Shown: positions 1 to 64,000 of the stretch, piece after piece
Position numbering within the stretch: the stretch's first letter is position 1
How the letters are laid out: every line of letters begins with the position of its first letter
Virus record (IMG/VR): IMGVR_UViG_3300021541_000005
Direction: 5' to 3' (one strand)
Source of the DNA: a virus
DNA length: 64,000 nucleotides
Position numbers and translations under genes: made by a program
Notes under the pieces: model-generated
Database searches by the model: none
What the model was told of the DNA's origin: nothing
Seen by the model: only the letters and a program-made list of their open reading frames with translations

Positions 1-273
1 ATGAACATCTTCCATAAAAAAATAAATCAGGCTAAATATCCATTAACTCCTGCTGAGCCTACTCATCGTGCTTGGACAATATATGATGAGTTAAAAGACT
101 TATGGATTGGTAATAACGCAGCAATAGGATTATTAATAATCTCAATCTGCATTATCATACTATTATTCATGATGGGTTATGCCTTTGCTAATGGACACTT
201 ACATGTCTTATCCACAGAATCCAATGTATATGAACACTTAGACCAGATTGTTTTATTCTATGGTGGTGTCTAA
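1..273 (+). CDS. Hypothetical single-pass membrane protein
   Basis: Hydrophobic stretch AAIGLLIISICIIILLFMMGYAF; start overlaps the stop of the preceding gene at 42416 in the circular map. Confidence 0.7.
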   Translation: MNIFHKKINQAKYPLTPAEPTHRAWTIYDELKDLWIGNNAAIGLLIISICIIILLFMMGYAFANGHLHVLSTESNVYEHLDQIVLFYGGV

Positions 274-277
274 ATTG

Positions 278-412
278 ATGAGTTATCGTGACAGGTACGT
301 TGAATATCATTCTTTAGAATGGGATATATTCCACAGTCCATGTGGTGAATGTGAACACCTGGGCAACTGTAAACATTACACTAGTGAAGGATGCCCAAAT
401 CAAGAGGAGTGA
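278..412 (+). CDS. Small Cys-rich protein, 44 aa (not in ORF track)
   Basis: MSYRDRYVEYHSLEWDIFHSPCGECEHLGNCKHYTSEGCPNQEE fills the gap between neighbours. Confidence 0.6.
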   Translation: MSYRDRYVEYHSLEWDIFHSPCGECEHLGNCKHYTSEGCPNQEE

Positions 413-419
413 TGATTTT

Positions 420-1043
420 ATGAGTATATATGATAAAATCGCTGATGTTCAAATGGAATTATTGGATGAGGAATTCAAAACAAAAAGAGGATATCATGGG
501 GAATATATGGGTTTGGAAGAGTTAACCTGTAAAATACTTCCTAAATGTTATAAACATGGTTTATTCTATTATTTCACTGCTAATGAAACTCATTTAATAT
601 TGAAAATCATTGACCGTGAAACTAAAGAAGCATTATCTCCAGCACCTCATGTCCGTTTACCAGAACTAAGCCGAGACATGAAAGTTGAAGGTGGGAATAT
701 TACTTATATGAAAAGGTATTTGTTAATGGATACTTTTCAGGTTATTGCTGAATCATTTGATCCTGATGACACAAAAGATGGTTTACCACCACAAAAGAAT
801 AATGATGCTAGCTCAGCACGTAAGAAAAACACTAAAAAAGAACCATCTGAAACAGTGAATGTGGATATTCCACAGTTATATAAGGATGCTTTAAAAGAAT
901 TGCGTACTGTTAAAGGATTAAATGATTCTGAAATTACAGTTTCTGCTATCAGAAAACATATTTTCAAGAATGGTACGTTTAATCAAACGGAAAGAGATGA
1001 AATTGCAAGATATGTTAAAACTACTTGGAGGCTTTCAAAATGA
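420..1043 (+). CDS. ERF-family single-strand annealing protein
   Basis: GGNITYMKRYLL...FDPDD resembles the ERF GSxxTYxxRY...DxD motif; RBS gaggagtga before ATG 420. Confidence 0.7.
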   Translation: MSIYDKIADVQMELLDEEFKTKRGYHGEYMGLEELTCKILPKCYKHGLFYYFTANETHLILKIIDRETKEALSPAPHVRLPELSRDMKVEGGNITYMKRYLLMDTFQVIAESFDPDDTKDGLPPQKNNDASSARKKNTKKEPSETVNVDIPQLYKDALKELRTVKGLNDSEITVSAIRKHIFKNGTFNQTERDEIARYVKTTWRLSK

Positions 1044-1357
1044 GTTCCTCCAATATTCATATTTTATCAGTAAGTCATTATAGGTTTGGTTTATCTTTCC
1101 TGGTGCAAGGTGAAACAGGCGAATATACTGTGGATTGGAATATTTACAAAGGATGGATTTGTGACTGTCCGCATCATCTTTTCAGGCATGCTTACTGCAA
1201 GCATATTGCTGCATGTAAAAAGTATGTCCTGGAGCATGGTTTGTTATTGCATGATAAATTATGGTTTGATGATCCAAAAAGTGATATTGTTGTGAATGGT
1301 GAAAGTGCTACTAGTCATACTTTAGTTGAGGAGGCTGTAAAAAATGGTAGTTACTAG
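1040..1357 (+). CDS. SWIM zinc-finger protein
   Basis: WICDCPHHLFRHAYCKHI = CxC-x9-CxH; ATGA overlap with upstream stop. Confidence 0.8.
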   Translation: MSSSNIHILSVSHYRFGLSFLVQGETGEYTVDWNIYKGWICDCPHHLFRHAYCKHIAACKKYVLEHGLLLHDKLWFDDPKSDIVVNGESATSHTLVEEAVKNGSY

Positions 1358-1703
1358 TGAAGATATTAAATCGGTTTATAATCATTTCTTTAAATTCCAA
1401 GAAGCTTATAAAAATCTTTTAGGTAATGTTCTTAAAGAGTTACCTAAAACCCTTTTTTATAATATTAGGGACATTGAATATGATGCTGCCTGTGATGGAA
1501 CAATTTATATTAATTTTGAGAATTGGCAGCAAATGCCTTATGATTCATTAGATGAAGTTGTAGATATTTTCAAAGGTATTTTTGAGAATGGTCATGAAGC
1601 TATGTTTAATGATTATATTTGGTATGATATGGATCCTACTTTTAATGATGATGAATTTAGTATAGGTATTAGATTGTTATCTTCTGTGAGGTGGGATGAA
1701 TGA
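1344..1703 (+). CDS. Hypothetical protein
   Basis: Overlapping operon arrangement, acidic 119-aa ORF. Confidence 0.65.
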   Translation: MVVTSEDIKSVYNHFFKFQEAYKNLLGNVLKELPKTLFYNIRDIEYDAACDGTIYINFENWQQMPYDSLDEVVDIFKGIFENGHEAMFNDYIWYDMDPTFNDDEFSIGIRLLSSVRWDE

Positions 1704-2101
1704 GTAATAAAACTAAAGTTACTCTCACTTTGGATACTGATTTGGTGGATTTGGCTAAAATCAGTTATCCTAACTTTAGTGGTAGGATGAATGAGTTGTT
1801 GAGCATTGATTTGCATGCTGAAACGGAAGAGTCTAAGCTTATGAAGGAGATTGCGAAATTACATGATGAATTGGAGATTAAGGAAGATAAGTTATGTGAT
1901 ATTCGTAAGAAACGTTCTGCTTTGGAAGGTGAGGCTTCTAATATTAAGGAGGTTTTATCCTGGGCCAGGAACATTTATGAGCGTAAAGGCGTGTTGGGTT
2001 TGAATATGTTGGAGCGTGAGTGTAAAAAGAAGAAAGTTTCTTTTAGTAAGATTAAGAATATTTTGGAGCAGGAGGATGTTGCTTTTGTCAATTTTGCATA
2101 G
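1700..2101 (+). CDS. Ribbon-helix-helix (CopG/CcdA-like) DNA-binding protein with coiled coil
   Basis: N-terminal KTKVTLTLDTDLVDLAK alternating strand then helices; central heptad pattern. Confidence 0.6.
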   Translation: MSNKTKVTLTLDTDLVDLAKISYPNFSGRMNELLSIDLHAETEESKLMKEIAKLHDELEIKEDKLCDIRKKRSALEGEASNIKEVLSWARNIYERKGVLGLNMLERECKKKKVSFSKIKNILEQEDVAFVNFA

Positions 2102-2103
2102 TT

Positions 2104-2295
2104 GTATGTATAAGTATGTATTATGTGATATTGTTGCATTAAGAAACAGTGCAAGTGTTTCAAGTGTAACTCACGGGGCTCCCGTAAGTAGAGTATGTAT
2201 TTATCTGTATTATACATACAAATACATACTTGACTTATTATTCGTTTTTTTAGAGAGAAAATTATTATTATTTATTATTTATTTATTATTACTTT
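2104..2295. promoter_or_regulatory. Iteron and inverted-repeat cluster with AT-rich tract (candidate origin or operator)
   Basis: Five GTATGTAT octamers, 11-bp perfect IR at 2192-2202/2220-2230, ACGGG-GCT-CCCGT hairpin, downstream A/T-only run. Confidence 0.5.
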
Positions 2296-2350
2296 ATCAA
2301 ACAATGATAAAATATAACAATGTTAATATTTTAACCGGAAGTGATTAAAA

Positions 2351-2626
2351 ATGATTTTAAACAAAAAAACAGAAAAATTAGGCAAATCCGAACCGATTTA
2401 CCACATATTAACAGACGGTATGACTAAAAAATATACAGAATACCTGTTGAACATATGGGACATGAAAGGTCAAGACGATACAATAGATCTAGCTCTCAGT
2501 AAAGAGATTCTATTTTTTGAAGATTCAATAGTCATAATCTCTAAAAAAGATTACGCTATGTTTATTAATTTAAATCATGTTTTAACTATTGACTTATGTA
2601 TTAAACCAAAGACTCAGGTGTTGTAA
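2351..2626 (+). CDS. Hypothetical early protein
   Basis: RBS-like gaagtga; abuts next gene. Confidence 0.6.
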   Translation: MILNKKTEKLGKSEPIYHILTDGMTKKYTEYLLNIWDMKGQDDTIDLALSKEILFFEDSIVIISKKDYAMFINLNHVLTIDLCIKPKTQVL

Positions 2627-2893
2627 ATGTGTACGTTAGATGATTTCACAGAAAAAACATTCACAGACGGTGAATACACTGTCTGGGCAGAAAACATACA
2701 ACAATTAAAAAAAGGAAACGTAATTTTCTTAACCACATCAGACAGGGAATATGACTGTATGTGTGGTTGTTTCATGAATGATATTCCAAGATGTGCCCGT
2801 GTACAAGTGGAAATATTAAATGAAGAACCTGCTCAGGATGGCATTGTTTATGCATCAGCAAAGGTCCTGGAAGTTTTAGAAGTGGGGTATTAA
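2627..2893 (+). CDS. Hypothetical early protein
   Basis: Stop-start coupled (TAAATG). Confidence 0.6.
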   Translation: MCTLDDFTEKTFTDGEYTVWAENIQQLKKGNVIFLTTSDREYDCMCGCFMNDIPRCARVQVEILNEEPAQDGIVYASAKVLEVLEVGY

Positions 2894-3082
2894 ATGAAAA
2901 ATAAAATTAGGTTCAAGTATATTTTTCAATGGAGATCTAATCCTTATGCTAACACGCCAATGACGGGCCATATGAATTACTATCGTTGGTGTGAACGATT
3001 TGTGGATAGGCTACTTCCGAAACTTAAGAAAACAGATATGGTGAGGTTTAAAAAGAAGTTTCATAGAAAAGTGGGGTATTAA
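2894..3082 (+). CDS. Hypothetical basic early protein
   Basis: Stop-start coupled, RBS gtggggt. Confidence 0.55.
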   Translation: MKNKIRFKYIFQWRSNPYANTPMTGHMNYYRWCERFVDRLLPKLKKTDMVRFKKKFHRKVGY

Positions 3083-3084
3083 AG

Positions 3085-3204
3085 ATGGATGAAAATAATA
3101 ATGGTGTGTATATTTTCCCAGATGCGGATGAATTCCTACGAGTCATGGCTGATTTGCAGGAAGAGTATAATAAAAATAAGGAGGATGATCCAGATGGAAA
3201 ATGA
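3085..3204 (+). CDS. Small acidic protein, 39 aa (not in ORF track)
   Basis: MDENNNGVYIFPDADEFLRVMADLQEEYNKNKEDDPDGK behind RBS gtggggt. Confidence 0.5.
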   Translation: MDENNNGVYIFPDADEFLRVMADLQEEYNKNKEDDPDGK

Positions 3205-3298
3205 TTTTAATTGGTGTGTTCTTGGTGAGGGTTATTGCAATGAGTGTTTAGAATGTGTATTGCAATATCATGAAAATAATGAGTGTGATGTGGAATGA
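3194..3298 (+). CDS. Small Cys-rich protein, 34 aa (3' part of track ORF 3089..3298)
   Basis: RBS aggagga before ATG 3194; MENDFNWCVLGEGYCNECLECVLQYHENNECDVE. Confidence 0.45.
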   Translation: MENDFNWCVLGEGYCNECLECVLQYHENNECDVE

Positions 3299-3489
3299 AT
3301 GAATCTGATAAACGATTAGAAGAAATCAATAATTGGTTTGCTGAAAAAATAAGGGAAGCTGTTAGGCCCAGATGTCCTTTTTGTGGTGCAAAGCTTAGTA
3401 ATTATTGGTTTTATGAACCTGTGTTTTTTAGATGTTTGCAGGAGTTTCAGATTTGTCCAGAATGTAAGAAAAAGGTGGTGAAATTATGA
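3295..3489 (+). CDS. Zinc-ribbon protein
   Basis: CPFC...CPEC pairs. Confidence 0.65.
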   Translation: MNESDKRLEEINNWFAEKIREAVRPRCPFCGAKLSNYWFYEPVFFRCLQEFQICPECKKKVVKL

Positions 3490-3656
3490 GTGATAAAACA
3501 GATGAATACATTGATGATTTTTTTCAAAAACAAAAGGAAGGAACAGCAACTATGGAGGATATTCCTGTTGTTAGAAAAATGAATAATGATGAGGAGTTAA
3601 CTGAAAAAGATTTAGTAAGTTATATTTTGATGTTAGGAATGGGGATTATAGAATGA
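3486..3656 (+). CDS. Hypothetical protein, 56 aa (not in ORF track)
   Basis: MSDKTDEYIDDFFQKQKEG...MGIIE; ATGA overlaps at both ends. Confidence 0.6.
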   Translation: MSDKTDEYIDDFFQKQKEGTATMEDIPVVRKMNNDEELTEKDLVSYILMLGMGIIE

Positions 3657-3865
3657 ACAATGCTGAATTTAACAGACTGGAAAAAGTATTATCTGAGATT
3701 CTAAAAGAATTGCAGATACAGAACAAATTGAATGCATTATCATTACTAAATAAAATTATAAAAGATGCTCCAATAATGGTGGCAACGAATGAGAAAATGT
3801 ATAATGATTTGATTAAAGGAATTGAAGAAACATTAAAAGGGTATGGGTTAAAGGAGATGAAATGA
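3653..3865 (+). CDS. Hypothetical protein
   Basis: Coupled to neighbours. Confidence 0.6.
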   Translation: MNNAEFNRLEKVLSEILKELQIQNKLNALSLLNKIIKDAPIMVATNEKMYNDLIKGIEETLKGYGLKEMK

Positions 3866-4108
3866 ATGACAAAGAAAATGATTGAAAAATATGTAATACT
3901 AGATATGGCTGGAAATGTAGTTGATACTATTGAAGATATAAATGTAGAAGTAACCACTTTGCGTATTTATAATCGTGAAACAAGTCATTCAATAGTAAAA
4001 ATAGATACTGCCCTTGGTGAGTTGAATTTATTTATTGCAAAAGCTTGTATTGATGCTTGTAATGAATTTATTCCATTAGAACCAGAAACTACTGAAGATG
4101 GTGATTAA
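3866..4108 (+). CDS. Hypothetical protein
   Basis: RBS aggagat, stop-start coupled. Confidence 0.6.
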   Translation: MTKKMIEKYVILDMAGNVVDTIEDINVEVTTLRIYNRETSHSIVKIDTALGELNLFIAKACIDACNEFIPLEPETTEDGD

Positions 4109-4349
4109 AATGTTAGAATTGTATGGGCGCTGTGGAAAAGATGTTGAAATAATTAGTTTTGATATTAAGACTATGGTTGTTATTGTGAAAGATAAAATGA
4201 ATGATATCACTTACAAAGGAGTAGTAGATAGTTGTTATGTGAATGCTGATCAGCTGTATCGAAAGTTCAATGGTGATGTTGGTGATGTAGAGTATTCATT
4301 AAAAATTTCTTTGAGGGAGTATGTGGTGATAAAAAATGACGGCGATTAA
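4098..4349 (+). CDS. Hypothetical protein (start may be 4110)
   Basis: RBS ggtgat before ATG 4110. Confidence 0.55.
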   Translation: MVIKMLELYGRCGKDVEIISFDIKTMVVIVKDKMNDITYKGVVDSCYVNADQLYRKFNGDVGDVEYSLKISLREYVVIKNDGD

Positions 4350-4668
4350 ATTTAAAAAAGAATTTTTTAAACCTATTAAAAATGGAGTTAAAACTCAAAC
4401 TTTAAGAAGGCGTAGATTGGATGTAGTTCCTGGTGACTTTGCAGTATGTGTTTTTGAGGATTGTCCTGAAAAAATATTCGTCACTATTACTGATGTGGGT
4501 TACAAAATGTGGAAAACACTAAATGTTGAAGATGCAAAGCTTGAAGGTTTTGGATCTTTACATGATTTGAAAATGTGTTTATTACAAATCTATCCTAATA
4601 TTCAGCCTTGGGATAGGTTTTATTTTTACCGTTTTGAAGTTGATGGTTTTACTGAAACAATGGAGTAA
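4336..4668 (+). CDS. ASCH-domain protein
   Basis: IKFKKEFFKPIKNGVKTQTLR and EDAKLEGF are typical ASCH motifs. Confidence 0.85.
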   Translation: MTAIKFKKEFFKPIKNGVKTQTLRRRRLDVVPGDFAVCVFEDCPEKIFVTITDVGYKMWKTLNVEDAKLEGFGSLHDLKMCLLQIYPNIQPWDRFYFYRFEVDGFTETME

Positions 4669-4674
4669 ATTATA

Positions 4675-4926
4675 ATGTTCAAAGTCGTGAATGAATATTA
4701 TATTCAAAATGAGGAGACTGGAGAGTATTTAGATTTGAAAAAGGCATGTGGGGTATTAAATGAGCAACAGATGTCTATTAATCAAGTTAAAAAAGAGAAT
4801 GAGCAGTTAAAACAAAGAGTAATGGAATTAGATGACCTAAAATGGATAAGAGAAAATACAGTATGGGAACAAATGCCAACAAGGGCAAGAACATGTACAA
4901 AAACAAGTTTAAATGGTGATGAATGA
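4675..4926 (+). CDS. Hypothetical coiled-coil protein
   Basis: LNEQ...KKENEQLK heptads. Confidence 0.6.
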   Translation: MFKVVNEYYIQNEETGEYLDLKKACGVLNEQQMSINQVKKENEQLKQRVMELDDLKWIRENTVWEQMPTRARTCTKTSLNGDE

Positions 4927-5166
4927 ATGACTAAAGAAAAGCGTTATGAGGCACATATTGGCTATAACCATGATTTTGTAAGAGATAATCGTACTGGGGT
5001 AGTACATGATATTTTTTCATGTGAAGAACTATTGAATAATTATAATGAAGAGAATAGGAAATTGAGTCGTGCATTAATGAGATTGTCTGAAAAGAATGTT
5101 CAATTGAAAAAAGAATTAGATCATCAAGAGAAATATGTGGAGCATGAAAGTTATGGGGTGTGTTGA
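4927..5166 (+). CDS. Hypothetical coiled-coil protein, possibly paralogous to 4675..4926
   Basis: LLNNYNEENRKL similar to the neighbour's LN...ENEQL. Confidence 0.6.
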   Translation: MTKEKRYEAHIGYNHDFVRDNRTGVVHDIFSCEELLNNYNEENRKLSRALMRLSEKNVQLKKELDHQEKYVEHESYGVC

Positions 5167-5484
5167 ATGACTATAATGGAAGAGTTACTTGAACAAAACA
5201 GGAATAAAAACCTTGGAGAAAAAGCAGCAAAAGAAGCTTTAGATAAAGTATTTGGTTATACTATTACCCAGGAACAATTAAACCAACTACAACATTGTGC
5301 GGGTGAACTATTTAACATAGGAACACATTGCCAGCAAAAATGGGATAAAAGTATTTGTTCTGGAACTGCTGAAGCATGTGAAAGAGAGGGTGCATTTGAA
5401 TTGTTAGATAAATTTTATAAAATGCATTACCGGTTAGTTAATGAGATTGCAGGTGATGTTAAAATTGATGGTGAGGTAGAATGA
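5167..5484 (+). CDS. Hypothetical protein
   Basis: Stop-start coupled. Confidence 0.6.
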   Translation: MTIMEELLEQNRNKNLGEKAAKEALDKVFGYTITQEQLNQLQHCAGELFNIGTHCQQKWDKSICSGTAEACEREGAFELLDKFYKMHYRLVNEIAGDVKIDGEVE

Positions 5485-5570
5485 CTCTAATTAGAATCCT
5501 TATGGTTGGCCTAGCAATACTTGTGATAATTTACATTGTTGAATATTTAATGAATATGGAGTTGCCCTAA
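5481..5570 (+). CDS. Small membrane peptide, 29 aa (not in ORF track)
   Basis: MTLIRILMVGLAILVIIYIVEYLMNMELP; RBS ggtgagg; ATGA overlap. Confidence 0.5.
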   Translation: MTLIRILMVGLAILVIIYIVEYLMNMELP

Positions 5571-5572
5571 AA

Positions 5573-5854
5573 ATGTTATTTAAAAATATGAGATTTTATG
5601 ATAAGCAAAGTGTATTGAATTCATGGAAAAGTAAAATACTAGAAAAAACATTAAATTTATTGGATGATGCTGGTATAAGTGTGCGGGTGACTGTTTTGAA
5701 AAGGTATATTGAATATCTACTTGAAGATACTCATTATGATCCGTACACTAATGTGTTTTATGAGCCTGTTAGTAGGTTTAAATTTAGTGCAGATATTTTT
5801 TCTACTATTGCTTTTGAGTATATTTGTGAGCATTTAGATGAGTTTAAAAAGTAA
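5573..5854 (+). CDS. Hypothetical protein
   Basis: 93-aa ORF with RBS ggag. Confidence 0.6.
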   Translation: MLFKNMRFYDKQSVLNSWKSKILEKTLNLLDDAGISVRVTVLKRYIEYLLEDTHYDPYTNVFYEPVSRFKFSADIFSTIAFEYICEHLDEFKK

Positions 5855-5866
5855 AGGCAGGAATGA

Positions 5867-6133
5867 ATGGCAGTATGTAAAGCGTGTGGGAAAGAATTTA
5901 CTAAAAAGTATAAAACTGAGAAATATTGTTGTGATGACTGTAGGGAAGTTGCTTTAAAGCAGCAATGGCGTAATGCTTCCCACAGGCATTATCACAAACA
6001 TAAAAAAGAATGGGGTCCTATTAAACGTTATGGTGTAGGTACTGGTACTTTAGGTCCTCATGCTAATACTGATTTTAATTGTGAGAAAGAAACTATCAAA
6101 CGTGAAATGGAACGTTTACGTTTGAAATCTTAA
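5867..6133 (+). CDS. Zinc-finger protein, last gene of the early operon
   Basis: CKACGKEF...YCCDDCR; followed by oligo-T tract. Confidence 0.7.
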   Translation: MAVCKACGKEFTKKYKTEKYCCDDCREVALKQQWRNASHRHYHKHKKEWGPIKRYGVGTGTLGPHANTDFNCEKETIKREMERLRLKS

Positions 6134-6137
6134 TTTT

Positions 6138-6167
6138 TTTTATTTTTATGAGAGTGTATAATGAAGA
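6138..6167 (+). promoter_or_regulatory. 30-bp motif copy 1 (candidate late promoter)
   Basis: TTTTATTTTTATGAGAGTGTATAATGAAGA, identical at 15896..15925. Confidence 0.6.
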
Positions 6168-6173
6168 TGAAAA

Positions 6174-6332
6174 ATGTGTAATCATGACAAATATAAAAAT
6201 TTTAAATCCATGGAAATTTATTGCAGAGAATGCAAAGAACACGATGCGTTATATGATCATGTCCATGATGAAGTTTTCTGCCGTCATTGTGGGAAGGTCT
6301 TACGCATGAATTATTTCTGGTTAAATTTTTAA
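6174..6332 (+). CDS. TFB/TFIIB-type zinc-ribbon mini-protein, 52 aa (not in ORF track)
   Basis: CRECKEHDALYDHVHDEVFCRHCGKVL = CxxC-x15-CxxC with the YD, E and G-x-V positions of TFB ribbons. Confidence 0.7.
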   Translation: MCNHDKYKNFKSMEIYCRECKEHDALYDHVHDEVFCRHCGKVLRMNYFWLNF

Positions 6333-6536
6333 AAGTAAAAAAACAAAAAAACTTGACGTTTTTTTTAAGTCAAATATGTTTACACGTTAACAAGCTTTGT
6401 CGGTTATAAAAGTAGTTTAGACAGCCATAATAGAATCATAAAAAAAATTTTGCTCCCATATTGAATTAAATTAAAAAATTTCTATTTGATTGTGATTTAT
6501 ACACATTTTCATCTTTTTTTCATAAACTTAAGTTGT

Positions 6537-6643
6537 GGAGATGTTTAAAAAGAAGACATTTATTTTTTCAGGTCATTGTGTTACATTTTGATGTGATGTT
6601 TATAATTCTTTCATCATTGAGGGTTTGAATCCCTTCATCTCCA
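6537..6643 (+). ncRNA. tRNA-like element or decayed tRNA (acceptor stem and T arm intact)
   Basis: GGAGATG/CATCTCC 7-bp stem plus discriminator A; GAGGG-TTTGAAT-CCCTT T arm; no paired D or anticodon stem. Confidence 0.5.
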
Positions 6644-6684
6644 ATCCCAAAAAAGGAAAAAATGATTTTTTTAGGTGATTTAGA

Positions 6685-7026
6685 ATGAGTGATACAAATT
6701 ATATTGGAAATGGAAGTTCTATTTTTAAAACGATAGGATTATTGATTGCAGGATACACTACTCCATGGTTAATAAAAATACTATTATTGTATTGTGGTAT
6801 TGATTTAACGGGACAAGCAACTGAAATAATGCAAGGTCTAGGAGTAATCATAGGAATTATTCTATCATATGTAGATATGAAGTACACAAACAACTTCTTT
6901 AAAAAAAATCAAATCACAATCGAAGACTACATAACCTATGGAATAAAACACTTTGGCCTACAACCAATATCTGTAGAAAGTGCTTGTGAAGACTGCAAAT
7001 GTGGTGATAACGATGACATCACCTAA
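6685..7026 (+). CDS. Membrane protein, holin-like candidate
   Basis: Two hydrophobic helices, charged C terminus; RBS aggtga. Confidence 0.55.
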   Translation: MSDTNYIGNGSSIFKTIGLLIAGYTTPWLIKILLLYCGIDLTGQATEIMQGLGVIIGIILSYVDMKYTNNFFKKNQITIEDYITYGIKHFGLQPISVESACEDCKCGDNDDIT

Positions 7027-7357
7027 ACTCACAGAAAAAATACCATACCGAAAAACAATATGGATAAAAAACTTCGCAAAAACAGTCACAACAACAACCC
7101 TAGTCAGCAGCGGAATCGGATTAATCATAACAGGCCTAAACACACGCATGACTAATCAAGGATTCAGCGACGTAGAACTACAACTAGGAGTACTAAGCAT
7201 CATAATAGCAATAATAATCGTACTAATAATAGACCGTTGGGCAGAGCAAAAAAAGAAAGAAGAACTAGAAACAATCGATAAAACAATAAACGAAAAAGCC
7301 GAAGAAATAGCAGAAGAACTAGTGCTAAAACACTTAAACGAACTAGAAAAGGGATAA
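7013..7357 (+). CDS. Membrane protein, holin-like candidate
   Basis: Two hydrophobic helices and Glu/Lys-rich tail; RBS ggtgat before ATG 7013. Confidence 0.55.
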   Translation: MTSPKLTEKIPYRKTIWIKNFAKTVTTTTLVSSGIGLIITGLNTRMTNQGFSDVELQLGVLSIIIAIIIVLIIDRWAEQKKKEELETIDKTINEKAEEIAEELVLKHLNELEKG

Positions 7358-7360
7358 CTC

Positions 7361-8074
7361 ATGGCAATAACAGAATGGTCGGAAAACATACACGAACTGC
7401 AAGAAGGCGAAGTATTAAGGGAATGGTGCTATTTAGAACCTTTTATGTGGTTTAATGGAAGTTTAAGAGATTATTCTAAATTATTAGATTATGCATTTAA
7501 AAAACAATATGCAGAAGATATGCCGAAGAGATGCAGACCCTATGAGGATTTCTTAGAAAATCATCCTATTAATTTTCATAAGGATGATATTAAGAAAAAT
7601 AAGCCTCCTAGCGAAATTCAGTTGCAACACTGGTCAAATGGTTCTAATTGTAAAGCTACTATTAAACACACGTGGGCTGAACGTAGAATTTCTTTTAGAA
7701 AAGCAGTAGCACATGAAGCTACACTAGCTGCTGCTGCGGAGTATGTTGATTTTATCCCGACCATGATTAAAGGAGTAAAAGAAGGTTTTAACAATGCTAC
7801 ACAAATTGCTAAAACTGAAAAAATGGAGGGGAAGTTCACATCTGCTAAGGCAGAATCAAATTCAAAAGCTAAAAGCATGGAGATAAATAGCTTCCGTACT
7901 TTAGCTGGTTTTGATGATGCTCCTAAAAAACAAGAAGTTTCTATGGATGCTAAAGTGGATGCTGAAGCTGAAGTGAAAACTGATTTTCAAAGGGACATGG
8001 ATGAATTCCAGGAAAAAATATTATCCGGAAAACTCTCTGAAAGAATAAACCAAAAATTAGCCAAAGAAGACTAG
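7361..8074 (+). CDS. terS: Probable terminase small subunit
   Basis: Position directly before TerL; helical HTH-like N half ending W-x-ER. Confidence 0.55.
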   Translation: MAITEWSENIHELQEGEVLREWCYLEPFMWFNGSLRDYSKLLDYAFKKQYAEDMPKRCRPYEDFLENHPINFHKDDIKKNKPPSEIQLQHWSNGSNCKATIKHTWAERRISFRKAVAHEATLAAAAEYVDFIPTMIKGVKEGFNNATQIAKTEKMEGKFTSAKAESNSKAKSMEINSFRTLAGFDDAPKKQEVSMDAKVDAEAEVKTDFQRDMDEFQEKILSGKLSERINQKLAKED

Positions 8075-8078
8075 AGCA

Positions 8079-9548
8079 ATGGAACCCTTAACTATTGATG
8101 AATTCGCACAATTAGTAAGCAGAGGAGCTTGGAAACCATTCATACACTTATTACTAGTGGTTAAGCTATTACATTATGTAATAGAAGGTCGCATATCACG
8201 TTTAATGGTATTCATGCCTCCAAGACATGGTAAATCTGAGCTAATAAGTTACTATTTTTTAACATGGTTCCTAGGGTGTTTTCCTGATAAACAGGTAATA
8301 CTCACTACTCATAGCGCTAATTTCAGTCGTAAATGGGGTCGTAGAGTACGTAACCTTCTAGAATACATAGGAAAAGATGCATTTGAAGTTCCTATAGTAC
8401 TGGCTGAAGACAGTAAAGCTGCTCATACCTGGAACATTAAAGACCATAAAGGCGGTCTTGTCACAGCAGGTGTTGGTGGATCTATTCTGGGTGAGGGTGC
8501 AAATGGTTTCATCATAGATGATCCAACTAAAGGTTTCAAAAAAGCAAGAAGTAAAACACATCAAAAAGAACTAAACGATTGGTGGTTTACAGAAGCTAAA
8601 ACCCGTTTAAATGCAGATATTGAAGGTGGAAGTAAACCATGGGTAATAGGAATATGGCAAAGACTTAACATAGACGATTTAGCCGGTCAAATATTATACA
8701 AAAAAGAAGGAGACAAACGTGTACCAAATGAACCTCACATAACCTATCAAGAGGCTATGAGAATAATAGAGGAAGAAAACGAGGATGTACCTTATGGAAC
8801 ATGGGTAATCTTAAACTTACCTGCTATAGCTGAAGAAAATGACCCGTTAGGAAGAGCTCCTGGAGAGCCATTATGGCCAGAACAAAAACCATTAGAAGAA
8901 CTCCAACACATTAAAACTGAAATGGGTAGTTTCAGATTCAACGCAGTATATCAAGGAAACCCACGTGAACCTGAAGGTAATGTATTTTTCCGTAAATGGT
9001 TTCGTAACAGTAAAATGTCACCTAAAGAAATGGATAAGCTCATTGTTAAATTACCTACATTACGATACTGGGATCTTGGAGCTTCAGGTGAGGATGGAGA
9101 TCCAACAGCAGCCCTGTACACTGCATGGGATGGTGAATATATGTACATGAGAAAACTCTTACATAAAGGATTAACCCCATTACAGGTTGAAAAATACTTC
9201 CTAGACACTACTCTACGTGATGGTAAAAGTACACGTGTTAAAATAGAGCAAGAACCTGGTGCATCACCTAAAGTTTTAATCAATAACTTAGCACGTAGAA
9301 AAGAATTCAAAGGTTATAGTATAAGGCCGGATAGAGTAAGGGATTATGGTGATAAATTAACACGTAGTTTTGACTTGCAGGCATTAGCAGAGGCTGATAA
9401 AGTACGTATTTCAGAAGATATTTTTGACATGGTGGTTGATGAATTAGTTGAATTCACTGGTGAGGAAGGAGGCCAGGACAATATCACAGATGTAGCAACT
9501 GGTTCTGCCCGCCATTGGAAGCGTAGACGAGCTAAAATACACGCATAA
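8079..9548 (+). CDS. terL: Terminase large subunit
   Basis: Walker A MPPRHGKSE, Walker B FIIDDP, C-terminal RNase H-like YWDLG...D and QDNITD. Confidence 0.95.
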   Translation: MEPLTIDEFAQLVSRGAWKPFIHLLLVVKLLHYVIEGRISRLMVFMPPRHGKSELISYYFLTWFLGCFPDKQVILTTHSANFSRKWGRRVRNLLEYIGKDAFEVPIVLAEDSKAAHTWNIKDHKGGLVTAGVGGSILGEGANGFIIDDPTKGFKKARSKTHQKELNDWWFTEAKTRLNADIEGGSKPWVIGIWQRLNIDDLAGQILYKKEGDKRVPNEPHITYQEAMRIIEEENEDVPYGTWVILNLPAIAEENDPLGRAPGEPLWPEQKPLEELQHIKTEMGSFRFNAVYQGNPREPEGNVFFRKWFRNSKMSPKEMDKLIVKLPTLRYWDLGASGEDGDPTAALYTAWDGEYMYMRKLLHKGLTPLQVEKYFLDTTLRDGKSTRVKIEQEPGASPKVLINNLARRKEFKGYSIRPDRVRDYGDKLTRSFDLQALAEADKVRISEDIFDMVVDELVEFTGEEGGQDNITDVATGSARHWKRRRAKIHA

Positions 9549-9575
9549 TTAATTTAAATAGGAGATGAATAAACG

Positions 9576-11183
9576 ATGGTTAAATCAGAATCATGGATAG
9601 TAACAGTAGACGAAACTACTGGTGACGTTAAAGATGTTATAAGCGAAATTGAAATGGGCAAATATGCTATAAAAGCAGATGTTGACCCTACTACGGGGAG
9701 TAAACAAACACCTAGTGATCATTATGCTCATGGAATAACAGTTATTGACCCGAAATATAATCCTTATAATTTAATTGAATTATTAGATTTGTATAGTTAT
9801 CATGCTGATTGTGTTGATGCTGTTGCAACAGACGCCAGTGGTGTAGATTATACATTGAAACCTATTGAAGGAAAAGATGAAGTTGAAAGTGAGAAAATAA
9901 GATTCACAGAAATATTAGATAATAGTAAACCTTCAATTAATATTCACATTCACCGTATGATTTATGACCGTAGAAGCATAGGCTATGGTGCAATGGAAGT
10001 AATAAGAGAATCCACTAGTAAATCACCTATAACACGTTTAAAACACATACCATCACACACATTACGCCGTCATACAGACATGAAAAGAGTATTATACACA
10101 GATGACACAGGAAAAAAAGTCTGGTATGTGCTATATGGTAAAAATTACGATGATGATGGAAATCCAGTTGATGTTCATATGAAGACAGGTGAATTCCATC
10201 CATATAATAGTTTAAGCATGGAAGAAAAAGCTAATGAATTATTATGGACTATGGAGTATGCTCCAGGAACAAATTATTATGGTAGACCACCAATTATAGC
10301 TACATTACCATCCATACAATCTGATTTAGCTGCGGTACGTTATAATACTACTTTTTTCCAGAATTATGGTATGCCAGCATTCGCAGTCACAGTAACTGGA
10401 GATTTCCAAGATTACGAGGAAGAGAAATATATAAAAGACGATGATGGACGTGAAATTCTCAATCCCGATTATGATGAAAAACAAACTTTAAGATACCAAA
10501 TATCACAGCAAGTAAAAGAAGTAATACGCAATCCACATTCAGCTATTTGTATTACAGTACCATCTGAAGGAGTAGACGGAGATGTAGAAATTAAAATCAC
10601 TCAATTAAGTGTTGACGTTAAAGAAGGCTCTTTCAGAATGATGAAAAAAGACATACGTGATGAAGTAATACACGCTCACCAGGTTGACCCTTCACGTTTA
10701 GGTATTTTTGACAGTGGCAATTTAAATGGTACTAATTCTGAAGTCACTAAAGCATCCTATAAGTATGGTACTATTGCACCAATTAAAACTGAAGTTGAAT
10801 CTATGATAAATCAGATAGCAGCTGAATTAAAAGTGACTAGTTGGAAATTTGTTATTAATGATGTGGATCCAATTGACCATAGCCCACGTAAAGATTTAGC
10901 TGATTTTTTATTTGCACGTGGTGCAATGACTATTATGGATCTGATTAATAATTTTGGTGATGAATTCGGTTTGGCTGTTGATGACCCAAATGACCCTTAT
11001 TTGAACAGTAGATTCATTAATAATATCCCGTTGGAGCAAGTTTTCAATCAATCAGAACAGAATAGTTACTTGGAAGAAAAGAGTATTTTGAAGGCTTTGG
11101 ATGGTAATCTCTGGCAAGACTCTGAAGAGGATGATGATTTTTTAGGAGTTAACAATGACACAGGAATTGGAGAAACAGATTAA
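9576..11183 (+). CDS. Portal protein
   Basis: Follows TerL; FFQNYGMPAFAVTVTG and AHQVDPSRLG portal-type motifs. Confidence 0.9.
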   Translation: MVKSESWIVTVDETTGDVKDVISEIEMGKYAIKADVDPTTGSKQTPSDHYAHGITVIDPKYNPYNLIELLDLYSYHADCVDAVATDASGVDYTLKPIEGKDEVESEKIRFTEILDNSKPSINIHIHRMIYDRRSIGYGAMEVIRESTSKSPITRLKHIPSHTLRRHTDMKRVLYTDDTGKKVWYVLYGKNYDDDGNPVDVHMKTGEFHPYNSLSMEEKANELLWTMEYAPGTNYYGRPPIIATLPSIQSDLAAVRYNTTFFQNYGMPAFAVTVTGDFQDYEEEKYIKDDDGREILNPDYDEKQTLRYQISQQVKEVIRNPHSAICITVPSEGVDGDVEIKITQLSVDVKEGSFRMMKKDIRDEVIHAHQVDPSRLGIFDSGNLNGTNSEVTKASYKYGTIAPIKTEVESMINQIAAELKVTSWKFVINDVDPIDHSPRKDLADFLFARGAMTIMDLINNFGDEFGLAVDDPNDPYLNSRFINNIPLEQVFNQSEQNSYLEEKSILKALDGNLWQDSEEDDDFLGVNNDTGIGETD

Positions 11184-14100
11184 ACATATTAATAATAGTT
11201 TATTTGCTGCTAAAATGGAAAATATCATACAATACATGTATGAAGAGGAATTAAAAACAAGTGTAGCTGGAATATTCCATAGTATCCGTACAGAAATACT
11301 CAAGAATCTTGAAGAGTATTACGGTGATGTGCTGTTTAATGCACACATGGATTTAATATTAGCACCCATACATGAGCATCACAAACAATACTATGACACC
11401 ATAATGAAATACAAGCTCAAAGAGCATAGAAAAGGACGTGTTCAAGGAAAAAGATTAATTGCACGTGCTAAACAGTACGCCAAACAATACAGTAAAGCTT
11501 ATTATGGTGGTGCTGTTAAAGAGGACACGATTAATGTTCCTATGAATAGCATAATCAAGAAAGATGAATTATTTGCTACTTCAGACTACAGTGCTGAACA
11601 AATGCGTGACAAGACATTTGTTGCAAGTGAAAACACCTTAGCACGTGTAGATAAAGATATTAACGGCATAATCACAGATGGCTACCGTGATGGATGGGGT
11701 ATAAACGATGTAGCTAACAAGATAGAAACCCGTTTCAACCAGCTAGAAACATGGGAAGCACGACGCATAGCAAGAACCGAAATACACGGGTCACATATGC
11801 AAGGAGTAATGAACTCATATGAAGACATGGGCGTAGAATACTTACAATGGGGAGCAGCACATGACAACCGTACACGTGACACACATGCAGCATTAGACGG
11901 TGAAATCATACCCTGGAACGGTGTTTTCAGTAATGGTTTAAGGTATCCTGGAGATACAAATGGTCCGATTAGTGAGTGGATTAATTGTCGTTGTGGTGTT
12001 TTACCGTGGTTTTGTCCTCCTGGTATGATGGTGCCTGTGGGTATGTCTAATTTTAGGGAGTCTGATTTATTACCTTTAGGAACATTAGGAACCGGTGGAG
12101 ACTTATTAACACAATTCCAAGATGAAGTCTCAGCAATACCAAAACAATCATCATCTTTTGACTTAGACATTATTAATCCTAAATTAATTGATTCTAAATT
12201 CTCAATACCTAATGAAGATTTATCAGAATTTGGAATAACTGAAAAAGGAATGGAAACAATTCAAAGATATACTAAACGTAGAATTGGCTCTGATATAGAA
12301 TATGGTGTAGTATTCAATGAGAAAAACGGTAAATTCTTATCTAAAGAATTTAAAGGAGCTAGTAATGATATAGTATTAACCAAACCAAATGGAAAATATA
12401 GTACAATACACTACCATACTGATGAGGGTTTTAGACCTACATCTTCAGGAGATTTCTTTGAATTCTTAAACTCAAAAAATGAACGTGTAGGAATAAATAT
12501 CTCAAGAAAAGAATCATGGTTCATAAAAAATGAAGGCAAATTAACTTCTAAAGAAATTAATAAAATAACTGTAGATATTGATAGATTAGAACAAAAACAA
12601 TTAAAAAAGTTAACCGATGAATATCGTAAGTCATCACTTAAAATTAATAAGATTAAAGACCCTGTTAAAAGACAATCCGCTCAAAAAGAATTTGAAAAAT
12701 ATGTTGCAAATGAATTCTTAGACAAACATAATAAAGAATTAGGTGATGCAATACTTGAATATACATCAAATATCAAAGGATTAAAAGTAAAAAGAGTAAT
12801 GCATACAGAAATAAATCCAAAATCTATTAAAACAATAAGTAAAAAAGAATTAAAAGTAGATAAAAGAAGTTTTGAAGAGTTAACTGGTGTTAAAAGACAT
12901 TCAACACCAATTAATAATAAAGACTATAATAAATATGCTTTGACATCGGTTGAAGAAAAAACATTAGCAAAATTAGAAGCTGAAAAAGATTCATTAGGTA
13001 TGATAGAAAAACGTAGTTATAAGGAATTGGCAGATAGAAAAGAATTCAACTCATTATGGAATAAAATATTACGTGAAGGAGGAAATCCTAATGATGTAAT
13101 GGAGCTATCTGGGGGAGAGGGTGTAAGATATGAAAAATTAATGAAAAAATTCAAAGATTGGACTCCAAAAGGCGACATTGAAATAAAACCAATACAAATT
13201 AACAAAAAAACTATTTTTAAAGATAAAGATGCATTCAAATTAACATCTGAAGAAAAACAAGCATACAAAAAACTTAAAAAGAACAAAGGTAGCTTGTCAA
13301 CGGATGAAAAAGAATACTACTCTCAATTATCAACTAAATTACAACTCCATCAAAAACATCAAGAATTGATTGGAAACGGTTTGAGTGAAACTAAATCTAA
13401 AACATATGTTGAATTGTATTCTCGATATCGAAAACAATGGAATTTACCTGAATTATCCCTTGATTTAAAATTCACTACACAACAAAAATCATTTATTTCA
13501 TATGATTATTATAAGAATGCTACAGAATTTAAACTTACTAAAAAAGAAGCAGATAAATTATATGAATTAGAGAAAAAACAATTATACGGACGAAAATTAA
13601 CTTCAAATGAATTAAAAACAATGGATGAATTACATAATCAACAAAGATTCATTTACTTGAATAATATTAATCAAACAGAAAAAGGTTTAGATTATGATGC
13701 TACTATTGAGTTTAAAAAATTATATAAATCATTAAAAACAAAACTTAAATTAGATAAAAGTGTTTTAGAGCAACCTTTAACAGGGTATGAATCTAAAATT
13801 TCTTTAGATAAAAATCCTAAGAATTTAAAAACATTTAAAGGCACTAATGAGGAAGGTTTACTCCCGAATGGTGAATCCTTAGAAAAGTATTTCACTAAAG
13901 ATGCACGTGAAATGACCATACGTGAACAAAAAGTAGCGGATAGATGGTTGGGTTCGGATTATAAAGCATTCACTAACTTTGAAGTGGATTGTGGGCGTGA
14001 TGTTAAGAAATTCGAGAAATGGATTTATGACATGGCCAAAGCATACAAAGAAGACAATTCATTAAAATATTATCAGTATTATTATGATGAAATAACCAGG

Positions 14101-14580
14101 AGAACAGGTAGAATATCAAAATCTGAAGCTAAAAAATTAGCAGAATCTATTGCTCATGATGTGCCTGTTTTAGATGATATATTAAATAATCAATTGAAAG
14201 AAGGTATGACATTATGGCGTGTACAAGAGAATCATAATTTAAGTTCCACCACGATTGGTGAGGTTATGGATTTCCCTAATTTCAGATCTACAGCTATTTC
14301 CAAAGAAGGGGCATTATGGTTCAGTAAAACTAACGCTAAAGAGATGAATTATTTAATTGAAATTGAGGCTCCAGCAGGTACTAAAGGAGCATATTTAGCT
14401 CCAATAAAACAAGGAGAAATAATAAATCCAACATCTCCTTTCGTAGGAGAGAAATATGCGAATGAAATGGAATTTTTATTAAAAAAATCTAAAGTAGAGT
14501 TGGTTAAATTCGAGGATAAAACTGTTAAAGGTGCTAATGGTGAAAAATTAAAACATATACTGTTAAGAATAGTGGGATGA
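11155..14580 (+). CDS. MuF/SPP1 gp7-like minor head protein fused to JAMM-like, helical-repeat and ADP-ribosyltransferase domains
   Basis: ARRIARTE, W-x4-D-x-RTR-x2-H and INCRC MuF motifs; HYH-x8-S-x2-D; TLWR / FRST / NEME R-S-ExE triad. Confidence 0.9.
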   Translation: MTQELEKQIKHINNSLFAAKMENIIQYMYEEELKTSVAGIFHSIRTEILKNLEEYYGDVLFNAHMDLILAPIHEHHKQYYDTIMKYKLKEHRKGRVQGKRLIARAKQYAKQYSKAYYGGAVKEDTINVPMNSIIKKDELFATSDYSAEQMRDKTFVASENTLARVDKDINGIITDGYRDGWGINDVANKIETRFNQLETWEARRIARTEIHGSHMQGVMNSYEDMGVEYLQWGAAHDNRTRDTHAALDGEIIPWNGVFSNGLRYPGDTNGPISEWINCRCGVLPWFCPPGMMVPVGMSNFRESDLLPLGTLGTGGDLLTQFQDEVSAIPKQSSSFDLDIINPKLIDSKFSIPNEDLSEFGITEKGMETIQRYTKRRIGSDIEYGVVFNEKNGKFLSKEFKGASNDIVLTKPNGKYSTIHYHTDEGFRPTSSGDFFEFLNSKNERVGINISRKESWFIKNEGKLTSKEINKITVDIDRLEQKQLKKLTDEYRKSSLKINKIKDPVKRQSAQKEFEKYVANEFLDKHNKELGDAILEYTSNIKGLKVKRVMHTEINPKSIKTISKKELKVDKRSFEELTGVKRHSTPINNKDYNKYALTSVEEKTLAKLEAEKDSLGMIEKRSYKELADRKEFNSLWNKILREGGNPNDVMELSGGEGVRYEKLMKKFKDWTPKGDIEIKPIQINKKTIFKDKDAFKLTSEEKQAYKKLKKNKGSLSTDEKEYYSQLSTKLQLHQKHQELIGNGLSETKSKTYVELYSRYRKQWNLPELSLDLKFTTQQKSFISYDYYKNATEFKLTKKEADKLYELEKKQLYGRKLTSNELKTMDELHNQQRFIYLNNINQTEKGLDYDATIEFKKLYKSLKTKLKLDKSVLEQPLTGYESKISLDKNPKNLKTFKGTNEEGLLPNGESLEKYFTKDAREMTIREQKVADRWLGSDYKAFTNFEVDCGRDVKKFEKWIYDMAKAYKEDNSLKYYQYYYDEITRRTGRISKSEAKKLAESIAHDVPVLDDILNNQLKEGMTLWRVQENHNLSSTTIGEVMDFPNFRSTAISKEGALWFSKTNAKEMNYLIEIEAPAGTKGAYLAPIKQGEIINPTSPFVGEKYANEMEFLLKKSKVELVKFEDKTVKGANGEKLKHILLRIVG

Positions 14581-14584
14581 TAAA

Positions 14585-14905
14585 ATGAAAAGAGCAGAAA
14601 TTATTAATATAAACTATTTGATTGATCATGCTGAAGATATTATAAATAACACTACTGTTCTATTTCCTCAATGGTTGTGGCGTAGATCCAAATGTTCTGA
14701 TGATGGTGAGCAGTTGCAGGATATTTGGGATCGTATGTATCAAAAACATCAAAGAGAAAGTGGCAATTGGTATATTTTCGGTAGAGGTGATCCTTGGATT
14801 AACCCTGGTGAAACATGGGACGAAGCTCAAGACCGCATAGTCAGAGAATATTGTGAAGCCACTGGCCACTGGGATTTATTCATATGGAAAGAGGTGAAAG
14901 AATGA
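14585..14905 (+). CDS. Orphan protein, candidate immunity protein 1
   Basis: Immediately downstream of the toxin-like domain, no structural motif. Confidence 0.5.
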   Translation: MKRAEIININYLIDHAEDIINNTTVLFPQWLWRRSKCSDDGEQLQDIWDRMYQKHQRESGNWYIFGRGDPWINPGETWDEAQDRIVREYCEATGHWDLFIWKEVKE

Positions 14906-15420
14906 AAGTACTTCAATTTGATTCACATTTCATCAATGATCATATGGATGAATTAGTTCATTTGGAAGACTATGTACCAGAAATATTATTTAGTTATTAT
15001 GATAAGCAAAATGAACGTGATAGATTCTTAAAATCTAAAAATTTATTAGAAACTATACATAAGATAGATCAATTATTGGATGAAAAATGTAAACTTTCAA
15101 AAAATCCAATTATGATAAGGAATAGTATTATCATTGAATGGTTAGATTGTCATCCTGAATTTGAAGGAATAATAGCTGGGGAATTCTGGGAAAAGTATCA
15201 AATGATGAAAAATAATAATGATTTTATTGAGTTTATTGATCTTTTATCTCAATTCAAATTTGCTTCTGAAGAACAAATTATAGCAAAATATGAATATCGT
15301 AATGATGTTATTCATAAAGATGATTCTAATAGAATGTTTCCTGATTTTAAAAAAATTGATGCTATTTTTAATAAATATGGGGCTTCTTTATTAGCATGTT
15401 ATTTATCAGAGTTTGTTTAA
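14902..15420 (+). CDS. Orphan protein, candidate immunity protein 2
   Basis: RBS gaggtga before ATG 14902, ATGA overlap; very AT-rich. Confidence 0.5.
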   Translation: MKVLQFDSHFINDHMDELVHLEDYVPEILFSYYDKQNERDRFLKSKNLLETIHKIDQLLDEKCKLSKNPIMIRNSIIIEWLDCHPEFEGIIAGEFWEKYQMMKNNNDFIEFIDLLSQFKFASEEQIIAKYEYRNDVIHKDDSNRMFPDFKKIDAIFNKYGASLLACYLSEFV

Positions 15421-15428
15421 TTTTTTTT

Positions 15429-15500
15429 AGTCCTATGGTGTAATGGCAATCATGGTGGGTTTTGGTCCCGCTGACTCAGGTTCGACTCCTGATAGGACTA
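15429..15500 (+). tRNA. tRNA-Gln (anticodon UUG), no encoded CCA
   Basis: AGTCCTA/TAGGACT acceptor, GTGGG-TTTTGGT-CCCGC anticodon arm, TCAGG-TTCGACT-CCTGA T arm. Confidence 0.95.
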
Positions 15501-15514
15501 TACAACTTTTTTTG

Positions 15515-15598
15515 GGTAGAATAGTCAAGTGGTCAAAGACGATGTGCTTAGGACTCATTCCTTTAGTAGGTCCGCAGGTTCAAATCCTGCTTCTACCA
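15515..15598 (+). tRNA. tRNA-Leu (anticodon UAG), long variable arm, no encoded CCA
   Basis: GGTAGAA/TTCTACC acceptor, loop CTTAGGA, variable arm CCT-TTAGT-AGG, GCAGG-TTCAAAT-CCTGC. Confidence 0.92.
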
Positions 15599-15895
15599 TT
15601 AACAATAATTTTTTGTGTTCACAAATAGGGCATGCTCCTTGCTTCTTTAAACTTTTTTTAACGGAAAACCTTCAAAAAAGCAAAATAACACTGGATGTTG
15701 TTGTTGAGGAAAATATTTTGTTTTCTGTGATTAACTGGTTTTCCATGCTTATTTTTTATTTTTGTTTAAGATTTATTTTTTTATTCGGGTAACTGTTCAT
15801 TTGGAAAAATTAAAACCCCGTATTTTCATTTTTCGTGTTTAATATTTTTTTAAAAAACTGTAATAATGTTCAAAAAATACCCTTAAAAAAGCAGG

Positions 15896-15925
15896 TTTTA
15901 TTTTTATGAGAGTGTATAATGAAGA
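15896..15925 (+). promoter_or_regulatory. 30-bp motif copy 2 (candidate late promoter of the head operon)
   Basis: Identical to 6138..6167; partial inverted copy TATACTCATAAAAA near 16043-16056. Confidence 0.6.
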
Positions 15926-16104
15926 AAGATATTTTTTTCTTCAAAATTTTGAACATATAGGAAAAAAGAGTATTAACATTTTTTTTCTAAAAAACACGAG
16001 TATACATAGTTAAATTTTAAAATTGGTATGGTACGACTTCTATACTCATAAAAAAAATTTAATACTCTATAATTTCTTCTTAATAAACTAATTTTAACCC
16101 AAAA

Positions 16105-17154
16105 ATGGAGGTATTAACTATTCAAATAAAAAACATGGCTGTGAAAAGTGATGATCAGTTCTTATTCACTGCTCCCGTAATGATACCAGACAAACCAGAT
16201 TGTGATTATGAAAGGGGAGAGGGAACATTCACAGCAGAAGAAATACGATTCTTTAAAGAATCATTTCAGGATTATCAAATCATTGATAAGAATCATCAAG
16301 TATTCAAGGAGTTAGGGAGTGCTAAAAGCATTAAAGACCAAATGGTTGGAGACCCTGTAAATAGTTTCATCCTCGATGAAGAAACTACTTACAAACTCGT
16401 TAATGGTGGTACAGAAACTTATCCTGCGGGTACTTGGATGTTAACTTCAGATGTAACAGATCCAACTACACAACAAGAAATTGAAGATGGTATATTAACT
16501 GGTTATAGTCTATCAGTGCATCGTGAAGATATTGGACGATTAATCAAGAAATACATGGCTACTAAAGCTAGTGGTGGTCAGTTAATTCATGATATACCAA
16601 ATCCTAATGCAATCACTGTGAGCATTGTAAAAAAACCTTGTCAAAGTGGATCTAAACAATGTAAATTAAATGGAAGTGATGTTATGGGTGATGACAAAAA
16701 GACACTTGATAAAATCAGAGAAGCTCTTGGTATGGATAACCCAGGATATGCTACTAAATCTGATTTGGATGCATTAGCTAAAGAAATTAAAGAGGAAAAT
16801 GCTGCGGCTATGAAGTCAGCAGCTGAAGAAATGGGCACTACTATAAGTGATGCTATTAAAGAGGCTTTTAGTGAAGTTGGTGCTATTAAATCTAAAAAAG
16901 AACCTGATAATGACGATGATGATAAGGGTGGTTCTGGTGACAATAAACCAGCAGATACTGATGGTAATGACTCAAAACCAAACCCTGATGATGACGACGA
17001 TGAGGAACTTAAGAAAAAATCTAAAAAACCTAAAAAAGATGGTTCTAAACAAGGAAAAGTACATAATGGAGCAACTAAATCCAATAATACTGAAGATTTA
17101 GACACTTATGCGTTCCTTGGAAGAAACCCAGATGGTACAAGTAAAAATATTTAA
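16105..17154 (+). CDS. Prohead protease (XkdF/S78-like) with C-terminal scaffold region; true start uncertain
   Basis: APVMIPDKPD, GTWML and DGILTGYSL motifs; acidic low-complexity tail; precedes capsid gene. Confidence 0.8.
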   Translation: MEVLTIQIKNMAVKSDDQFLFTAPVMIPDKPDCDYERGEGTFTAEEIRFFKESFQDYQIIDKNHQVFKELGSAKSIKDQMVGDPVNSFILDEETTYKLVNGGTETYPAGTWMLTSDVTDPTTQQEIEDGILTGYSLSVHREDIGRLIKKYMATKASGGQLIHDIPNPNAITVSIVKKPCQSGSKQCKLNGSDVMGDDKKTLDKIREALGMDNPGYATKSDLDALAKEIKEENAAAMKSAAEEMGTTISDAIKEAFSEVGAIKSKKEPDNDDDDKGGSGDNKPADTDGNDSKPNPDDDDDEELKKKSKKPKKDGSKQGKVHNGATKSNNTEDLDTYAFLGRNPDGTSKNI

Positions 17155-17196
17155 TTTTTATTCAAATTAATCAAAAAAAGTGATAGGTGATTAGTA

Positions 17197-18264
17197 ATGG
17201 TGAATATGAATAATGTGCTCACTAAAGTTGTAGCTGCTGCCGGAAAAGATGGTGCTATGAAAGAAGATGAGACAATGTACGATGCAATGTTTGCAAACGC
17301 TGGTATATTGGATAGAAAACAATATAACACTTTTGTACGTGAAATGCAAATCAACAGCGTTATTCTTAACGATGCAGCATTCAAAAGAATGACAAGAGAA
17401 TCTGAAGTAACTTCAGGTGCTAGAATCGAAGGAAGAGTATTGCAAGACGGACGTTTAAAAGAAAGTAGAACAACCAAAAGCGACTTAAAAGAAGCTAAAA
17501 TCGGTTTTGGTTCTGCTGAATTAAACGCTAAAAAATTAAAAGCAAAAACTTCCATTCTTGATGATGATCTTGATGACAACATCGAAGGAACACAATTTGA
17601 ATCTACCCTACAATCCATGATGGGTGCAGCAATGGGTGAAGACTTAGCTGCTATTGCTGTATTCGGGGACACTGATTTAGATTATGATGAAGAACTTTTG
17701 TTCCATACTTTCGATGGATGGGTTAAACAAGCAACTACTACTTTAAAATCAAGTGAATTAGGTTCTACTAATGCAGAAAAAGCATTTAATGTTCATGAAG
17801 ATACTATTGAAGCTTTATTTGATGCATTAATTGCAGCGGTACCTGCAAGAGTAAGACAATCAAATCTTATGAATAGATTTAATATTTATGTTCCTTTTGA
17901 AGTTGAAGATGCTTATAGGAATCTTTTAAAATCACGTAATACTGCACTTGGGGACAGTATGCAAGTCGGTGATGCTCCTTTAAAATACAAACGTTGGAAT
18001 GTTAAATATGCTCCAGAATTGGATGCTGAAGATTGTAAAGCATTAGATAACACTGCAACATGTCTTGGAGGATTCCCAGACTTAATGAGATGGGGTGTTT
18101 ACAAAGACATCAGCATGGAAATGGAACGTAAAGCTGGTGATGAACAAACTAACTTCTGGTATCGTATGAAAGGAGATGCTGGACTTGAAGTATTCAGCAG
18201 CTTAATTGTTGGAAAATTAACCTTAGAGGAGTTAGCTGAAATCCAAGATGAAGCCAAAGCATAG
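17197..18264 (+). CDS. Major capsid protein (HK97 fold expected)
   Basis: Size, position, EDLAAIAVFGD and late-gene codon usage. Confidence 0.85.
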   Translation: MVNMNNVLTKVVAAAGKDGAMKEDETMYDAMFANAGILDRKQYNTFVREMQINSVILNDAAFKRMTRESEVTSGARIEGRVLQDGRLKESRTTKSDLKEAKIGFGSAELNAKKLKAKTSILDDDLDDNIEGTQFESTLQSMMGAAMGEDLAAIAVFGDTDLDYDEELLFHTFDGWVKQATTTLKSSELGSTNAEKAFNVHEDTIEALFDALIAAVPARVRQSNLMNRFNIYVPFEVEDAYRNLLKSRNTALGDSMQVGDAPLKYKRWNVKYAPELDAEDCKALDNTATCLGGFPDLMRWGVYKDISMEMERKAGDEQTNFWYRMKGDAGLEVFSSLIVGKLTLEELAEIQDEAKA

Positions 18265-18273
18265 GTGGTATTT

Positions 18274-18690
18274 ATGGCTTTAGAATCTTGGAATGATTTA
18301 ACTCTTACAGAGAAACGTAAAATCCGCAAGGGTTTTATACGTAATCCTCATAAAGCTTATGAGAGATTACGTGCTCAAGCTGAAGGAGAGACTCCAGACC
18401 CTACACCTACTCCTGATCCAGAACCTGAATTTACTCCTGTAGTTTATGCTTTCACTTCTTATAGTGATGCTGAAAAAACTACTGAATGGGGTACTGGAAC
18501 TGTAGAAACAACTGGTGTAGAATCTAATGGATATACTGAGGTTGAAGTGAAAACTAACTCTGTTGATGGTTTCGTTGGTAATAAGTATTATATTATTTCT
18601 TCTGCTAAGACTGATGGAACTGTTTATGAGTTATTCACTGATGCTGGTACTACTTCAGCGGAGATTTTTGTAACTATTACTGCAAACTAA
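18274..18690 (+). CDS. Probable capsid decoration protein
   Basis: Short helical N terminus, PDPTPTPDPEPE linker, Thr/Gly-rich beta domain. Confidence 0.55.
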   Translation: MALESWNDLTLTEKRKIRKGFIRNPHKAYERLRAQAEGETPDPTPTPDPEPEFTPVVYAFTSYSDAEKTTEWGTGTVETTGVESNGYTEVEVKTNSVDGFVGNKYYIISSAKTDGTVYELFTDAGTTSAEIFVTITAN

Positions 18691-18706
18691 AAGAGATGGT
18701 GATTTT

Positions 18707-19135
18707 ATGTTTTGTACTGTAGATGAAGTAATAGATTTTACTGGTTTGAAACCAAAGCATTTAAATTTATCAACAGATGATGAAAGCAAATTGGAGGATA
18801 TTGTCGAGAATTGGATTAAACAATCCACTTCTTTAATTAAAGACTACTGTAATAATGACTTCAAAAAGTATGGTGAAAATATACCAGAAGCAGTGCAAAA
18901 TGTATGCATCAGATTAACCGGCAATATGGTTGCATTAGCCACAGCCAGAAGGGATACACCAATAACACAGGTCAATGATTGGCAAGTAAACATTGTAAAC
19001 ATGCGTGTATTCAGCAATGACCTTAAAGACGACCTTGCACCATATGTAATAGACAAATCCCGTAAATCAGATAAAATAGAATTCTTTGCAATAACAGGAG
19101 AGGATGATGGTAAAAGTTATCATAAACGTAGATGA
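18707..19135 (+). CDS. Head-tail adaptor (gp6/gp15-like)
   Basis: YCTV-D-EV-type N terminus (FCTVDEV), IPEAV motif, position. Confidence 0.75.
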   Translation: MFCTVDEVIDFTGLKPKHLNLSTDDESKLEDIVENWIKQSTSLIKDYCNNDFKKYGENIPEAVQNVCIRLTGNMVALATARRDTPITQVNDWQVNIVNMRVFSNDLKDDLAPYVIDKSRKSDKIEFFAITGEDDGKSYHKRR

Positions 19136-19565
19136 TTCACAATACCAGCGTATTAGTGATAAACTACCACAAATCAAACAAAGAGGATTAAAATTAACAG
19201 GTCAAGACATGTTAAGAAACCTAGGTTTGAATAGTCCTGTTGATCATGGATTACTCAGACAATGGTTCTTTGCTAGTACCTCACCTGAACAGATAGAAAT
19301 CCGAACTCCAGCAAAATATGCTATTTTTCCAAATGATGGGACAGGAATCTACAACGGTGGAAGTGTAATAAAACCTAAAAAAGGGAAAGCATTAGCCTTC
19401 AAACCAGGTAAAAAATGGAAAGGTCCTGTAAACAAAGATGGATATGCCTTCCTAAAATATAGTAAAGGTCAAAAAGGCCAACATTTCGTTGAAAAAAGCA
19501 TTAAACAAACTCAAGGAAAAATACAGGAGATATTTATAAAATCAGTAAATGAAGTGATACAATGA
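19107..19565 (+). CDS. HK97 gp10-like neck/tail completion protein
   Basis: SPVDHGLLRQ and KGQKGQHFVEKSI motifs. Confidence 0.75.
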   Translation: MVKVIINVDDSQYQRISDKLPQIKQRGLKLTGQDMLRNLGLNSPVDHGLLRQWFFASTSPEQIEIRTPAKYAIFPNDGTGIYNGGSVIKPKKGKALAFKPGKKWKGPVNKDGYAFLKYSKGQKGQHFVEKSIKQTQGKIQEIFIKSVNEVIQ

Positions 19566-20101
19566 ACATAATCACAGGCTTCGAAGCAGTTAGCCAAATC
19601 ATAAAAGAATGCATAACATCAGAAAACACTCCAGAAGGAATGTTAAATGATGTGCTTTCAGTAATAACTGTTGCCAATAATGAGGAAGGTATTGATGAAC
19701 CAGCTATATGGATTCGTCAACATCCAACAATACCCTATGATAATGCGAAAACAAGATTATCACGTGATATTGATTTAATTACTACTTTTGAATTTGTATG
19801 TATTGAATATGATCCTGACCCTGAAATTGCTGAGTTAAAAGGTCAAAACCTTGCAAGCCGTGCATGTTTAGCAGTCATGAAAAACTTACAACATATACAA
19901 AAAGAGTATGGGGTACGTGTTATAAACAATATCTATTTTGTAGCCTTCTATCCTGTTGGAGAAATTGAGATTAGAGGTAAACGTGAAAAAGTACCTGCTA
20001 CTAGCATTGTTATAAGCGTAAAACATAATATTGACTGGTTAAACTGTTGTAAACGAAAAAATAACGAAAATAATAATGATGATAATGATGATGGTGATTA
20101 A
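19562..20101 (+). CDS. Probable tail terminator
   Basis: Position between gp10-like gene and tail tube; EPAIWI motif. Confidence 0.55.
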   Translation: MNIITGFEAVSQIIKECITSENTPEGMLNDVLSVITVANNEEGIDEPAIWIRQHPTIPYDNAKTRLSRDIDLITTFEFVCIEYDPDPEIAELKGQNLASRACLAVMKNLQHIQKEYGVRVINNIYFVAFYPVGEIEIRGKREKVPATSIVISVKHNIDWLNCCKRKNNENNNDDNDDGD

Positions 20102-20103
20102 AA

Positions 20104-21135
20104 ATGAGTTGTAGAGTATTTGGTTTAGAACCAGAAGCTGCCTATGGTGAGGAAGTAGACAAAGATGATTTTCACTTACTTTTTGACCATGATGTAGACA
20201 GCATGGATTTTAAACTCAATGACGAACCGGTAACCAAAAGTTTCGGTTCAAGAATGAATCAAAAAGCAAGAGCTGGAGTAATCAAACCAACAGGTAGTAT
20301 AGAAACTTCAGCAAACCTCCAAATATTAGGAGCTTACTTTTACGGATTCTTAGATAATTATAAGTTCACAGCAGGCCAAAATGGTAAAAACACCCATGAG
20401 TTCTGGGGTGGTGAATCTAAATTATTAAAAAGTTTCAGAGGAAAAGCAGTTAACGACGATTTAATTTTCTACTTAATGGGTTTAATCGTCGATTCAATGA
20501 AACTCGAAGTATCTTCAGAAGACATGACTCTTGGAACTGACTTCATTTATAAAACAGAATTCTCTCAAATTTTAGCCGGTGAAAACGATTACGAAAGAGC
20601 CGAAGAACTAGAAGATGATTTATTCATAATGTTTTACGATGTCATGTTAAAACTCAATGGTAATGACCCTGCCGGCGTGCAGACAAGTTTTACCTTCGAA
20701 GGAAGTAACAATCATGACGTTGACAAAACAATAGGCTTTGGTTACAGACATCCACAGGGACAAGCAAAAGCAGGAAAAAGAGAAAACAGTATCAGCATTG
20801 TAACTACACTTACTCAAGAAACTGTAAGAGCAATATTAGATGCAAGATACGGTGATGTAGACCTTCTTGAACCTGCAAAATGTAAAATATTACAGGTCCC
20901 ATTACAAATTGATGTTGAATTATGTGAATATCCTGGCCTTGGATTAACTATTTTATTCCCTAAATGTACTCTCTTAGCTGAATTCGACAGTAGTGGTATT
21001 GATGATGTGGAAGCAACATTAAATATGGCTACATTAGGTTCTGAAGAGGTTACATTAGCCGATGGAACTACTAAGAAAACAGATATGTATGTTAAATTAG
21101 TCAATAAACAACCTAAGATAGCTCCCAGCATCTGA
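20104..21135 (+). CDS. Major tail tube protein
   Basis: Size, beta-rich character, position before chaperone and tape measure. Confidence 0.75.
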   Translation: MSCRVFGLEPEAAYGEEVDKDDFHLLFDHDVDSMDFKLNDEPVTKSFGSRMNQKARAGVIKPTGSIETSANLQILGAYFYGFLDNYKFTAGQNGKNTHEFWGGESKLLKSFRGKAVNDDLIFYLMGLIVDSMKLEVSSEDMTLGTDFIYKTEFSQILAGENDYERAEELEDDLFIMFYDVMLKLNGNDPAGVQTSFTFEGSNNHDVDKTIGFGYRHPQGQAKAGKRENSISIVTTLTQETVRAILDARYGDVDLLEPAKCKILQVPLQIDVELCEYPGLGLTILFPKCTLLAEFDSSGIDDVEATLNMATLGSEEVTLADGTTKKTDMYVKLVNKQPKIAPSI

Positions 21136-21385
21136 GGTGAATCCTGAAACTATTGATGATTTAGCAATAAGCGTAACTGATGGAACAAATCCTGTAAGTC
21201 AAGTTGAAGTTGCAATAGGAGAAATCACAGGCACTACTGGTAGTCAAGGTGGATGTACCTTGCATGATGTTCCTGTAGGCACGGTTACTGTAACAGCAAC
21301 TAAAACCGGTTACGTAACTTACAGTCAGGAAGTAACAATTACTTCTAGCACTGAAACTTTAGATATTACTTTAGAGCCTCAATAA
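21125..21385 (+). CDS. Ig-like (PEGA/carboxypeptidase-regulatory-like) domain, probably appended to the tail tube by +1 frameshift
   Basis: GTTGSQGGCTL...GTVTVTATKTGY; no RBS before GTG 21137; frame opens at CCC-A. Confidence 0.6.
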   Translation, partial: PASEVNPETIDDLAISVTDGTNPVSQVEVAIGEITGTTGSQGGCTLHDVPVGTVTVTATKTGYVTYSQEVTITSSTETLDITLEPQ

Positions 21386-21396
21386 ACCTATTATAA

Positions 21397-21408
21397 TATT
21401 TTTTTTTT
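21397..21408 (+). terminator. Oligo-T archaeal terminator candidate
   Basis: T run directly after the Ig-domain stop. Confidence 0.4.
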
Positions 21409-21467
21409 AGAATGAGGCTAAAAACTTTTATTATTTTTCAAAATTATAAAGAATGGAGGCATTTAAA

Positions 21468-21896
21468 ATGGCAATATTAAAAAAATCACAAATTTTACAA
21501 GGTATCAACGACCCTAAAAAAATACGCATTGAAGCATTAGATGGTGAACTCTGGTTAAGACCATTATCTAATTCAGAGTTAGATGAACTTGATAAAATCG
21601 AAGCTAAAGGAATGGAATCCTACGAAACCAATAGTAAATCTCGTGGTAGAATACAAGGGGAAACCGTTGCCAAAGGAAAAATAAACGTTCATTTAGCAAC
21701 TGTTAATGGTGCAAAAGCACGTGATCGTAAAATAGAAATGAGTCTTGACAATCCTAAAAATGCGGATGATCCATGGACTGAAGAGGACATTGGAAAATTA
21801 CCGCGTGATGCAGTAAATGAAATCGTTGATGCAATTAATGAATTATCTGGCCTTGAGGTTACAAAAGGAGATATAGATAAATTTCCTGAAGAGTGA
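21468..21896 (+). CDS. Tail assembly chaperone (lambda G-like)
   Basis: Position between tube and tape measure; RBS ggagg before ATG 21468. Confidence 0.75.
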   Translation: MAILKKSQILQGINDPKKIRIEALDGELWLRPLSNSELDELDKIEAKGMESYETNSKSRGRIQGETVAKGKINVHLATVNGAKARDRKIEMSLDNPKNADDPWTEEDIGKLPRDAVNEIVDAINELSGLEVTKGDIDKFPEE

Positions 21897-22038
21897 TGAA
21901 GGGCAAGACATAATCTGGTTAGATTACTGCGGATACCATTTATGTGAACGTAGCAGTGATTTAACTTACATTCAATCTTATTTTATTAGTAAAGGGCGTG
22001 CTGAATTACATAAAAAAATGAATGAAGTAAAAAAATAA
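21883..22038 (+). CDS. Frameshift extension of the tail chaperone (GT-like), +1 frame (not in ORF track)
   Basis: Open frame FLKSDEGQDIIWLDYCGYHLC...NEVKK with no usable start codon, entered at TTT-C. Confidence 0.7.
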   Translation, partial: FLKSDEGQDIIWLDYCGYHLCERSSDLTYIQSYFISKGRAELHKKMNEVKK

Positions 22039-22053
22039 AGGGCGGTTTTAATA

Positions 22054-25000
22054 ATGGTTTCTGAAAATATTGTTAAAATTATATTAAAAATGGAAGACCA
22101 AGCCACCCAAATGGCTCAAAAAGCAGATCAAGCTATTAGTAAATTAGGTAATACAGCACAAACCTCAAATCAAAAAGCATCACAATCTGCACAACAGTTG
22201 ACTCAAAAATATGAAAGTACTAATGATAGTATTAGGCGAGTGGGTCAGGCTGTTGAAAAAGTTGGTCAAAATGGTGCTAAATCATTTAATAATATGGGTG
22301 AGGCTACTCAAAAAGCTGTTATTAACTTTAATAGGTTAGATGAACAGTCCCAAAATGTTATTCGCCATATGGGTAATTTAGATGATGAAAGTAGACAAAC
22401 ATTCCTTGGAATGTATAGTTATGCTCAGGATGCTATATCTAAATTTGATGCTTTACAAAATGAAACTAGAACTTGGGGCACAACTTTTGATTATACTAGA
22501 AGTAAAATGCAGCTAATGGGTACTAATGTTGACTCATTAAAAGGTAAAATACAAGTTGTAGGTTCCAGTATTACAACTCATTTAGGTAATAAATGGGATA
22601 CTATCAAATCAAAAGTAACTGTTTTTGGAAATTATATCACAAGCCATTTGTCTAGTGCATTATCTACTGTTAGAAGTAAAATTCAAAGTTTAGGTGATGC
22701 TTTTACTGGTATTGGTGGGGTAATCTCAACAGTATTTGGTGGGATTGGTTTAAAAGCAATGACAGATATGACAATAGGCGCATCAATTAACAGAGATAGG
22801 ATTAAATCATTATCTTTTGCAATGTTGGGTTATGGAGAGTCATTTGAATCTTTTAGCAAAGGAATATGGAAACAAATGGACTCTATGACAAATGCTAGTT
22901 TAGTGTCTTTGGATCAATTATCTCAAGCAGCATCTGTTGTAAAAATGAGCACTAATGCATCAAAAGAACAAATGAAAGAATTATTGCCTGTATTAAATGA
23001 TATAGGTCAAAGAGCCATATTGATGGGTAAATCTGGTGATGAGGCCATGGGACTTATGCAGGCAGCAGGTAAAGGTCTCAACGGCGAATTTGAAATGCTC
23101 AGAGAAAACTTTGGTATCACAAAAGAAAAACTTGAAAATGCCGGATGGAATGGTAGTGCAGAAGATATTGATGGTTATACTCAAGCATTAAAAAAGTGTT
23201 TAGCAGAAAGTGGTGACGTCAATGGTATGATGGATACTACTTCTGGGAAAATTACACGATTACAGAAAATGTGGAATGTTTCAGCTAGAAGTTTAGGTGA
23301 TCAATTTAAACCAGCTCTAGATCAAGCACTAAATTCTCTACTCAAATTTCTTGATGCAGATAATAATGGAGAAATAGATAAACAGGCTCAAGGATGGGTT
23401 CAATGTGCTGTCGGTGCTATGACAGCAGCAAGTGCTTTTGCAACATTAGCTCCATCAATCGCTCCAGCGTTACAAGTAATGGATATGTTTTTCAGTAAAG
23501 GTAGGGCAGTATTAACATTTTTAGGTTTACTTGAAGCTGAGGAGGGTGCTTTAACAGCTTCTACTTTAGCGAATACTATAGCTGAGAAAGCAAATGCTAT
23601 TGCAAAAGCAGCAAAAGGCGTTACAACAGCTGAGTTAACTGCTGAAGAGGTGGCTCTTGGTGCTGCTGAAGCAGGTTTAACTGCTGAAGAAATTGCTGCT
23701 GCGGCTGCCCATGCAGGAAGTGCTGTTGCTATGACTGCTGAAGGTGCTGCTGCTGTAACTGCTGCTGGTGGAACAACTACTTTAACTGGTGCTTTATGGG
23801 GAATGACTACTGCATTATTGTCTAACCCTATTACATGGATTGTTGTAGCATTAGTTGCTTTGGCTGTTGCTGTTTATGAAGTAGGTAAAGCATTTGGATG
23901 GTGGAAAGATATTCCAACATTACTTGCAGCGGTTTGGTCAGGAATACAAAGGATGTGGAATGCATTTATTAATCATCCTGATGTTAAAGCAGTGATTGGA
24001 GTTTTAGTTACTGCTTGGAATAGTCTTGTTTCTGCTATAGGATGGGTAATAAGTAAAGTTGAAGAGTTCTTTGGTATTCATATTAATGGGGAATTTGATG
24101 TTGTTCATGCTATTATCGAAGGAATTGGCGTTGCATGGCAAGTAATAACTATGCCTATCCGTACTGTAATTAGCATTATACAATTTTTAATACCTGTGTT
24201 TCAATCTGTTGCTTCAGCAGTGCAGACTGCTCAAAGTAAATTTGGTGCTTTCGGAGGATTTTTAGCTACTATGGCCTCTCCAATAATCTTTGTATGGGAA
24301 TTATTAAGAAAAATTGTATGTATATTGCTCGGTTGTAGTCCAGGTATTGTTCCAGCATTACAAAGAACTTGGGAAGTATTTCAGGAAGTATTCAATGCTA
24401 TTGCAGGATTTATTGGTGGTATTATTTCACCTATTGTGGAATCTATTAGGCCTTTAATTGATATTTTTGTGGAAATAGTAACGTATCTTGTTGAAATGTT
24501 TATGCCTGCATGGGATTTACTCAGTAATATATTATTGGTAATCTGGAATGCAGTATCTCAGCTTATTAATATTTTCCAGGCATTTCTTAGTGGTCAAATT
24601 ACTTTACCTCAAATGTTGAATATGATCTGGAATTTGATTTTGACTGCATATATGACAATTTTAACAATGATTATTAATTTTGTCTTCCAATGGGCAGGTC
24701 AAATTGTAAGTGCAGCAATTAATGCTGCTTCAGGTTTTGTTAATGGTATTATTACTTATATTAGTGGTTTACCTGGCAGATTCTTTAGTTATTTGGCTCA
24801 AACTACTAGTAATATTATTAATGCTGGTGCTCAATGGGTTAATACTGCTAGGCAAAAAGCTAGTGAAATGGTTAACAGTGCTTCAACTACTGTACAACAA
24901 TTACCCGGTAAAATTTATACGGAGTTTACTAAGGTTCCTGATCGTATACGTGAAGCTATACCTCAGGCTATAGCTGCTGCATTAAACTTTGGTAAAGAAA

Positions 25001-26775
25001 TTATTAATGGTGTACTCAACGCTATGGGTATACATTCACCAGGTATTATTCAAAATAGTATTACTGATGAATTCAAGAACTCTGTTCAAAAGATTAAGGA
25101 TGCTATTAAGCCGGCTGGTGAGTATGCAAGGCAAGTTGGTGCAGAGATAGTTGATAAATTTGGTGAACCGAAATTATCATTGGATACTGATGATTTAATG
25201 CCTTATTATGATTTGGATGAAAATCCGTTAGAAAATGTTGATTTAGCCAGTATGGATTTATCTAGTGTGTCTGGTGGTTTGGATTCTGCAATGGGTATGA
25301 CTGATGATACTAATGTTATGATTGGTGAATCTTATGATGCATTAGCAACAATGATGATGACTACTTTGCAGAATATGGTTTTACAGGATCAATTTGCTTA
25401 TGGTCAAATTCAGTCTAATGATTTAGCTACTTTCCAGAATATTAGTACTGGTTTGAACTTGAATTTGTTGTCTATGAGTAATAATCTTCGTACTCAGTTA
25501 AATCTTATGTTATTAACTCATCGTACTGCTATGACTAGTGCTACTAATACTACTCGTCAGCAATTGGCGTTAATGTTGAATGAAACAATGAAAGTCACCA
25601 GTGAGATGAGGTCTGCATGGGCGGTAATGGCAGACAGTATAATAAGTGCTGCTGCAAGGATTAAAAATGAAGCTACTGCTTACTTTGACCAGTTATCTTC
25701 TACGATTGGTACTTTTTACAGGAAATTGCAGAATCCATCACAGTGGGCTGGTGGTGATTCTACTGGATCACCTTCTACTATAAGGCGTGTTGGTCGTGAC
25801 CCTGCGGTTATGACTCGTATCACTCGTGGTGTGGCTAATAGTTTAAGACGTGATAATCAATTGCCTTACACTATTACTGCGGTTAAAGCGATGGATAATG
25901 GATTGGTTAGTCCTGTAACCTTGGAGTATATGGATAAAACTGCATCTGATAATTTAAATCTTATTGATTTGATTCAACGTGGTGCCTGTCCTAATTGTTT
26001 TGCTGGTGGATGGGATGCTGTTGCAGATCCAAACATTGCTTATATTAAGCAGACTGCTCGTGAGTGGCAAATGAAAGGGCCTGCTGTGCATACTGGTGTT
26101 GGTGATATTGACACTGGTTTATCTTTCCGTGTTAAAGACTTTGAAGGTGGAACACCGCATATTAGTTGGGAATCCTTTGTTAGGATTGCTACGGCGATTG
26201 CTAGTGCAATACCTTATGAATTGTACTACAATAGTGATGCTCATGGCTCTTGGCAAAATGCTATTGCTGCGGGTTCATGGAATTGTTATGATGGTGCTTC
26301 TGCAATGGTGGCTCTTGCAAATACCTGTGGTTATGGTGGTTATGTTGATTGTGGTTTGAATTGGGGTGGTTTTGGTCATTGTGCTGCTATTATTAATGGT
26401 TATACTTTCGATACAACTGCTTTAAGGCAACGTGGTGGTTGGACTGCTGGTCCATGCAGTTATAGTCATCCGGCACCATCTGCTGGAGGTCCAATTAATG
26501 TTCATATTCCTGGAGGCAGATCTGCTCCACGTACACATTCCAATCCATTAGAAGGATTATTTGACAATAATAATTCTAGGGGTAATGTTGAAGAGGTTAA
26601 ATTAACATTAGAACATAAAGTGGATGTTACTGTTGATGGTAATGTTGAAAATATTGGTACTGATGCATTAATCAAAGAATTAACTGAGTCAGTCACTGAT
26701 AAAAGATTGATTGACCGTATTGCTGATGCATTAATTAAAAGGGATAAACGTATAGCTCGTATGGGAGGTGCATAA
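22054..26775 (+). CDS. Tape measure protein with C-terminal cysteine-peptidase-like domain
   Basis: 1573 aa, Ala-rich helical repeats, NPITWIVVAL, W-spaced repeats; NCYD...GH...D near C terminus. Confidence 0.92.
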   Translation: MVSENIVKIILKMEDQATQMAQKADQAISKLGNTAQTSNQKASQSAQQLTQKYESTNDSIRRVGQAVEKVGQNGAKSFNNMGEATQKAVINFNRLDEQSQNVIRHMGNLDDESRQTFLGMYSYAQDAISKFDALQNETRTWGTTFDYTRSKMQLMGTNVDSLKGKIQVVGSSITTHLGNKWDTIKSKVTVFGNYITSHLSSALSTVRSKIQSLGDAFTGIGGVISTVFGGIGLKAMTDMTIGASINRDRIKSLSFAMLGYGESFESFSKGIWKQMDSMTNASLVSLDQLSQAASVVKMSTNASKEQMKELLPVLNDIGQRAILMGKSGDEAMGLMQAAGKGLNGEFEMLRENFGITKEKLENAGWNGSAEDIDGYTQALKKCLAESGDVNGMMDTTSGKITRLQKMWNVSARSLGDQFKPALDQALNSLLKFLDADNNGEIDKQAQGWVQCAVGAMTAASAFATLAPSIAPALQVMDMFFSKGRAVLTFLGLLEAEEGALTASTLANTIAEKANAIAKAAKGVTTAELTAEEVALGAAEAGLTAEEIAAAAAHAGSAVAMTAEGAAAVTAAGGTTTLTGALWGMTTALLSNPITWIVVALVALAVAVYEVGKAFGWWKDIPTLLAAVWSGIQRMWNAFINHPDVKAVIGVLVTAWNSLVSAIGWVISKVEEFFGIHINGEFDVVHAIIEGIGVAWQVITMPIRTVISIIQFLIPVFQSVASAVQTAQSKFGAFGGFLATMASPIIFVWELLRKIVCILLGCSPGIVPALQRTWEVFQEVFNAIAGFIGGIISPIVESIRPLIDIFVEIVTYLVEMFMPAWDLLSNILLVIWNAVSQLINIFQAFLSGQITLPQMLNMIWNLILTAYMTILTMIINFVFQWAGQIVSAAINAASGFVNGIITYISGLPGRFFSYLAQTTSNIINAGAQWVNTARQKASEMVNSASTTVQQLPGKIYTEFTKVPDRIREAIPQAIAAALNFGKEIINGVLNAMGIHSPGIIQNSITDEFKNSVQKIKDAIKPAGEYARQVGAEIVDKFGEPKLSLDTDDLMPYYDLDENPLENVDLASMDLSSVSGGLDSAMGMTDDTNVMIGESYDALATMMMTTLQNMVLQDQFAYGQIQSNDLATFQNISTGLNLNLLSMSNNLRTQLNLMLLTHRTAMTSATNTTRQQLALMLNETMKVTSEMRSAWAVMADSIISAAARIKNEATAYFDQLSSTIGTFYRKLQNPSQWAGGDSTGSPSTIRRVGRDPAVMTRITRGVANSLRRDNQLPYTITAVKAMDNGLVSPVTLEYMDKTASDNLNLIDLIQRGACPNCFAGGWDAVADPNIAYIKQTAREWQMKGPAVHTGVGDIDTGLSFRVKDFEGGTPHISWESFVRIATAIASAIPYELYYNSDAHGSWQNAIAAGSWNCYDGASAMVALANTCGYGGYVDCGLNWGGFGHCAAIINGYTFDTTALRQRGGWTAGPCSYSHPAPSAGGPINVHIPGGRSAPRTHSNPLEGLFDNNNSRGNVEEVKLTLEHKVDVTVDGNVENIGTDALIKELTESVTDKRLIDRIADALIKRDKRIARMGGA

Positions 26776-26778
26776 ATA

Positions 26779-27558
26779 ATGGAGAAAATAAGTGTTAACC
26801 CTGGTAGATGCCGTGTTCATGGTAATATTATAGGTTACAAATATGGTTATTTGGAAACTGATATTGGTTTTCAAAGCCATAAATGTGAAGTGGCATTGAA
26901 TCCCACACAATCAAAAGGATATGAGGATTTTGATGTCTATTCTTTTGCTTTAACAAAAAATTCGAACTTAGTTAATAAGTTTAATGATAGTATTGCTTAC
27001 TGTAGTGAAACAGATATTGATGCTATAGGTGGTTTTCTTTATGTTTGTGAGCATTTTGATAGTACATTTGATCCAATAGAATCTATTGCGAATATTCAAA
27101 ATTTCACTAATGGTTATAAATTGGTGGTGAAAAATGATTATCTAGTTAATGGGGTGGACAATACCTCTCCATTTTACCTTTTAATCCATCAAAACGGTAC
27201 AGGTGTAGCCATACCATCTGGTACAACAAGGATATTGTTCAGTACTACTTATGAAGCCTCACAACATATCAGTAGCATTAAAGTAGGCTTTGTTTATTTC
27301 GATAAAAACCATAATTATATTTCCAGTAAAGAAATAACTGATATTGCAAATGTCGCAACGGGCAATCGTGGACGTTGTAATGTACAAACAACTAACATAC
27401 CATCCAATGCTAAATATGTGAGTGTTGAATTCCATTTCAAAAATGGTGTAGGACAATACACAAATACCTCTGGAATATTGAAAAACGATTACTTTAGTAT
27501 GGAATTAAACTGTTTACTCTTTAACCAAACTTATGGAGGTTTTGTTAAAAATGGCTAG
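26779..27558 (+). CDS. Tail-associated protein, beta-rich
   Basis: Follows tape measure; IPSNAKYVSV carbohydrate-binding-like C terminus. Confidence 0.55.
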   Translation: MEKISVNPGRCRVHGNIIGYKYGYLETDIGFQSHKCEVALNPTQSKGYEDFDVYSFALTKNSNLVNKFNDSIAYCSETDIDAIGGFLYVCEHFDSTFDPIESIANIQNFTNGYKLVVKNDYLVNGVDNTSPFYLLIHQNGTGVAIPSGTTRILFSTTYEASQHISSIKVGFVYFDKNHNYISSKEITDIANVATGNRGRCNVQTTNIPSNAKYVSVEFHFKNGVGQYTNTSGILKNDYFSMELNCLLFNQTYGGFVKNG

Positions 27559-30373
27559 AGTAACATTATATCCAGTATGGGAAAATAACACTGGAATGCG
27601 TAATGTTAATGGTAATACTGGTATCTATCGTGAGATGGAGGATATTCAGGGATTACATGATACAACCATTTATGGGCATTGGGGTAATGAAGACCCTGGA
27701 GCAGGTTATATGTATGCCGTCGCTTCGGTTAATGGTGGTAAATTTAAGCCTTCACAGATTGAAGTCACTAATTTCCATGTACTCGATAATATACCAGCTA
27801 ATGCTCGTATTAAAAGCATTCAGGTTGAGTATGAGTATGCGAAATTTGCGTATCCTAATATGGGTCATGGATCATTCGGCCAACCTGTGATTAGCATACC
27901 TACATTAGGTTTGTTTGCACCGGGTAATGCTCCACCTAAAGATGTTCTCACAGCATATAATGTTAAATTTGATGATTTAAAATTTACCGCAGAGGATTTG
28001 GCGGATGTCAAGGTTACTTTTGATTTACCAATGAACACGTCAGCGAATCCTGCTTATGTGAAAATGAACTATCTTAGATTAAATATTGAATATATAGTCC
28101 CGAATTATGTTCCACAGGTTAGTTTCGGTTTGAATAGTATTGAGTATGGGATGGAAGCTCCTGTTACGGTTGAAGTAATTGATACTAATAATGCTATATC
28201 TGTTGCTGATGTGGATTGTACTGTAATAGTCACTCCTGGATTAAGGCTTGTGGATGGTAGTGTTAATTGCAGTGGAACATTTGACCCTGCTAATCATGTA
28301 TGGCATGCAAAAACCAATAATGGTAAAGCAACATTAACATTTAAGGTCACACCTGCGGATCCGAGTGTTCAAGGTTTGAATAATGTTAATGCTTATGTTT
28401 TCATGGATTCATCAACTATTCATTCATCTGTAGAATCATTGTATATTACACCGCAAAAAGCTTATCTTTTGGAATGCAGTGTATCTGAAAATGCTATAAA
28501 ACAAAGTCTAAACAGTAGGCATTATACATTATTCACTTTAACAGTGCAGAATAATGCCCGTACACCTTTAGACGTTCATTTAGATTTTGATAAACTGGAA
28601 TATGAAGGCACCCTTGAAGGTTATGATGAAGATACAAAAACTTTAACAATCACTGAATGGGATGGAAATAATTATTTCGATGTTCAATTAAGGGTGTATA
28701 GTACTGTTTTAGAGGATGCTCAAATCATATGTTACAGTTCAGCATGGACTGGAGTAACAAAGATAAAAGTGAATGTAAATGAAGAGTTTGACTATGAAGA
28801 GTATTATACAGAGTTAAATGCACCATTATTTACTTTAGAAAATATGCAAGGTACAAACGGTCAAGAATATGTTTTCGGCTGTCTTTGTAGAGTTACAGGA
28901 ACAAATAATATCATTAAAGGCATGAAAAATGCACGTGCTTCTGTATTAAATAATGGGGAAAAATTCACATCTAAAGTGTCACAAATAGGTTCATGGCAGT
29001 TATTGGCTGTTAAATTTACTTATAATGAATCTAAAAAGTTGTCTTTCCGTTTTTATGGTAATTATATTGAGGTTGATCAGGGTAAAATTGAGTTTGGTAA
29101 TCTTTTTGTGATTCATGCTGATTATTATTCAGGTTATGAATATCCTGCTTTGGCTTTTGAAGAGTTACATTCTCTTATTACAAATGAGGATTATACTAAT
29201 CTTTTATTAGAACCTCCAGAAAAGAATCCGTCAAGCAGACATTATTTTGATTTAATTGACTGGATGGGTTTGGAGGATAATCAATATTTGATACCTCATG
29301 GTTTGGAAGTTACTGGAGATATTTCTGCTGAAGAAACTATAGGCATTACATTAGGTTTTGGCCACAAAGGTATAGATGAATTTGACTTTATTTCCGATAG
29401 TTTAAACATTGATGAGAATACTCAAACATTCAAGTTCGGAGGTAAATTTGAAACCTTGGGTTTGAGTTTTACAGACATCTCCACTTTATTAAAAGACATT
29501 GCTTTCTATCTACAAATTGATGACATGTATGATAATCAAACACCCATCAACGTTCAAATGAAAAACGTAAAAATAACCCTCTACTATAGCCTGAACAGTG
29601 ATTGCTGGGAATTCTTTATCAATGGTGTTTCATCAAAACACTACTTATTAGACCTTCAAGCAGATAGTGAAATACCAAGAGGTGCTAAATACGATGTTAA
29701 TAAATTCAAAGTTGACGGTGCTGATGGTGAATATCCAAACAGAATTAATCTCAAAGGAAACAAATTAAAAATAAAATTTGGGACCTGTGAATGTGGAACT
29801 ATTGAAGACTTAACATATCTATTAGAACATGTTGTAGAATGGTTATATCCTGAAAGAGATAGTCTAGATAACCCTTTATTGAAAACAATAAGTTTCTTTT
29901 ACGCTCCTGATGTAGGTTATGATTATTACATCGAAGATACAATGGATGCTGAAGCTGTAGACGGTGCTTATGAATGTGAAGTAGAACTAATTGTACCTTC
30001 AGGACTGGCCCGCAATCTTCATGAAACAGAAAGTTCTGCAACAGGCCATACAGGCCACATGGGTAAAGTAAAACCAGTAATATTATTCTACATCTTAAGC
30101 CATGACAGTGAAATAATTGTAATTGAAAGCAAAACCGGTCAAAAATTAACAGTAACTGGAGAATTCATTGATAATTTACCATTAAACACATTGTTAAAAC
30201 TTGACTGTGGAAATCGTAAACTTTACTACGAATCCTATGGTGAATGGTTTGATATAGATCCAAATTGCATTACACTAGACAGTGATTTCTTTACCTTAGC
30301 AGGTTATTTTGATTTTTCAACTAGTGTCAACTGCAAAATATCTGAAGTAAAATACTATGAATTAAAAGGGTGA
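27551..30373 (+). CDS. Large distal-tail (Dit-like) protein with N-terminal adhesin/DUF11-like modules
   Basis: PGLRLVDGSVNCSGTFDPANHVWH DUF11-like segment; C-terminal Dit-like region beginning FFINGVSSK. Confidence 0.6.
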   Translation: MARVTLYPVWENNTGMRNVNGNTGIYREMEDIQGLHDTTIYGHWGNEDPGAGYMYAVASVNGGKFKPSQIEVTNFHVLDNIPANARIKSIQVEYEYAKFAYPNMGHGSFGQPVISIPTLGLFAPGNAPPKDVLTAYNVKFDDLKFTAEDLADVKVTFDLPMNTSANPAYVKMNYLRLNIEYIVPNYVPQVSFGLNSIEYGMEAPVTVEVIDTNNAISVADVDCTVIVTPGLRLVDGSVNCSGTFDPANHVWHAKTNNGKATLTFKVTPADPSVQGLNNVNAYVFMDSSTIHSSVESLYITPQKAYLLECSVSENAIKQSLNSRHYTLFTLTVQNNARTPLDVHLDFDKLEYEGTLEGYDEDTKTLTITEWDGNNYFDVQLRVYSTVLEDAQIICYSSAWTGVTKIKVNVNEEFDYEEYYTELNAPLFTLENMQGTNGQEYVFGCLCRVTGTNNIIKGMKNARASVLNNGEKFTSKVSQIGSWQLLAVKFTYNESKKLSFRFYGNYIEVDQGKIEFGNLFVIHADYYSGYEYPALAFEELHSLITNEDYTNLLLEPPEKNPSSRHYFDLIDWMGLEDNQYLIPHGLEVTGDISAEETIGITLGFGHKGIDEFDFISDSLNIDENTQTFKFGGKFETLGLSFTDISTLLKDIAFYLQIDDMYDNQTPINVQMKNVKITLYYSLNSDCWEFFINGVSSKHYLLDLQADSEIPRGAKYDVNKFKVDGADGEYPNRINLKGNKLKIKFGTCECGTIEDLTYLLEHVVEWLYPERDSLDNPLLKTISFFYAPDVGYDYYIEDTMDAEAVDGAYECEVELIVPSGLARNLHETESSATGHTGHMGKVKPVILFYILSHDSEIIVIESKTGQKLTVTGEFIDNLPLNTLLKLDCGNRKLYYESYGEWFDIDPNCITLDSDFFTLAGYFDFSTSVNCKISEVKYYELKG

Positions 30374-30377
30374 TTAG

Positions 30378-32894
30378 ATGATTGTAATTTTAGATCATGA
30401 TGAAAACATCCTTGAATTCATGGATGATGCAGATGCCAGTGTTGAAATCACAGACACTTACGGAGGATATAATTCTTTAGATTTAGATTGTGAATTAACT
30501 GATGTAAAAAAAGACCAATACCTCTTTAAACAAGGAAACAAACTGTTGATAAATAATATTCTTTTTGTAATTAATACTGAGGTTGAAGTGGACTATGTGG
30601 ATAATTTAATACATTTAGAAGCTGAAGAACTGGTCTATGAGTTAAATAATTGTGAACCATTCTATATTAATGATCCAATTTTTAAACAATATGTTTCAGG
30701 AAAAACAATTAAAATATCTTTCAACATGTTAAACTTACTATTCAAAGGATTTTACACTGTTGATGCTACAGATTTAAATGAAATAAGCTATGATAAGAAG
30801 TATGTTACTGTACAGGGAACAATTACAAAGTATAATCTTCTTAAAGAGATTGAAACGGCCACAGGATTAATGTTTAAATACCATTATGCTTTAGATGGAA
30901 ATAAAGTCATTAAAAAGGTGAGTCTGCTTAAACCTGAAAACTATGGAGTAACACATTCACAGCTCCTGGAACGTGTAACTGTAGGTGAAAATACAAATAA
31001 ACTGGAATATAGTAGTGATGAAACCAAAAACGCCCTTGGAATAATGCCTATTATCAAATCAGAAAACAATAGTAATGTTGATTATAATAAAATTTTACAA
31101 CAATTTTATAATTTAGACATTAACAACGAAAGAATAATGCCTTATTATGTAAATTACAGTGTTTTAGAAGAAAACTTCCTAAGTGCTGCTAAAACGCTAC
31201 ATGAAAAGATTACTACTTTTGGCATTATCCCAGATACTATTCCTATGATTTTTGATGATGATGAAATAATACCTGTAGGAATGAGCCAATTTGTCGATAT
31301 GGCAACAAAATATTTGATAAACTCGGATGAAGTTATACATCTAATTATTGTAGAACCTCCAAGCATTACACATGGTGACCGCTTAAACTGTGTTTTTGAA
31401 GAAACAGAGATTAACAACTTAGCCTACACTGTCCAAGATTATATCGCAAAAACAGGTCATATTAACACTACTATTTCAACAGGCCATGGGCGATTAAGTT
31501 TCCAATGGTTAATCTACATATTTGCAGAATATTTAACTACAAAAAAGAAAGTAGTCTGTAAATCTGAAGATTATCCTAATTTAAATAAACTTCTACCTTC
31601 TGAAGTACAATATAATGTACGTCGCATTGTTGACACTGATAATTATGAGTATATGCCTTACGTTTACACCCAAAATACCAGTGAATCAAATAACATTCCG
31701 TATCAAACACCAATGAATCCATTACCTGGGAAAAACATGTATGACTTAAATAATTACATTAGTGAATCATATCCACAAATGGTCATAACAAAAACAGCAG
31801 GTGTAGAAAACATCACTATAACAATATCTAAACAAAATATTAGTCAAAACACACCAGAATCTTTCGTAATAGGATTCCGTGATGTGAATCTAATACAGGA
31901 TGGTACGGATATTACAATAGATTTCAATAAACAGGAAATCGTTTTCATGAAATTCTTTGAATGGATTGAAGAAAAAGAAGTTGAAGTTACAGAATCCATA
32001 CCTGCCGATGATGTTATAACAGTCAATATGATGCCTTCCTGTGGTTGCTGCGGTTACCCAAAAACACCATACAAACGCTTCACGAAAACATGGAAAAATT
32101 ACTGTCCAAACTGTAAAAAATCAGGTACTTTAACAGATAATCCTAAAGGCGTTTATGAAGGTGAAATAACTTGCAGTATGAAAAAAGGCGGATGTGACGC
32201 AGACTACTGCGGATACTGCGGCGGTGACAAATGGGGTGGTGGAAAATGTGCTAGAGTAAAATTAACTCCTGCTGAAGCAACCACCGAAGAAACACGCACC
32301 GAAACGATACAGGAAGTACATCAAGAATATAAAGAAGTCACAGCTAATGATGACAATAACGGAGAGGATGAAACTAAAATAAGATTAAATCAAATACTAA
32401 CAGAAAACTCAAAATTAGACTCATGGCATGGAGATATAAGTATAAAAATCGAAGGAGCAACATTAAAAAGTCTAAAATCAGATTCCGTTAAATTATATGA
32501 ATTAGCACCATTCCCTTATGTAAAAGAGAAAGGTGACATGTTTATTCATGCTCCTATAACCTCAGCAGATTTCTACTATACTCACATGACAAATGACAAT
32601 CCAAAATTAGAACCCTTTGAAACTTCAGAACAATCCATCGAGGAAGTTTTAATCGGCTGCTGGAAAAAATTAAATGGTTCTGGTGATAATACGAATTGGT
32701 TAGAAAAATCAGAGGATATTGAAGTAGATTTAACTGAAGAAAACTTGGATTTAGAAGCTGGAGACTTTGTATATATCAAACTACCTGATAGTATGGTGTT
32801 CAAGGCACAAATTACAGAGAAAAAATATGATCCAAAAATCAAATCAGATTCCAAATTAAAAATTGGAAACGTTTCCAGGGAGGCAATTGTATGA
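30378..32894 (+). CDS. Tail tip/hub (Tal-like) protein with pseudomurein-binding-like and Cys-rich inserts
   Basis: MIVILDHDENIL N terminus and GDFVYI...AQITEKKYD C terminus typical of phage tail hub proteins. Confidence 0.65.
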   Translation: MIVILDHDENILEFMDDADASVEITDTYGGYNSLDLDCELTDVKKDQYLFKQGNKLLINNILFVINTEVEVDYVDNLIHLEAEELVYELNNCEPFYINDPIFKQYVSGKTIKISFNMLNLLFKGFYTVDATDLNEISYDKKYVTVQGTITKYNLLKEIETATGLMFKYHYALDGNKVIKKVSLLKPENYGVTHSQLLERVTVGENTNKLEYSSDETKNALGIMPIIKSENNSNVDYNKILQQFYNLDINNERIMPYYVNYSVLEENFLSAAKTLHEKITTFGIIPDTIPMIFDDDEIIPVGMSQFVDMATKYLINSDEVIHLIIVEPPSITHGDRLNCVFEETEINNLAYTVQDYIAKTGHINTTISTGHGRLSFQWLIYIFAEYLTTKKKVVCKSEDYPNLNKLLPSEVQYNVRRIVDTDNYEYMPYVYTQNTSESNNIPYQTPMNPLPGKNMYDLNNYISESYPQMVITKTAGVENITITISKQNISQNTPESFVIGFRDVNLIQDGTDITIDFNKQEIVFMKFFEWIEEKEVEVTESIPADDVITVNMMPSCGCCGYPKTPYKRFTKTWKNYCPNCKKSGTLTDNPKGVYEGEITCSMKKGGCDADYCGYCGGDKWGGGKCARVKLTPAEATTEETRTETIQEVHQEYKEVTANDDNNGEDETKIRLNQILTENSKLDSWHGDISIKIEGATLKSLKSDSVKLYELAPFPYVKEKGDMFIHAPITSADFYYTHMTNDNPKLEPFETSEQSIEEVLIGCWKKLNGSGDNTNWLEKSEDIEVDLTEENLDLEAGDFVYIKLPDSMVFKAQITEKKYDPKIKSDSKLKIGNVSREAIV

Positions 32895-35800
32895 CTAAAT
32901 TAACAAACGCTGAAAAAGATAAACTAGATAATACCTGCGGAAACCTAAGAGTAACAAAGTTAGGAACGCATGTAAAATCATTAGAAGACTTTGTGAACGA
33001 AGGAGCACTCGCTACAAGAGCAAATGATGTAACTTCTGCAATCAATGAATTATATGGGATGATTGCGAACAATGAATGTGCAGACATTCAAATTCCACCA
33101 CCAGGATTCTTTACTCTTTTTGGTAATGATGAGGATGGTAAGTTATATGTGTATTATAATGATGAAGATCATCCGCCGGTATTCCGTCATGTGGAAGAGC
33201 CTGGGGAACTGGAAGGAACATTATACTTGTATATTGCAGATCCTGAAGGTGAAAATCATTTTGAAATGGAAATCGGCCATTATATTGCAGTAAAACATCT
33301 GGATAATTATTACACAAAAGCAGAGATTGATGCAGGTTACGCCATAAAAAACCATGCAAGCACAGCTAATACCTATGGTCTTGGTTCAACTTCTAAATAT
33401 GGGCATGTAAAAACAATAAATGGTTTAACTCAAGCAAGCCATGCAGATGGTCTTGCATTATCAGCATATCAAGGGAAAGTTTTGAAAACTGCTGTTGATG
33501 AAAAAGTAGTGACTGTTGAAAAGCAATCTTCAGCTGAACAGGGTTATGCTGCTACATATGTTGTAAAACAGAATGGGTCACAGGTTGGAGTTAAAATTAA
33601 TATTCCTAAAGACTTTCTTGTGAAATCTACTTCAGTTAAAACGTGTACTACTGCAAATCAACCTGTAAATGGGTATGAAGTCGGGGACATTTATATTGAT
33701 TGGGTTGTTAATTCAAAAGATAATACTGCAACAGATGAACATCTCTATTTGCGTGCAAAAGACATAGGATCTTATCCTCCCGATGAAGTCACATTAACAA
33801 TTGAAAATAATCAATTTAAAATCAAAAATGGTGGTGTTGGTTCTACTCAGCTTGCTAAAGACAGTGTAATCACGGATAAAATCAAAGATTCTAATGTCAC
33901 TACTGCAAAAATTAAAGATGGAAATGTTACAACAGTAAAAATCAAAGATGATAATGTAACTACTCCAAAAATTAAAGATTCTAATATTACTACTGATAAA
34001 ATTGCTGATGGTGCAGTTACAAATGATAAAGTAACTTCAATTACTAAAAATAAGATAAGTGATTTTAGTCACGCTCATGGAAACTTACAAAACGACGGTA
34101 AAGTAGGAACAAGTAATAATGAAAATAAAAATGTTGTAACTGATGGAAATGGAAAAATTACAACTGAAGCAAAACCAACAGTTCCAACAGCTAACAGTAC
34201 TGCTTCTAATATTAAGATGGATGGTACTCAAAGTGCAGGTTCATTATCTACTTTTGCTAAAGCCGACCATGTCCACCCAACTGACACTAGTAGAGCATCT
34301 ACTGACGTTGCTACTCAGTCTGCTAATGGTTTAATGAGTAGTTCAGATAAAACCAAATTAGATGGTATTGCAACTGGGGAAAATAAAACAACTATAGATT
34401 CTGCATTAAGCACAACTTCTACAAACCCTGTTCAAAATAAAGTCATCAAGGCAAAAATAGACACTTTAGCAACAAAAGAAGAAGTTGATGATATTATAGC
34501 AGGAGATATTGATTTAACAGGATATGTTAAAGATACAGATTCAAGATTGGCTGATGATAGAATTCCCAAAGTTATTGAAATTGATGGTACAGTAAATGAA
34601 CCTTATGATTTGGATTTAGTATATGGCACTGGTTTCTACATTGGTAATCGTGGTGGAAACAAAACATCTTTACATACTCCAGATGATACTTATGGTTCAA
34701 GATATGTGTTACTTGTGCAGGCATTTGGTTTAAATACATATATTAAACAAGTGTTTACATTTCTTAACAATGGAAAAACTTATACAAGATTCAAAACAAC
34801 TGGAAACTGGAGTTCATGGACTGAAATAAGTTATAATGGACATACTCATCATGACACAGATATTGATTGGGAAGGTGTCGCATTAGCAAATCAAGTAAGT
34901 CCATTAGATATGGCGATGTTCGAAGAATTAAGTGCAAATCGTCTGGCATTCTTAAGTGGAGATAATATTATTTTTGAATATTCAACAGATGGAGGTAGTA
35001 CATGGACAGAAGGATATAATGATGCCGATGGAAAAACAAAAAAATTAAAACTTGTTACTACATCAGAACGTTTCAGTGGAGGTAATGGTGCTACAAAATC
35101 TGTGAATAATCAAGCAAGAATCACATTAAAAGCAGGCGAAGCAAATGTAGCAAGTAAAATTTACATGTACACAAGAAAACTTATGATTTACTTCTCAACA
35201 GCAGGAAGTAGGGGCTGTAAATGTAAAGTAGAAACTTCAACATACGGTACTCCTAGTGCTTGGACAACTATAGGTACTTACAATATTGATGGATATTCCG
35301 GATGGAATAGTATACCATTAGCACTCACACTGGGAGGATTTGCAAGTCAGACTAATGGTACAAGAATACAAAATATTAGACTTACATTTAGTTGTACCAC
35401 TATAGGCAATTATAATTTTGAAATACAAAAAATAAGACTATTTGGTGAGACATGTTGGACATCTCCATCCACTATGGCGACTAATGGACATATGTATACT
35501 TTTGATGAAAATGGAGATGTTACATTCCCCGCAAAAATTATTAAATCTGGAGGAACATCCGCACAATTCTTAAAAGCTAATGGTGATATCGATTCAACCA
35601 CCTATGTAAGTGGAGCAGGAACTGGATTAACCAAAGATGGGGTGAATTTAAAACATAGCAATTCTGTTACTGCTGATACAACAGGTAATTTTAAAAAGTT
35701 GACATATGATTCTCAAGGACATATAACTGGAACAGTAAATGTACAGGCATCTGATTTGCCAACCCATTCACATGGAGCATCTGATTTGCCGACATCATCC

Positions 35801-36880
35801 ACAAGTGCAAAGGGTATTGTAAAATTAGTGAATGACTTGACTACTGGTGGAACTGACAAAGCATTAACCGCAGAACAAGGAAAAGTATTAAATGTTGCTT
35901 TAGGTGGAAAAATTGATACTGCCGGTACAAGTATGGAAAAAGATGGTACTACATTGGGTGTTAAAAGTAGTGGAATTACCGCAACACAATTAGCATCAAA
36001 TGCAGTAACTACTGATAAAATTAATGTTAAAGCAGTTACTACTGCAAAAATAGATGATGGGGCAGTAACTGCAACACAATTAGAATCTACAGTACAAAAA
36101 AAATCCTTTGTCAGTTTGATTACTTTAGGTACTTCTGAGGGTACAGATAATATTGATAACTTATATGCAGCATCCGACCAAGGAAGATATTATTGTAAAG
36201 CAGGAAATATTGGTAATTTAGGAGGAACACTTCCGCCAGGTTGGACAACGGCATCAAATAAACACATGTTATTGCTTGTATATAATAATAATAGTAGTAA
36301 AACCATCCAAGAAGCATTTCAGATTAGTGCCAGCACTAATACAACTCTAAAACGATTTTGGAGAATGTATACTGATTATCCAACTTCAGTTAAATGGAGT
36401 GATTGGCAAGAAGTTTACACCGATAAAACCATTCCTTCTGCTTCAACAAGTACAGCAGGTATAACAAAATTAGTAAATGATTTAACTACTGGTGGAACAG
36501 ATAAAGCATTAACCGCAGAACAAGGAAAATCTTTAAATAATAAGGTTATCGCAATTACCGATTACGATACATCATCTGTTACTACAATTAGGGATTCTTT
36601 TGTAACAAGTGGATGGAGTGGAACTGTAAGATATTATGTTAAAAATGGTTGGTGTATTGTAACTTATGAGGGGTTACAGAAAACTTCAACAACAAGTTCA
36701 TATGATGCTCTTATAAACAATATTGGGGTAAATAATGCTATGGGAAGTGATGTATTTGCAAATACTGATTTGAGTGTTTATATGCCGGTTATGGTGAAAG
36801 TTAATCAAAATGGTGTATTACTGGCGAGATGTGTAAAAGCGAATACTGCATTATATGGAAGTCTTATTTTCCCAATCTAA
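32891..36880 (+). CDS. Tail fibre / receptor-binding adhesin
   Basis: VTTAKIKD repeats, duplicated KLVNDLTTGGTDKALTAEQGK, two knob-like WSxWxE modules. Confidence 0.85.
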   Translation: MTKLTNAEKDKLDNTCGNLRVTKLGTHVKSLEDFVNEGALATRANDVTSAINELYGMIANNECADIQIPPPGFFTLFGNDEDGKLYVYYNDEDHPPVFRHVEEPGELEGTLYLYIADPEGENHFEMEIGHYIAVKHLDNYYTKAEIDAGYAIKNHASTANTYGLGSTSKYGHVKTINGLTQASHADGLALSAYQGKVLKTAVDEKVVTVEKQSSAEQGYAATYVVKQNGSQVGVKINIPKDFLVKSTSVKTCTTANQPVNGYEVGDIYIDWVVNSKDNTATDEHLYLRAKDIGSYPPDEVTLTIENNQFKIKNGGVGSTQLAKDSVITDKIKDSNVTTAKIKDGNVTTVKIKDDNVTTPKIKDSNITTDKIADGAVTNDKVTSITKNKISDFSHAHGNLQNDGKVGTSNNENKNVVTDGNGKITTEAKPTVPTANSTASNIKMDGTQSAGSLSTFAKADHVHPTDTSRASTDVATQSANGLMSSSDKTKLDGIATGENKTTIDSALSTTSTNPVQNKVIKAKIDTLATKEEVDDIIAGDIDLTGYVKDTDSRLADDRIPKVIEIDGTVNEPYDLDLVYGTGFYIGNRGGNKTSLHTPDDTYGSRYVLLVQAFGLNTYIKQVFTFLNNGKTYTRFKTTGNWSSWTEISYNGHTHHDTDIDWEGVALANQVSPLDMAMFEELSANRLAFLSGDNIIFEYSTDGGSTWTEGYNDADGKTKKLKLVTTSERFSGGNGATKSVNNQARITLKAGEANVASKIYMYTRKLMIYFSTAGSRGCKCKVETSTYGTPSAWTTIGTYNIDGYSGWNSIPLALTLGGFASQTNGTRIQNIRLTFSCTTIGNYNFEIQKIRLFGETCWTSPSTMATNGHMYTFDENGDVTFPAKIIKSGGTSAQFLKANGDIDSTTYVSGAGTGLTKDGVNLKHSNSVTADTTGNFKKLTYDSQGHITGTVNVQASDLPTHSHGASDLPTSSTSAKGIVKLVNDLTTGGTDKALTAEQGKVLNVALGGKIDTAGTSMEKDGTTLGVKSSGITATQLASNAVTTDKINVKAVTTAKIDDGAVTATQLESTVQKKSFVSLITLGTSEGTDNIDNLYAASDQGRYYCKAGNIGNLGGTLPPGWTTASNKHMLLLVYNNNSSKTIQEAFQISASTNTTLKRFWRMYTDYPTSVKWSDWQEVYTDKTIPSASTSTAGITKLVNDLTTGGTDKALTAEQGKSLNNKVIAITDYDTSSVTTIRDSFVTSGWSGTVRYYVKNGWCIVTYEGLQKTSTTSSYDALINNIGVNNAMGSDVFANTDLSVYMPVMVKVNQNGVLLARCVKANTALYGSLIFPI
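35820..36530 (+). repeat. Internal ~65-bp near-identical repeat pair in the fibre gene (about 35820-35885 and 36466-36530)
   Basis: aaattagt.aatga.tt.actactggtggaac.ga.aaagcattaaccgcagaacaaggaaaa twice. Confidence 0.85.
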
Positions 36881-36919
36881 TTAAATAGTATAAAAAAATT
36901 CTAAAGAGGGTGATAAAAA

Positions 36920-37480
36920 ATGCCGTGTGCTATAATAGGAAATATAAAAGGTGTCAAAGGAGACACTGGAGAAAAAGGAGAAAAAGGAGATAAAGGAGAC
37001 AGAGGCGAACAAGGAATACAAGGACCAGCAGGCCAAAATGGAATTGACGGTACTACAGACACACCAACACAAGTACTCAGCAAATTAAAGAATGTTGATG
37101 GATCCAATAGTGGCTTAGATGCAGACTTACTGGATGGTCATGATTCATCTTATTTTGCGAAAGCAGATGACTTACCTAGCTTGATTGCTATAGAAGAACC
37201 ATATATATTTAGTGCATTCAAAATTGCTAAATCTGGAAATACTGTTGTGTTAGTTGTTGAACCATGGGCTGTTAATAGCCCGGTGGTAAATAAATATGTT
37301 AGTACAAATGTGCACGTACCTCCTGGTTATGAACCATCTTTCCCTGTTTATATTGCTAATGTTTTGCCTAATGATGTTCGAATGCAGATTACTCGAAGTG
37401 GGGATATCCAATTTTGGAGATCTGAGGGTGCTGGAACAGAATTTTGTGGTACGGGTTCATGGTTAGTTCCTGGGGAGTAA
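36920..37480 (+). CDS. Collagen-like tail fibre protein
   Basis: Gly-X-Y run GVKGDTGEKGEKGDKGDRGEQGIQGPAGQNGIDG; SGLDADLLDG motif. Confidence 0.8.
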   Translation: MPCAIIGNIKGVKGDTGEKGEKGDKGDRGEQGIQGPAGQNGIDGTTDTPTQVLSKLKNVDGSNSGLDADLLDGHDSSYFAKADDLPSLIAIEEPYIFSAFKIAKSGNTVVLVVEPWAVNSPVVNKYVSTNVHVPPGYEPSFPVYIANVLPNDVRMQITRSGDIQFWRSEGAGTEFCGTGSWLVPGE

Positions 37481-37486
37481 AGAAAA

Positions 37487-37594
37487 ATGAAGAAATCTGA
37501 TCCTCATAAAGGTTGTTGTTATAGGCGAACTTGTAATAAAGACTTGAAAAAATGTTGCTATTTATATAAAAAGGTGAAAAAATGGGAATTTTAG
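37487..37594 (+). CDS. Small basic Cys-rich peptide, 35 aa (not in ORF track)
   Basis: MKKSDPHKGCCYRRTCNKDLKKCCYLYKKVKKWEF behind RBS ggggag. Confidence 0.4.
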   Translation: MKKSDPHKGCCYRRTCNKDLKKCCYLYKKVKKWEF

Positions 37595-38712
37595 ATTGGA
37601 TAAAGAACATTTTAGGGAATAATAAAAAGAATGCTAGATTAATCACGAAAGATTTAATCAAAACGTATGGTGAAAAAGACCAGTTAGAAGTGGGCCTATA
37701 TGAAGGAAACTCACCTTTACCTGGTAAAATGATTACTTTTAATGTGAATGGTATGGATTATTATCGTAAGACTGATGATGATGGTATTGCTAGGTTAAAT
37801 ATTAATTTGCCTCCTGGTGAATATACTCCTTTAATTAGTTTTAAGGATGATGATTATAATCTTGATACTGAATTTACAACCGTGATTGTACGTTCTAAAA
37901 CACGTATGGAAGGCACTGATATTAATATGACTTATCGTGATGGTACAATGTATCAATGTGCTGTGTATGATGATTTTGGCCGTGTTCTTGGAGATGTTGA
38001 TTTAACAATCAATGGGGTTACTTATCATAGAACCGCTGATAATGAGGGTTTGTATAAGTTAAATATTAATTTGAATCCTGGAAATTATACTATTACTGCT
38101 AAATATCTTGGAGATATGTTTCATTTGCCTTCAGAGATTAAAAATACTATCCATATTAATGAAGCCCCTAAAGTGGAGCCTAAGGTAGAGTCTAAAGTAG
38201 AGCAAAATTATACTCTTAATCCATATATTACTCAACAGGGATCAGGTAAGCTTGGTCAAGTATGTGGATATTCCTGCGGTCCGCATAGTTTGATGCAATG
38301 TATCTATAGGCTGACTGGTATTGAATTGTCTGAATCTACATTAATGAGTGTGTGTGGGACTACATCAGGAGGCACAGATCATCAGGGTTTGGCGACAGGT
38401 TTAGCATGGTTTAACCGGCAATACGGGTACAACCTGAAAATGACTTGGAAAAACAAAAGTGAGTTGTCATGGGAAGAAATACAGCAAGCCATAAATAATG
38501 GAGCATTATTCTTCCATTTGTTATATCGCAATCAATGGGGTCATTATGAGGTTGCACAAAACAGTAAAAGTCCTATGTCCATTTTGAACAGCCTTGGAAG
38601 TAGATGTGGCAATGGGTATTGTGGATATATTGAAAGTAGATCAAGAGCTACTCAACAATCCTACATAAATGGTATAAGTCAGAAAAGTGTTTGTATAATT
38701 AGTAGAGGGTGA
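37582..38712 (+). CDS. peiR: Pseudomurein endoisopeptidase (PeiR-like, C39 family) with Ig-like adhesin repeats
   Basis: Q-x5-C (QVCGYSC), WGHY, ILNSLG; two N-terminal VNG-x-Y-x-R-x-TD-x2-G...LNINL-x-PG-x-Y repeats. Confidence 0.75.
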   Translation: MGILDWIKNILGNNKKNARLITKDLIKTYGEKDQLEVGLYEGNSPLPGKMITFNVNGMDYYRKTDDDGIARLNINLPPGEYTPLISFKDDDYNLDTEFTTVIVRSKTRMEGTDINMTYRDGTMYQCAVYDDFGRVLGDVDLTINGVTYHRTADNEGLYKLNINLNPGNYTITAKYLGDMFHLPSEIKNTIHINEAPKVEPKVESKVEQNYTLNPYITQQGSGKLGQVCGYSCGPHSLMQCIYRLTGIELSESTLMSVCGTTSGGTDHQGLATGLAWFNRQYGYNLKMTWKNKSELSWEEIQQAINNGALFFHLLYRNQWGHYEVAQNSKSPMSILNSLGSRCGNGYCGYIESRSRATQQSYINGISQKSVCIISRG

Positions 38713-38717
38713 TTGAA

Positions 38718-38906
38718 ATGGATGATATTGAAAGAACTAAATTAGAAGTGCAGTTACGTAATCAACAAAGAGTTTTAAATAAGAGGTATGCTGAAGAGGG
38801 TTTAACTGATGAGGTTTTGGATGAACAGATTAAATTAAATGAACTTCGGCATGAACATAATATTCCTGATGAGTCTAAGAAGGTTTATGGGGATTTTGTA
38901 CAATAA
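38718..38906 (+). CDS. Hypothetical protein downstream of endolysin
   Basis: RBS gagggtga before ATG 38718. Confidence 0.6.
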   Translation: MDDIERTKLEVQLRNQQRVLNKRYAEEGLTDEVLDEQIKLNELRHEHNIPDESKKVYGDFVQ

Positions 38907-39120
38907 GTATCTTGTATTGTTTTAGGGCTCCGATGATGCAAAATGATTTTTGTTCATTTCATGTATGGTCTTATTAGTAGCAGAGAATGTGAATCATGGG
39001 ACCTTAAATCTACGTTAAAAATTTCGGATAATATATTTTGTGGGATGAATATTTTTTTGATTGTGGAGGAGTAGTTTTTTGGGTAAATAACCATTTTTTC
39101 CTCCTTTATTTTTTGGTTTT

Positions 39121-39163
39121 GGGCTAGGAACATTTATTATGATGTTCTTGGCCTATTTTTTTT
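39121..39163 (+). terminator. Stem-loop plus T tract ending the late operon
   Basis: GGCTAGGAACAT / ATGTTCTTGGCC stem followed by T run. Confidence 0.55.
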
Positions 39164-39359
39164 GTAATTTTAATAAATTTTATATATGTGATAAATGTTA
39201 TAATATTTTATATTAGGAATTTCATATTTTTTATATGGAGAGTATAGGAAGTATTGGTTATTTTAGTGTATAACTAAATGTTAGCCCCAAAAATAACCAG
39301 TAAATATTACTCTTCAACTGCTCTCTCGCACAAAAGCAAAGTATATAAGAGTGATATAA

Positions 39360-40565
39360 ATGAAAAATATGAGACCTACAAATGAAATCCTAAATGAAAT
39401 ATTCAGAGAACGTAACTCATCAATTAACACACAAAAATCATATGCAAGAAGTGTCAATCAATTCGAGTTATACTTCCAACAACATTTAGGAGAAATATTA
39501 ATCATTGCAGAAACAGAAGAAGATCAAGGAATACCCTGGAGAAAATCGACACTAAGACAATATCTAATAGAATTCAGAAGCTACCTATATGATAAATACA
39601 AATCCAAGACAGCTAAATTATATCTTACATTAATAATATCTATTTTTAGGCATTTTGAATTTGTTATACCAAAATTACCACGTTTTAGTGAGGACATTGA
39701 AGTCATACCAATATTACCTGAAGACATTCCAGACAGGGAGATGCTTCAGAAATGTCTTGAAATAGCACCTAAGATTGTTGAAACATTCGCATTATTCACT
39801 TCCAGTTCAGGAATGAGCAGGAGAGATGCATTGAATTTGAAAGTGAAAGATTATTTGGAAGCTACTAAAGAATATCATCATAGCAATAATGTTCAGGAAG
39901 CTATTAAAGAAATGAATTGGTCTAATGTTGATATTGTTCCTTGTTTTAGGGATTTAACACGTCAAAAAACGGGTTTACCATATTATACATTTTGCAGTCC
40001 AGAAGCTGCTAAAAGTTTGAACAATTATTTACTTAGTAGAAGAGTTTTAATCTATGCTGGTGATGGTGAGGTAATTGGATCAAGAGATGTCACGCCTGAA
40101 GATGATCTCTTTGATGTGTCATATCAATGGATAGGTGATTTGTTTGATGAAGTAAATCAAAAGTTGGGGCTCGGTAAAGCTGGTAGATATAACAGGTTTA
40201 CTATTCATATGATGCGTCGTTATCATGCTACTCAGTTGCATGCTGCGGGAATGAGTGAAGATAAGATAAATCTATTGCAAGGTAGAACTCCGAAAAGTGT
40301 GATTCATGAGTCATATATTCGTGTAAAAGCAGAGGATTTGAAAGAAGAGTATATTCAAGCATTGCCATATATAGTGGTTACTGAGATTGATAAGGTGCGT
40401 ACAAAGTTAGATGTTGTTACTGAAAAGAAAGAAGTGTTGGAAAATGAGAATATTGTTTTGAAAAATGAGTTATCTGATATTAAGTCTAGGCAGGATAATC
40501 TTGAGAAATTAATCCTGGAAAATATTAGTGAGGAGCGTTTGGGTAAACTTAACAAACTAATATAA
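39360..40565 (+). CDS. int: Tyrosine recombinase / integrase with C-terminal coiled coil
   Basis: SSGMSRRD, HMMRR (HxxR), LLQGR, HESY catalytic boxes. Confidence 0.88.
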   Translation: MKNMRPTNEILNEIFRERNSSINTQKSYARSVNQFELYFQQHLGEILIIAETEEDQGIPWRKSTLRQYLIEFRSYLYDKYKSKTAKLYLTLIISIFRHFEFVIPKLPRFSEDIEVIPILPEDIPDREMLQKCLEIAPKIVETFALFTSSSGMSRRDALNLKVKDYLEATKEYHHSNNVQEAIKEMNWSNVDIVPCFRDLTRQKTGLPYYTFCSPEAAKSLNNYLLSRRVLIYAGDGEVIGSRDVTPEDDLFDVSYQWIGDLFDEVNQKLGLGKAGRYNRFTIHMMRRYHATQLHAAGMSEDKINLLQGRTPKSVIHESYIRVKAEDLKEEYIQALPYIVVTEIDKVRTKLDVVTEKKEVLENENIVLKNELSDIKSRQDNLEKLILENISEERLGKLNKLI

Positions 40566-40752
40566 TATTATGTTTTTGTTGAACACTAATTTTCAAAACA
40601 CATTGTGTTTCATTTTTTAGTGTTGAACAATAAACTATTATATTGGTTATTTTATTAAACAAATGCTTGTTTAATCTTCTATTTAGTGAATAGAAATATT
40701 TATAAACATTATCGAATAAAATAAATACTATACAAAAAAGGAGTATCATACC

Positions 40753-41241
40753 ATGGATAAGGATAAAAAAATAATATTACTACTCATCGCATTACTAGTA
40801 TGTGTATGTGTTATTGCTACAGTAAGTGCTTCAAAAGCTCCTGAAAGAATCTATGTAAATGAAAGTTATAATTTCACATACTATTCCTTTGATTCAGCAC
40901 AAGGTAAAGCAAACTATTTTTCAGGTATAGATGCCTATGATGATGCATTTTATTTCCCTTATGAAGCGGAAAGTAAAATGATGGAGTTTAGTCCAATGTT
41001 TAATCAAATGTTTATCGCTGGGAATCAGTATGAGTCCGGTGATGATGTAGATATAAATAATATACTTGGACAAAAAATAGGTGGATTGTCTAAAGATAAA
41101 GGGACATTTGCTTTTAATGTGCCTGTAGATAAGAACTTCAGTTTCACTTGGACTGGAGGTCATCAGGTTGGTTTAAATGATGATGCAAAAGAGATTAATG
41201 CAGTATATGATGCAGACGGTAAATTAATTTGGAAAAAATAA
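40753..41241 (+). CDS. Exported or membrane-anchored protein (lysogenic conversion candidate)
   Basis: KKIILLLIALLVCVCVIATVSA signal peptide with A-x-A-like site. Confidence 0.7.
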   Translation: MDKDKKIILLLIALLVCVCVIATVSASKAPERIYVNESYNFTYYSFDSAQGKANYFSGIDAYDDAFYFPYEAESKMMEFSPMFNQMFIAGNQYESGDDVDINNILGQKIGGLSKDKGTFAFNVPVDKNFSFTWTGGHQVGLNDDAKEINAVYDADGKLIWKK

Positions 41242-41268
41242 GTAAATAATGTTTTTATTGTAATCGAT

Positions 41269-41341
41269 ATGTGGGGTCGTAGAAGTGGCAGCTTCTCACC
41301 CACATGAGGTTACATAAAAAATAGATCACCAGAGATGATGA
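41269..41341 (+). other. GTGGCAGC hairpin element copy 1
   Basis: ATGTGGG/CCCACAT outer stem, AGAAG-TGGCAG-CTTCT inner stem, then CCAGAGATGATGA. Confidence 0.55.
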
Positions 41342-41501
41342 GTATTTTTGTAACCTATTTTAATATTAGGAATAAAAACTATTTAAAACTAACTATTGGT
41401 TATTTAAATAGTCCTCAGGGAGAGGTCGTACCATACCATACATTAGCGATAGCTATATTTAAAAATGGTGTTTCTACTTTTAAAAAAACAATAAAAAAAG
41501 A

Positions 41502-41663
41502 TTATTCTAATTTTTTGACAGTTATTGTTTCTGTTTTTGTATCAATAATCCATTCGAGGGTTTCACCTTTTTTCAAATCTAACATGTCTCTTGCAAATGC
41601 AGGTACTGTTGTTGTTAAAGAGCCCGCTACTGATTGTATTTTTGTTTTATATTTCAATTCCAT
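41502..41663 (-). CDS. AbrB/MazE/SpoVT-type DNA-binding protein, 53 aa (not in ORF track)
   Basis: MELKYKTKIQSVAGSLTTTVPAFARDMLDLKKGETLEWIIDTKTETITVKKLE; RBS aggaggt; only minus-strand gene I can support. Confidence 0.85.
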   Translation of the reverse strand: MELKYKTKIQSVAGSLTTTVPAFARDMLDLKKGETLEWIIDTKTETITVKKLE

Positions 41664-41716
41664 ACCTCCTAAGTATGTTTTTCTTTATATTAATACATTA
41701 ATATATCTTTTAACTA

Positions 41717-41766
41717 ATATATATAATTATCTTTATAATTTAGTATATAGAAATCTTTATATACTA
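41717..41766. promoter_or_regulatory. Divergent archaeal TATA boxes with overlapping inverted repeat
   Basis: TTTATATA at 41756-41763 (+), ATATATAA at 41719-41726 (reads TTATATAT on -), IR TAGTATATAG/TTATATACTA. Confidence 0.65.
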
Positions 41767-41790
41767 ATAACTTAATAATTAATAATCAAG

Positions 41791-41850
41791 AGAATTTACT
41801 TCAGAGTGGCAGCTCTGAAAATAAATTCTTAAAAAATCCAGAGATGATGA
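41791..41850 (+). other. GTGGCAGC hairpin element copy 2, in the early-operon leader
   Basis: AGAATTTA/TAAATTCT outer stem, TTCAGAG-TGGCAG-CTCTGAA inner stem, then CCAGAGATGATGA. Confidence 0.6.
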
Positions 41851-41853
41851 AAG

Positions 41854-41982
41854 ATGACAAAGTTTGATGAATATTTAAACAAAATAAAAGTTAACCGTTC
41901 TGAGTTAACCCAAGAAGCTGTAGACACGCTCTACCTTGGATACGTCAAACTCCACGAACTCAAAGGAGTTGACCCAGAATGA
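41854..41982 (+). CDS. First early gene, 42 aa (not in ORF track)
   Basis: MTKFDEYLNKIKVNRSELTQEAVDTLYLGYVKLHELKGVDPE; ATGA overlap with next gene. Confidence 0.55.
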   Translation: MTKFDEYLNKIKVNRSELTQEAVDTLYLGYVKLHELKGVDPE

Positions 41983-42416
41983 ACAATAGCCTTTATACAA
42001 CAATCTCTCCAGAAATGGAATGCAGCCCAATATTATCTCCTGAAGAGGAGATAATGGATTATGCCTTAACCTTCATGGATGATGTAGATTCACGGGAAAT
42101 ATTCGATGACGAACCTATCCATAACGTAAGAAATTACGTTGCAAGTGTATTCCTTAAAGGATTAAACACACAAGTCAACAGTATAGAACTCCATGGCGAA
42201 TGGGGGCTTGAAATACCTAAAAAAGACACTGAATTCATTAGTGAAATACTAAATTTAACAGGTATACAATATACTGTCAAAGATGCAAGGTTTCTTAATA
42301 TCTGGGGTCATTGGACACATAAAAGCTTTGATTTAATAGTCATTGATGACAATAATTTCAGAGTACTAGCACGTAAACTACGTAATGAAATTGTAATTGT
42401 GGGAGATGATCACTAA
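41979..42416 (+). CDS. Hypothetical early protein
   Basis: 145-aa ORF coupled at both ends. Confidence 0.65.
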   Translation: MNNSLYTTISPEMECSPILSPEEEIMDYALTFMDDVDSREIFDDEPIHNVRNYVASVFLKGLNTQVNSIELHGEWGLEIPKKDTEFISEILNLTGIQYTVKDARFLNIWGHWTHKSFDLIVIDDNNFRVLARKLRNEIVIVGDDH

Positions 42417-42834
42417 TGAACATCTTCCATAAAAAAATAAATCAGGCTAAATATCCATTAACTCCTGCTGAGCCTACTCATCGTGCTTGGACAATATATG
42501 ATGAGTTAAAAGACTTATGGATTGGTAATAACGCAGCAATAGGATTATTAATAATCTCAATCTGCATTATCATACTATTATTCATGATGGGTTATGCCTT
42601 TGCTAATGGACACTTACATGTCTTATCCACAGAATCCAATGTATATGAACACTTAGACCAGATTGTTTTATTCTATGGTGGTGTCTAAATTGATGAGTTA
42701 TCGTGACAGGTACGTTGAATATCATTCTTTAGAATGGGATATATTCCACAGTCCATGTGGTGAATGTGAACACCTGGGCAACTGTAAACATTACACTAGT
42801 GAAGGATGCCCAAATCAAGAGGAGTGATGATTTT

Positions 42835-43458
42835 ATGAGTATATATGATAAAATCGCTGATGTTCAAATGGAATTATTGGATGAGGAATTCAAAACAAAA
42901 AGAGGATATCATGGGGAATATATGGGTTTGGAAGAGTTAACCTGTAAAATACTTCCTAAATGTTATAAACATGGTTTATTCTATTATTTCACTGCTAATG
43001 AAACTCATTTAATATTGAAAATCATTGACCGTGAAACTAAAGAAGCATTATCTCCAGCACCTCATGTCCGTTTACCAGAACTAAGCCGAGACATGAAAGT
43101 TGAAGGTGGGAATATTACTTATATGAAAAGGTATTTGTTAATGGATACTTTTCAGGTTATTGCTGAATCATTTGATCCTGATGACACAAAAGATGGTTTA
43201 CCACCACAAAAGAATAATGATGCTAGCTCAGCACGTAAGAAAAACACTAAAAAAGAACCATCTGAAACAGTGAATGTGGATATTCCACAGTTATATAAGG
43301 ATGCTTTAAAAGAATTGCGTACTGTTAAAGGATTAAATGATTCTGAAATTACAGTTTCTGCTATCAGAAAACATATTTTCAAGAATGGTACGTTTAATCA
43401 AACGGAAAGAGATGAAATTGCAAGATATGTTAAAACTACTTGGAGGCTTTCAAAATGA
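42835..43458 (+). CDS. ERF-family annealing protein (second copy)
   Basis: Copy of 420..1043. Confidence 0.7.
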   Translation: MSIYDKIADVQMELLDEEFKTKRGYHGEYMGLEELTCKILPKCYKHGLFYYFTANETHLILKIIDRETKEALSPAPHVRLPELSRDMKVEGGNITYMKRYLLMDTFQVIAESFDPDDTKDGLPPQKNNDASSARKKNTKKEPSETVNVDIPQLYKDALKELRTVKGLNDSEITVSAIRKHIFKNGTFNQTERDEIARYVKTTWRLSK

Positions 43459-43772
43459 GTTCCTCCAATATTCATATTTTATCAGTAAGTCATTATAGGT
43501 TTGGTTTATCTTTCCTGGTGCAAGGTGAAACAGGCGAATATACTGTGGATTGGAATATTTACAAAGGATGGATTTGTGACTGTCCGCATCATCTTTTCAG
43601 GCATGCTTACTGCAAGCATATTGCTGCATGTAAAAAGTATGTCCTGGAGCATGGTTTGTTATTGCATGATAAATTATGGTTTGATGATCCAAAAAGTGAT
43701 ATTGTTGTGAATGGTGAAAGTGCTACTAGTCATACTTTAGTTGAGGAGGCTGTAAAAAATGGTAGTTACTAG
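43455..43772 (+). CDS. SWIM zinc-finger protein (second copy)
   Basis: Copy of 1040..1357. Confidence 0.8.
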   Translation: MSSSNIHILSVSHYRFGLSFLVQGETGEYTVDWNIYKGWICDCPHHLFRHAYCKHIAACKKYVLEHGLLLHDKLWFDDPKSDIVVNGESATSHTLVEEAVKNGSY

Positions 43773-44114
43773 TGAAGATATTAAATCGGTTTATAATCAT
43801 TTCTTTAAATTCCAAGAAGCTTATAAAAATCTTTTAGGTAATGTTCTTAAAGAGTTACCTAAAACCCTTTTTTATAATATTAGGGACATTGAATATGATG
43901 CTGCCTGTGATGGAACAATTTATATTAATTTTGAGAATTGGCAGCAAATGCCTTATGATTCATTAGATGAAGTTGTAGATATTTTCAAAGGTATTTTTGA
44001 GAATGGTCATGAAGCTATGTTTAATGATTATATTTGGTATGATATGGATCCTACTTTTAATGATGATGAATTTAGTATAGGTATTAGATTGTTATCTTCT
44101 GTGAGGTGGGATGA

Positions 44115-44516
44115 ATGAGTAATAAAACTAAAGTTACTCTCACTTTGGATACTGATTTGGTGGATTTGGCTAAAATCAGTTATCCTAACTTTAGTGGTAG
44201 GATGAATGAGTTGTTGAGCATTGATTTGCATGCTGAAACGGAAGAGTCTAAGCTTATGAAGGAGATTGCGAAATTACATGATGAATTGGAGATTAAGGAA
44301 GATAAGTTATGTGATATTCGTAAGAAACGTTCTGCTTTGGAAGGTGAGGCTTCTAATATTAAGGAGGTTTTATCCTGGGCCAGGAACATTTATGAGCGTA
44401 AAGGCGTGTTGGGTTTGAATATGTTGGAGCGTGAGTGTAAAAAGAAGAAAGTTTCTTTTAGTAAGATTAAGAATATTTTGGAGCAGGAGGATGTTGCTTT
44501 TGTCAATTTTGCATAG
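44115..44516 (+). CDS. RHH DNA-binding protein (second copy)
   Basis: Copy of 1700..2101. Confidence 0.6.
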   Translation: MSNKTKVTLTLDTDLVDLAKISYPNFSGRMNELLSIDLHAETEESKLMKEIAKLHDELEIKEDKLCDIRKKRSALEGEASNIKEVLSWARNIYERKGVLGLNMLERECKKKKVSFSKIKNILEQEDVAFVNFA

Positions 44517-46750
44517 TTGTATGTATAAGTATGTATTATGTGATATTGTTGCATTAAGAAACAGTGCAAGTGTTTCAAGTGTAACTCACGGGGCTCCCGT
44601 AAGTAGAGTATGTATTTATCTGTATTATACATACAAATACATACTTGACTTATTATTCGTTTTTTTAGAGAGAAAATTATTATTATTTATTATTTATTTA
44701 TTATTACTTTATCAAACAATGATAAAATATAACAATGTTAATATTTTAACCGGAAGTGATTAAAAATGATTTTAAACAAAAAAACAGAAAAATTAGGCAA
44801 ATCCGAACCGATTTACCACATATTAACAGACGGTATGACTAAAAAATATACAGAATACCTGTTGAACATATGGGACATGAAAGGTCAAGACGATACAATA
44901 GATCTAGCTCTCAGTAAAGAGATTCTATTTTTTGAAGATTCAATAGTCATAATCTCTAAAAAAGATTACGCTATGTTTATTAATTTAAATCATGTTTTAA
45001 CTATTGACTTATGTATTAAACCAAAGACTCAGGTGTTGTAAATGTGTACGTTAGATGATTTCACAGAAAAAACATTCACAGACGGTGAATACACTGTCTG
45101 GGCAGAAAACATACAACAATTAAAAAAAGGAAACGTAATTTTCTTAACCACATCAGACAGGGAATATGACTGTATGTGTGGTTGTTTCATGAATGATATT
45201 CCAAGATGTGCCCGTGTACAAGTGGAAATATTAAATGAAGAACCTGCTCAGGATGGCATTGTTTATGCATCAGCAAAGGTCCTGGAAGTTTTAGAAGTGG
45301 GGTATTAAATGAAAAATAAAATTAGGTTCAAGTATATTTTTCAATGGAGATCTAATCCTTATGCTAACACGCCAATGACGGGCCATATGAATTACTATCG
45401 TTGGTGTGAACGATTTGTGGATAGGCTACTTCCGAAACTTAAGAAAACAGATATGGTGAGGTTTAAAAAGAAGTTTCATAGAAAAGTGGGGTATTAAAGA
45501 TGGATGAAAATAATAATGGTGTGTATATTTTCCCAGATGCGGATGAATTCCTACGAGTCATGGCTGATTTGCAGGAAGAGTATAATAAAAATAAGGAGGA
45601 TGATCCAGATGGAAAATGATTTTAATTGGTGTGTTCTTGGTGAGGGTTATTGCAATGAGTGTTTAGAATGTGTATTGCAATATCATGAAAATAATGAGTG
45701 TGATGTGGAATGAATGAATCTGATAAACGATTAGAAGAAATCAATAATTGGTTTGCTGAAAAAATAAGGGAAGCTGTTAGGCCCAGATGTCCTTTTTGTG
45801 GTGCAAAGCTTAGTAATTATTGGTTTTATGAACCTGTGTTTTTTAGATGTTTGCAGGAGTTTCAGATTTGTCCAGAATGTAAGAAAAAGGTGGTGAAATT
45901 ATGAGTGATAAAACAGATGAATACATTGATGATTTTTTTCAAAAACAAAAGGAAGGAACAGCAACTATGGAGGATATTCCTGTTGTTAGAAAAATGAATA
46001 ATGATGAGGAGTTAACTGAAAAAGATTTAGTAAGTTATATTTTGATGTTAGGAATGGGGATTATAGAATGAACAATGCTGAATTTAACAGACTGGAAAAA
46101 GTATTATCTGAGATTCTAAAAGAATTGCAGATACAGAACAAATTGAATGCATTATCATTACTAAATAAAATTATAAAAGATGCTCCAATAATGGTGGCAA
46201 CGAATGAGAAAATGTATAATGATTTGATTAAAGGAATTGAAGAAACATTAAAAGGGTATGGGTTAAAGGAGATGAAATGAATGACAAAGAAAATGATTGA
46301 AAAATATGTAATACTAGATATGGCTGGAAATGTAGTTGATACTATTGAAGATATAAATGTAGAAGTAACCACTTTGCGTATTTATAATCGTGAAACAAGT
46401 CATTCAATAGTAAAAATAGATACTGCCCTTGGTGAGTTGAATTTATTTATTGCAAAAGCTTGTATTGATGCTTGTAATGAATTTATTCCATTAGAACCAG
46501 AAACTACTGAAGATGGTGATTAAAATGTTAGAATTGTATGGGCGCTGTGGAAAAGATGTTGAAATAATTAGTTTTGATATTAAGACTATGGTTGTTATTG
46601 TGAAAGATAAAATGAATGATATCACTTACAAAGGAGTAGTAGATAGTTGTTATGTGAATGCTGATCAGCTGTATCGAAAGTTCAATGGTGATGTTGGTGA
46701 TGTAGAGTATTCATTAAAAATTTCTTTGAGGGAGTATGTGGTGATAAAAA

Positions 46751-47083
46751 ATGACGGCGATTAAATTTAAAAAAGAATTTTTTAAACCTATTAAAAATGG
46801 AGTTAAAACTCAAACTTTAAGAAGGCGTAGATTGGATGTAGTTCCTGGTGACTTTGCAGTATGTGTTTTTGAGGATTGTCCTGAAAAAATATTCGTCACT
46901 ATTACTGATGTGGGTTACAAAATGTGGAAAACACTAAATGTTGAAGATGCAAAGCTTGAAGGTTTTGGATCTTTACATGATTTGAAAATGTGTTTATTAC
47001 AAATCTATCCTAATATTCAGCCTTGGGATAGGTTTTATTTTTACCGTTTTGAAGTTGATGGTTTTACTGAAACAATGGAGTAA
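46751..47083 (+). CDS. ASCH-domain protein (second copy)
   Basis: Copy of 4336..4668. Confidence 0.85.
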   Translation: MTAIKFKKEFFKPIKNGVKTQTLRRRRLDVVPGDFAVCVFEDCPEKIFVTITDVGYKMWKTLNVEDAKLEGFGSLHDLKMCLLQIYPNIQPWDRFYFYRFEVDGFTETME

Positions 47084-48588
47084 ATTATAATGTTCAAAGT
47101 CGTGAATGAATATTATATTCAAAATGAGGAGACTGGAGAGTATTTAGATTTGAAAAAGGCATGTGGGGTATTAAATGAGCAACAGATGTCTATTAATCAA
47201 GTTAAAAAAGAGAATGAGCAGTTAAAACAAAGAGTAATGGAATTAGATGACCTAAAATGGATAAGAGAAAATACAGTATGGGAACAAATGCCAACAAGGG
47301 CAAGAACATGTACAAAAACAAGTTTAAATGGTGATGAATGAATGACTAAAGAAAAGCGTTATGAGGCACATATTGGCTATAACCATGATTTTGTAAGAGA
47401 TAATCGTACTGGGGTAGTACATGATATTTTTTCATGTGAAGAACTATTGAATAATTATAATGAAGAGAATAGGAAATTGAGTCGTGCATTAATGAGATTG
47501 TCTGAAAAGAATGTTCAATTGAAAAAAGAATTAGATCATCAAGAGAAATATGTGGAGCATGAAAGTTATGGGGTGTGTTGAATGACTATAATGGAAGAGT
47601 TACTTGAACAAAACAGGAATAAAAACCTTGGAGAAAAAGCAGCAAAAGAAGCTTTAGATAAAGTATTTGGTTATACTATTACCCAGGAACAATTAAACCA
47701 ACTACAACATTGTGCGGGTGAACTATTTAACATAGGAACACATTGCCAGCAAAAATGGGATAAAAGTATTTGTTCTGGAACTGCTGAAGCATGTGAAAGA
47801 GAGGGTGCATTTGAATTGTTAGATAAATTTTATAAAATGCATTACCGGTTAGTTAATGAGATTGCAGGTGATGTTAAAATTGATGGTGAGGTAGAATGAC
47901 TCTAATTAGAATCCTTATGGTTGGCCTAGCAATACTTGTGATAATTTACATTGTTGAATATTTAATGAATATGGAGTTGCCCTAAAAATGTTATTTAAAA
48001 ATATGAGATTTTATGATAAGCAAAGTGTATTGAATTCATGGAAAAGTAAAATACTAGAAAAAACATTAAATTTATTGGATGATGCTGGTATAAGTGTGCG
48101 GGTGACTGTTTTGAAAAGGTATATTGAATATCTACTTGAAGATACTCATTATGATCCGTACACTAATGTGTTTTATGAGCCTGTTAGTAGGTTTAAATTT
48201 AGTGCAGATATTTTTTCTACTATTGCTTTTGAGTATATTTGTGAGCATTTAGATGAGTTTAAAAAGTAAAGGCAGGAATGAATGGCAGTATGTAAAGCGT
48301 GTGGGAAAGAATTTACTAAAAAGTATAAAACTGAGAAATATTGTTGTGATGACTGTAGGGAAGTTGCTTTAAAGCAGCAATGGCGTAATGCTTCCCACAG
48401 GCATTATCACAAACATAAAAAAGAATGGGGTCCTATTAAACGTTATGGTGTAGGTACTGGTACTTTAGGTCCTCATGCTAATACTGATTTTAATTGTGAG
48501 AAAGAAACTATCAAACGTGAAATGGAACGTTTACGTTTGAAATCTTAATTTTTTTTATTTTTATGAGAGTGTATAATGAAGATGAAAA

Positions 48589-48747
48589 ATGTGTAATCAT
48601 GACAAATATAAAAATTTTAAATCCATGGAAATTTATTGCAGAGAATGCAAAGAACACGATGCGTTATATGATCATGTCCATGATGAAGTTTTCTGCCGTC
48701 ATTGTGGGAAGGTCTTACGCATGAATTATTTCTGGTTAAATTTTTAA
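48589..48747 (+). CDS. TFB-type zinc-ribbon mini-protein (second copy)
   Basis: Copy of 6174..6332. Confidence 0.7.
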   Translation: MCNHDKYKNFKSMEIYCRECKEHDALYDHVHDEVFCRHCGKVLRMNYFWLNF

Positions 48748-49775
48748 AAGTAAAAAAACAAAAAAACTTGACGTTTTTTTTAAGTCAAATATGTTTACAC
48801 GTTAACAAGCTTTGTCGGTTATAAAAGTAGTTTAGACAGCCATAATAGAATCATAAAAAAAATTTTGCTCCCATATTGAATTAAATTAAAAAATTTCTAT
48901 TTGATTGTGATTTATACACATTTTCATCTTTTTTTCATAAACTTAAGTTGTGGAGATGTTTAAAAAGAAGACATTTATTTTTTCAGGTCATTGTGTTACA
49001 TTTTGATGTGATGTTTATAATTCTTTCATCATTGAGGGTTTGAATCCCTTCATCTCCAATCCCAAAAAAGGAAAAAATGATTTTTTTAGGTGATTTAGAA
49101 TGAGTGATACAAATTATATTGGAAATGGAAGTTCTATTTTTAAAACGATAGGATTATTGATTGCAGGATACACTACTCCATGGTTAATAAAAATACTATT
49201 ATTGTATTGTGGTATTGATTTAACGGGACAAGCAACTGAAATAATGCAAGGTCTAGGAGTAATCATAGGAATTATTCTATCATATGTAGATATGAAGTAC
49301 ACAAACAACTTCTTTAAAAAAAATCAAATCACAATCGAAGACTACATAACCTATGGAATAAAACACTTTGGCCTACAACCAATATCTGTAGAAAGTGCTT
49401 GTGAAGACTGCAAATGTGGTGATAACGATGACATCACCTAAACTCACAGAAAAAATACCATACCGAAAAACAATATGGATAAAAAACTTCGCAAAAACAG
49501 TCACAACAACAACCCTAGTCAGCAGCGGAATCGGATTAATCATAACAGGCCTAAACACACGCATGACTAATCAAGGATTCAGCGACGTAGAACTACAACT
49601 AGGAGTACTAAGCATCATAATAGCAATAATAATCGTACTAATAATAGACCGTTGGGCAGAGCAAAAAAAGAAAGAAGAACTAGAAACAATCGATAAAACA
49701 ATAAACGAAAAAGCCGAAGAAATAGCAGAAGAACTAGTGCTAAAACACTTAAACGAACTAGAAAAGGGATAACTC

Positions 49776-50489
49776 ATGGCAATAACAGAATGGTCGGAAA
49801 ACATACACGAACTGCAAGAAGGCGAAGTATTAAGGGAATGGTGCTATTTAGAACCTTTTATGTGGTTTAATGGAAGTTTAAGAGATTATTCTAAATTATT
49901 AGATTATGCATTTAAAAAACAATATGCAGAAGATATGCCGAAGAGATGCAGACCCTATGAGGATTTCTTAGAAAATCATCCTATTAATTTTCATAAGGAT
50001 GATATTAAGAAAAATAAGCCTCCTAGCGAAATTCAGTTGCAACACTGGTCAAATGGTTCTAATTGTAAAGCTACTATTAAACACACGTGGGCTGAACGTA
50101 GAATTTCTTTTAGAAAAGCAGTAGCACATGAAGCTACACTAGCTGCTGCTGCGGAGTATGTTGATTTTATCCCGACCATGATTAAAGGAGTAAAAGAAGG
50201 TTTTAACAATGCTACACAAATTGCTAAAACTGAAAAAATGGAGGGGAAGTTCACATCTGCTAAGGCAGAATCAAATTCAAAAGCTAAAAGCATGGAGATA
50301 AATAGCTTCCGTACTTTAGCTGGTTTTGATGATGCTCCTAAAAAACAAGAAGTTTCTATGGATGCTAAAGTGGATGCTGAAGCTGAAGTGAAAACTGATT
50401 TTCAAAGGGACATGGATGAATTCCAGGAAAAAATATTATCCGGAAAACTCTCTGAAAGAATAAACCAAAAATTAGCCAAAGAAGACTAG
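49776..50489 (+). CDS. terS: Probable terminase small subunit (second copy)
   Basis: Copy of 7361..8074. Confidence 0.55.
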   Translation: MAITEWSENIHELQEGEVLREWCYLEPFMWFNGSLRDYSKLLDYAFKKQYAEDMPKRCRPYEDFLENHPINFHKDDIKKNKPPSEIQLQHWSNGSNCKATIKHTWAERRISFRKAVAHEATLAAAAEYVDFIPTMIKGVKEGFNNATQIAKTEKMEGKFTSAKAESNSKAKSMEINSFRTLAGFDDAPKKQEVSMDAKVDAEAEVKTDFQRDMDEFQEKILSGKLSERINQKLAKED

Positions 50490-50493
50490 AGCA

Positions 50494-51963
50494 ATGGAAC
50501 CCTTAACTATTGATGAATTCGCACAATTAGTAAGCAGAGGAGCTTGGAAACCATTCATACACTTATTACTAGTGGTTAAGCTATTACATTATGTAATAGA
50601 AGGTCGCATATCACGTTTAATGGTATTCATGCCTCCAAGACATGGTAAATCTGAGCTAATAAGTTACTATTTTTTAACATGGTTCCTAGGGTGTTTTCCT
50701 GATAAACAGGTAATACTCACTACTCATAGCGCTAATTTCAGTCGTAAATGGGGTCGTAGAGTACGTAACCTTCTAGAATACATAGGAAAAGATGCATTTG
50801 AAGTTCCTATAGTACTGGCTGAAGACAGTAAAGCTGCTCATACCTGGAACATTAAAGACCATAAAGGCGGTCTTGTCACAGCAGGTGTTGGTGGATCTAT
50901 TCTGGGTGAGGGTGCAAATGGTTTCATCATAGATGATCCAACTAAAGGTTTCAAAAAAGCAAGAAGTAAAACACATCAAAAAGAACTAAACGATTGGTGG
51001 TTTACAGAAGCTAAAACCCGTTTAAATGCAGATATTGAAGGTGGAAGTAAACCATGGGTAATAGGAATATGGCAAAGACTTAACATAGACGATTTAGCCG
51101 GTCAAATATTATACAAAAAAGAAGGAGACAAACGTGTACCAAATGAACCTCACATAACCTATCAAGAGGCTATGAGAATAATAGAGGAAGAAAACGAGGA
51201 TGTACCTTATGGAACATGGGTAATCTTAAACTTACCTGCTATAGCTGAAGAAAATGACCCGTTAGGAAGAGCTCCTGGAGAGCCATTATGGCCAGAACAA
51301 AAACCATTAGAAGAACTCCAACACATTAAAACTGAAATGGGTAGTTTCAGATTCAACGCAGTATATCAAGGAAACCCACGTGAACCTGAAGGTAATGTAT
51401 TTTTCCGTAAATGGTTTCGTAACAGTAAAATGTCACCTAAAGAAATGGATAAGCTCATTGTTAAATTACCTACATTACGATACTGGGATCTTGGAGCTTC
51501 AGGTGAGGATGGAGATCCAACAGCAGCCCTGTACACTGCATGGGATGGTGAATATATGTACATGAGAAAACTCTTACATAAAGGATTAACCCCATTACAG
51601 GTTGAAAAATACTTCCTAGACACTACTCTACGTGATGGTAAAAGTACACGTGTTAAAATAGAGCAAGAACCTGGTGCATCACCTAAAGTTTTAATCAATA
51701 ACTTAGCACGTAGAAAAGAATTCAAAGGTTATAGTATAAGGCCGGATAGAGTAAGGGATTATGGTGATAAATTAACACGTAGTTTTGACTTGCAGGCATT
51801 AGCAGAGGCTGATAAAGTACGTATTTCAGAAGATATTTTTGACATGGTGGTTGATGAATTAGTTGAATTCACTGGTGAGGAAGGAGGCCAGGACAATATC
51901 ACAGATGTAGCAACTGGTTCTGCCCGCCATTGGAAGCGTAGACGAGCTAAAATACACGCATAA
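50494..51963 (+). CDS. terL: Terminase large subunit (second copy)
   Basis: Copy of 8079..9548. Confidence 0.95.
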   Translation: MEPLTIDEFAQLVSRGAWKPFIHLLLVVKLLHYVIEGRISRLMVFMPPRHGKSELISYYFLTWFLGCFPDKQVILTTHSANFSRKWGRRVRNLLEYIGKDAFEVPIVLAEDSKAAHTWNIKDHKGGLVTAGVGGSILGEGANGFIIDDPTKGFKKARSKTHQKELNDWWFTEAKTRLNADIEGGSKPWVIGIWQRLNIDDLAGQILYKKEGDKRVPNEPHITYQEAMRIIEEENEDVPYGTWVILNLPAIAEENDPLGRAPGEPLWPEQKPLEELQHIKTEMGSFRFNAVYQGNPREPEGNVFFRKWFRNSKMSPKEMDKLIVKLPTLRYWDLGASGEDGDPTAALYTAWDGEYMYMRKLLHKGLTPLQVEKYFLDTTLRDGKSTRVKIEQEPGASPKVLINNLARRKEFKGYSIRPDRVRDYGDKLTRSFDLQALAEADKVRISEDIFDMVVDELVEFTGEEGGQDNITDVATGSARHWKRRRAKIHA

Positions 51964-51990
51964 TTAATTTAAATAGGAGATGAATAAACG

Positions 51991-53598
51991 ATGGTTAAAT
52001 CAGAATCATGGATAGTAACAGTAGACGAAACTACTGGTGACGTTAAAGATGTTATAAGCGAAATTGAAATGGGCAAATATGCTATAAAAGCAGATGTTGA
52101 CCCTACTACGGGGAGTAAACAAACACCTAGTGATCATTATGCTCATGGAATAACAGTTATTGACCCGAAATATAATCCTTATAATTTAATTGAATTATTA
52201 GATTTGTATAGTTATCATGCTGATTGTGTTGATGCTGTTGCAACAGACGCCAGTGGTGTAGATTATACATTGAAACCTATTGAAGGAAAAGATGAAGTTG
52301 AAAGTGAGAAAATAAGATTCACAGAAATATTAGATAATAGTAAACCTTCAATTAATATTCACATTCACCGTATGATTTATGACCGTAGAAGCATAGGCTA
52401 TGGTGCAATGGAAGTAATAAGAGAATCCACTAGTAAATCACCTATAACACGTTTAAAACACATACCATCACACACATTACGCCGTCATACAGACATGAAA
52501 AGAGTATTATACACAGATGACACAGGAAAAAAAGTCTGGTATGTGCTATATGGTAAAAATTACGATGATGATGGAAATCCAGTTGATGTTCATATGAAGA
52601 CAGGTGAATTCCATCCATATAATAGTTTAAGCATGGAAGAAAAAGCTAATGAATTATTATGGACTATGGAGTATGCTCCAGGAACAAATTATTATGGTAG
52701 ACCACCAATTATAGCTACATTACCATCCATACAATCTGATTTAGCTGCGGTACGTTATAATACTACTTTTTTCCAGAATTATGGTATGCCAGCATTCGCA
52801 GTCACAGTAACTGGAGATTTCCAAGATTACGAGGAAGAGAAATATATAAAAGACGATGATGGACGTGAAATTCTCAATCCCGATTATGATGAAAAACAAA
52901 CTTTAAGATACCAAATATCACAGCAAGTAAAAGAAGTAATACGCAATCCACATTCAGCTATTTGTATTACAGTACCATCTGAAGGAGTAGACGGAGATGT
53001 AGAAATTAAAATCACTCAATTAAGTGTTGACGTTAAAGAAGGCTCTTTCAGAATGATGAAAAAAGACATACGTGATGAAGTAATACACGCTCACCAGGTT
53101 GACCCTTCACGTTTAGGTATTTTTGACAGTGGCAATTTAAATGGTACTAATTCTGAAGTCACTAAAGCATCCTATAAGTATGGTACTATTGCACCAATTA
53201 AAACTGAAGTTGAATCTATGATAAATCAGATAGCAGCTGAATTAAAAGTGACTAGTTGGAAATTTGTTATTAATGATGTGGATCCAATTGACCATAGCCC
53301 ACGTAAAGATTTAGCTGATTTTTTATTTGCACGTGGTGCAATGACTATTATGGATCTGATTAATAATTTTGGTGATGAATTCGGTTTGGCTGTTGATGAC
53401 CCAAATGACCCTTATTTGAACAGTAGATTCATTAATAATATCCCGTTGGAGCAAGTTTTCAATCAATCAGAACAGAATAGTTACTTGGAAGAAAAGAGTA
53501 TTTTGAAGGCTTTGGATGGTAATCTCTGGCAAGACTCTGAAGAGGATGATGATTTTTTAGGAGTTAACAATGACACAGGAATTGGAGAAACAGATTAA
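51991..53598 (+). CDS. Portal protein (second copy)
   Basis: Copy of 9576..11183. Confidence 0.9.
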   Translation: MVKSESWIVTVDETTGDVKDVISEIEMGKYAIKADVDPTTGSKQTPSDHYAHGITVIDPKYNPYNLIELLDLYSYHADCVDAVATDASGVDYTLKPIEGKDEVESEKIRFTEILDNSKPSINIHIHRMIYDRRSIGYGAMEVIRESTSKSPITRLKHIPSHTLRRHTDMKRVLYTDDTGKKVWYVLYGKNYDDDGNPVDVHMKTGEFHPYNSLSMEEKANELLWTMEYAPGTNYYGRPPIIATLPSIQSDLAAVRYNTTFFQNYGMPAFAVTVTGDFQDYEEEKYIKDDDGREILNPDYDEKQTLRYQISQQVKEVIRNPHSAICITVPSEGVDGDVEIKITQLSVDVKEGSFRMMKKDIRDEVIHAHQVDPSRLGIFDSGNLNGTNSEVTKASYKYGTIAPIKTEVESMINQIAAELKVTSWKFVINDVDPIDHSPRKDLADFLFARGAMTIMDLINNFGDEFGLAVDDPNDPYLNSRFINNIPLEQVFNQSEQNSYLEEKSILKALDGNLWQDSEEDDDFLGVNNDTGIGETD

Positions 53599-56500
53599 AC
53601 ATATTAATAATAGTTTATTTGCTGCTAAAATGGAAAATATCATACAATACATGTATGAAGAGGAATTAAAAACAAGTGTAGCTGGAATATTCCATAGTAT
53701 CCGTACAGAAATACTCAAGAATCTTGAAGAGTATTACGGTGATGTGCTGTTTAATGCACACATGGATTTAATATTAGCACCCATACATGAGCATCACAAA
53801 CAATACTATGACACCATAATGAAATACAAGCTCAAAGAGCATAGAAAAGGACGTGTTCAAGGAAAAAGATTAATTGCACGTGCTAAACAGTACGCCAAAC
53901 AATACAGTAAAGCTTATTATGGTGGTGCTGTTAAAGAGGACACGATTAATGTTCCTATGAATAGCATAATCAAGAAAGATGAATTATTTGCTACTTCAGA
54001 CTACAGTGCTGAACAAATGCGTGACAAGACATTTGTTGCAAGTGAAAACACCTTAGCACGTGTAGATAAAGATATTAACGGCATAATCACAGATGGCTAC
54101 CGTGATGGATGGGGTATAAACGATGTAGCTAACAAGATAGAAACCCGTTTCAACCAGCTAGAAACATGGGAAGCACGACGCATAGCAAGAACCGAAATAC
54201 ACGGGTCACATATGCAAGGAGTAATGAACTCATATGAAGACATGGGCGTAGAATACTTACAATGGGGAGCAGCACATGACAACCGTACACGTGACACACA
54301 TGCAGCATTAGACGGTGAAATCATACCCTGGAACGGTGTTTTCAGTAATGGTTTAAGGTATCCTGGAGATACAAATGGTCCGATTAGTGAGTGGATTAAT
54401 TGTCGTTGTGGTGTTTTACCGTGGTTTTGTCCTCCTGGTATGATGGTGCCTGTGGGTATGTCTAATTTTAGGGAGTCTGATTTATTACCTTTAGGAACAT
54501 TAGGAACCGGTGGAGACTTATTAACACAATTCCAAGATGAAGTCTCAGCAATACCAAAACAATCATCATCTTTTGACTTAGACATTATTAATCCTAAATT
54601 AATTGATTCTAAATTCTCAATACCTAATGAAGATTTATCAGAATTTGGAATAACTGAAAAAGGAATGGAAACAATTCAAAGATATACTAAACGTAGAATT
54701 GGCTCTGATATAGAATATGGTGTAGTATTCAATGAGAAAAACGGTAAATTCTTATCTAAAGAATTTAAAGGAGCTAGTAATGATATAGTATTAACCAAAC
54801 CAAATGGAAAATATAGTACAATACACTACCATACTGATGAGGGTTTTAGACCTACATCTTCAGGAGATTTCTTTGAATTCTTAAACTCAAAAAATGAACG
54901 TGTAGGAATAAATATCTCAAGAAAAGAATCATGGTTCATAAAAAATGAAGGCAAATTAACTTCTAAAGAAATTAATAAAATAACTGTAGATATTGATAGA
55001 TTAGAACAAAAACAATTAAAAAAGTTAACCGATGAATATCGTAAGTCATCACTTAAAATTAATAAGATTAAAGACCCTGTTAAAAGACAATCCGCTCAAA
55101 AAGAATTTGAAAAATATGTTGCAAATGAATTCTTAGACAAACATAATAAAGAATTAGGTGATGCAATACTTGAATATACATCAAATATCAAAGGATTAAA
55201 AGTAAAAAGAGTAATGCATACAGAAATAAATCCAAAATCTATTAAAACAATAAGTAAAAAAGAATTAAAAGTAGATAAAAGAAGTTTTGAAGAGTTAACT
55301 GGTGTTAAAAGACATTCAACACCAATTAATAATAAAGACTATAATAAATATGCTTTGACATCGGTTGAAGAAAAAACATTAGCAAAATTAGAAGCTGAAA
55401 AAGATTCATTAGGTATGATAGAAAAACGTAGTTATAAGGAATTGGCAGATAGAAAAGAATTCAACTCATTATGGAATAAAATATTACGTGAAGGAGGAAA
55501 TCCTAATGATGTAATGGAGCTATCTGGGGGAGAGGGTGTAAGATATGAAAAATTAATGAAAAAATTCAAAGATTGGACTCCAAAAGGCGACATTGAAATA
55601 AAACCAATACAAATTAACAAAAAAACTATTTTTAAAGATAAAGATGCATTCAAATTAACATCTGAAGAAAAACAAGCATACAAAAAACTTAAAAAGAACA
55701 AAGGTAGCTTGTCAACGGATGAAAAAGAATACTACTCTCAATTATCAACTAAATTACAACTCCATCAAAAACATCAAGAATTGATTGGAAACGGTTTGAG
55801 TGAAACTAAATCTAAAACATATGTTGAATTGTATTCTCGATATCGAAAACAATGGAATTTACCTGAATTATCCCTTGATTTAAAATTCACTACACAACAA
55901 AAATCATTTATTTCATATGATTATTATAAGAATGCTACAGAATTTAAACTTACTAAAAAAGAAGCAGATAAATTATATGAATTAGAGAAAAAACAATTAT
56001 ACGGACGAAAATTAACTTCAAATGAATTAAAAACAATGGATGAATTACATAATCAACAAAGATTCATTTACTTGAATAATATTAATCAAACAGAAAAAGG
56101 TTTAGATTATGATGCTACTATTGAGTTTAAAAAATTATATAAATCATTAAAAACAAAACTTAAATTAGATAAAAGTGTTTTAGAGCAACCTTTAACAGGG
56201 TATGAATCTAAAATTTCTTTAGATAAAAATCCTAAGAATTTAAAAACATTTAAAGGCACTAATGAGGAAGGTTTACTCCCGAATGGTGAATCCTTAGAAA
56301 AGTATTTCACTAAAGATGCACGTGAAATGACCATACGTGAACAAAAAGTAGCGGATAGATGGTTGGGTTCGGATTATAAAGCATTCACTAACTTTGAAGT
56401 GGATTGTGGGCGTGATGTTAAGAAATTCGAGAAATGGATTTATGACATGGCCAAAGCATACAAAGAAGACAATTCATTAAAATATTATCAGTATTATTAT

Positions 56501-56995
56501 GATGAAATAACCAGGAGAACAGGTAGAATATCAAAATCTGAAGCTAAAAAATTAGCAGAATCTATTGCTCATGATGTGCCTGTTTTAGATGATATATTAA
56601 ATAATCAATTGAAAGAAGGTATGACATTATGGCGTGTACAAGAGAATCATAATTTAAGTTCCACCACGATTGGTGAGGTTATGGATTTCCCTAATTTCAG
56701 ATCTACAGCTATTTCCAAAGAAGGGGCATTATGGTTCAGTAAAACTAACGCTAAAGAGATGAATTATTTAATTGAAATTGAGGCTCCAGCAGGTACTAAA
56801 GGAGCATATTTAGCTCCAATAAAACAAGGAGAAATAATAAATCCAACATCTCCTTTCGTAGGAGAGAAATATGCGAATGAAATGGAATTTTTATTAAAAA
56901 AATCTAAAGTAGAGTTGGTTAAATTCGAGGATAAAACTGTTAAAGGTGCTAATGGTGAAAAATTAAAACATATACTGTTAAGAATAGTGGGATGA
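53570..56995 (+). CDS. MuF-JAMM-like-ADP-ribosyltransferase fusion (second copy)
   Basis: Copy of 11155..14580. Confidence 0.9.
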   Translation: MTQELEKQIKHINNSLFAAKMENIIQYMYEEELKTSVAGIFHSIRTEILKNLEEYYGDVLFNAHMDLILAPIHEHHKQYYDTIMKYKLKEHRKGRVQGKRLIARAKQYAKQYSKAYYGGAVKEDTINVPMNSIIKKDELFATSDYSAEQMRDKTFVASENTLARVDKDINGIITDGYRDGWGINDVANKIETRFNQLETWEARRIARTEIHGSHMQGVMNSYEDMGVEYLQWGAAHDNRTRDTHAALDGEIIPWNGVFSNGLRYPGDTNGPISEWINCRCGVLPWFCPPGMMVPVGMSNFRESDLLPLGTLGTGGDLLTQFQDEVSAIPKQSSSFDLDIINPKLIDSKFSIPNEDLSEFGITEKGMETIQRYTKRRIGSDIEYGVVFNEKNGKFLSKEFKGASNDIVLTKPNGKYSTIHYHTDEGFRPTSSGDFFEFLNSKNERVGINISRKESWFIKNEGKLTSKEINKITVDIDRLEQKQLKKLTDEYRKSSLKINKIKDPVKRQSAQKEFEKYVANEFLDKHNKELGDAILEYTSNIKGLKVKRVMHTEINPKSIKTISKKELKVDKRSFEELTGVKRHSTPINNKDYNKYALTSVEEKTLAKLEAEKDSLGMIEKRSYKELADRKEFNSLWNKILREGGNPNDVMELSGGEGVRYEKLMKKFKDWTPKGDIEIKPIQINKKTIFKDKDAFKLTSEEKQAYKKLKKNKGSLSTDEKEYYSQLSTKLQLHQKHQELIGNGLSETKSKTYVELYSRYRKQWNLPELSLDLKFTTQQKSFISYDYYKNATEFKLTKKEADKLYELEKKQLYGRKLTSNELKTMDELHNQQRFIYLNNINQTEKGLDYDATIEFKKLYKSLKTKLKLDKSVLEQPLTGYESKISLDKNPKNLKTFKGTNEEGLLPNGESLEKYFTKDAREMTIREQKVADRWLGSDYKAFTNFEVDCGRDVKKFEKWIYDMAKAYKEDNSLKYYQYYYDEITRRTGRISKSEAKKLAESIAHDVPVLDDILNNQLKEGMTLWRVQENHNLSSTTIGEVMDFPNFRSTAISKEGALWFSKTNAKEMNYLIEIEAPAGTKGAYLAPIKQGEIINPTSPFVGEKYANEMEFLLKKSKVELVKFEDKTVKGANGEKLKHILLRIVG

Positions 56996-56999
56996 TAAA

Positions 57000-57320
57000 A
57001 TGAAAAGAGCAGAAATTATTAATATAAACTATTTGATTGATCATGCTGAAGATATTATAAATAACACTACTGTTCTATTTCCTCAATGGTTGTGGCGTAG
57101 ATCCAAATGTTCTGATGATGGTGAGCAGTTGCAGGATATTTGGGATCGTATGTATCAAAAACATCAAAGAGAAAGTGGCAATTGGTATATTTTCGGTAGA
57201 GGTGATCCTTGGATTAACCCTGGTGAAACATGGGACGAAGCTCAAGACCGCATAGTCAGAGAATATTGTGAAGCCACTGGCCACTGGGATTTATTCATAT
57301 GGAAAGAGGTGAAAGAATGA
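57000..57320 (+). CDS. Candidate immunity protein 1 (second copy)
   Basis: Copy of 14585..14905. Confidence 0.5.
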   Translation: MKRAEIININYLIDHAEDIINNTTVLFPQWLWRRSKCSDDGEQLQDIWDRMYQKHQRESGNWYIFGRGDPWINPGETWDEAQDRIVREYCEATGHWDLFIWKEVKE

Positions 57321-57835
57321 AAGTACTTCAATTTGATTCACATTTCATCAATGATCATATGGATGAATTAGTTCATTTGGAAGACTATGTACCAGAAATA
57401 TTATTTAGTTATTATGATAAGCAAAATGAACGTGATAGATTCTTAAAATCTAAAAATTTATTAGAAACTATACATAAGATAGATCAATTATTGGATGAAA
57501 AATGTAAACTTTCAAAAAATCCAATTATGATAAGGAATAGTATTATCATTGAATGGTTAGATTGTCATCCTGAATTTGAAGGAATAATAGCTGGGGAATT
57601 CTGGGAAAAGTATCAAATGATGAAAAATAATAATGATTTTATTGAGTTTATTGATCTTTTATCTCAATTCAAATTTGCTTCTGAAGAACAAATTATAGCA
57701 AAATATGAATATCGTAATGATGTTATTCATAAAGATGATTCTAATAGAATGTTTCCTGATTTTAAAAAAATTGATGCTATTTTTAATAAATATGGGGCTT
57801 CTTTATTAGCATGTTATTTATCAGAGTTTGTTTAA
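57317..57835 (+). CDS. Candidate immunity protein 2 (second copy)
   Basis: Copy of 14902..15420. Confidence 0.5.
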   Translation: MKVLQFDSHFINDHMDELVHLEDYVPEILFSYYDKQNERDRFLKSKNLLETIHKIDQLLDEKCKLSKNPIMIRNSIIIEWLDCHPEFEGIIAGEFWEKYQMMKNNNDFIEFIDLLSQFKFASEEQIIAKYEYRNDVIHKDDSNRMFPDFKKIDAIFNKYGASLLACYLSEFV

Positions 57836-57843
57836 TTTTTTTT

Positions 57844-57915
57844 AGTCCTATGGTGTAATGGCAATCATGGTGGGTTTTGGTCCCGCTGACTCAGGTTCGA
57901 CTCCTGATAGGACTA
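57844..57915 (+). tRNA. tRNA-Gln(UUG) (second copy)
   Basis: Copy of 15429..15500. Confidence 0.95.
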
Positions 57916-57929
57916 TACAACTTTTTTTG

Positions 57930-58013
57930 GGTAGAATAGTCAAGTGGTCAAAGACGATGTGCTTAGGACTCATTCCTTTAGTAGGTCCGCAGGTTCAAAT
58001 CCTGCTTCTACCA
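57930..58013 (+). tRNA. tRNA-Leu(UAG) (second copy)
   Basis: Copy of 15515..15598. Confidence 0.92.
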
Positions 58014-58519
58014 TTAACAATAATTTTTTGTGTTCACAAATAGGGCATGCTCCTTGCTTCTTTAAACTTTTTTTAACGGAAAACCTTCAAAAAAGCAAAA
58101 TAACACTGGATGTTGTTGTTGAGGAAAATATTTTGTTTTCTGTGATTAACTGGTTTTCCATGCTTATTTTTTATTTTTGTTTAAGATTTATTTTTTTATT
58201 CGGGTAACTGTTCATTTGGAAAAATTAAAACCCCGTATTTTCATTTTTCGTGTTTAATATTTTTTTAAAAAACTGTAATAATGTTCAAAAAATACCCTTA
58301 AAAAAGCAGGTTTTATTTTTATGAGAGTGTATAATGAAGAAAGATATTTTTTTCTTCAAAATTTTGAACATATAGGAAAAAAGAGTATTAACATTTTTTT
58401 TCTAAAAAACACGAGTATACATAGTTAAATTTTAAAATTGGTATGGTACGACTTCTATACTCATAAAAAAAATTTAATACTCTATAATTTCTTCTTAATA
58501 AACTAATTTTAACCCAAAA

Positions 58520-59569
58520 ATGGAGGTATTAACTATTCAAATAAAAAACATGGCTGTGAAAAGTGATGATCAGTTCTTATTCACTGCTCCCGTAATGATA
58601 CCAGACAAACCAGATTGTGATTATGAAAGGGGAGAGGGAACATTCACAGCAGAAGAAATACGATTCTTTAAAGAATCATTTCAGGATTATCAAATCATTG
58701 ATAAGAATCATCAAGTATTCAAGGAGTTAGGGAGTGCTAAAAGCATTAAAGACCAAATGGTTGGAGACCCTGTAAATAGTTTCATCCTCGATGAAGAAAC
58801 TACTTACAAACTCGTTAATGGTGGTACAGAAACTTATCCTGCGGGTACTTGGATGTTAACTTCAGATGTAACAGATCCAACTACACAACAAGAAATTGAA
58901 GATGGTATATTAACTGGTTATAGTCTATCAGTGCATCGTGAAGATATTGGACGATTAATCAAGAAATACATGGCTACTAAAGCTAGTGGTGGTCAGTTAA
59001 TTCATGATATACCAAATCCTAATGCAATCACTGTGAGCATTGTAAAAAAACCTTGTCAAAGTGGATCTAAACAATGTAAATTAAATGGAAGTGATGTTAT
59101 GGGTGATGACAAAAAGACACTTGATAAAATCAGAGAAGCTCTTGGTATGGATAACCCAGGATATGCTACTAAATCTGATTTGGATGCATTAGCTAAAGAA
59201 ATTAAAGAGGAAAATGCTGCGGCTATGAAGTCAGCAGCTGAAGAAATGGGCACTACTATAAGTGATGCTATTAAAGAGGCTTTTAGTGAAGTTGGTGCTA
59301 TTAAATCTAAAAAAGAACCTGATAATGACGATGATGATAAGGGTGGTTCTGGTGACAATAAACCAGCAGATACTGATGGTAATGACTCAAAACCAAACCC
59401 TGATGATGACGACGATGAGGAACTTAAGAAAAAATCTAAAAAACCTAAAAAAGATGGTTCTAAACAAGGAAAAGTACATAATGGAGCAACTAAATCCAAT
59501 AATACTGAAGATTTAGACACTTATGCGTTCCTTGGAAGAAACCCAGATGGTACAAGTAAAAATATTTAA
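58520..59569 (+). CDS. Prohead protease/scaffold (second copy)
   Basis: Copy of 16105..17154. Confidence 0.8.
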   Translation: MEVLTIQIKNMAVKSDDQFLFTAPVMIPDKPDCDYERGEGTFTAEEIRFFKESFQDYQIIDKNHQVFKELGSAKSIKDQMVGDPVNSFILDEETTYKLVNGGTETYPAGTWMLTSDVTDPTTQQEIEDGILTGYSLSVHREDIGRLIKKYMATKASGGQLIHDIPNPNAITVSIVKKPCQSGSKQCKLNGSDVMGDDKKTLDKIREALGMDNPGYATKSDLDALAKEIKEENAAAMKSAAEEMGTTISDAIKEAFSEVGAIKSKKEPDNDDDDKGGSGDNKPADTDGNDSKPNPDDDDDEELKKKSKKPKKDGSKQGKVHNGATKSNNTEDLDTYAFLGRNPDGTSKNI

Positions 59570-59611
59570 TTTTTATTCAAATTAATCAAAAAAAGTGATA
59601 GGTGATTAGTA

Positions 59612-60679
59612 ATGGTGAATATGAATAATGTGCTCACTAAAGTTGTAGCTGCTGCCGGAAAAGATGGTGCTATGAAAGAAGATGAGACAATGTACGATGC
59701 AATGTTTGCAAACGCTGGTATATTGGATAGAAAACAATATAACACTTTTGTACGTGAAATGCAAATCAACAGCGTTATTCTTAACGATGCAGCATTCAAA
59801 AGAATGACAAGAGAATCTGAAGTAACTTCAGGTGCTAGAATCGAAGGAAGAGTATTGCAAGACGGACGTTTAAAAGAAAGTAGAACAACCAAAAGCGACT
59901 TAAAAGAAGCTAAAATCGGTTTTGGTTCTGCTGAATTAAACGCTAAAAAATTAAAAGCAAAAACTTCCATTCTTGATGATGATCTTGATGACAACATCGA
60001 AGGAACACAATTTGAATCTACCCTACAATCCATGATGGGTGCAGCAATGGGTGAAGACTTAGCTGCTATTGCTGTATTCGGGGACACTGATTTAGATTAT
60101 GATGAAGAACTTTTGTTCCATACTTTCGATGGATGGGTTAAACAAGCAACTACTACTTTAAAATCAAGTGAATTAGGTTCTACTAATGCAGAAAAAGCAT
60201 TTAATGTTCATGAAGATACTATTGAAGCTTTATTTGATGCATTAATTGCAGCGGTACCTGCAAGAGTAAGACAATCAAATCTTATGAATAGATTTAATAT
60301 TTATGTTCCTTTTGAAGTTGAAGATGCTTATAGGAATCTTTTAAAATCACGTAATACTGCACTTGGGGACAGTATGCAAGTCGGTGATGCTCCTTTAAAA
60401 TACAAACGTTGGAATGTTAAATATGCTCCAGAATTGGATGCTGAAGATTGTAAAGCATTAGATAACACTGCAACATGTCTTGGAGGATTCCCAGACTTAA
60501 TGAGATGGGGTGTTTACAAAGACATCAGCATGGAAATGGAACGTAAAGCTGGTGATGAACAAACTAACTTCTGGTATCGTATGAAAGGAGATGCTGGACT
60601 TGAAGTATTCAGCAGCTTAATTGTTGGAAAATTAACCTTAGAGGAGTTAGCTGAAATCCAAGATGAAGCCAAAGCATAG
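59612..60679 (+). CDS. Major capsid protein (second copy)
   Basis: Copy of 17197..18264. Confidence 0.85.
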   Translation: MVNMNNVLTKVVAAAGKDGAMKEDETMYDAMFANAGILDRKQYNTFVREMQINSVILNDAAFKRMTRESEVTSGARIEGRVLQDGRLKESRTTKSDLKEAKIGFGSAELNAKKLKAKTSILDDDLDDNIEGTQFESTLQSMMGAAMGEDLAAIAVFGDTDLDYDEELLFHTFDGWVKQATTTLKSSELGSTNAEKAFNVHEDTIEALFDALIAAVPARVRQSNLMNRFNIYVPFEVEDAYRNLLKSRNTALGDSMQVGDAPLKYKRWNVKYAPELDAEDCKALDNTATCLGGFPDLMRWGVYKDISMEMERKAGDEQTNFWYRMKGDAGLEVFSSLIVGKLTLEELAEIQDEAKA

Positions 60680-60688
60680 GTGGTATTT

Positions 60689-61105
60689 ATGGCTTTAGAA
60701 TCTTGGAATGATTTAACTCTTACAGAGAAACGTAAAATCCGCAAGGGTTTTATACGTAATCCTCATAAAGCTTATGAGAGATTACGTGCTCAAGCTGAAG
60801 GAGAGACTCCAGACCCTACACCTACTCCTGATCCAGAACCTGAATTTACTCCTGTAGTTTATGCTTTCACTTCTTATAGTGATGCTGAAAAAACTACTGA
60901 ATGGGGTACTGGAACTGTAGAAACAACTGGTGTAGAATCTAATGGATATACTGAGGTTGAAGTGAAAACTAACTCTGTTGATGGTTTCGTTGGTAATAAG
61001 TATTATATTATTTCTTCTGCTAAGACTGATGGAACTGTTTATGAGTTATTCACTGATGCTGGTACTACTTCAGCGGAGATTTTTGTAACTATTACTGCAA
61101 ACTAA
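60689..61105 (+). CDS. Probable decoration protein (second copy)
   Basis: Copy of 18274..18690. Confidence 0.55.
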   Translation: MALESWNDLTLTEKRKIRKGFIRNPHKAYERLRAQAEGETPDPTPTPDPEPEFTPVVYAFTSYSDAEKTTEWGTGTVETTGVESNGYTEVEVKTNSVDGFVGNKYYIISSAKTDGTVYELFTDAGTTSAEIFVTITAN

Positions 61106-61121
61106 AAGAGATGGTGATTTT

Positions 61122-61550
61122 ATGTTTTGTACTGTAGATGAAGTAATAGATTTTACTGGTTTGAAACCAAAGCATTTAAATTTATCAACAGATGATGAAA
61201 GCAAATTGGAGGATATTGTCGAGAATTGGATTAAACAATCCACTTCTTTAATTAAAGACTACTGTAATAATGACTTCAAAAAGTATGGTGAAAATATACC
61301 AGAAGCAGTGCAAAATGTATGCATCAGATTAACCGGCAATATGGTTGCATTAGCCACAGCCAGAAGGGATACACCAATAACACAGGTCAATGATTGGCAA
61401 GTAAACATTGTAAACATGCGTGTATTCAGCAATGACCTTAAAGACGACCTTGCACCATATGTAATAGACAAATCCCGTAAATCAGATAAAATAGAATTCT
61501 TTGCAATAACAGGAGAGGATGATGGTAAAAGTTATCATAAACGTAGATGA
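61122..61550 (+). CDS. Head-tail adaptor (second copy)
   Basis: Copy of 18707..19135. Confidence 0.75.
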   Translation: MFCTVDEVIDFTGLKPKHLNLSTDDESKLEDIVENWIKQSTSLIKDYCNNDFKKYGENIPEAVQNVCIRLTGNMVALATARRDTPITQVNDWQVNIVNMRVFSNDLKDDLAPYVIDKSRKSDKIEFFAITGEDDGKSYHKRR

Positions 61551-61980
61551 TTCACAATACCAGCGTATTAGTGATAAACTACCACAAATCAAACAAAGAG
61601 GATTAAAATTAACAGGTCAAGACATGTTAAGAAACCTAGGTTTGAATAGTCCTGTTGATCATGGATTACTCAGACAATGGTTCTTTGCTAGTACCTCACC
61701 TGAACAGATAGAAATCCGAACTCCAGCAAAATATGCTATTTTTCCAAATGATGGGACAGGAATCTACAACGGTGGAAGTGTAATAAAACCTAAAAAAGGG
61801 AAAGCATTAGCCTTCAAACCAGGTAAAAAATGGAAAGGTCCTGTAAACAAAGATGGATATGCCTTCCTAAAATATAGTAAAGGTCAAAAAGGCCAACATT
61901 TCGTTGAAAAAAGCATTAAACAAACTCAAGGAAAAATACAGGAGATATTTATAAAATCAGTAAATGAAGTGATACAATGA
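61522..61980 (+). CDS. HK97 gp10-like protein (second copy)
   Basis: Copy of 19107..19565. Confidence 0.75.
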   Translation: MVKVIINVDDSQYQRISDKLPQIKQRGLKLTGQDMLRNLGLNSPVDHGLLRQWFFASTSPEQIEIRTPAKYAIFPNDGTGIYNGGSVIKPKKGKALAFKPGKKWKGPVNKDGYAFLKYSKGQKGQHFVEKSIKQTQGKIQEIFIKSVNEVIQ

Positions 61981-62516
61981 ACATAATCACAGGCTTCGAA
62001 GCAGTTAGCCAAATCATAAAAGAATGCATAACATCAGAAAACACTCCAGAAGGAATGTTAAATGATGTGCTTTCAGTAATAACTGTTGCCAATAATGAGG
62101 AAGGTATTGATGAACCAGCTATATGGATTCGTCAACATCCAACAATACCCTATGATAATGCGAAAACAAGATTATCACGTGATATTGATTTAATTACTAC
62201 TTTTGAATTTGTATGTATTGAATATGATCCTGACCCTGAAATTGCTGAGTTAAAAGGTCAAAACCTTGCAAGCCGTGCATGTTTAGCAGTCATGAAAAAC
62301 TTACAACATATACAAAAAGAGTATGGGGTACGTGTTATAAACAATATCTATTTTGTAGCCTTCTATCCTGTTGGAGAAATTGAGATTAGAGGTAAACGTG
62401 AAAAAGTACCTGCTACTAGCATTGTTATAAGCGTAAAACATAATATTGACTGGTTAAACTGTTGTAAACGAAAAAATAACGAAAATAATAATGATGATAA
62501 TGATGATGGTGATTAA
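61977..62516 (+). CDS. Probable tail terminator (second copy)
   Basis: Copy of 19562..20101. Confidence 0.55.
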   Translation: MNIITGFEAVSQIIKECITSENTPEGMLNDVLSVITVANNEEGIDEPAIWIRQHPTIPYDNAKTRLSRDIDLITTFEFVCIEYDPDPEIAELKGQNLASRACLAVMKNLQHIQKEYGVRVINNIYFVAFYPVGEIEIRGKREKVPATSIVISVKHNIDWLNCCKRKNNENNNDDNDDGD

Positions 62517-62518
62517 AA

Positions 62519-63550
62519 ATGAGTTGTAGAGTATTTGGTTTAGAACCAGAAGCTGCCTATGGTGAGGAAGTAGACAAAGATGATTTTCACTTACTTTTTG
62601 ACCATGATGTAGACAGCATGGATTTTAAACTCAATGACGAACCGGTAACCAAAAGTTTCGGTTCAAGAATGAATCAAAAAGCAAGAGCTGGAGTAATCAA
62701 ACCAACAGGTAGTATAGAAACTTCAGCAAACCTCCAAATATTAGGAGCTTACTTTTACGGATTCTTAGATAATTATAAGTTCACAGCAGGCCAAAATGGT
62801 AAAAACACCCATGAGTTCTGGGGTGGTGAATCTAAATTATTAAAAAGTTTCAGAGGAAAAGCAGTTAACGACGATTTAATTTTCTACTTAATGGGTTTAA
62901 TCGTCGATTCAATGAAACTCGAAGTATCTTCAGAAGACATGACTCTTGGAACTGACTTCATTTATAAAACAGAATTCTCTCAAATTTTAGCCGGTGAAAA
63001 CGATTACGAAAGAGCCGAAGAACTAGAAGATGATTTATTCATAATGTTTTACGATGTCATGTTAAAACTCAATGGTAATGACCCTGCCGGCGTGCAGACA
63101 AGTTTTACCTTCGAAGGAAGTAACAATCATGACGTTGACAAAACAATAGGCTTTGGTTACAGACATCCACAGGGACAAGCAAAAGCAGGAAAAAGAGAAA
63201 ACAGTATCAGCATTGTAACTACACTTACTCAAGAAACTGTAAGAGCAATATTAGATGCAAGATACGGTGATGTAGACCTTCTTGAACCTGCAAAATGTAA
63301 AATATTACAGGTCCCATTACAAATTGATGTTGAATTATGTGAATATCCTGGCCTTGGATTAACTATTTTATTCCCTAAATGTACTCTCTTAGCTGAATTC
63401 GACAGTAGTGGTATTGATGATGTGGAAGCAACATTAAATATGGCTACATTAGGTTCTGAAGAGGTTACATTAGCCGATGGAACTACTAAGAAAACAGATA
63501 TGTATGTTAAATTAGTCAATAAACAACCTAAGATAGCTCCCAGCATCTGA
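62519..63550 (+). CDS. Major tail tube protein (second copy)
   Basis: Copy of 20104..21135. Confidence 0.75.
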   Translation: MSCRVFGLEPEAAYGEEVDKDDFHLLFDHDVDSMDFKLNDEPVTKSFGSRMNQKARAGVIKPTGSIETSANLQILGAYFYGFLDNYKFTAGQNGKNTHEFWGGESKLLKSFRGKAVNDDLIFYLMGLIVDSMKLEVSSEDMTLGTDFIYKTEFSQILAGENDYERAEELEDDLFIMFYDVMLKLNGNDPAGVQTSFTFEGSNNHDVDKTIGFGYRHPQGQAKAGKRENSISIVTTLTQETVRAILDARYGDVDLLEPAKCKILQVPLQIDVELCEYPGLGLTILFPKCTLLAEFDSSGIDDVEATLNMATLGSEEVTLADGTTKKTDMYVKLVNKQPKIAPSI

Positions 63551-63800
63551 GGTGAATCCTGAAACTATTGATGATTTAGCAATAAGCGTAACTGATGGAA
63601 CAAATCCTGTAAGTCAAGTTGAAGTTGCAATAGGAGAAATCACAGGCACTACTGGTAGTCAAGGTGGATGTACCTTGCATGATGTTCCTGTAGGCACGGT
63701 TACTGTAACAGCAACTAAAACCGGTTACGTAACTTACAGTCAGGAAGTAACAATTACTTCTAGCACTGAAACTTTAGATATTACTTTAGAGCCTCAATAA
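63540..63800 (+). CDS. Ig-like tail tube extension (second copy)
   Basis: Copy of 21125..21385. Confidence 0.6.
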   Translation, partial: PASEVNPETIDDLAISVTDGTNPVSQVEVAIGEITGTTGSQGGCTLHDVPVGTVTVTATKTGYVTYSQEVTITSSTETLDITLEPQ

Positions 63801-63882
63801 ACCTATTATAATATTTTTTTTTTAGAATGAGGCTAAAAACTTTTATTATTTTTCAAAATTATAAAGAATGGAGGCATTTAAA

Positions 63883-64000
63883 ATGGCAATATTAAAAAAA
63901 TCACAAATTTTACAAGGTATCAACGACCCTAAAAAAATACGCATTGAAGCATTAGATGGTGAACTCTGGTTAAGACCATTATCTAATTCAGAGTTAGATG
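63883..64000 (+). CDS. Tail assembly chaperone (second copy, cut by window edge)
   Basis: Copy of the 5' part of 21468..21896. Confidence 0.7.
   Translation, partial: MAILKKSQILQGINDPKKIRIEALDGELWLRPLSNSELD

Follow-up and report, generated by a model that had tools for sequence, protein, structure and literature searches.

In archaea, TFB recruits RNA polymerase through its zinc ribbon and the dock domain of the polymerase (PMC13502027). In Pol II, the B-ribbon sits at the RPB1 dock, where it clashes with nascent RNA of 12 to 13 nt (PMC7111264). A truncated form of this factor is known from Sulfolobus, where the TFB paralog TFB3 keeps the ribbon without the DNA-binding core and works in trans at the initiation complex, activating DNA-damage genes; its C-terminal coiled coil is essential, the ribbon alone is inactive, and a Zn-only form of 49 residues did not activate the target genes (PMC6101594). 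Viruses also carry pieces of the host initiation machinery, presumably steering the host polymerase with them: TFB homologs occur in some rudiviruses and in the Asgard viruses JinchiV1 and PBV300 (PMC9501531, PMC13700489). By their descriptions, these are full homologs and not ribbon-only proteins.

On how archaeal viruses take over or time host transcription, the papers surveyed name RIP, TFS4, and a few ribbon-helix-helix proteins as the only factors studied (PMC9501531). RIP (ORF145 of virus ATV) and the cellular protein TFS4 bind the polymerase and compete with initiation factors, with RIP partly mimicking the TFB B-linker (PMC9501531, PMC5715097). Both are small factors, like the protein described below, but they have unrelated folds and bind elsewhere (at the clamp and DNA channel, or at the NTP channel), and neither targets the dock with a copy of the B-ribbon. 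The Ogr/Delta proteins, small zinc-finger late activators of P2-like phages, touch the alpha subunit of the bacterial sigma-70 polymerase. They too are small zinc proteins of temperate tailed viruses, encoded next to the late genes; with no relation in sequence or fold, the analogy to the protein described here is one of role only.

Here we analyze a 52-aa zinc-ribbon gene at positions 6174 to 6332 (+) of a viral window, that is, the whole stretch of 64 kb that was examined. The encoded protein is a candidate, on the strength of its sequence, for how tailed viruses of Methanobrevibacter, a methanogen of rumen and gut, interfere with host transcription. Unlike cellular B-ribbons, it is virus encoded and stand-alone, with an N-[FY]-K motif ahead of the ribbon and a short aromatic tail behind it. 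TFB3 is crenarchaeal and cellular and has a coiled coil, whereas the viral protein continues for only 9 residues past its ribbon. Full-text searches, with the methanogen-virus compendium paper outside their coverage, returned no published description of ribbon-only TFB paralogs in methanogen viruses. To deploy a free copy of the polymerase-recruiting module would be a strategy both simple and new, and the copy would double as a ready probe for the contact between ribbon and dock. Proviruses with a member of the family are present in at least 18 of the 151 Methanobacteriaceae genomes sampled, rumen and gut methanogens included.

The virus and its host

The window consists of a 42,415-bp circular genome read 1.5 times, with an exact period and zero mismatches. 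Since the genome wraps, features before ~21,585 appear twice, and the ribbon ORF is found again at 48589 to 48747. The gene set comprises a terminase, a portal protein, a MuF-type head protein, tail genes, a tyrosine integrase, an ERF recombinase, and two tRNAs; the terminase, portal, and tail genes together with the integrase and recombinase mark the genome as that of a temperate tailed virus. DNA near-identical to the virus is carried on a 90.6-kb contig of a Methanobrevibacter MAG from goat ileum, and two other Methanobrevibacter assemblies contain related copies. The closest cultured virus was Methanobacterium virus Drs3 (42% identity in the large terminase). A megablast search with 6.2 kb of the virus against GenBank phages returned no match.

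A conserved ribbon gene between early and packaging genes

An earlier note on this DNA had described a 52-aa ORF with CxxC-x15-CxxC spacing, with YD, E, and G-K-V-L at TFB-typical positions, and without cyclin repeats, and this description holds in each respect. The translation (MCNHDKYKNFKSMEIYCRECKEHDALYDHVHDEVFCRHCGKVLRMNYFWLNF) places cysteines at C17, C20, C36, and C39, a spacing as in the TFBs of Methanobacteriaceae, within a ribbon of approximately residues 13 to 45 that is followed by the 9-residue aromatic tail RMNYFWLNF. Residues Y27-D28, E33, and G40-K-V-L align with the host-type TFB ribbon and with the Pyrococcus furiosus TFB ribbon (1PFT). Ending 9 residues past the ribbon, where the host TFB reads on into ...DxGPEWRAF, the protein is without a B-reader, a B-linker, and the two cyclin-fold repeats (PF00382) with which TFB binds TBP and BRE DNA, for which 52 aa leave no room and none of which were detected by Pfam.

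The ribbon gene differs from that of the related locus L036 by seven synonymous and two nonsynonymous changes, and dN/dS relative to L036, L005, and L006 is 0.04 to 0.28, with individual estimates of 0.04, 0.07, and 0.22 and a span of 0.07 to 0.28 for L005 and L006. It is under purifying selection and is a real, conserved gene. In six related viral contigs, the homolog is syntenic, lying after a gene for an 88-aa zinc-finger protein and ahead of the packaging genes. The genes downstream encode, in order, a membrane protein, the small terminase, and the large terminase, and the ribbon gene lies where early genes give way to packaging genes.

HMMER, run exhaustively over 1.8 billion representatives, recovered 12 relatives of the 52-aa protein, all of them small (50 to 108 aa), and a later profile search added further members of the family. 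A public protein collection already contains the 52-aa protein as a prediction, with S27e as its precomputed Pfam label. Neither the 52-aa protein nor a 156-aa long form had a tblastn match among GenBank phages at E values up to 0.01, a PHROGs search gave an unnamed family at best (E = 4e-4), and Rfam returned nothing at the ribbon gene or at the 30-nt motif upstream of it. An overlapping frame at 6148 to 6309 was rejected as a gene, with identities of 51%/40% versus 75%/58% for the ribbon frame, and it is gone in more distant relatives.

Sequence assignment of the ribbon

Taken alone, the 52-aa protein passes the Pfam cut-off for Ribosomal_S27e (PF01667; 28 bits against a cut-off of 24.5) and stays below the gathering cut-off of 29 for Zn_Ribbon_TF (PF08271; 24.2 bits, E = 2.4e-5), and the TFB assignment thus rests on the family profile. 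All of the first 13 aligned family members matched PF08271 (best E = 8e-11), with S27e also matched, more weakly, in 10 of them. Other members exceed the PF08271 cut-off, for example, those of L007 (42.1 bits) and L010 (29.6 bits). The earlier note had named the lack of an HMM or structural match as grounds for refutation, and both checks supported its reading, the PF08271 match being obtained for the family and, below the gathering cut-off, for the single protein.

Profile comparisons consistently ranked TFB ribbons ahead of S27e. Searched against all PDB sequences, the family profile had the P. furiosus TFB ribbon 1PFT as its top match (E = 8e-10, 41 bits), with eS27 at an E value of 3e-4. 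With hhalign, run against TFB-ribbon and S27e alignments built from Methanobacteriaceae genomes, the family matched the TFB ribbons at 98.3% probability (E = 1.7e-14, score 64) and S27e at 87.5% (E = 3.6e-6, score 30). In the host-like genome G001, the order of matches was the virus's own copy, a TFB N terminus (4.5e-11), a 167-aa ribbon protein, a second TFB (2.4e-7), a 90-aa ribbon protein, and S27e (1e-3). Matches at E values up to 1e-6 were found in 148 of 151 Methanobacteriaceae genomes; among the matches listed, open frames of at least ~315 aa were taken as TFB N termini, and these scored 37 to 51 bits. Small stand-alone ribbon copies, some scoring up to 82 bits, were present in at least 18 of the 151.

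Pairwise comparison by BLASTP gave 41% identity over 41 residues between the viral protein and a host-type TFB (E = 7e-9), including an identical CRHCG, versus 29% identity to the host S27e. The conserved columns of the family (C, C, D, H/R, D/G, E, C, C, G, and V) are the conserved columns of TFB, and both have an Asn at the fourth position past the final Val. The C4 spacing, the Asp/Glu/Gly/Val columns, the Asn after the last strand, and a three-stranded fold are shared with the B-ribbons of archaeal TFB and eukaryotic TFIIB, Brf1, and Rrn7, and it is the TFB/TFIIB/Brf1 ribbons that gave the best profile, pairwise, and structural matches. Where TFB has Arg-Gly, the viral family mostly has His-Asp.

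Ribosomal S27e (eS27) belongs to the same clan and has the same cysteine spacing, which accounts for weak cross-matches. True S27e proteins from 30 Methanobacteriaceae genomes scored 70 to 94 bits on PF01667, and on the NCBIfam S27e equivalog model NF001629 the 52-aa protein scored 23.1 bits versus a cut-off of 70. The conserved C-terminal part of S27e (KxxGGK...EVL) is missing from it. Judged by these comparisons, the 52-aa protein is a paralog of the TFB-type N-terminal ribbon (B-ribbon), neither an S27e nor merely a generic ribbon. JGI annotation labels two members of the ribbon family, P0008 and P0025, as "ribosomal protein S27E." Given the profile results, these names are probably misannotations.

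Predicted structure

The AF2 model, built from 29 sequences, is a three-stranded ribbon (strands at residues 25 to 28, 33 to 36, and 42 to 45) with a short terminal helix and a mean pLDDT of 72. Foldseek returned no significant match (E values above 0.1), and most of its top twenty rows were TFIIB, TFB, or Brf ribbons, the TFIIB ribbons superposing with an rmsd of 1.1 to 1.6 Å over 31 to 33 residues. In an exhaustive VIA-align scan, yeast TFIIB ranked first (Z = 4.1) and Brf1 second (Z = 3.8, rmsd of 1.4 Å over 37 residues), followed by the TFIIS ribbon and 1PFT (Z = 3.3). Ribbons of TFIIB, Brf1, and TFB thus head both structure searches, with scores that are low in absolute terms (Z of ~4 or less) and that we therefore use solely as consistent with the sequence result. 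In these models the fold alone does not single out TFB, and low scores are to be expected for 40 residues.

A repeated 30-nt element upstream of the ribbon and head genes

The earlier note had also pointed to a 30-bp motif just upstream of the ribbon gene, through which that gene might regulate itself. This motif (TTTTATTTTTAT-GAGAGTGTATAATGAAGA) occupies positions 6138 to 6167 (+), 6 nt upstream of the ribbon ATG, and has a second, exact copy at 15896 to 15925 (+). The second copy is in the 506-nt gap that separates the tRNA genes from those for the head protease and capsid, the first ORF of which starts at 16105. The full element (TTTTATTTTTATGAGAGTGTATAATGAAGA) occurs exactly twice per genome, both times on the coding strand. 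Its 18-nt core, at up to three mismatches, was found six times in the 1.5-copy window versus 0.19 expected from shuffles, which corresponds to two exact copies and one weak copy per genome. The weak copy (GTGAGTGTAAAAAGAAGA; 2016 to 2033, three mismatches) lies within the end of an RHH-like gene at 1700 to 2101.

Related viruses retain both the element and its layout. The position of the upstream copy is kept in L036, L005, and L006, with four to seven mismatches, and the two-copy arrangement was also found in G002, which holds the L005 virus, and in G003, the host genome of L036. Within each genome, the two copies carry the same genome-specific variants. In G002, both have GAGAGTATATAGTGAAGA; in G003, the core of the window is kept and TTTCTATTGTAT replaces TTTTATTTTTAT in both. 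Relative to the ribbon gene, an ATG inside the element is in frame in L005 but not in the window, so coding does not account for the conservation. For the same reason, the motif was rejected as a coding start (MRVYNE), its frame relative to the ribbon gene differing between genomes. Conserved and covarying in relatives, the motif is real and behaves like a functional cis element.

We consider the element a candidate core promoter, with a T-rich, TATA-like part followed by the conserved 18-nt core. A start ~22 to 25 nt past the T-rich part would fall at the end of the element and would yield a leaderless or nearly leaderless message. Downstream of the gene, a run of eight T residues (6359 to 6366, +) begins 27 nt after the stop codon, and no stable hairpin was found that could act as a terminator after the ribbon gene (z-score of +1.1). 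Archaeal polymerases terminate at oligo-T, and the T8 run could be such a termination signal, making the ribbon gene a unit of its own. In a relative from bovine gut (~90 to 95% identity), the contig joins 6333 directly to 6668, so the 334 nt that separate the ribbon gene from the packaging genes are dispensable. A tRNA-like match within this spacer (6537 to 6643) scored 21.6 bits with the Rfam tRNA model, below the cut-off of 29.

The zinc-finger neighbor and the search for a TFB core

Directly upstream of the ribbon gene lies zf88 (5867 to 6133, +), which encodes the 88-aa zinc-finger protein, with a CxxCGxxF...YCxxxC pattern and a basic middle. In a profile search, the ribbon gene proved to be immediately preceded by a zf88 homolog in the window, in L036, L005 to L008, and L016, and in the proviruses of four further genomes (L053, L056, L074, and L033). 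In L009, L052, and L010, it lies 1.3 to 2.9 kb upstream. The protein belongs to phrog_13750, a family without an assigned function; comparison with solved structures gave no clear match, and Pfam, PHROGs, and solved structures together yielded no informative homolog.

An arrangement related to this gene pair is found in Drs3 (L110, 3347 to 4234), where a stretch resembling zf88 (E = 7e-6) lies in the same open frame as gp17, just upstream of the annotated GTG start of that gene. The sole Pfam match of gp17 is PF08271, a TFIIB-type ribbon, at 21 bits. No ATG, GTG, or TTG precedes the zf88-like stretch in the open frame. The stretch could belong to a longer fusion protein whose start is unusual, or it could be a decayed remnant.

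A partner carrying the cyclin-fold core of TFB was sought in the virus genome. None was found by Pfam in 26 ORFs, and with hhalign none of 22 ORFs exceeded a probability of 2.4% against an alignment of full-length TFBs. The 93-aa protein encoded two genes upstream of the ribbon (5573 to 5854) has 25 invariant columns in 14 sequences and an AF2 model with a helix-helix-hairpin-helix arrangement (pLDDT of 80); it had no PDB match by sequence or by fold (Foldseek). Within these searches (Pfam on 26 ORFs, hhalign on 22, and the fold of the 93-aa protein), no TFB-core companion of the ribbon was detected in the virus genome.

Viruses of higher G+C content (L011 to L015, ~5200 to 5680) have a 134- to 156-aa form of the gene with two ribbons, directly downstream of a gene for a 150-aa protein in which Pfam found no domain. 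The N-terminal extension of the long forms (L012 and L016) was considered as a fused copy of the 88-aa protein and rejected (hhalign probability of 0.7%).

Possible roles of the free ribbon in transcription

The reading that we rank first, tentatively and at a probability of roughly 40%, is that the free ribbon is a competitor at the dock of the host RNA polymerase, expressed with the late genes. The viral ribbon would occupy the dock domain, the site of TFB's own ribbon, and by competing there would lower TFB-dependent recruitment of the polymerase; it may also get in the way of RNA leaving the enzyme. The shared 30-nt promoter-like element would drive its expression along with that of the late genes. 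Since nothing in the ribbon would hold promoter DNA or TBP, we see it mainly as a competitor. Since the Zn-only fragment of TFB3 is inactive, a bare ribbon should not be an activator by itself, and it is this, together with the dock site presumably shared with TFB, that places competition first. What we infer is docking on RNA polymerase and either competition with TFB or redirection of the polymerase; that the effect would be inhibitory is the point of which we are least sure. The virus needs the host polymerase for its own late genes, however, and unless its level or timing were tuned, a general competitor under a late-type promoter would harm the virus as well. The conserved zinc-finger neighbor also suggests that the ribbon may not act alone.

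That neighbor is central to a second reading, which we regard as doubtful: the ribbon might be the polymerase-recruiting half of a two-piece activator specific to the virus, with zf88 or another viral DNA binder holding the 30-nt element while the ribbon brings RNA polymerase there and turns on the late operons. In its favor, zf88 lies immediately ahead of the ribbon gene in at least 11 loci, which come from several host genera, and in Drs3 a zf88-like stretch shares one open frame with the TFIIB-type ribbon of gp17, although no ATG, GTG, or TTG lies ahead of it there. In each genome, one copy of the element stands before the ribbon gene and another before the head genes, and the pair covaries. 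A precedent exists in Sulfolobus TFB3, a truncated TFB that activates using its ribbon and a second domain (PMC6101594). Against such an activator, zf88 has no informative homolog, and in the window the element lies between the zf88 and ribbon genes, so the two are probably not cotranscribed. The sites of archaeal activators usually lie upstream of the TATA box; the conserved 18-nt core is instead downstream of the T-rich part.

Equally doubtful, in our view, is a small zinc-ribbon regulator that works away from the dock, for example, as a DNA or RNA binder on the 30-nt element or on viral transcripts, whether derived from TFB or only resembling it. Zinc ribbons have been put to a variety of uses. 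Among the ribbons of the clan are ribosomal and nucleic acid-binding ones, several of which match weakly here, and the family has features of its own: the N-[FY]-K motif before the ribbon, the frequent His-Asp in place of the TFB Arg-Gly, and variable basic or aromatic tails. The likeness, however, is specifically to TFB ribbons and extends to nearly every conserved TFB column, including the Asn past the final Val. To our knowledge, all characterized members of this ribbon type (TFB, TFIIB, Brf1, and Rrn7) bind the dock of their polymerase, which also argues against a role elsewhere.

More speculative still, and improbable on what the sequences suggest, is that tailed viruses of the Methanobacteriales have their own two-piece initiation factor, in which zf88 or, in other lineages, a different partner would read the virus-specific 30-nt promoter and the ribbon would recruit the polymerase. 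If true, late transcription would partly bypass the host TFB, and a virus-specific system of promoter recognition would be described for the first time in an archaeal virus. Least credible by far is that the protein copies or mimics ribosomal S27e and becomes part of host ribosomes: the S27e score of the single protein on Pfam (28 versus 24.5 bits) and the two JGI names favor it, but the far higher scores of true S27e on the same Pfam model, the equivalog score of 23 bits against a cut-off of 70, the missing C-terminal part, and profile comparisons favoring TFB by ~18 bits (PDB sequences) and by 35 score units (hhalign) all oppose it. A related ribbon protein is present in the cultured virus Drs3, which makes the idea of a free polymerase-recruiting module testable at the bench.

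Additional observations

In L032 (contig C20 of the host-like genome G001), one of the two TFB genes of that genome, at 715 to 1716 (-), has no ATG, GTG, or TTG in its frame upstream of the zinc ribbon, the first such codon falling only after the first CxxC. This may reflect an unusual start or a local sequence error. In the virus, a 53-aa AbrB/MazE-like ORF (PF04014, E = 8e-4) on the opposite strand, at 41502 to 41663 (-), lies between the integrase and the early genes and is a candidate lysogeny repressor.

Follow-up and report, generated by a model that had tools for sequence, protein, structure and literature searches.

The window analysed here, 64,000 nt in length, is a 42,415-bp viral genome wrapped 1.5 times (0 mismatches over 21,585 overlapping bases), and the gene described below is therefore found in it twice, at 11155..14580 on the plus strand and as an identical copy at 53570-56995. 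The gene is an open reading frame of 1141 aa that combines a MuF core, a probable JAB-like module, a Lys-rich helical linker and an ADP-ribosyltransferase (ART) domain. It lies directly 3' of the portal gene (9576..11183, plus strand), inside the packaging/head module, and shares its first 29 nt with the end of that gene, an overlap also seen in Methanobacterium virus Drs3. The order of the head module genes, with the terminase (8079-9548) followed by the portal protein, the MuF-ART gene and an XkdF-type prohead serine protease/scaffold (16105..17154, plus strand), also agrees with that of Drs3.

The host is archaeal, as seen from this Drs3-like gene order, from the named homologs of the protein, which are from Methanobrevibacter, and from a 78%-identical copy of the gene in an McrB-positive archaeal genome. 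A megablast search with the gene against a phage collection gave no match. In the archaeal genome G001 both McrB and ribosomal S8e were detected; the C-terminal domain of McrA (PF02249) was not, and there was no match to bacterial or archaeal SSU rRNA models. Since McrB and S8e are present, we read the missing McrA and SSU as MAG fragmentation. Integrated copies are present in G001, G033 and other archaeal genomes, and the virus has an integrase-like ORF at 39360-40565 (PF16795 at 24.8 bits, under the cut-off of 27). The element encoding the gene is a temperate virus or provirus, namely a tailed, siphovirus-like virus of the gut/rumen methanogen Methanobrevibacter.

The MuF core and its extension

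The sequence-only reading of this DNA had recognized a MuF domain of about 300 aa followed by a Lys-rich extension, and both hold in our analysis. The MuF/gp7 minor head protein core comprises residues 1-320 (11155..12114, plus strand) and is matched by Pfam PF04233 at residues 168-282 (E 2.9e-13, 51 bits against a cut-off of 29.6), by NCBIfam TIGR01641 (SPP1 gp7; 49.9 bits against a cut-off of 39.65) and by PHROG head-morphogenesis families (best E 4e-32). The core is common to 118 of 119 homologs. The lysine content is 14.2% in residues 321-560, 16.7% in residues 561-950 and 12.6% in residues 951-1141, whereas the MuF part has 6.2% and the long ORFs of the genome have about 7.7%. The Lys-rich linker (12835..13911, plus strand, ~17% K) is presumably helical, shows recurring 'L-T/S-x-x-E' segments and, ahead of the ART domain, gives way to an ordered lead-in; searches of Pfam and PHROGs found no family for it.

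To the earlier reading of the gene we add an optional module between the MuF and ART parts (module A, residues ~359-549, 12229..12801, plus strand), which probably has a JAB/MPN (JAMM) metalloprotease fold with a long helical hairpin inserted. The zinc/catalytic motif of JAMM proteins is E...H-x-H-x7-S-x2-D, and in all 19 homologs that bear the module E383 (12301), H419-x-H421 (12409 and 12415), S430 (12442) and D433 (12451) are kept, with a spacing of x8. The only family match is to DUF4329, at 18.7-19.5 bits, below the cut-off of 28.6. A Foldseek search with the module gave nothing significant, its profile found no JAB chain among PDB sequences, and a look-alike search of residues 300-480 gave scores that were all <0.9, with a faint Prok-JAB lead. 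We therefore put forward a JAB/JAMM-type metalloprotease as a probable prediction with moderate support, the closest known systems being the JAMM/MPN metalloproteases Pyrococcus furiosus JAMM1, CBASS Cap3, AMSH/Sst2 and RadC.

A probable protease between MuF and ART raises the possibility that the cargo is never ejected and does its work within the producing cell or following lysis. The C-terminal part would then be cleaved off before or in the course of assembly, by the prohead protease or the JAB module, leaving MuF the sole role of a carrier or an expression context. Large virion proteins that cleave themselves are known, P1 DdrB being one (PMC5512222), and the bacterial MuF-ART protein Bxa works after its release from cells (PMC11699363). 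Set against this, the homologs P0006-P0009 consist of MuF, linker and ART without the JAB module, while at three other loci (L018, L020 and L064) JAB is the sole extension of MuF. Since the two domains occur without each other, JAB does not appear to be merely a release device for the ART, and we consider an unejected cargo improbable.

The C-terminal ADP-ribosyltransferase domain

The C-terminal domain (residues ~920-1141, 13912..14577, plus strand) is of the C3/VIP2 type, as indicated by PF03496, by motif conservation and by a PDB profile alignment. When residues 851-1141 were scanned alone, PF03496 (ADPrib_exo_Tox) matched with E 1.3e-8 and 34.9 bits (GA 23.4). A full-length Pfam scan missed the ART at the C-terminus and phmmer against PDB returned nothing for it, so that detection is limited to the isolated C-terminal piece. 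The domain has the ART fold, with an N-terminal helical subdomain and a split beta-sandwich core.

An R-S-ExE signature had been claimed at TLWR, FRST and NEME from the sequence alone, and the coordinates proved exact, with the triad intact and conserved in a domain of the expected fold. TLWR starts at 14209 and its Arg codon (R1022) at 14218; FRST starts at 14281 and includes S1045 of S1045-T1046-A1047 (Ser codon at 14287); NEME starts at 14461 within Y1101-A-N-E1104-M-E1106 (Glu codons at 14464 and 14470). Across 29 aligned relatives R1022 is invariant, S1045 is at least 90% conserved, with A or S at the third position of the motif, and E1106, the second Glu, is kept in every row reaching that position, the first being E or Q. 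A profile search against sequences in the PDB places all three motifs in register with their catalytic counterparts in Certhrax and CDTa: R1022 aligns to the Arg of Certhrax 'VYRR', S1045 to the 'STS' of both proteins, and E1104-M-E1106 to CDTa 'GEYEVLL' and Certhrax 'QYEMLI'. As judged by this conservation and in-register alignment, the presence of the motif exceeds chance.

Compared with the C3 exoenzymes and the A components of binary toxins (VIP2, iota Ia, CDTa, C2-I, Certhrax), the domain shows 14-22% identity, has S-T-A for S-T-S and, in the virus and its closest relatives, carries a 13-residue insertion in the ARTT loop region. The R-to-S spacing, at 23 residues, is shorter than in C3 and VIP2, which, like the detection by Pfam of the isolated piece alone, counts against the reading. 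Both a signal peptide and a B-component adaptor are lacking, and the domain is instead the C-terminus of a putative virion protein. The ART clade is narrow: a search of 1.84 billion representatives yields 51 relatives at E<=1e-3. We are confident in predicting that the product of the gene is a MuF-fused ART which is catalytically competent.

The E-x-E motif and the 'Y-A-x-E-x-E' ARTT loop are like those of the iota and CDT toxins and suggest that the acceptor would be arginine. The domain might instead be mainly an NAD+ glycohydrolase which drains or remodels the NAD+ pool, perhaps to blunt NAD-dependent defence, rather than a protein transferase. NADase toxins with the ART fold exist, Tne5 being one (PMC13285283). 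The full R / S-T / E-x-E triad, together with the ARTT loop, is however that of the iota/CDT protein-arginine transferases, and an enzyme that is chiefly a NADase seems to us very unlikely.

Exchange of C-termini and the downstream reading frames

The MuF homologs range in length from 629 to 1426 aa. One of them, P0035, is 90% identical to the protein over residues 1-320 and unrelated thereafter; P0043, P0046 and P0048-50 are 72-79% identical over residues 5-342 and also unrelated thereafter. Where the C-terminus is not an ART, P0043 and P0048 yield only sub-threshold matches to GT61 and DUF6782, and that of P0035 has no family match. Close homologs keep the MuF part and exchange their C-termini, which is the pattern of polymorphic toxins, and the affiliation to this class proposed at first sight is borne out by the comparison across relatives.

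Two small ORFs follow the gene on the plus strand. The first, of 106 aa (14585..14905), lies directly downstream and is a candidate ART partner or immunity protein, and the second, of 178 aa (14884..15420), overlaps and follows it and is a further candidate partner of the ART. Searched against Pfam and PHROGs, neither belongs to any family, including immunity, ARH, macro and hydrolase families. We tested the co-occurrence of both ORFs with the ART at 92 loci; the relative loci came from an alignment-based search, a single-protein search having given one IMG/VR locus only. Among the loci sampled the 178-aa family is found only downstream of ART-bearing MuF genes, in five lineages at jackhmmer significance and in L017 at E 1.6e-4. 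The 106-aa family is absent after the ART genes of L012, L013-15, L017, L022/26 and L085, and is present after a non-ART gene in L007, where a new 143-aa ORF is inserted ahead of the orphan 106-aa homolog. L012 and L085 are without either family.

These arrangements invite the explanation that the locus is a polymorphic toxin-immunity cassette, in which the ART, acting chiefly as a growth-inhibiting toxin, would favour lysogens over competing non-lysogenic Methanobrevibacter and the 106-aa and/or 178-aa protein would confer immunity. The exchange of C-termini among close homologs, the small ORFs directly 3' of the gene and the restriction of the 178-aa family to ART-bearing genes all agree with such a cassette, and the arrangement in L007 resembles displaced cassettes. 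On the other hand, neither neighbour falls in a known immunity, ARH, macro or other family, the 106-aa family is missing where it would be expected and present where it would not, and two ART loci have neither neighbour. We regard this explanation as possible, though not probable. It overlaps on delivery with the scenario that we prefer, set out below, and differs from it on purpose. As a strictly cassette-matched immunity gene the 106-aa ORF was rejected, since the non-ART gene P0035 is followed by a homolog of 64% identity and the family is missing from several ART loci. A 207-aa ORF in L021 may be a fusion of 178-like and 106-like parts, its N-terminal part being weakly supported (E about 0.4 among 1620 ORFs).

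Delivery and relation to known systems

In the scenario that we infer for packaging, ejection, acceptor residue, target and the role of the neighbours, the MuF/gp7 core (residues 1-320) would anchor the protein in the capsid at the portal, so that a few copies are packaged. The Lys-rich helical linker would carry two enzymes as cargo, a probable JAMM-type metalloprotease and the C-terminal mono-ADP-ribosyltransferase. The protein would leave the capsid with the DNA on infection, and the ART would modify at least one host protein, drawing on the NAD+ of the host. The downstream 106-aa and 178-aa proteins probably hold the enzyme in check within producing or lysogenic cells. The MuF-ART protein would then be an archaeal analogue of T4 Alt and of the bacterial MuF toxins. 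Taken as a whole, from packaging through ejection to host modification, we think this course of events somewhat likely. Even in bacterial phages, the ejection of MuF-fused cargo is a hypothesis (PMC5576092). A protein of 1141 aa may also be cut ahead of packaging, whether by the prohead protease or by the JAB module that it contains, which would speak against delivery.

The MuF-ART architecture is already well described in bacterial prophages (Jamet 2017; Bxa 2024). The polymorphic MuF toxins of temperate bacteriophages, among them the EFV toxin (MuF and ART) of an Enterococcus faecalis V583 prophage, include an ART in 14% of 191 cases, and archaea are absent from that survey (PMC5576092). Our protein resembles them in its N-terminal MuF within the packaging module, the variable C-terminus among relatives, the ART cargo, the temperate element and the small ORF downstream, and differs in its archaeal host, in a far longer extension (about 820 aa) with a probable JAB module, in the narrow ART clade and in downstream ORFs of no known family. 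The best-studied MuF-ART is Bxa, encoded with Bsi and BAH in a Bacteroides stercoris prophage and described as a protein that cells release and that acts outside them (PMC11699363). Bxa likewise has an N-terminal MuF and a C-terminal ART followed by two genes, but it is from a Gram-negative bacterium rather than from an archaeal host, and one of its immunity proteins, BAH, is an ADP-ribosylhydrolase, whereas here neither neighbour matches any hydrolase family.

By its mode of action, and not by a comparison of sequence or structure, the MuF-ART protein is probably like T4 Alt in being a capsid-carried R-S-E ART that would enter with the DNA and act on host proteins at entry. T4 Alt is not MuF-fused and reaches the head by other means. 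In archaea, RNA polymerase, aEF2/aEF1A, chromatin and SAMP conjugation are eukaryote-like potential targets. Given an archaeal host with eukaryote-like RNA polymerase and translation factors, the targets must differ from those of T4 Alt, an ART of the Alt/VIP2 clade which is packaged in the head and injected (PMC5512222; PMC9503650).

More speculatively, the virion may deliver two effectors at once, an arginine ART against the eukaryote-like transcription or translation machinery and a JAMM isopeptidase which, as an effector of its own, would strip SAMP or defence-related conjugates in the manner of Cap3, which reverses CBASS conjugation. The occurrence of the JAB module alone in L018, L020 and L064 and its absence from other ART-bearing relatives fit an independent effector better than a release protease. 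Even so, we hold this dual delivery to be doubtful.

No description of a MuF-ART in viruses of methanogens or other archaea was found in the literature searched, the 2023 methanogen-virus compendium lying outside that search. With this finding, enzymatic effectors delivered by the capsid, and polymorphic MuF toxins as well, would reach beyond bacteriophages to archaeal viruses. Methanobrevibacter is the dominant methane producer of the rumen and the human gut, and a natural protein that arrests or reprograms it would therefore be of applied interest. With a family-specific HMM, the ART was found in 63 of 120 MuF homologs, compared with 7 of the 120 flagged by stored, full-length Pfam annotation, and ART cargo is therefore probably under-counted in surveys of archaeal viromes.

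The ADP-ribosyltransferase domain

The sequence-only reading of the gene at 11155-14580 (+) had described a MuF domain, a Lys-rich extension and, within the latter, the R-S-ExE signature of an ADP-ribosyltransferase (ART) toxin. The observation is confirmed. In the 1141 aa product the MuF domain is recognised by Pfam (residues 168-282, 51 bits vs 29.6), NCBIfam (TIGR01641) and PHROGs, the remaining ~820 aa contain 14-17% Lys compared with 6% in MuF and ~7.7% genome-wide, and the three motifs lie exactly where that reading had placed them. A Pfam scan of the full-length protein detected MuF alone and missed the ART. When residues 851-1141 were scanned alone, they matched PF03496 (ADPrib_exo_Tox) with an E-value of 1.3e-8 and 34.9 bits, compared with a gathering score of 23.4. 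In an alignment of 29 sequences R1022 never varies, S1045 is conserved to 90% or more and E1106 is kept in every row that reaches this position; residue 1104 alternates between E and Q, as is classic for (Q/E)-x-E. The AlphaFold2 model built from this alignment is confident (pLDDT 91.6, pTM 0.87) and its top Foldseek matches are exclusively C3/VIP2-type ARTs, with Certhrax first (E 4e-8), followed by VIP2, CDTa, iota Ia, C2-I, Plx2A, C3 and Lmo0066. An ART-only profile compared with PDB sequences gave Certhrax (3e-7), Lmo0066 (5e-6), CDTa (2e-5) and iota Ia (3e-5), and placed '...lwR...' opposite '...vYRR...' of Certhrax, '...rSTa...' opposite 'STS' and '...kYAkEmEfLL' opposite 'gYAGEYEVLL' of CDTa. 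The C-terminal ART is thus borne out by the Pfam match, the conserved triad, the predicted fold and the profile alignment, and every testable hallmark of R-S-E ARTs, in sequence, fold or motif, is present in the domain as aligned and modelled.

The E-x-E form and an ARTT block like that of iota and CDT suggest, on the basis of family knowledge, that the acceptor would be arginine. This virus and its closest relatives carry two insertions, one of 13 residues in the ARTT-loop region and another near the C-terminus, either of which could plausibly determine specificity. When 1.84 billion cluster representatives were searched exhaustively with HMMER, just 51 ART relatives were recovered at E<=1e-3, and to judge by these sequences the ART clade is therefore narrow and divergent. 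Many of the 51 lie within MuF proteins of the same group.

Variable C-termini and downstream genes

Of 222 proteins matching at E<=1e-3, the best 120 were analysed. The MuF core (residues ~30-300) can be aligned in 118 of 119 homologs, after which coverage falls stepwise. The homolog P0035 is 90% identical to our protein over residues 1-320 and unrelated beyond, five others (P0043, P0046, P0048-50) are 72-79% identical up to residue ~342 and unrelated beyond, and P0006-P0009 pass from MuF straight into the linker and ART, without residues ~330-590. A family-specific HMM finds the ART in 63 of these best 120 homologs, nearly always at the extreme C-terminus, whereas stored Pfam annotation has PF03496 in just seven, so such ART cargo is under-annotated. 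Across a broader set of 92 loci, MuF relatives are mostly plain proteins of 280-320 aa, with extended forms in the minority. The conserved N-terminus and variable C-terminus seen in these alignments form the pattern that defines polymorphic toxins, and our protein represents a single allele within a polymorphic MuF family that is common in Methanobrevibacter proviruses. Two non-ART alleles, L008:7033-8901 (P0048) and L011:6033-7928 (P0043), show weak similarity to DUF6782 (putative metallopeptidase, E ~0.007) and Glyco_transf_61 (E 0.03-0.09), and their C-termini may be different enzymatic cargo.

Between MuF and the linker lies module A (residues ~359-549), which gave a sub-threshold DUF4329 match and nothing else. 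The residues E383...H419-x-H421-x8-S430-x2-D433, a JAMM signature with one extra residue, are conserved in all 19 homologs with the module, which is probably a JAB/MPN metalloprotease. Module A occurs without ART at three sampled loci (L018, L020, L064) and is missing from some ART-bearing proteins, and it is therefore not merely an ART-release device. At the same position P0004, P0005, P0022, P0031 and P0045 have another module with conserved 'ELGH...' and '...EFAE...', possibly a zincin-like peptidase, whether intact or degenerate.

Downstream are two small ORFs, of 106 aa (14585-14905, +) and 178 aa (14884-15420, +), with no family in Pfam or PHROGs and with a common N-terminal helix motif. 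In our sample, which is small and whose lineages are not phylogenetically independent, the 106-aa family follows ART genes in four lineages (this virus, G001, which is the nearest of the genomes compared, L010 and L021), is missing after those of L012, L013-15, L017, L022/26 and L085, and follows a non-ART gene in L007; the 178-aa family follows ART genes in five lineages at jackhmmer significance, as well as in L017 (a 97-aa ORF, E 1.6e-4), is missing in L012 and L085, and was not found after any non-ART gene. At loci with the 178-aa but not the 106-aa family, the 178-aa gene directly adjoins that for the ART. In L021, L024 and L027 all that was found of the 178-aa family is a non-significant match (E 0.07-0.4) in the N-terminal portion of the ORF downstream. 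That of L021 (10415-11035, 207 aa) is in its C-terminal half a clear member of the 106-aa family (E 5e-48) and in its N-terminal half weakly resembles the 178-aa family core (E ~0.4), and it may be a fusion of both families. From this co-occurrence, a link between the ART and the pair is plausible, though not an invariable one. In L007 a 143-aa ORF (8183-8614) sits between the 106-aa family gene and the MuF allele P0035, whose C-terminus gave no ART when scanned alone. This looks like a displaced cassette with the 106-aa gene left as an orphan. Homologs of the 143-aa ORF follow two other non-ART alleles (L028, L049), making it a candidate partner for that C-terminal domain.

Relation to known MuF toxins

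Fusions of MuF to toxins were defined from temperate phages of bacteria, where 14% of 191 MuF toxins are ARTs and the Enterococcus faecalis EFV toxin is a characterised example (PMC5576092); that paper makes no mention of archaea. Alt/VIP2-family ARTs fused to MuF have been described as head-packaged, injected effectors (PMC9503650; PMC5512222), and Bxa, from a Bacteroides prophage, combines MuF with an ART and is accompanied by two immunity proteins (PMC11699363). In the archaeal-virus literature searched, outside the 2023 methanogen-virus compendium, the only find was the stand-alone ART genes listed for the haloarchaeal viruses HVTV-1 and HCTV-5 (PMC8651126); neither the MSTV1 paper (PMC11375127) nor that on the archaeal virus genome database (PMC13465236) contains anything on MuF or ADP-ribosylation. 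The MuF-ART architecture is already known from bacteria; our protein varies on it in its archaeal host, an additional probable protease and candidate partner proteins without a known family. Our results support reading it as a minor head protein of a Methanobrevibacter virus with the layout MuF-JAB(?)-linker-ART; its packaging, ejection, acceptor and target are proposals.

Host and genome layout

The evidence on the host is of several kinds and indicates a temperate, tailed virus of Methanobrevibacter. In the phage database the MuF part finds its best relative in Methanobacterium virus Drs3 (36% identity, E 2e-44), which has the same terminase-portal-MuF-XkdF-capsid order but, unlike our virus, a plain MuF protein of 272 aa. 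G001 has 33% of k-mers in common and a 1154-aa copy 78% identical to our protein; it encodes archaeal ribosomal protein S8e and McrB, and bacterial L27 is absent. Searches of this assembly (99% complete, 150 contigs) for the McrA C-terminal domain (PF02249) and for SSU rRNA gave nothing, likely owing to assembly gaps. Homologs are named "phage minor head protein [Methanobrevibacter sp.]" in public sources. Among species-representative genomes of the genus of G001, 6 of 37 have the ART domain; a search of 24 genomes from other genera found it in none. The premise of an archaeal, methanogen virus was therefore correct.

The ORFs of the window recur in the same pattern every 42,415 bp, and positions 1-21585 equal 42416-64000 (21,585 overlapping bases, 0 mismatches). 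The window therefore holds a single 42.4-kb genome 1.5 times over, every feature within 1-21585 is duplicated, and the MuF-ART gene has its second copy at 53570-56995. Long genes all lie on the + strand. An ERF recombinase (ERF single-strand annealing protein; 342-1043, +), a weak CcdA/BrnA-antitoxin-like ribbon-helix-helix protein (1700-2101) and an ASCH domain protein (4336-4668) precede the large terminase (8079-9548, +), the portal (9576-11183, +) and the MuF-ART gene. The head module also contains tRNA-Gln(TTG) and tRNA-Leu(TAG) (15428-15598), which separate the 178-aa ORF from the gene for an XkdF-type protease (16105-17154, +). After the protease come genes for capsid, neck and tube (the tube at 20104-21135), followed by a tape measure of 1573 aa, fibre proteins, a collagen-repeat protein (36920-37480), an Ig-like (Big_3_5) protein (37582-38712) next to the fibre genes, and an integrase-like ORF (39360-40565, +). 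The C-terminus of the tape measure (25876-26772) has a sub-threshold match to Transglut_core (E 0.016, 15.9 bits vs 23).

Follow-up and report, generated by a model that had tools for sequence, protein, structure and literature searches.

A MuF-linked head protein of a Methanobacteriales virus carries a probable JAB/MPN+ metal hydrolase domain

Architecture and setting of the MuF-JAB-ART gene

The window, that is, the whole 64,000-nt stretch of viral DNA analysed here, wraps around a 42,415-bp genome, because its ORF pattern recurs at +42,415 with 0 mismatches over 21,585 bases. The gene under study lies on the + strand at 11155..14580 and, according to the ORF list and its translation, encodes a polyvalent head protein of 1141 aa composed of a MuF domain, a JAB module, helical repeats, and an ADP-ribosyltransferase (ART). 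Owing to the wrap, the JAB module appears a second time in the window, as an identical copy at 54590..55249 (+). The gene is located directly 3' of the portal gene (9576-11183) and upstream of a gene for an XkdF-type protease (16105-17154). The head module thus runs in the order terminase, portal, MuF-JAB-ART gene, and XkdF-type protease, with portal, protease, and capsid genes as the neighbours. Two orphan ORFs, at 14585-14905 and 14884-15420, follow on the 3' side, and neither has a Pfam match. The identical 1141-aa protein is present on 9 contigs from several samples. The host is the gut methanogen Methanobrevibacter, and the virus lineage infects Methanobacteriales.

The N-terminal part of the protein contains the MuF/SPP1 gp7 minor-capsid domain (residues 168-282; 11656..12000, +), which is the predicted capsid anchor. 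It is recognized by Pfam PF04233 with 51 bits (cut-off 29.6) and by NCBIfam TIGR01641 (phageSPP1_gp7) with 49.9 bits (cut-off 39.65), and the region also matches PHROG head-morphogenesis families. An LGTGG sequence near residue 318 was considered as a self-cleavage site and rejected, because it is conserved only among close relatives: homologues with no more than 60% identity lack it. The JAB module occupies residues 341-560 (12175..12834, +). It is followed by a Lys-rich helical spacer of residues 561-935 (12835..13959, +), which consists of three divergent repeats of about 100 aa as judged from repeat alignment and the AF2 model. In that model (pLDDT 76) the spacer is all helical, with three similar helix triplets. 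A fold search with residues 561-935 returned nothing (E at least 1), and no tandem repeat is present at the DNA level in the coding region of the spacer. The C-terminal ART covers residues about 964-1125 (14044..14529, +) and matches Pfam PF03496 (ADPrib_exo_Tox) at E 7.2e-9, with 35.7 bits against a cut-off of 23.4. The earlier note, made from the sequence alone, had placed two enzyme domains on one head protein, and this arrangement holds: the N-terminal MuF/SPP1-gp7 domain and the C-terminal ART both score above their Pfam cut-offs, and the JAB module lies between them.

MuF fusions are regarded as capsid-packaged, injected effectors (PMC5512222; PMC5576092), and they give many tailed viruses a route for delivering enzymes into the cell before gene expression. 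The protein resembles the MuF polymorphic toxins (PMC5576092) and the MuF-ART fusions of Alt/VIP2 type (PMC9503650) in its N-terminal MuF domain, the position of its gene right after the portal gene, its variable C-terminal cargo, and its ART. It differs from the MuF toxins in carrying two catalytic domains one after the other, with about 375 aa of helical repeats between them, and in its archaeal host. The 2017 survey of MuF proteins by Jamet et al. (PMC5576092) mentions neither archaea nor JAB, and almost nothing is known of MuF effectors in methanogen viruses. Among the methanogens of gut and rumen, Methanobrevibacter dominates, which gives the entry weapons of its viruses practical interest.

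Active-site motif and predicted fold of the JAB module

The earlier note had described a metalloprotease-like motif, E-x36-HxH-x8-S-x2-D, within 12240-12540, a span that corresponds to the catalytic core of the JAB module. The DNA and its translation confirm the motif as E382, H419-Y420-H421, S430, and D433, and also the presence of Thr422 directly after HxH, where many JAB domains carry Pro. Glu382 (GAA, 12298..12300, +), the predicted general base, sits in a conserved E-Y-G at the start of a β-strand (model residues 43-47). His419-Tyr420-His421 (CAC-TAC-CAT, 12409..12417, +), whose histidines are invariant in the alignments and are the predicted metal ligands, lie at the end of a strand (model residues 75-80). 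Ser430-x2-Asp433 (12442..12453, +), with the codon of Ser430 at 12442-12444 and that of Asp433 at 12451-12453, is placed at the N-terminus of the next helix (model residues 91-99); Ser430 is the predicted stabilizer of the intermediate and Asp433 the predicted third metal ligand. In the AF2 model, the predicted catalytic residues therefore occupy the canonical elements of the fold. When the whole protein was shuffled 20,000 times, HxH-x7/8-S-x2-D with an upstream Glu arose by chance in 0.3% of the shuffles.

We then inspected the conservation of these residues. Across 22 aligned homologues, both viral MuF-linked and short metagenomic ones, with 23-86% identity to the window protein, H419, H421, S430, and D433 never vary, and at least 90% of the sequences retain E382. 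A domain-only alignment of 11 sequences has E382, H419, H421, and S430 invariant, and Asp433 is replaced, by Asn, only in three stand-alone host paralogues. The same replacement (S-x2-N) is found in 107 of 119 stand-alone proteins, mostly of Methanobrevibacter type. The spacing HxH-x8-S is one residue above the canonical x7 and is common to the whole subfamily; the residue between the two histidines is Tyr in the window protein and Asn in most relatives, giving the family consensus H-N-H-[TP]...P-S-x-x-D. Many MPN domains are inactive, and the loss of the Asp from most stand-alone paralogues could be taken to mean that the motif is a relic, left in a structural or inactive, MPN-minus-like scaffold for capsid or portal contacts. 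Such constancy of the active-site residues in the viral MuF-linked and metagenomic copies, down to 23% identity, would however be unexpected for a scaffold, and we consider a relic very unlikely.

Structure prediction for residues 341-560 returned an MPN fold with a pLDDT of 94.3 and a pTM of 0.89, as the earlier note had anticipated. The module is predicted to consist of an α/β catalytic core, a helical hairpin, and a closing strand, a division that agrees with the structural matches and with its conservation as a unit. The α/β part of the model matches JAB/MPN proteins only, and the Foldseek list from the PDB is almost entirely composed of JAB/MPN proteins at weak E-values of 0.02-0.4. VIA-align ranked JAMM1 of Pyrococcus, PfJAMM1, first (5ld9/5lda; Z 8.6, rmsd 3.1 over 106-109 of about 130 residues), followed by the Rpn11-like protein of Caldiarchaeum (6fno, Z 8.0), BubCD (9ea4, Z 7.5), AMSH (Z 7.4), Cap3 (9ild, Z 7.0), RadC (2qlc, Z 6.6 over 97 of 126 residues), and AF2198 (Z 6.5), all within the range of 6.5-8.6 that the tool terms "middling". 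The matches to JAMM1 and the minimal Rpn11-like JAMMs (Z 8.0-8.6) cover 106-112 residues, and the part of the model that aligns to JAMM1, Cap3, and AMSH comprises residues about 17-208. The prediction thus supports the motif as the mark of a true JAB/MPN+ fold.

The hairpin is formed by two long antiparallel helices (residues 465-537; 12547..12765, +) assigned by DSSP of the model, and its length differs between homologues. It matches generic helical hairpins only, such as the RNA-polymerase β insertion (Z about 8). This match was discounted together with the other hairpin matches, TIGR04317, and an SMC_ScpB match (20.6 bits, module residues 116-200, inside the hairpin) on account of coiled-coil composition. 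The closing strand (residues 543-549; 12781..12801, +; model residues 203-209) bears a conserved L-K-V-K-R-V. It falls inside the model range that aligns to solved JAB structures, and it constitutes the C-terminus of those homologues that end with the JAB module.

Family placement and distribution

Known family models recognize the module poorly. Pfam JAB (PF01398), Prok-JAB (PF14464), and RadC (PF04002) match neither the module (E up to 10) nor 11 members of its family (E up to 1); the PADLOC models, including Cap3, gave no match at E up to 1; and PHROG has no match for the module of the window, with a single distant relative of the subfamily matching an unannotated PHROG. The only Pfam family that matches the catalytic core is DUF4329 (PF14220), at E 1.1e-4 and 22.5 bits, below its cut-off of 28.6. 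The match covers profile positions 5-78 of 116, and 2 of the 11 family members match at E up to 1. Toxin-JAB1, like DUF4329, is matched weakly and below threshold by members of the subfamily, and language-model features place Toxin-JAB1, DUF4329, and Prok-JAB as the nearest named clusters. Queried with the single domain or with the family profile, the sequences of solved structures yielded no JAB match, only rows at chance level. None of 50,697 deposited phage records was matched when the gene and three JAB modules were searched by megablast and tblastn. Profile-profile alignment (hhalign) with 25 host JAMM1 (Prok-JAB) sequences brought E, HxH, S, and D into register at E 3.5e-4 and a probability of 37%, with HxH aligned to the HSH of host JAMM1 and the extra residue between HxH and Ser appearing as a one-residue gap; with a single host JAMM1 sequence, the probability was 11%, and even the higher value falls short of decisive. 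By these sequence criteria, the module belongs to an uncatalogued subfamily, unnamed in Pfam, NCBIfam, and PADLOC alike, that is nearest to the toxin-type clades Tox-JAB-2/DUF4329 and Toxin-JAB1.

With Tox-JAB-2/DUF4329, Toxin-JAB1 (PF15659), and the JAB domains of polymorphic toxins (PMC3482391), the module shares the JAB fold, the E/HxH/S/D signature, and the use as a delivered effector. NCLDV and Xanthomonas-phage lineages are listed for Tox-JAB-2 (PMC3482391), and both are represented among the BFVD structural matches of the module, which range from E 4e-9 to 5e-4 and also comprise "minor capsid proteins" of uncultured siphoviruses and myoviruses. The E, S, and D positions agree with the Tox-JAB-2 signature, but the family reads H-[YN]-H with x8 spacing where Zhang et al. 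(2012) give H-[ST]-H. The long helical hairpin and the closing strand further set the module apart from toxin-type JABs, and while those ride on Rhs, T6SS, and T7SS toxins, the module of the window rides on the MuF head protein of an archaeal virus. The archaeal JAMM1 desampylases and Rpn11-like JAMMs provide the best solved-structure matches, and their catalytic residues align through host JAMM1. The module differs from them in the extra residue between HxH and Ser, Tyr/Asn for Ser/Thr between the histidines, the hairpin insertion, and the missing Prok-JAB and JAB matches. It shares the JAB fold with CBASS Cap3 and the Bub/Bil JAB deconjugases as well; unlike them, it is viral and capsid-linked, has no PADLOC match, and is not encoded with E1, E2, or Ubl genes.

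In Methanobacteriales viruses, every viral copy with readable context belongs to a MuF/SPP1-gp7 head protein; the subfamily also takes in a large family of stand-alone proteins in Methanobrevibacter genomes. A single-protein scan for related loci found only three close loci in Methanobrevibacter MAGs, and a word-seeded profile search for longer proteins added close relatives only. Relatives keep the gene order terminase-portal-MuF/JAB-capsid and vary in cargo: Drs3 has MuF alone, MSTV1 has MuF and ART, and others have MuF and JAB with or without the ART. In the JAB-terminal relatives, tiny overlapping acidic ORFs follow that have no similarity to the two ORFs of the window. As the JAB module is the sole MuF appendage in some of these viruses, it is not specifically paired with the ART; its occurrence either alone or with the ART marks it as an independent effector cassette. 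Of the two-warhead effector suggested in the earlier note, the coexistence of JAB and ART on one protein thus stands and the specific pairing does not.

Two further readings were considered. The JAB module always comes directly after MuF and before any further cargo, as might be expected if it were a peptidase acting in cis to free the cargo from the MuF anchor or to release the ART after ejection, and self-processing by their own peptidase domains has been proposed for polyvalent proteins (PMC5512222). In several relatives, however, no cargo that could be freed follows the JAB module; MSTV1 carries MuF and ART without JAB; and a conserved site of Gly-Gly type between the domains is lacking. 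Processing in cis is accordingly doubtful. The cell walls of the hosts that this virus lineage infects are of pseudomurein, with Lys isopeptide links, and isopeptide hydrolysis is JAMM chemistry, which would allow a virion-borne isopeptidase that cuts the peptide cross-links of pseudomurein during genome delivery. Wall-degrading domains are known on ejected head proteins (PMC5512222). Against a role in wall opening, uncultured siphoviruses and myoviruses and Bacillota-associated clusters, whose hosts lack pseudomurein, carry structurally similar modules on their minor capsid proteins, and the JAB domain has no wall-binding repeats; we regard this role as highly improbable.

Candidate substrates and proposed mode of action

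The closeness to Tox-JAB-2/DUF4329 and Toxin-JAB1 invites the reading that the domain acts on nucleic acids or nucleotides; it could, for instance, cut host DNA or RNA as a nuclease, or process their ends, soon after infection begins. The literature favours such substrates for toxin-type and RadC-type JAB domains, as predictions made without experiments (Zhang et al. 2012, PMC3482391; Iyer et al. 2017, PMC5512222), and the describers of the toxin-type JABs argued that the Tox-JAB families are devoid of the groove for the Ubl tail and may act on nucleic acids (PMC3482391). Like the RadC-type JABs in polyvalent proteins of phages and conjugative elements (PMC5512222), the module is a JAB domain on a capsid-packaged multi-effector protein, with a RadC-like consensus and a structural match to 2qlc; it differs in its archaeal-virus host, in the absence of a PF04002 match, and in its internal position ahead of helical repeats and an ART. 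That missing Pfam RadC match weighs against a nucleic-acid enzyme, as do the slightly better structural matches to Ubl-specific JAMMs. We found no JAB domain in the literature searched that was experimentally shown to be a nuclease, and altogether activity on nucleic acids seems unlikely.

To our knowledge, all biochemically characterised JAB enzymes cut at the C-termini of Ubls. The module might accordingly be a Ubl deconjugase, that is, a desampylase or an isopeptidase of Urm1/Cap3 type, which, once injected, would remove SAMP-type conjugates or reverse antiviral tagging by Ubls in the methanogen host. The minimal Ubl-specific JAMMs are its best solved-structure matches, with PfJAMM1 scoring Z 8.6 both with and without SAMP2 and the Rpn11-like JAMM and BubCD also ranking above RadC; the gap to RadC is nevertheless within about 2 units, and small JAMMs may top the list merely because they are minimal. 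Some members of the subfamily carry an insertion immediately before the HxH strand, a position that would correspond to Ins-1 of AMSH-type enzymes. The host genus itself encodes JAMM1 and E1-like enzymes as well as Ubls of SAMP type with a terminal GG. The nearest genome examined harbours a provirus with an 84%-identical JAB module. Two ThiS-type proteins of 67 aa with a C-terminal GG are encoded in this genome, one next to an E1-like gene and the other next to an NcsA-like gene, as are a single JAMM1 and three matches to ThiF-type E1, of which one has internal stop codons. Predicted de-SAMPylases have also been described on Borg elements of other archaea (bioRxiv 10.1101/2024.11.05.622173). 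These points are countered by the nearest sequence families, the toxin-type JABs, which are argued to lack the Ubl-tail groove (PMC3482391), by the unmatched Prok-JAB, JAB, and Cap3 models, and by the host's own JAMM1, which all 41 genomes searched already possess. When the JAB module was modelled in complex with a 67-aa SAMP-like protein of the host (L013:1468-1668), in a run without controls, the score was 0.19, below the mark of 0.32, and speaks neither for nor against binding. On balance, a deconjugase also seems rather unlikely.

The reading we prefer, to which we assign a probability of roughly 0.6, is that residues about 341-560 form a genuine and probably active JAB/MPN+ metal hydrolase of an uncatalogued, toxin-type-near subfamily, a self-contained effector cassette attached to MuF that acts in trans after ejection. 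By analogy with SPP1 gp7, T4 Alt, and the MuF toxins, the MuF part would place a few copies of the protein inside the capsid at the portal, and the protein would be ejected with the DNA on infection. Inside the cell, the JAB domain of this hydrolase would act in trans. A metal ion, probably Zn2+, would be held by His419, His421, and Asp433; a water molecule would be activated through Glu382, and Ser430 would stabilize the intermediate. The most likely substrate would be a host protein, cut at an amide bond of peptide or isopeptide type, and the separate C-terminal ART would modify other targets.

We know of no toxin-type or MuF-linked JAB domain with a known substrate. A member that is tractable and has kept its active site could help to decide between peptidase, Ubl deconjugase, and nucleic-acid enzyme, and could also show whether SAMP-type tagging matters in the conflict between archaeal viruses and their hosts. 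A bolder version of the deconjugase reading, quite improbable on present evidence, is a virion-delivered desampylase, the first of its kind, that is injected with the ART and strips SAMP/Urm1-type tags or blocks the SAMP/E1 pathway. If so, archaeal Ubl conjugation would serve antiviral defence or stress signalling and would have to be disarmed by viruses, and the stand-alone Methanobrevibacter paralogues with Asn in place of Asp would be candidate Ubl-binding pseudo-enzymes.

Predicted fold and catalytic residues of the JAB module

The protein encoded at 11155-14580 (+) has 1141 residues. Its N-terminus is a MuF/SPP1 gp7 domain (Pfam and NCBIfam, the latter matching the MuF part alone), and its C-terminus is an ADP-ribosyltransferase (ART; 35.7 bits, cut-off 23.4). 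The intervening module, residues 341-560, was modeled by AlphaFold2 with a 22-sequence alignment (pLDDT 94.3, pTM 0.89). The model starts with a helix. A first strand then begins at E382 and a second one ends in HxH; S430/D433 open the next helix, after which come two further strands, an antiparallel helix pair of ca. 35 residues each, and a last strand. The putative catalytic residues are placed on canonical JAB elements in this model. A Foldseek search against the PDB gave weak E-values (0.02-0.4), yet almost all listed proteins are of JAB/MPN type, including CSN5, STAMBPL1, AMSH, Prp8 Jab1, Cap3, AF2198, RadC, BRCC36, and Sst2. By VIA-align, model residues 18-208 align with PfJAMM1 with a Z of 8.6 and an rmsd of 3.1 over 106-109 of ca. 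130 residues. The Caldiarchaeum Rpn11-like protein (Z 8.0), BubCD (7.5), AMSH (7.4), Cap3 (7.0), Rpn11 (7.0), RadC (6.6), and AF2198 (6.5) follow, while the remaining high rows match the helical hairpin alone and are generic. The JAMM/MPN fold proposed in the earlier note is hence borne out by the predicted structure.

The motif described there was likewise recovered in full: E382 (12298), H419-Y-H421 (12409), and S430-x2-D433. An HxH-x7/8-S-x2-D pattern with an upstream Glu arises in only 0.3% of shuffles of the protein. When 1.84 billion representatives were searched exhaustively with HMMER, only 23 proteins were returned at E ≤ 1e-3, and the family is therefore small and divergent. After repeat-type false hits were removed, H-x-H-x8-S-x2-D was found in every remaining homologue, with a shorter spacer in one. 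H419, H421, S430, and D433, along with G401 and W455, are invariant in the 22-sequence alignment, and E382 is retained in at least 90% of it. As the five catalytic residues are kept over deep divergence, in all aligned viral MuF-linked and short metagenomic copies, the domain is probably an active metal hydrolase (probability about 85%), and an inactive scaffold is highly improbable.

Placement within the JAB superfamily

The sole Pfam match to the module is DUF4329, which falls below the cut-off (E 1.1e-4, 22.5 bits against 28.6 bits). DUF4329 overlaps Tox-JAB-2, a clade recorded in Caudovirales, NCLDVs, and Xanthomonas phages (Zhang et al., 2012; PMC3482391). Eleven domain-only family members gave two sub-threshold hits each to DUF4329 and Toxin-JAB1, and none of the eleven matched the JAB, Prok-JAB, or RadC model. 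PADLOC models do not match the module and PHROG does not cover it, although P0021, a distant MuF-JAB relative, hits phrog_13287, which has no annotation.

By language-model features, usable as leads only, the nearest clusters are those of viral Prok-JAB, Toxin-JAB1, and DUF4329 (scores 0.85-0.89). Significant structural matches in BFVD (E 4e-9 to 5e-4) comprise NCLDV proteins, small phage proteins that are uncharacterised, and proteins of 522-633 aa named 'minor capsid proteins', which come from uncultured siphoviruses and myoviruses. An ESM-Atlas shape search with the whole module (TM 0.56-0.71) found viral clusters, one Methanobacteriota cluster, and clusters with Phage_min_cap2, VG15, or Phage_Mu_F. 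When the module was compared profile to profile with 25 JAMM1 (Prok-JAB) sequences of the host, the E-value was 3.5e-4 at a probability of 37%; the first helix and the residues E, HxH, S, and D are paired, with a gap of one residue. On these profile and structure comparisons, we place the domain within the JAB superfamily, not in DUF4329, RadC, or Prok-JAB but in a subfamily that is uncatalogued and lies nearest the toxin-type clades. JAB domains have been published on phage polyvalent proteins (RadC type; PMC5512222) and in toxins (Tox-JAB-1 and -2; PMC3482391). Four features are new: a subfamily marked by H-[YN]-H, x8 spacing, and an inserted hairpin, for which no curated model exists; its occurrence in viruses that infect methanogenic archaea; a layout with JAB, repeats, and ART in series; and a large stand-alone Methanobrevibacter family whose metal-binding Asp is replaced by Asn.

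Viral genome and variable MuF cargo

The ORF pattern in the window recurs every 42,415 bp, and positions 1-21,585 equal 42,416-64,000 with 0 mismatches over 21,585 bases. The window is therefore a single 42.4-kb genome wrapped around for ca. 1.5 turns, in which features of the first 21.6 kb all occur twice. It belongs to a tailed Methanobrevibacter virus or provirus. Its portal (9576-11183) best matches that of Methanobacterium virus Drs3 (45.6% identity), followed by portals of Methanobrevibacter and Methanothermobacter viruses. Close copies of the module lie at three genome-collection loci, all in MAGs of Methanobrevibacter that come from goat gut or rumen. A provirus in the nearest host genome (G001) has a 1154-aa ORF with an 84% identical module. 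The exact 1141-aa protein is present on nine contigs from several samples. The large terminase gene (8079-9548) precedes the portal, which is followed by the MuF-JAB-ART ORF, two orphan ORFs, two tRNA genes, and an XkdF-type protease/scaffold gene. The tRNA genes, tRNA-Gln(TTG) at 15428-15501 (+) and tRNA-Leu(TAG) at 15515-15598 (+), are part of the head module, lying after the MuF cassette and ahead of the protease gene. The overlapping orphan ORFs behind the ART, 14585-14905 (106 aa) and 14884-15420 (178 aa), both (+), are retained in the other contigs with the target gene. Neither has a Pfam match or resembles the small ORFs that follow JAB-terminal relatives; both are candidates for immunity genes or inhibitors.

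The JAB-ART spacer (12835-13959, +; ca. 375 residues, AF2 pLDDT 76) is made up of three divergent, Lys-rich helical repeats of ca. 100 aa, for which no fold match, Pfam match, or DNA-level repeat was found. A [YF]-[AK]-L-T-x-x-E motif stands at the start of each repeat. In distant homologues, the module including hairpin and closing strand forms the protein end (C-flank ≤ 2 residues). Among such proteins, P0019 and P0025 have a MuF domain above the Pfam cut-off and P0021 a weak MuF match (E 0.024). All three loci have the order terminase-portal-MuF/JAB-capsid, and their portals share 61%, 49%, and 24% identity with the portal encoded in the window. Drs3 encodes a plain MuF protein of 272 aa, and M. 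smithii tailed virus 1 (MSTV1) encodes MuF and ART with no JAB, its MuF part being 39% identical to that of P0021. The MSTV1 protein, a 542-aa 'hypothetical protein' after the portal (PP537965.1; L012:7377-9005), is unannotated as a MuF-ART fusion in its record; its C-terminal, ART-like part can be aligned to the ART region in the window family. Taken together, a shared anchor carries JAB and ART as cargo cassettes that are independent of each other, the same pattern as in MuF polymorphic toxins (PMC5576092) and polyvalent proteins (PMC5512222). This independence argues against a JAB role dedicated to ART release. Processing of its own polyvalent protein by the module is improbable. By analogy with SPP1 gp7, T4 Alt, and MuF toxins, the MuF-JAB-ART protein would be packaged in the capsid and ejected with infection.

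The module or a weak relative occurs in 16 of 301 Methanobacteriaceae genomes, 13 of them within the host genus (13/90). Tiny, mostly acidic ORFs of 29-49 aa lie behind terminal or short-contig stand-alone JAB genes (L006:5486-5575, L008:9788-9916, L001:1822-1920, L002:1086-1235), overlapping the JAB stop codon in three of the four. They are K/E-rich with weak mutual similarity (pairwise E ca. 1e-3) and could encode a partner or inhibitor of the module; the internal JAB of the window has no such neighbor.

Host ubiquitin-like system and the stand-alone family

G001 has two nearly identical 67-aa ThiS-type (SAMP/Urm1-like) genes ending in I-Y-G-G, within L013:483-1671 and L014:1498-2622; the neighbor of one is a UbaA-like E1 gene, that of the other an NcsA/TtuA-like gene for tRNA thiolation. 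Three ThiF matches were found in this genome, of which one contains internal stop codons, and a single canonical JAMM1 is set among housekeeping genes; JAMM1 is present in 41/41 Methanobacteria genomes sampled. With SAMP-like proteins and E1-like genes, the substrate class proposed in the earlier note exists in the host. Tox-JAB-2 has been argued to be without a groove for the Ubl tail (PMC3482391), and Ubl/SAMP deconjugation by the viral module is possible but doubtful. The substrate we would favor is an amide bond in a host protein. Processing of nucleic acids or nucleotides is rather unlikely, and a cell-wall isopeptidase very unlikely indeed.

Stand-alone proteins of ca. 245 aa share with the viral module both its JAB core and its helical region (profile E 1e-16 to 1e-19; P0036-P0154), for example at L021:1324-2061 (-), L017:1258-2019 (+), and L022:1264-2055 (+). 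They form 237 clusters with no Pfam domain, and the source name, where given, is always a Methanobrevibacter 'hypothetical protein'. The Glu (E-C or E-W), H-N-H-P, and P-S are retained, and S-x2-N replaces S-x2-D in 107 of 119 proteins. They may be altered-metal enzymes or pseudo-enzymes. One copy has the gene for ribosomal protein L15e on one side and an FmdE-like gene on the other, a chromosomal context.

Follow-up and report, generated by a model that had tools for sequence, protein, structure and literature searches.

A probable programmed +1 frameshift at a rare CCC codon would add a transthyretin-like domain to the tail tube protein of a Methanobrevibacter virus

The closest described system is the tail tube of bacteriophage SPP1, in which a +1 frameshift at CCC_UAA yields gp17.1* beside gp17.1 and adds a dispensable FN3 extension of 87 aa (PMC6316719). 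In the Listeria phages PSA, A118 and A500, a +1 shift occurs at CCC_UGA in tsh, and PSA cps shifts at ACA_CCC_UCC, a site that needs a 3' pseudoknot (PMC5009743). Further tail-tube decorations, which act as adhesins or carbohydrate binders, are TpeX of the lactococcal 936 group, produced by a programmed frameshift, and the Ig-like domain at the C-terminus of lambda gpV, encoded in frame (PMC6669499). Among viruses of archaea, a +1 frameshift has, within the literature searched, been proposed only for the tail chaperone of HSTV-2 (PMC5009743). Baquero et al. 2024 (PMC11375127) predict that MSTV1-like viruses of Methanobrevibacter shift by -1 at A_AAG_GAA in their capsid gene; the text searched of that paper reports no tube frameshift, and there the tube protein is named only in a figure key. 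Within the searchable literature, a coverage outside which Medvedeva et al. 2023 (Nat Microbiol) lies, the programmed frameshifts given for Methanobacteriales viruses are only the predicted -1 shifts in capsid genes, and no +1-extended tail tube of an archaeal virus has been reported.

The window (the whole stretch of 64,000 nucleotides that was analysed) comes from a virus whose host genus is Methanobrevibacter, a gut and rumen methanogen. It is a wrapped viral unit of 42,415 bp, positions 1-21585 being identical to 42416-64000, and the shift site discussed here is therefore seen again at 63539. A near-identical provirus (L089) is present in a Methanobrevibacter MAG, and its tube protein is 100% identical. 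The genes follow a siphovirus-type order of protease or scaffold, capsid, adaptor, Neck1, a 179-aa ORF, tube, chaperone and tape measure (Table 1). With neck genes before it and the chaperone and tape measure genes after it, the tube gene has the position expected for a gene of the Phage_tube_2 family. Its match to that family (PF18906) is marginal, at 27.7 bits against a cut-off of 27; the match of the protein to phrog_35581 reaches 366.7 bits over profile positions 1-342 of 434, and phrog_290, annotated as "tail", is matched with an E-value of 1.8e-14.

Table 1. Coordinates of the features of the tail tube locus and its surroundings in the window.
Feature	Position	Strand	Basis or remark
Protease or scaffold gene	at 16105		
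Capsid gene, phrog_1623 type	17197-18264		
Head-tail adaptor, Neck1, then 179-aa ORF	between capsid gene and tube gene		
Tail tube (major tail) protein gene, 0 frame, 343 aa	20104..21135	+	PF18906, phrog_35581, gene order
TAG closing the +1 frame upstream	21119..21121	+	
Proposed shift site GCT_CCC_AGC (E, P and A sites)	21121..21129	+	rare CCC, conserved in overlap
+1-frame extension	21128..21385	+	linker 21128-21148; beta-sandwich ~21149-21382; TAA 21383-21385
0-frame stop TGA, two codons after CCC	21133..21135	+	
3' element GAGGTGAATCCTGAAAC	21134..21150	+	also encodes linker E-V-N-P-E-T
GTG, sole canonical start of the +1 ORF	21137..21139	+	no SD, not conserved
Tail assembly chaperone gene	21453..21896	+	phrog_344, E 2.2e-07
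Tape measure gene, 1573 aa	22054..26775	+	ORF list; position after chaperone
Tube gene and extension, second identical copy	62519..63800	+	wrap-around

Judged from comparative sequence analysis, the tube gene is probably decoded in two ways, through a programmed +1 slip at a CCC codon, with the long form carrying a surface domain. The observations that carry this reading are the anatomy of the site, the conservation of the CCC, the collinearity of the predicted product with in-frame fusions and the selection on the extension. In the 0 frame the gene ends GCT(21121) CCC(21124) AGC ATC TGA, and the upstream TAG confines the shift to the four codons GCT, CCC, AGC and ATC. After that TAG, the +1 frame reads CTC CCA GCA TCT GAG GTG AAT CCT GAA ACT (L-P-A-S-E-V-N-P-E-T); it overlaps the end of the tube gene by 14 nt and stays open to the TAA at 21383-21385. 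The gene end, the closing TAG and the P-A-S-E-V-N-P-E-T reading had all been given in a preliminary description of this DNA, and each was found in the sequence at those places. Of the tube gene's 11 proline codons, the one at 21124-21126 is the sole CCC, and the +1 codon that overlaps it is CCA. A four-base step over CCC-A yields the junction peptide IAPASEVNPETIDDLAISVTDG in the predicted product (P0123), and the junction peptide of the predicted long form reads ...KIAPASEVNPETIDDLAISVTDG.

In the mechanism that we propose, most ribosomes would read GCT CCC AGC ATC and stop at the TGA, releasing the 343-aa tube subunit. In a fraction of ribosomes, the peptidyl-tRNA-Pro on the rare CCC would slip forward by one base and re-pair with CCA (21125-21127), and reading would continue in the +1 frame to give a 426-aa subunit with the linker and a beta-sandwich at its C-terminus. 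The two forms would co-assemble, so that some tube subunits would show the domain on the exterior of the tail, where it would most likely act as a weak adhesin that binds glycans of the host surface or the gut. That archaeal ribosomes slip here, how efficiently they do so, what part the tRNA plays and what the domain does are inferred. The arrangement resembles that of SPP1 in lying in the last codons of a tail tube gene, at a rare CCC that would slip to an overlapping common CCN, and in the size of the extension (about 85 aa in the window and 87 aa in SPP1), a dispensable beta-sandwich decoration in both. It differs from SPP1 in its archaeal host, in the AGC that follows the CCC in the window (although sister lineages have CCC_UGA or CCC_UAA), in a domain that is transthyretin-like and not FN3, and in a conserved Shine-Dalgarno-like element 7 nt downstream.

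Related loci were retrieved by similarity to the domain alone (n = 85; 31 from metagenomes and 54 from IMG/VR). The domain lies in the +1 frame, overlapping the end of an ORF of at least 250 aa, at 45 loci; it is an in-frame fusion at 12, lies in the -1 frame behind a capsid gene at 4, forms its own ORF or has its upstream part cut by the contig end at 20, and stands at the contig edge at 4. A 0-frame CCC is present in the overlap at 45/45 of the +1 loci, behind tube or capsid genes. The preliminary description had expected the CCC to be kept wherever the domain ORF is kept, and at these loci, chosen by the domain alone, it was. When loci found through the tube protein were included, there were 34 distinct +1 junctions, or 37 with three further look-ups, and CCC occurs in the frame overlap of all 37, a figure that overstates the number of independent observations because the junctions are phylogenetically related, which makes a raw probability meaningless. 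The codon after the CCC is TAA or TGA in 22 of the 37, AGT or AGC in 14 and AAA in one. In the bodies of related genes, CCC accounts for 6 of 373 proline codons (1.6%; 0.55 per 1000 codons); its presence at the junctions goes far beyond what chance would give.

The genes upstream of the +1 junctions belong to three unrelated families, namely the tube protein, an SU10-type capsid protein and a phrog_1623-type capsid protein. As in the Listeria phages, a +1 shift on CCC would be used in both tail and capsid genes of related viruses; unlike in Listeria, the tube and capsid genes of different viruses here share one identical cassette made up of shift site, linker and domain. The position of the slip is narrowed by a sister locus (L232) that ends GCA CCC TGA: just GCA and CCC lie between the opening of its +1 frame and the stop, which pins the shift site to CCC. 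A close relative (L005/L013) has no extension at all, and the domain is therefore dispensable.

The four loci with the domain in the -1 frame stand apart. Three of them (L114, L145 and L168) end A AAG GAA GCA TAA and so carry the site that PMC11375127 describes in MSTV1-like viruses. The tube locus is like those viruses in its host genus, in the small appended beta-sandwich and in the logic of partial decoration, and unlike them in direction (+1 versus -1), in site (CCC versus A_AAG) and in gene (tube versus capsid). A -1 frameshift in the capsid gene of the window's own virus was also considered and rejected: that gene ends GCC AAA GCA TAG, and a separate gene with its own Shine-Dalgarno sequence and ATG starts at 18274.

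The first sign that single-protein relatives exist came from the phrog_35581 profile, which spans both reading frames: it aligns with the tube ORF over its positions 1-342 and with the +1 ORF downstream over 378-427. When CCCA is read as one step, the predicted 426-aa product of the window (P0123) matches the profile in one stretch, over 1-427 of 434, with 394.5 bits. Over residues 1-423 this product aligns with P0119, an in-frame homologue of 432 aa, at 53% identity, and the prolines of the two proteins coincide at the junction. At the nucleotide level, the in-frame fusion L056 reads TCT CCC ATA ATT GAG GGG AAT CCT GAA ACT, and L081 and L096 are alike. These fusions correspond to the frameshift form TCT CCC T AAT AAT GAG G.G AAT CCT GAA ACT minus the base after the CCC, and the rare CCC is kept. 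The predicted product of the frameshift locus L016 (NESP-NS-EGNPET) is likewise collinear with that of the in-frame L056 (NESP-II-EGNPET).

The extension consists of a short P/E/T linker and an 80-residue beta-sandwich of the CarboxypepD_reg, or transthyretin-like, type. PF13620 (CarboxypepD_reg) is matched with 34.9 bits against a gathering score of 32.3, and the AlphaFold model of the domain has seven strands and a pLDDT of 89.6. Foldseek matched this model to 2nsm, 3mn8, 5aq0 and 9hfj (TM 0.66-0.73); it comes closest to an N-terminal domain of SusC and to carboxypeptidases N, D and M in their transthyretin-like domains. The Ig-like families classical in phages (Big_2, I-set, FN3) were not matched, the only Pfam matches being PF13620, PF13715, PEGA and SpaA. 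The term "Ig-like domain" of the preliminary description therefore holds in the loose sense of a small beta-sandwich; the family is the transthyretin-like PF13620 and not a classical Ig family. The locus is like TpeX and lambda gpV in being a tail-tube decoration, and like TpeX in that it would be made by frameshifting; it is unlike them in its domain family and in the position of the frameshift, and unlike lambda in that the lambda domain is fused in frame. In an AlphaFold model of the full-length trans-frame product, built with a 7-row alignment, the pLDDT is about 30 over the tube part, where the fold is unusable, and about 90 over the domain, and the linker (336-346) is of low confidence.

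The extension is under purifying selection. Across the CCC-AGY clade of the window and its sister L090, dN/dS is 0.05-0.43 at dS of 0.17-1.4; within the clade it is 0.05-0.35 at dS of 0.33-1.4, with a value of up to 0.43 for one close pair. In that clade the extension has no stops in the +1 frame, versus 6-14 in the other frames. The low dN/dS and the lack of +1-frame stops together argue that the extension is translated.

Translation of the extension could begin either at the slip or at a start of its own. The preliminary description had noted that the GTG opening the domain ORF has no ribosome binding site, which held: no match of 4 nt or more to the anti-Shine-Dalgarno of 16S rRNA was found 3-11 nt upstream of the GTG at 21137, whereas 31/34 control gene starts have one. 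The GTG is not conserved either, its position being occupied by GGG, GAG, GCA, GTA, GGA or GTC in other lineages. At L234 (CCC AGC GGA TGA), the first 20 codons of the +1 ORF include no ATG, GTG or TTG, and at L232 (CCC TGA) no start occurs among the codons read.

The strongest competing account, which we nevertheless regard as improbable, is that termination at the tube stop is followed by re-initiation at this GTG, giving an independent 82-aa domain protein that binds the virion non-covalently or has another role. The arrangement TGA-G-GTG, with the GTG one base after the TGA, is a plausible geometry for coupling; one gene caller called such a gene at L236, and related viruses have stand-alone domain proteins with their own Shine-Dalgarno sequence and ATG (e.g. 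L153-155). However, a free product of 82 aa would be without the N-terminal anchor, about 50 aa long, of those stand-alone forms, and the GTG, itself without a Shine-Dalgarno sequence, is replaced in other lineages, including the CCC-AGC locus L234. A free domain would also leave the invariant rare CCC unexplained, and the in-frame fusions indicate that the domain works when covalently attached. Coupled re-initiation at the GTG is possible for the window's own clade only. The +1 frameshift put forward in the preliminary description is favoured instead by the conserved CCC, the non-conserved GTG with its missing ribosome binding site and the collinear in-frame homologues, all of them comparative evidence.

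In the window, the CCC is followed directly by the sense codon AGC, with no adjacent stop of the kind that defines the SPP1 and Listeria tsh sites. A stop stands directly 3' of the CCC in 22/37 of the related junctions, including the sisters L232 (CCC TGA) and L090 (CCC TAA). The CCC-AGY form is no quirk of a single sequence. It is found on three protein families and in six or more lineages: in the window clade, L234, L045/L140 and L059, and in capsid genes of two families (L174/L178; L108, L141, L173). On the tube-protein tree (FastTree, with moderate support), the CCC-stop, CCC-AGY and in-frame states change at least eight times, and the starred 9-row clade of the window holds seven CCC-AGY and two CCC-stop rows. 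A sense codon after the CCC is shared with PSA cps, which demonstrates that such a site can work.

The absence of the canonical CCC-stop could be taken to mean that the lineage of the window lost recoding when the stop beside the CCC mutated to AGC, leaving the +1 ORF as an unexpressed remnant; the lack of a predicted 3' structure and the dispensability of the domain, which L005/L013 do without, would fit this. We consider such a loss very unlikely, since all members of the CCC-AGY clade retain an intact ORF and show dN/dS of 0.05-0.35 at dS values reaching 1.4, and since CCC-AGY recurs in at least six lineages and alternates with CCC-stop on the tree. Hardly credible at all is an assembly or sequencing indel, or slippage of RNA polymerase, in a gene that is truly an in-frame fusion: the sources are metagenome assemblies and the in-frame versions differ by a single base, but independent assemblies (two MAGs, IMG/VR contigs, ENA and Logan) agree on the junction, the +1 arrangement is common to dozens of divergent lineages, and a C run of only three bases is too short for polymerase slippage.

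With a programmed slip at CCC as the preferred reading, the codon in the A site and the tRNA in the P site were considered. The yeast Ty3 +1 site, GCG_AGU_U, has an unstructured 3' stimulator and functions without P-site slippage, relying on a scarce tRNA-Ser. The window resembles Ty3, as a resemblance only, in having AGU or AGC as the 0-frame A-site codon, GUN or GCN as the +1 codon and a conserved unstructured 3' sequence. Unlike in Ty3, AGT is the commonest serine codon here, and CCC can re-pair. In related genes AGT makes up 36% and AGC 7.6% of serine codons, and genes for tRNA-Ser(GCU) are present in the nearest genome. AGY is thus not rare by usage, and neither usage nor the presence of tRNA-Ser(GCU) genes lends support to a hungry A site at AGY. 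From the same genome, which is 99% complete, only tRNA-Pro(UGG) was recovered; tRNA-Pro(GGG) was not found by an Rfam scan, by BLAST with tRNA-Pro(UGG) or with two anticodon-loop patterns, with 150 of 282 candidates scored. tRNA-Pro(UGG) would pair poorly with CCC, by wobble, and would have as its cognate the CCA that the window offers in the +1 frame.

No conserved RNA fold was found 3' of the site: RNAalifold over 20 junctions gave -1.5 kcal/mol with 3 pairs and no covariation, and the 107 nt of the window fold no better than shuffled sequences (z = +0.88). In this the window is unlike PSA cps, to the extent that a fold prediction without an explicit pseudoknot search can tell.

What is conserved 3' of the site is a short element with the consensus [C/G]AGGNGA(A)TCCTGAAA, at a fixed distance after the CCC. 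The spacing from CCC to CCT was scored at 32 junctions; it is 19 nt at 31 of them and, by eye, also at the remaining one, L232. Across junctions the element encodes the linker motif E-x-N/D-P-E-T, and its glutamate codon is GAG in 21/21 cases, compared with a GAG usage of 12% in these genes. In the window, GAGGTGA at 21134-21140 is a perfect 7-nt complement of the 3' end of 16S rRNA (GGATCACCTCCT, taken from a genome of the same genus because 16S rRNA is not assembled in the nearest genome) and forms a Shine-Dalgarno-like sequence 7 nt downstream of the shift site. The element is retained by the in-frame fusions and is missing in the -1 class and in four capsid CCC-AGY/AAA junctions. It may stimulate frameshifting, serve as a pause site where the domain begins or travel along with a mobile cassette.

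A bolder proposal, tentative and in our estimate rather unlikely as a whole, is that CCC_AGY is a stop-independent +1 site on archaeal ribosomes and that the unstructured, Shine-Dalgarno-like GAGGNGA(A)UCC 7 nt downstream is its stimulator, for example through pairing with 16S rRNA or by retaining a 30S subunit that acts as a roadblock. Site, stimulator, linker and domain would then amount to one portable cassette for recoding, passed between the tube and capsid genes of Methanobrevibacter viruses. Taken more cautiously, the system of the window is probably recoding of the SPP1 and Listeria type with a variant of the site that may be new.

To our knowledge, little is documented about recoding in archaea, and nearly all of it is prediction. 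Archaeal ribosomes combine eukaryote-like termination factors with bacteria-like Shine-Dalgarno pairing. The viruses of one host genus here provide many natural variants of one site, including CCC_UAA, CCC_UGA, CCC_AGY, in-frame "fossils" that keep the CCC and lineages with no extension, and archaeal +1 frameshifting could therefore become directly testable. Gene callers left the +1 extension uncalled at two of the relatives, L232 and L234; since extensions are uncalled in at least two relatives, counts of surface domains in methanogen viruses may be too low. How these viruses adhere in the gut or rumen may also depend in part on the decoration.

A CCC shift site followed by a +1-frame attachment was found not only at the end of the tail tube gene but also on the major capsid proteins of ten related loci (L104, L106, L108, L111, L116, L141, L162, L173, L174 and L180), with junctions near 1290-1510. 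The capsid proteins carrying the site belong to two families, SU10_MCP/PF17236 and phrog_1623. In most of the ten loci the linker and CarboxypepD_reg domain are the same as in the tube version. Because the same CCC site, linker and domain occur on both, the capsid and tube genes have a recoding cassette in common.

In three other related loci (L114, L145 and L168) the domain behind the capsid gene lies in the -1 frame, and the gene ends A AAG GAA GCA TAA, which matches the published slippery site of the MSTV1-like Methanobrevibacter viruses. In the window, the capsid gene is followed by a gene for a 138-aa protein that had no PHROG match. In this protein a TPDPTPTPDPEPE linker joins an N-terminal segment to a C-terminal part that is beta-rich. 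Judged by eye, its N-terminus is similar to the proteins in which relatives (L153-155) carry the domain on its own. The 138-aa protein may be a head decoration protein in its own right.

Features of the window and related loci
Feature	Location	Remarks
138-aa gene	18274-18687	own SD; next after capsid gene in window
Capsid gene stop, L114	902	
Capsid gene stop, L145	1487	
Capsid gene stop, L168	1328	
tRNA-Gln(UUG) and tRNA-Leu(UAG)	15428-15598; wrapped copy 57843-58013	within viral unit
tRNA array, L209 (G002 contig C97)	1498-1574	nearest Methanobrevibacter MAG
53-codon ORF, +1 frame	21877-22038	shares last 20 nt of tail assembly chaperone gene (21453-21896)
CCC_AGT junction, L059	3456-3650	TCC CCC AGT AGT CCA TAG at tube gene end

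Direct comparison of 1-21585 with 42416-64000 gave 0 mismatches over 21,585 nt. Since these ends are identical, the window represents a 42,415-bp unit, either wrapped around or in tandem, and the repetition fits a viral genome that is complete and either circular or circularly permuted. Within the unit, the two tRNA genes are flanked by a MuF-toxin block and a protease gene. The array in the MAG includes an amber-reading tRNA with anticodon CUA ('Pyl' per ARAGORN) as well as tRNA-Ile(UAU), and its contig may be viral or foreign in origin. The G/GT-like recoding of the chaperone gene looks to be +1 instead of the usual -1, judging from the overlapping 53-codon ORF in the +1 frame, which stops just upstream of the tape measure gene; the -1 (+2) frame had no open stretch.

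L059 has a further CCC_AGT junction with different cargo: its tube protein (499 aa) contains one additional in-frame domain, and the +1 frame past the junction runs on for at least 44 codons, into a tail that is highly acidic. Just 3' of the CCC, tandem copies of CCTGAAAC(C), encoding P-E-T repeats in the linker, number two in L162 versus five in L176, so linker length depends on repeat number. A close relative (L005/L013), whose tube protein is 77% identical, has no extension whatever, with 26 nt separating the tube gene TAA from the chaperone gene; the decoration is thus dispensable.
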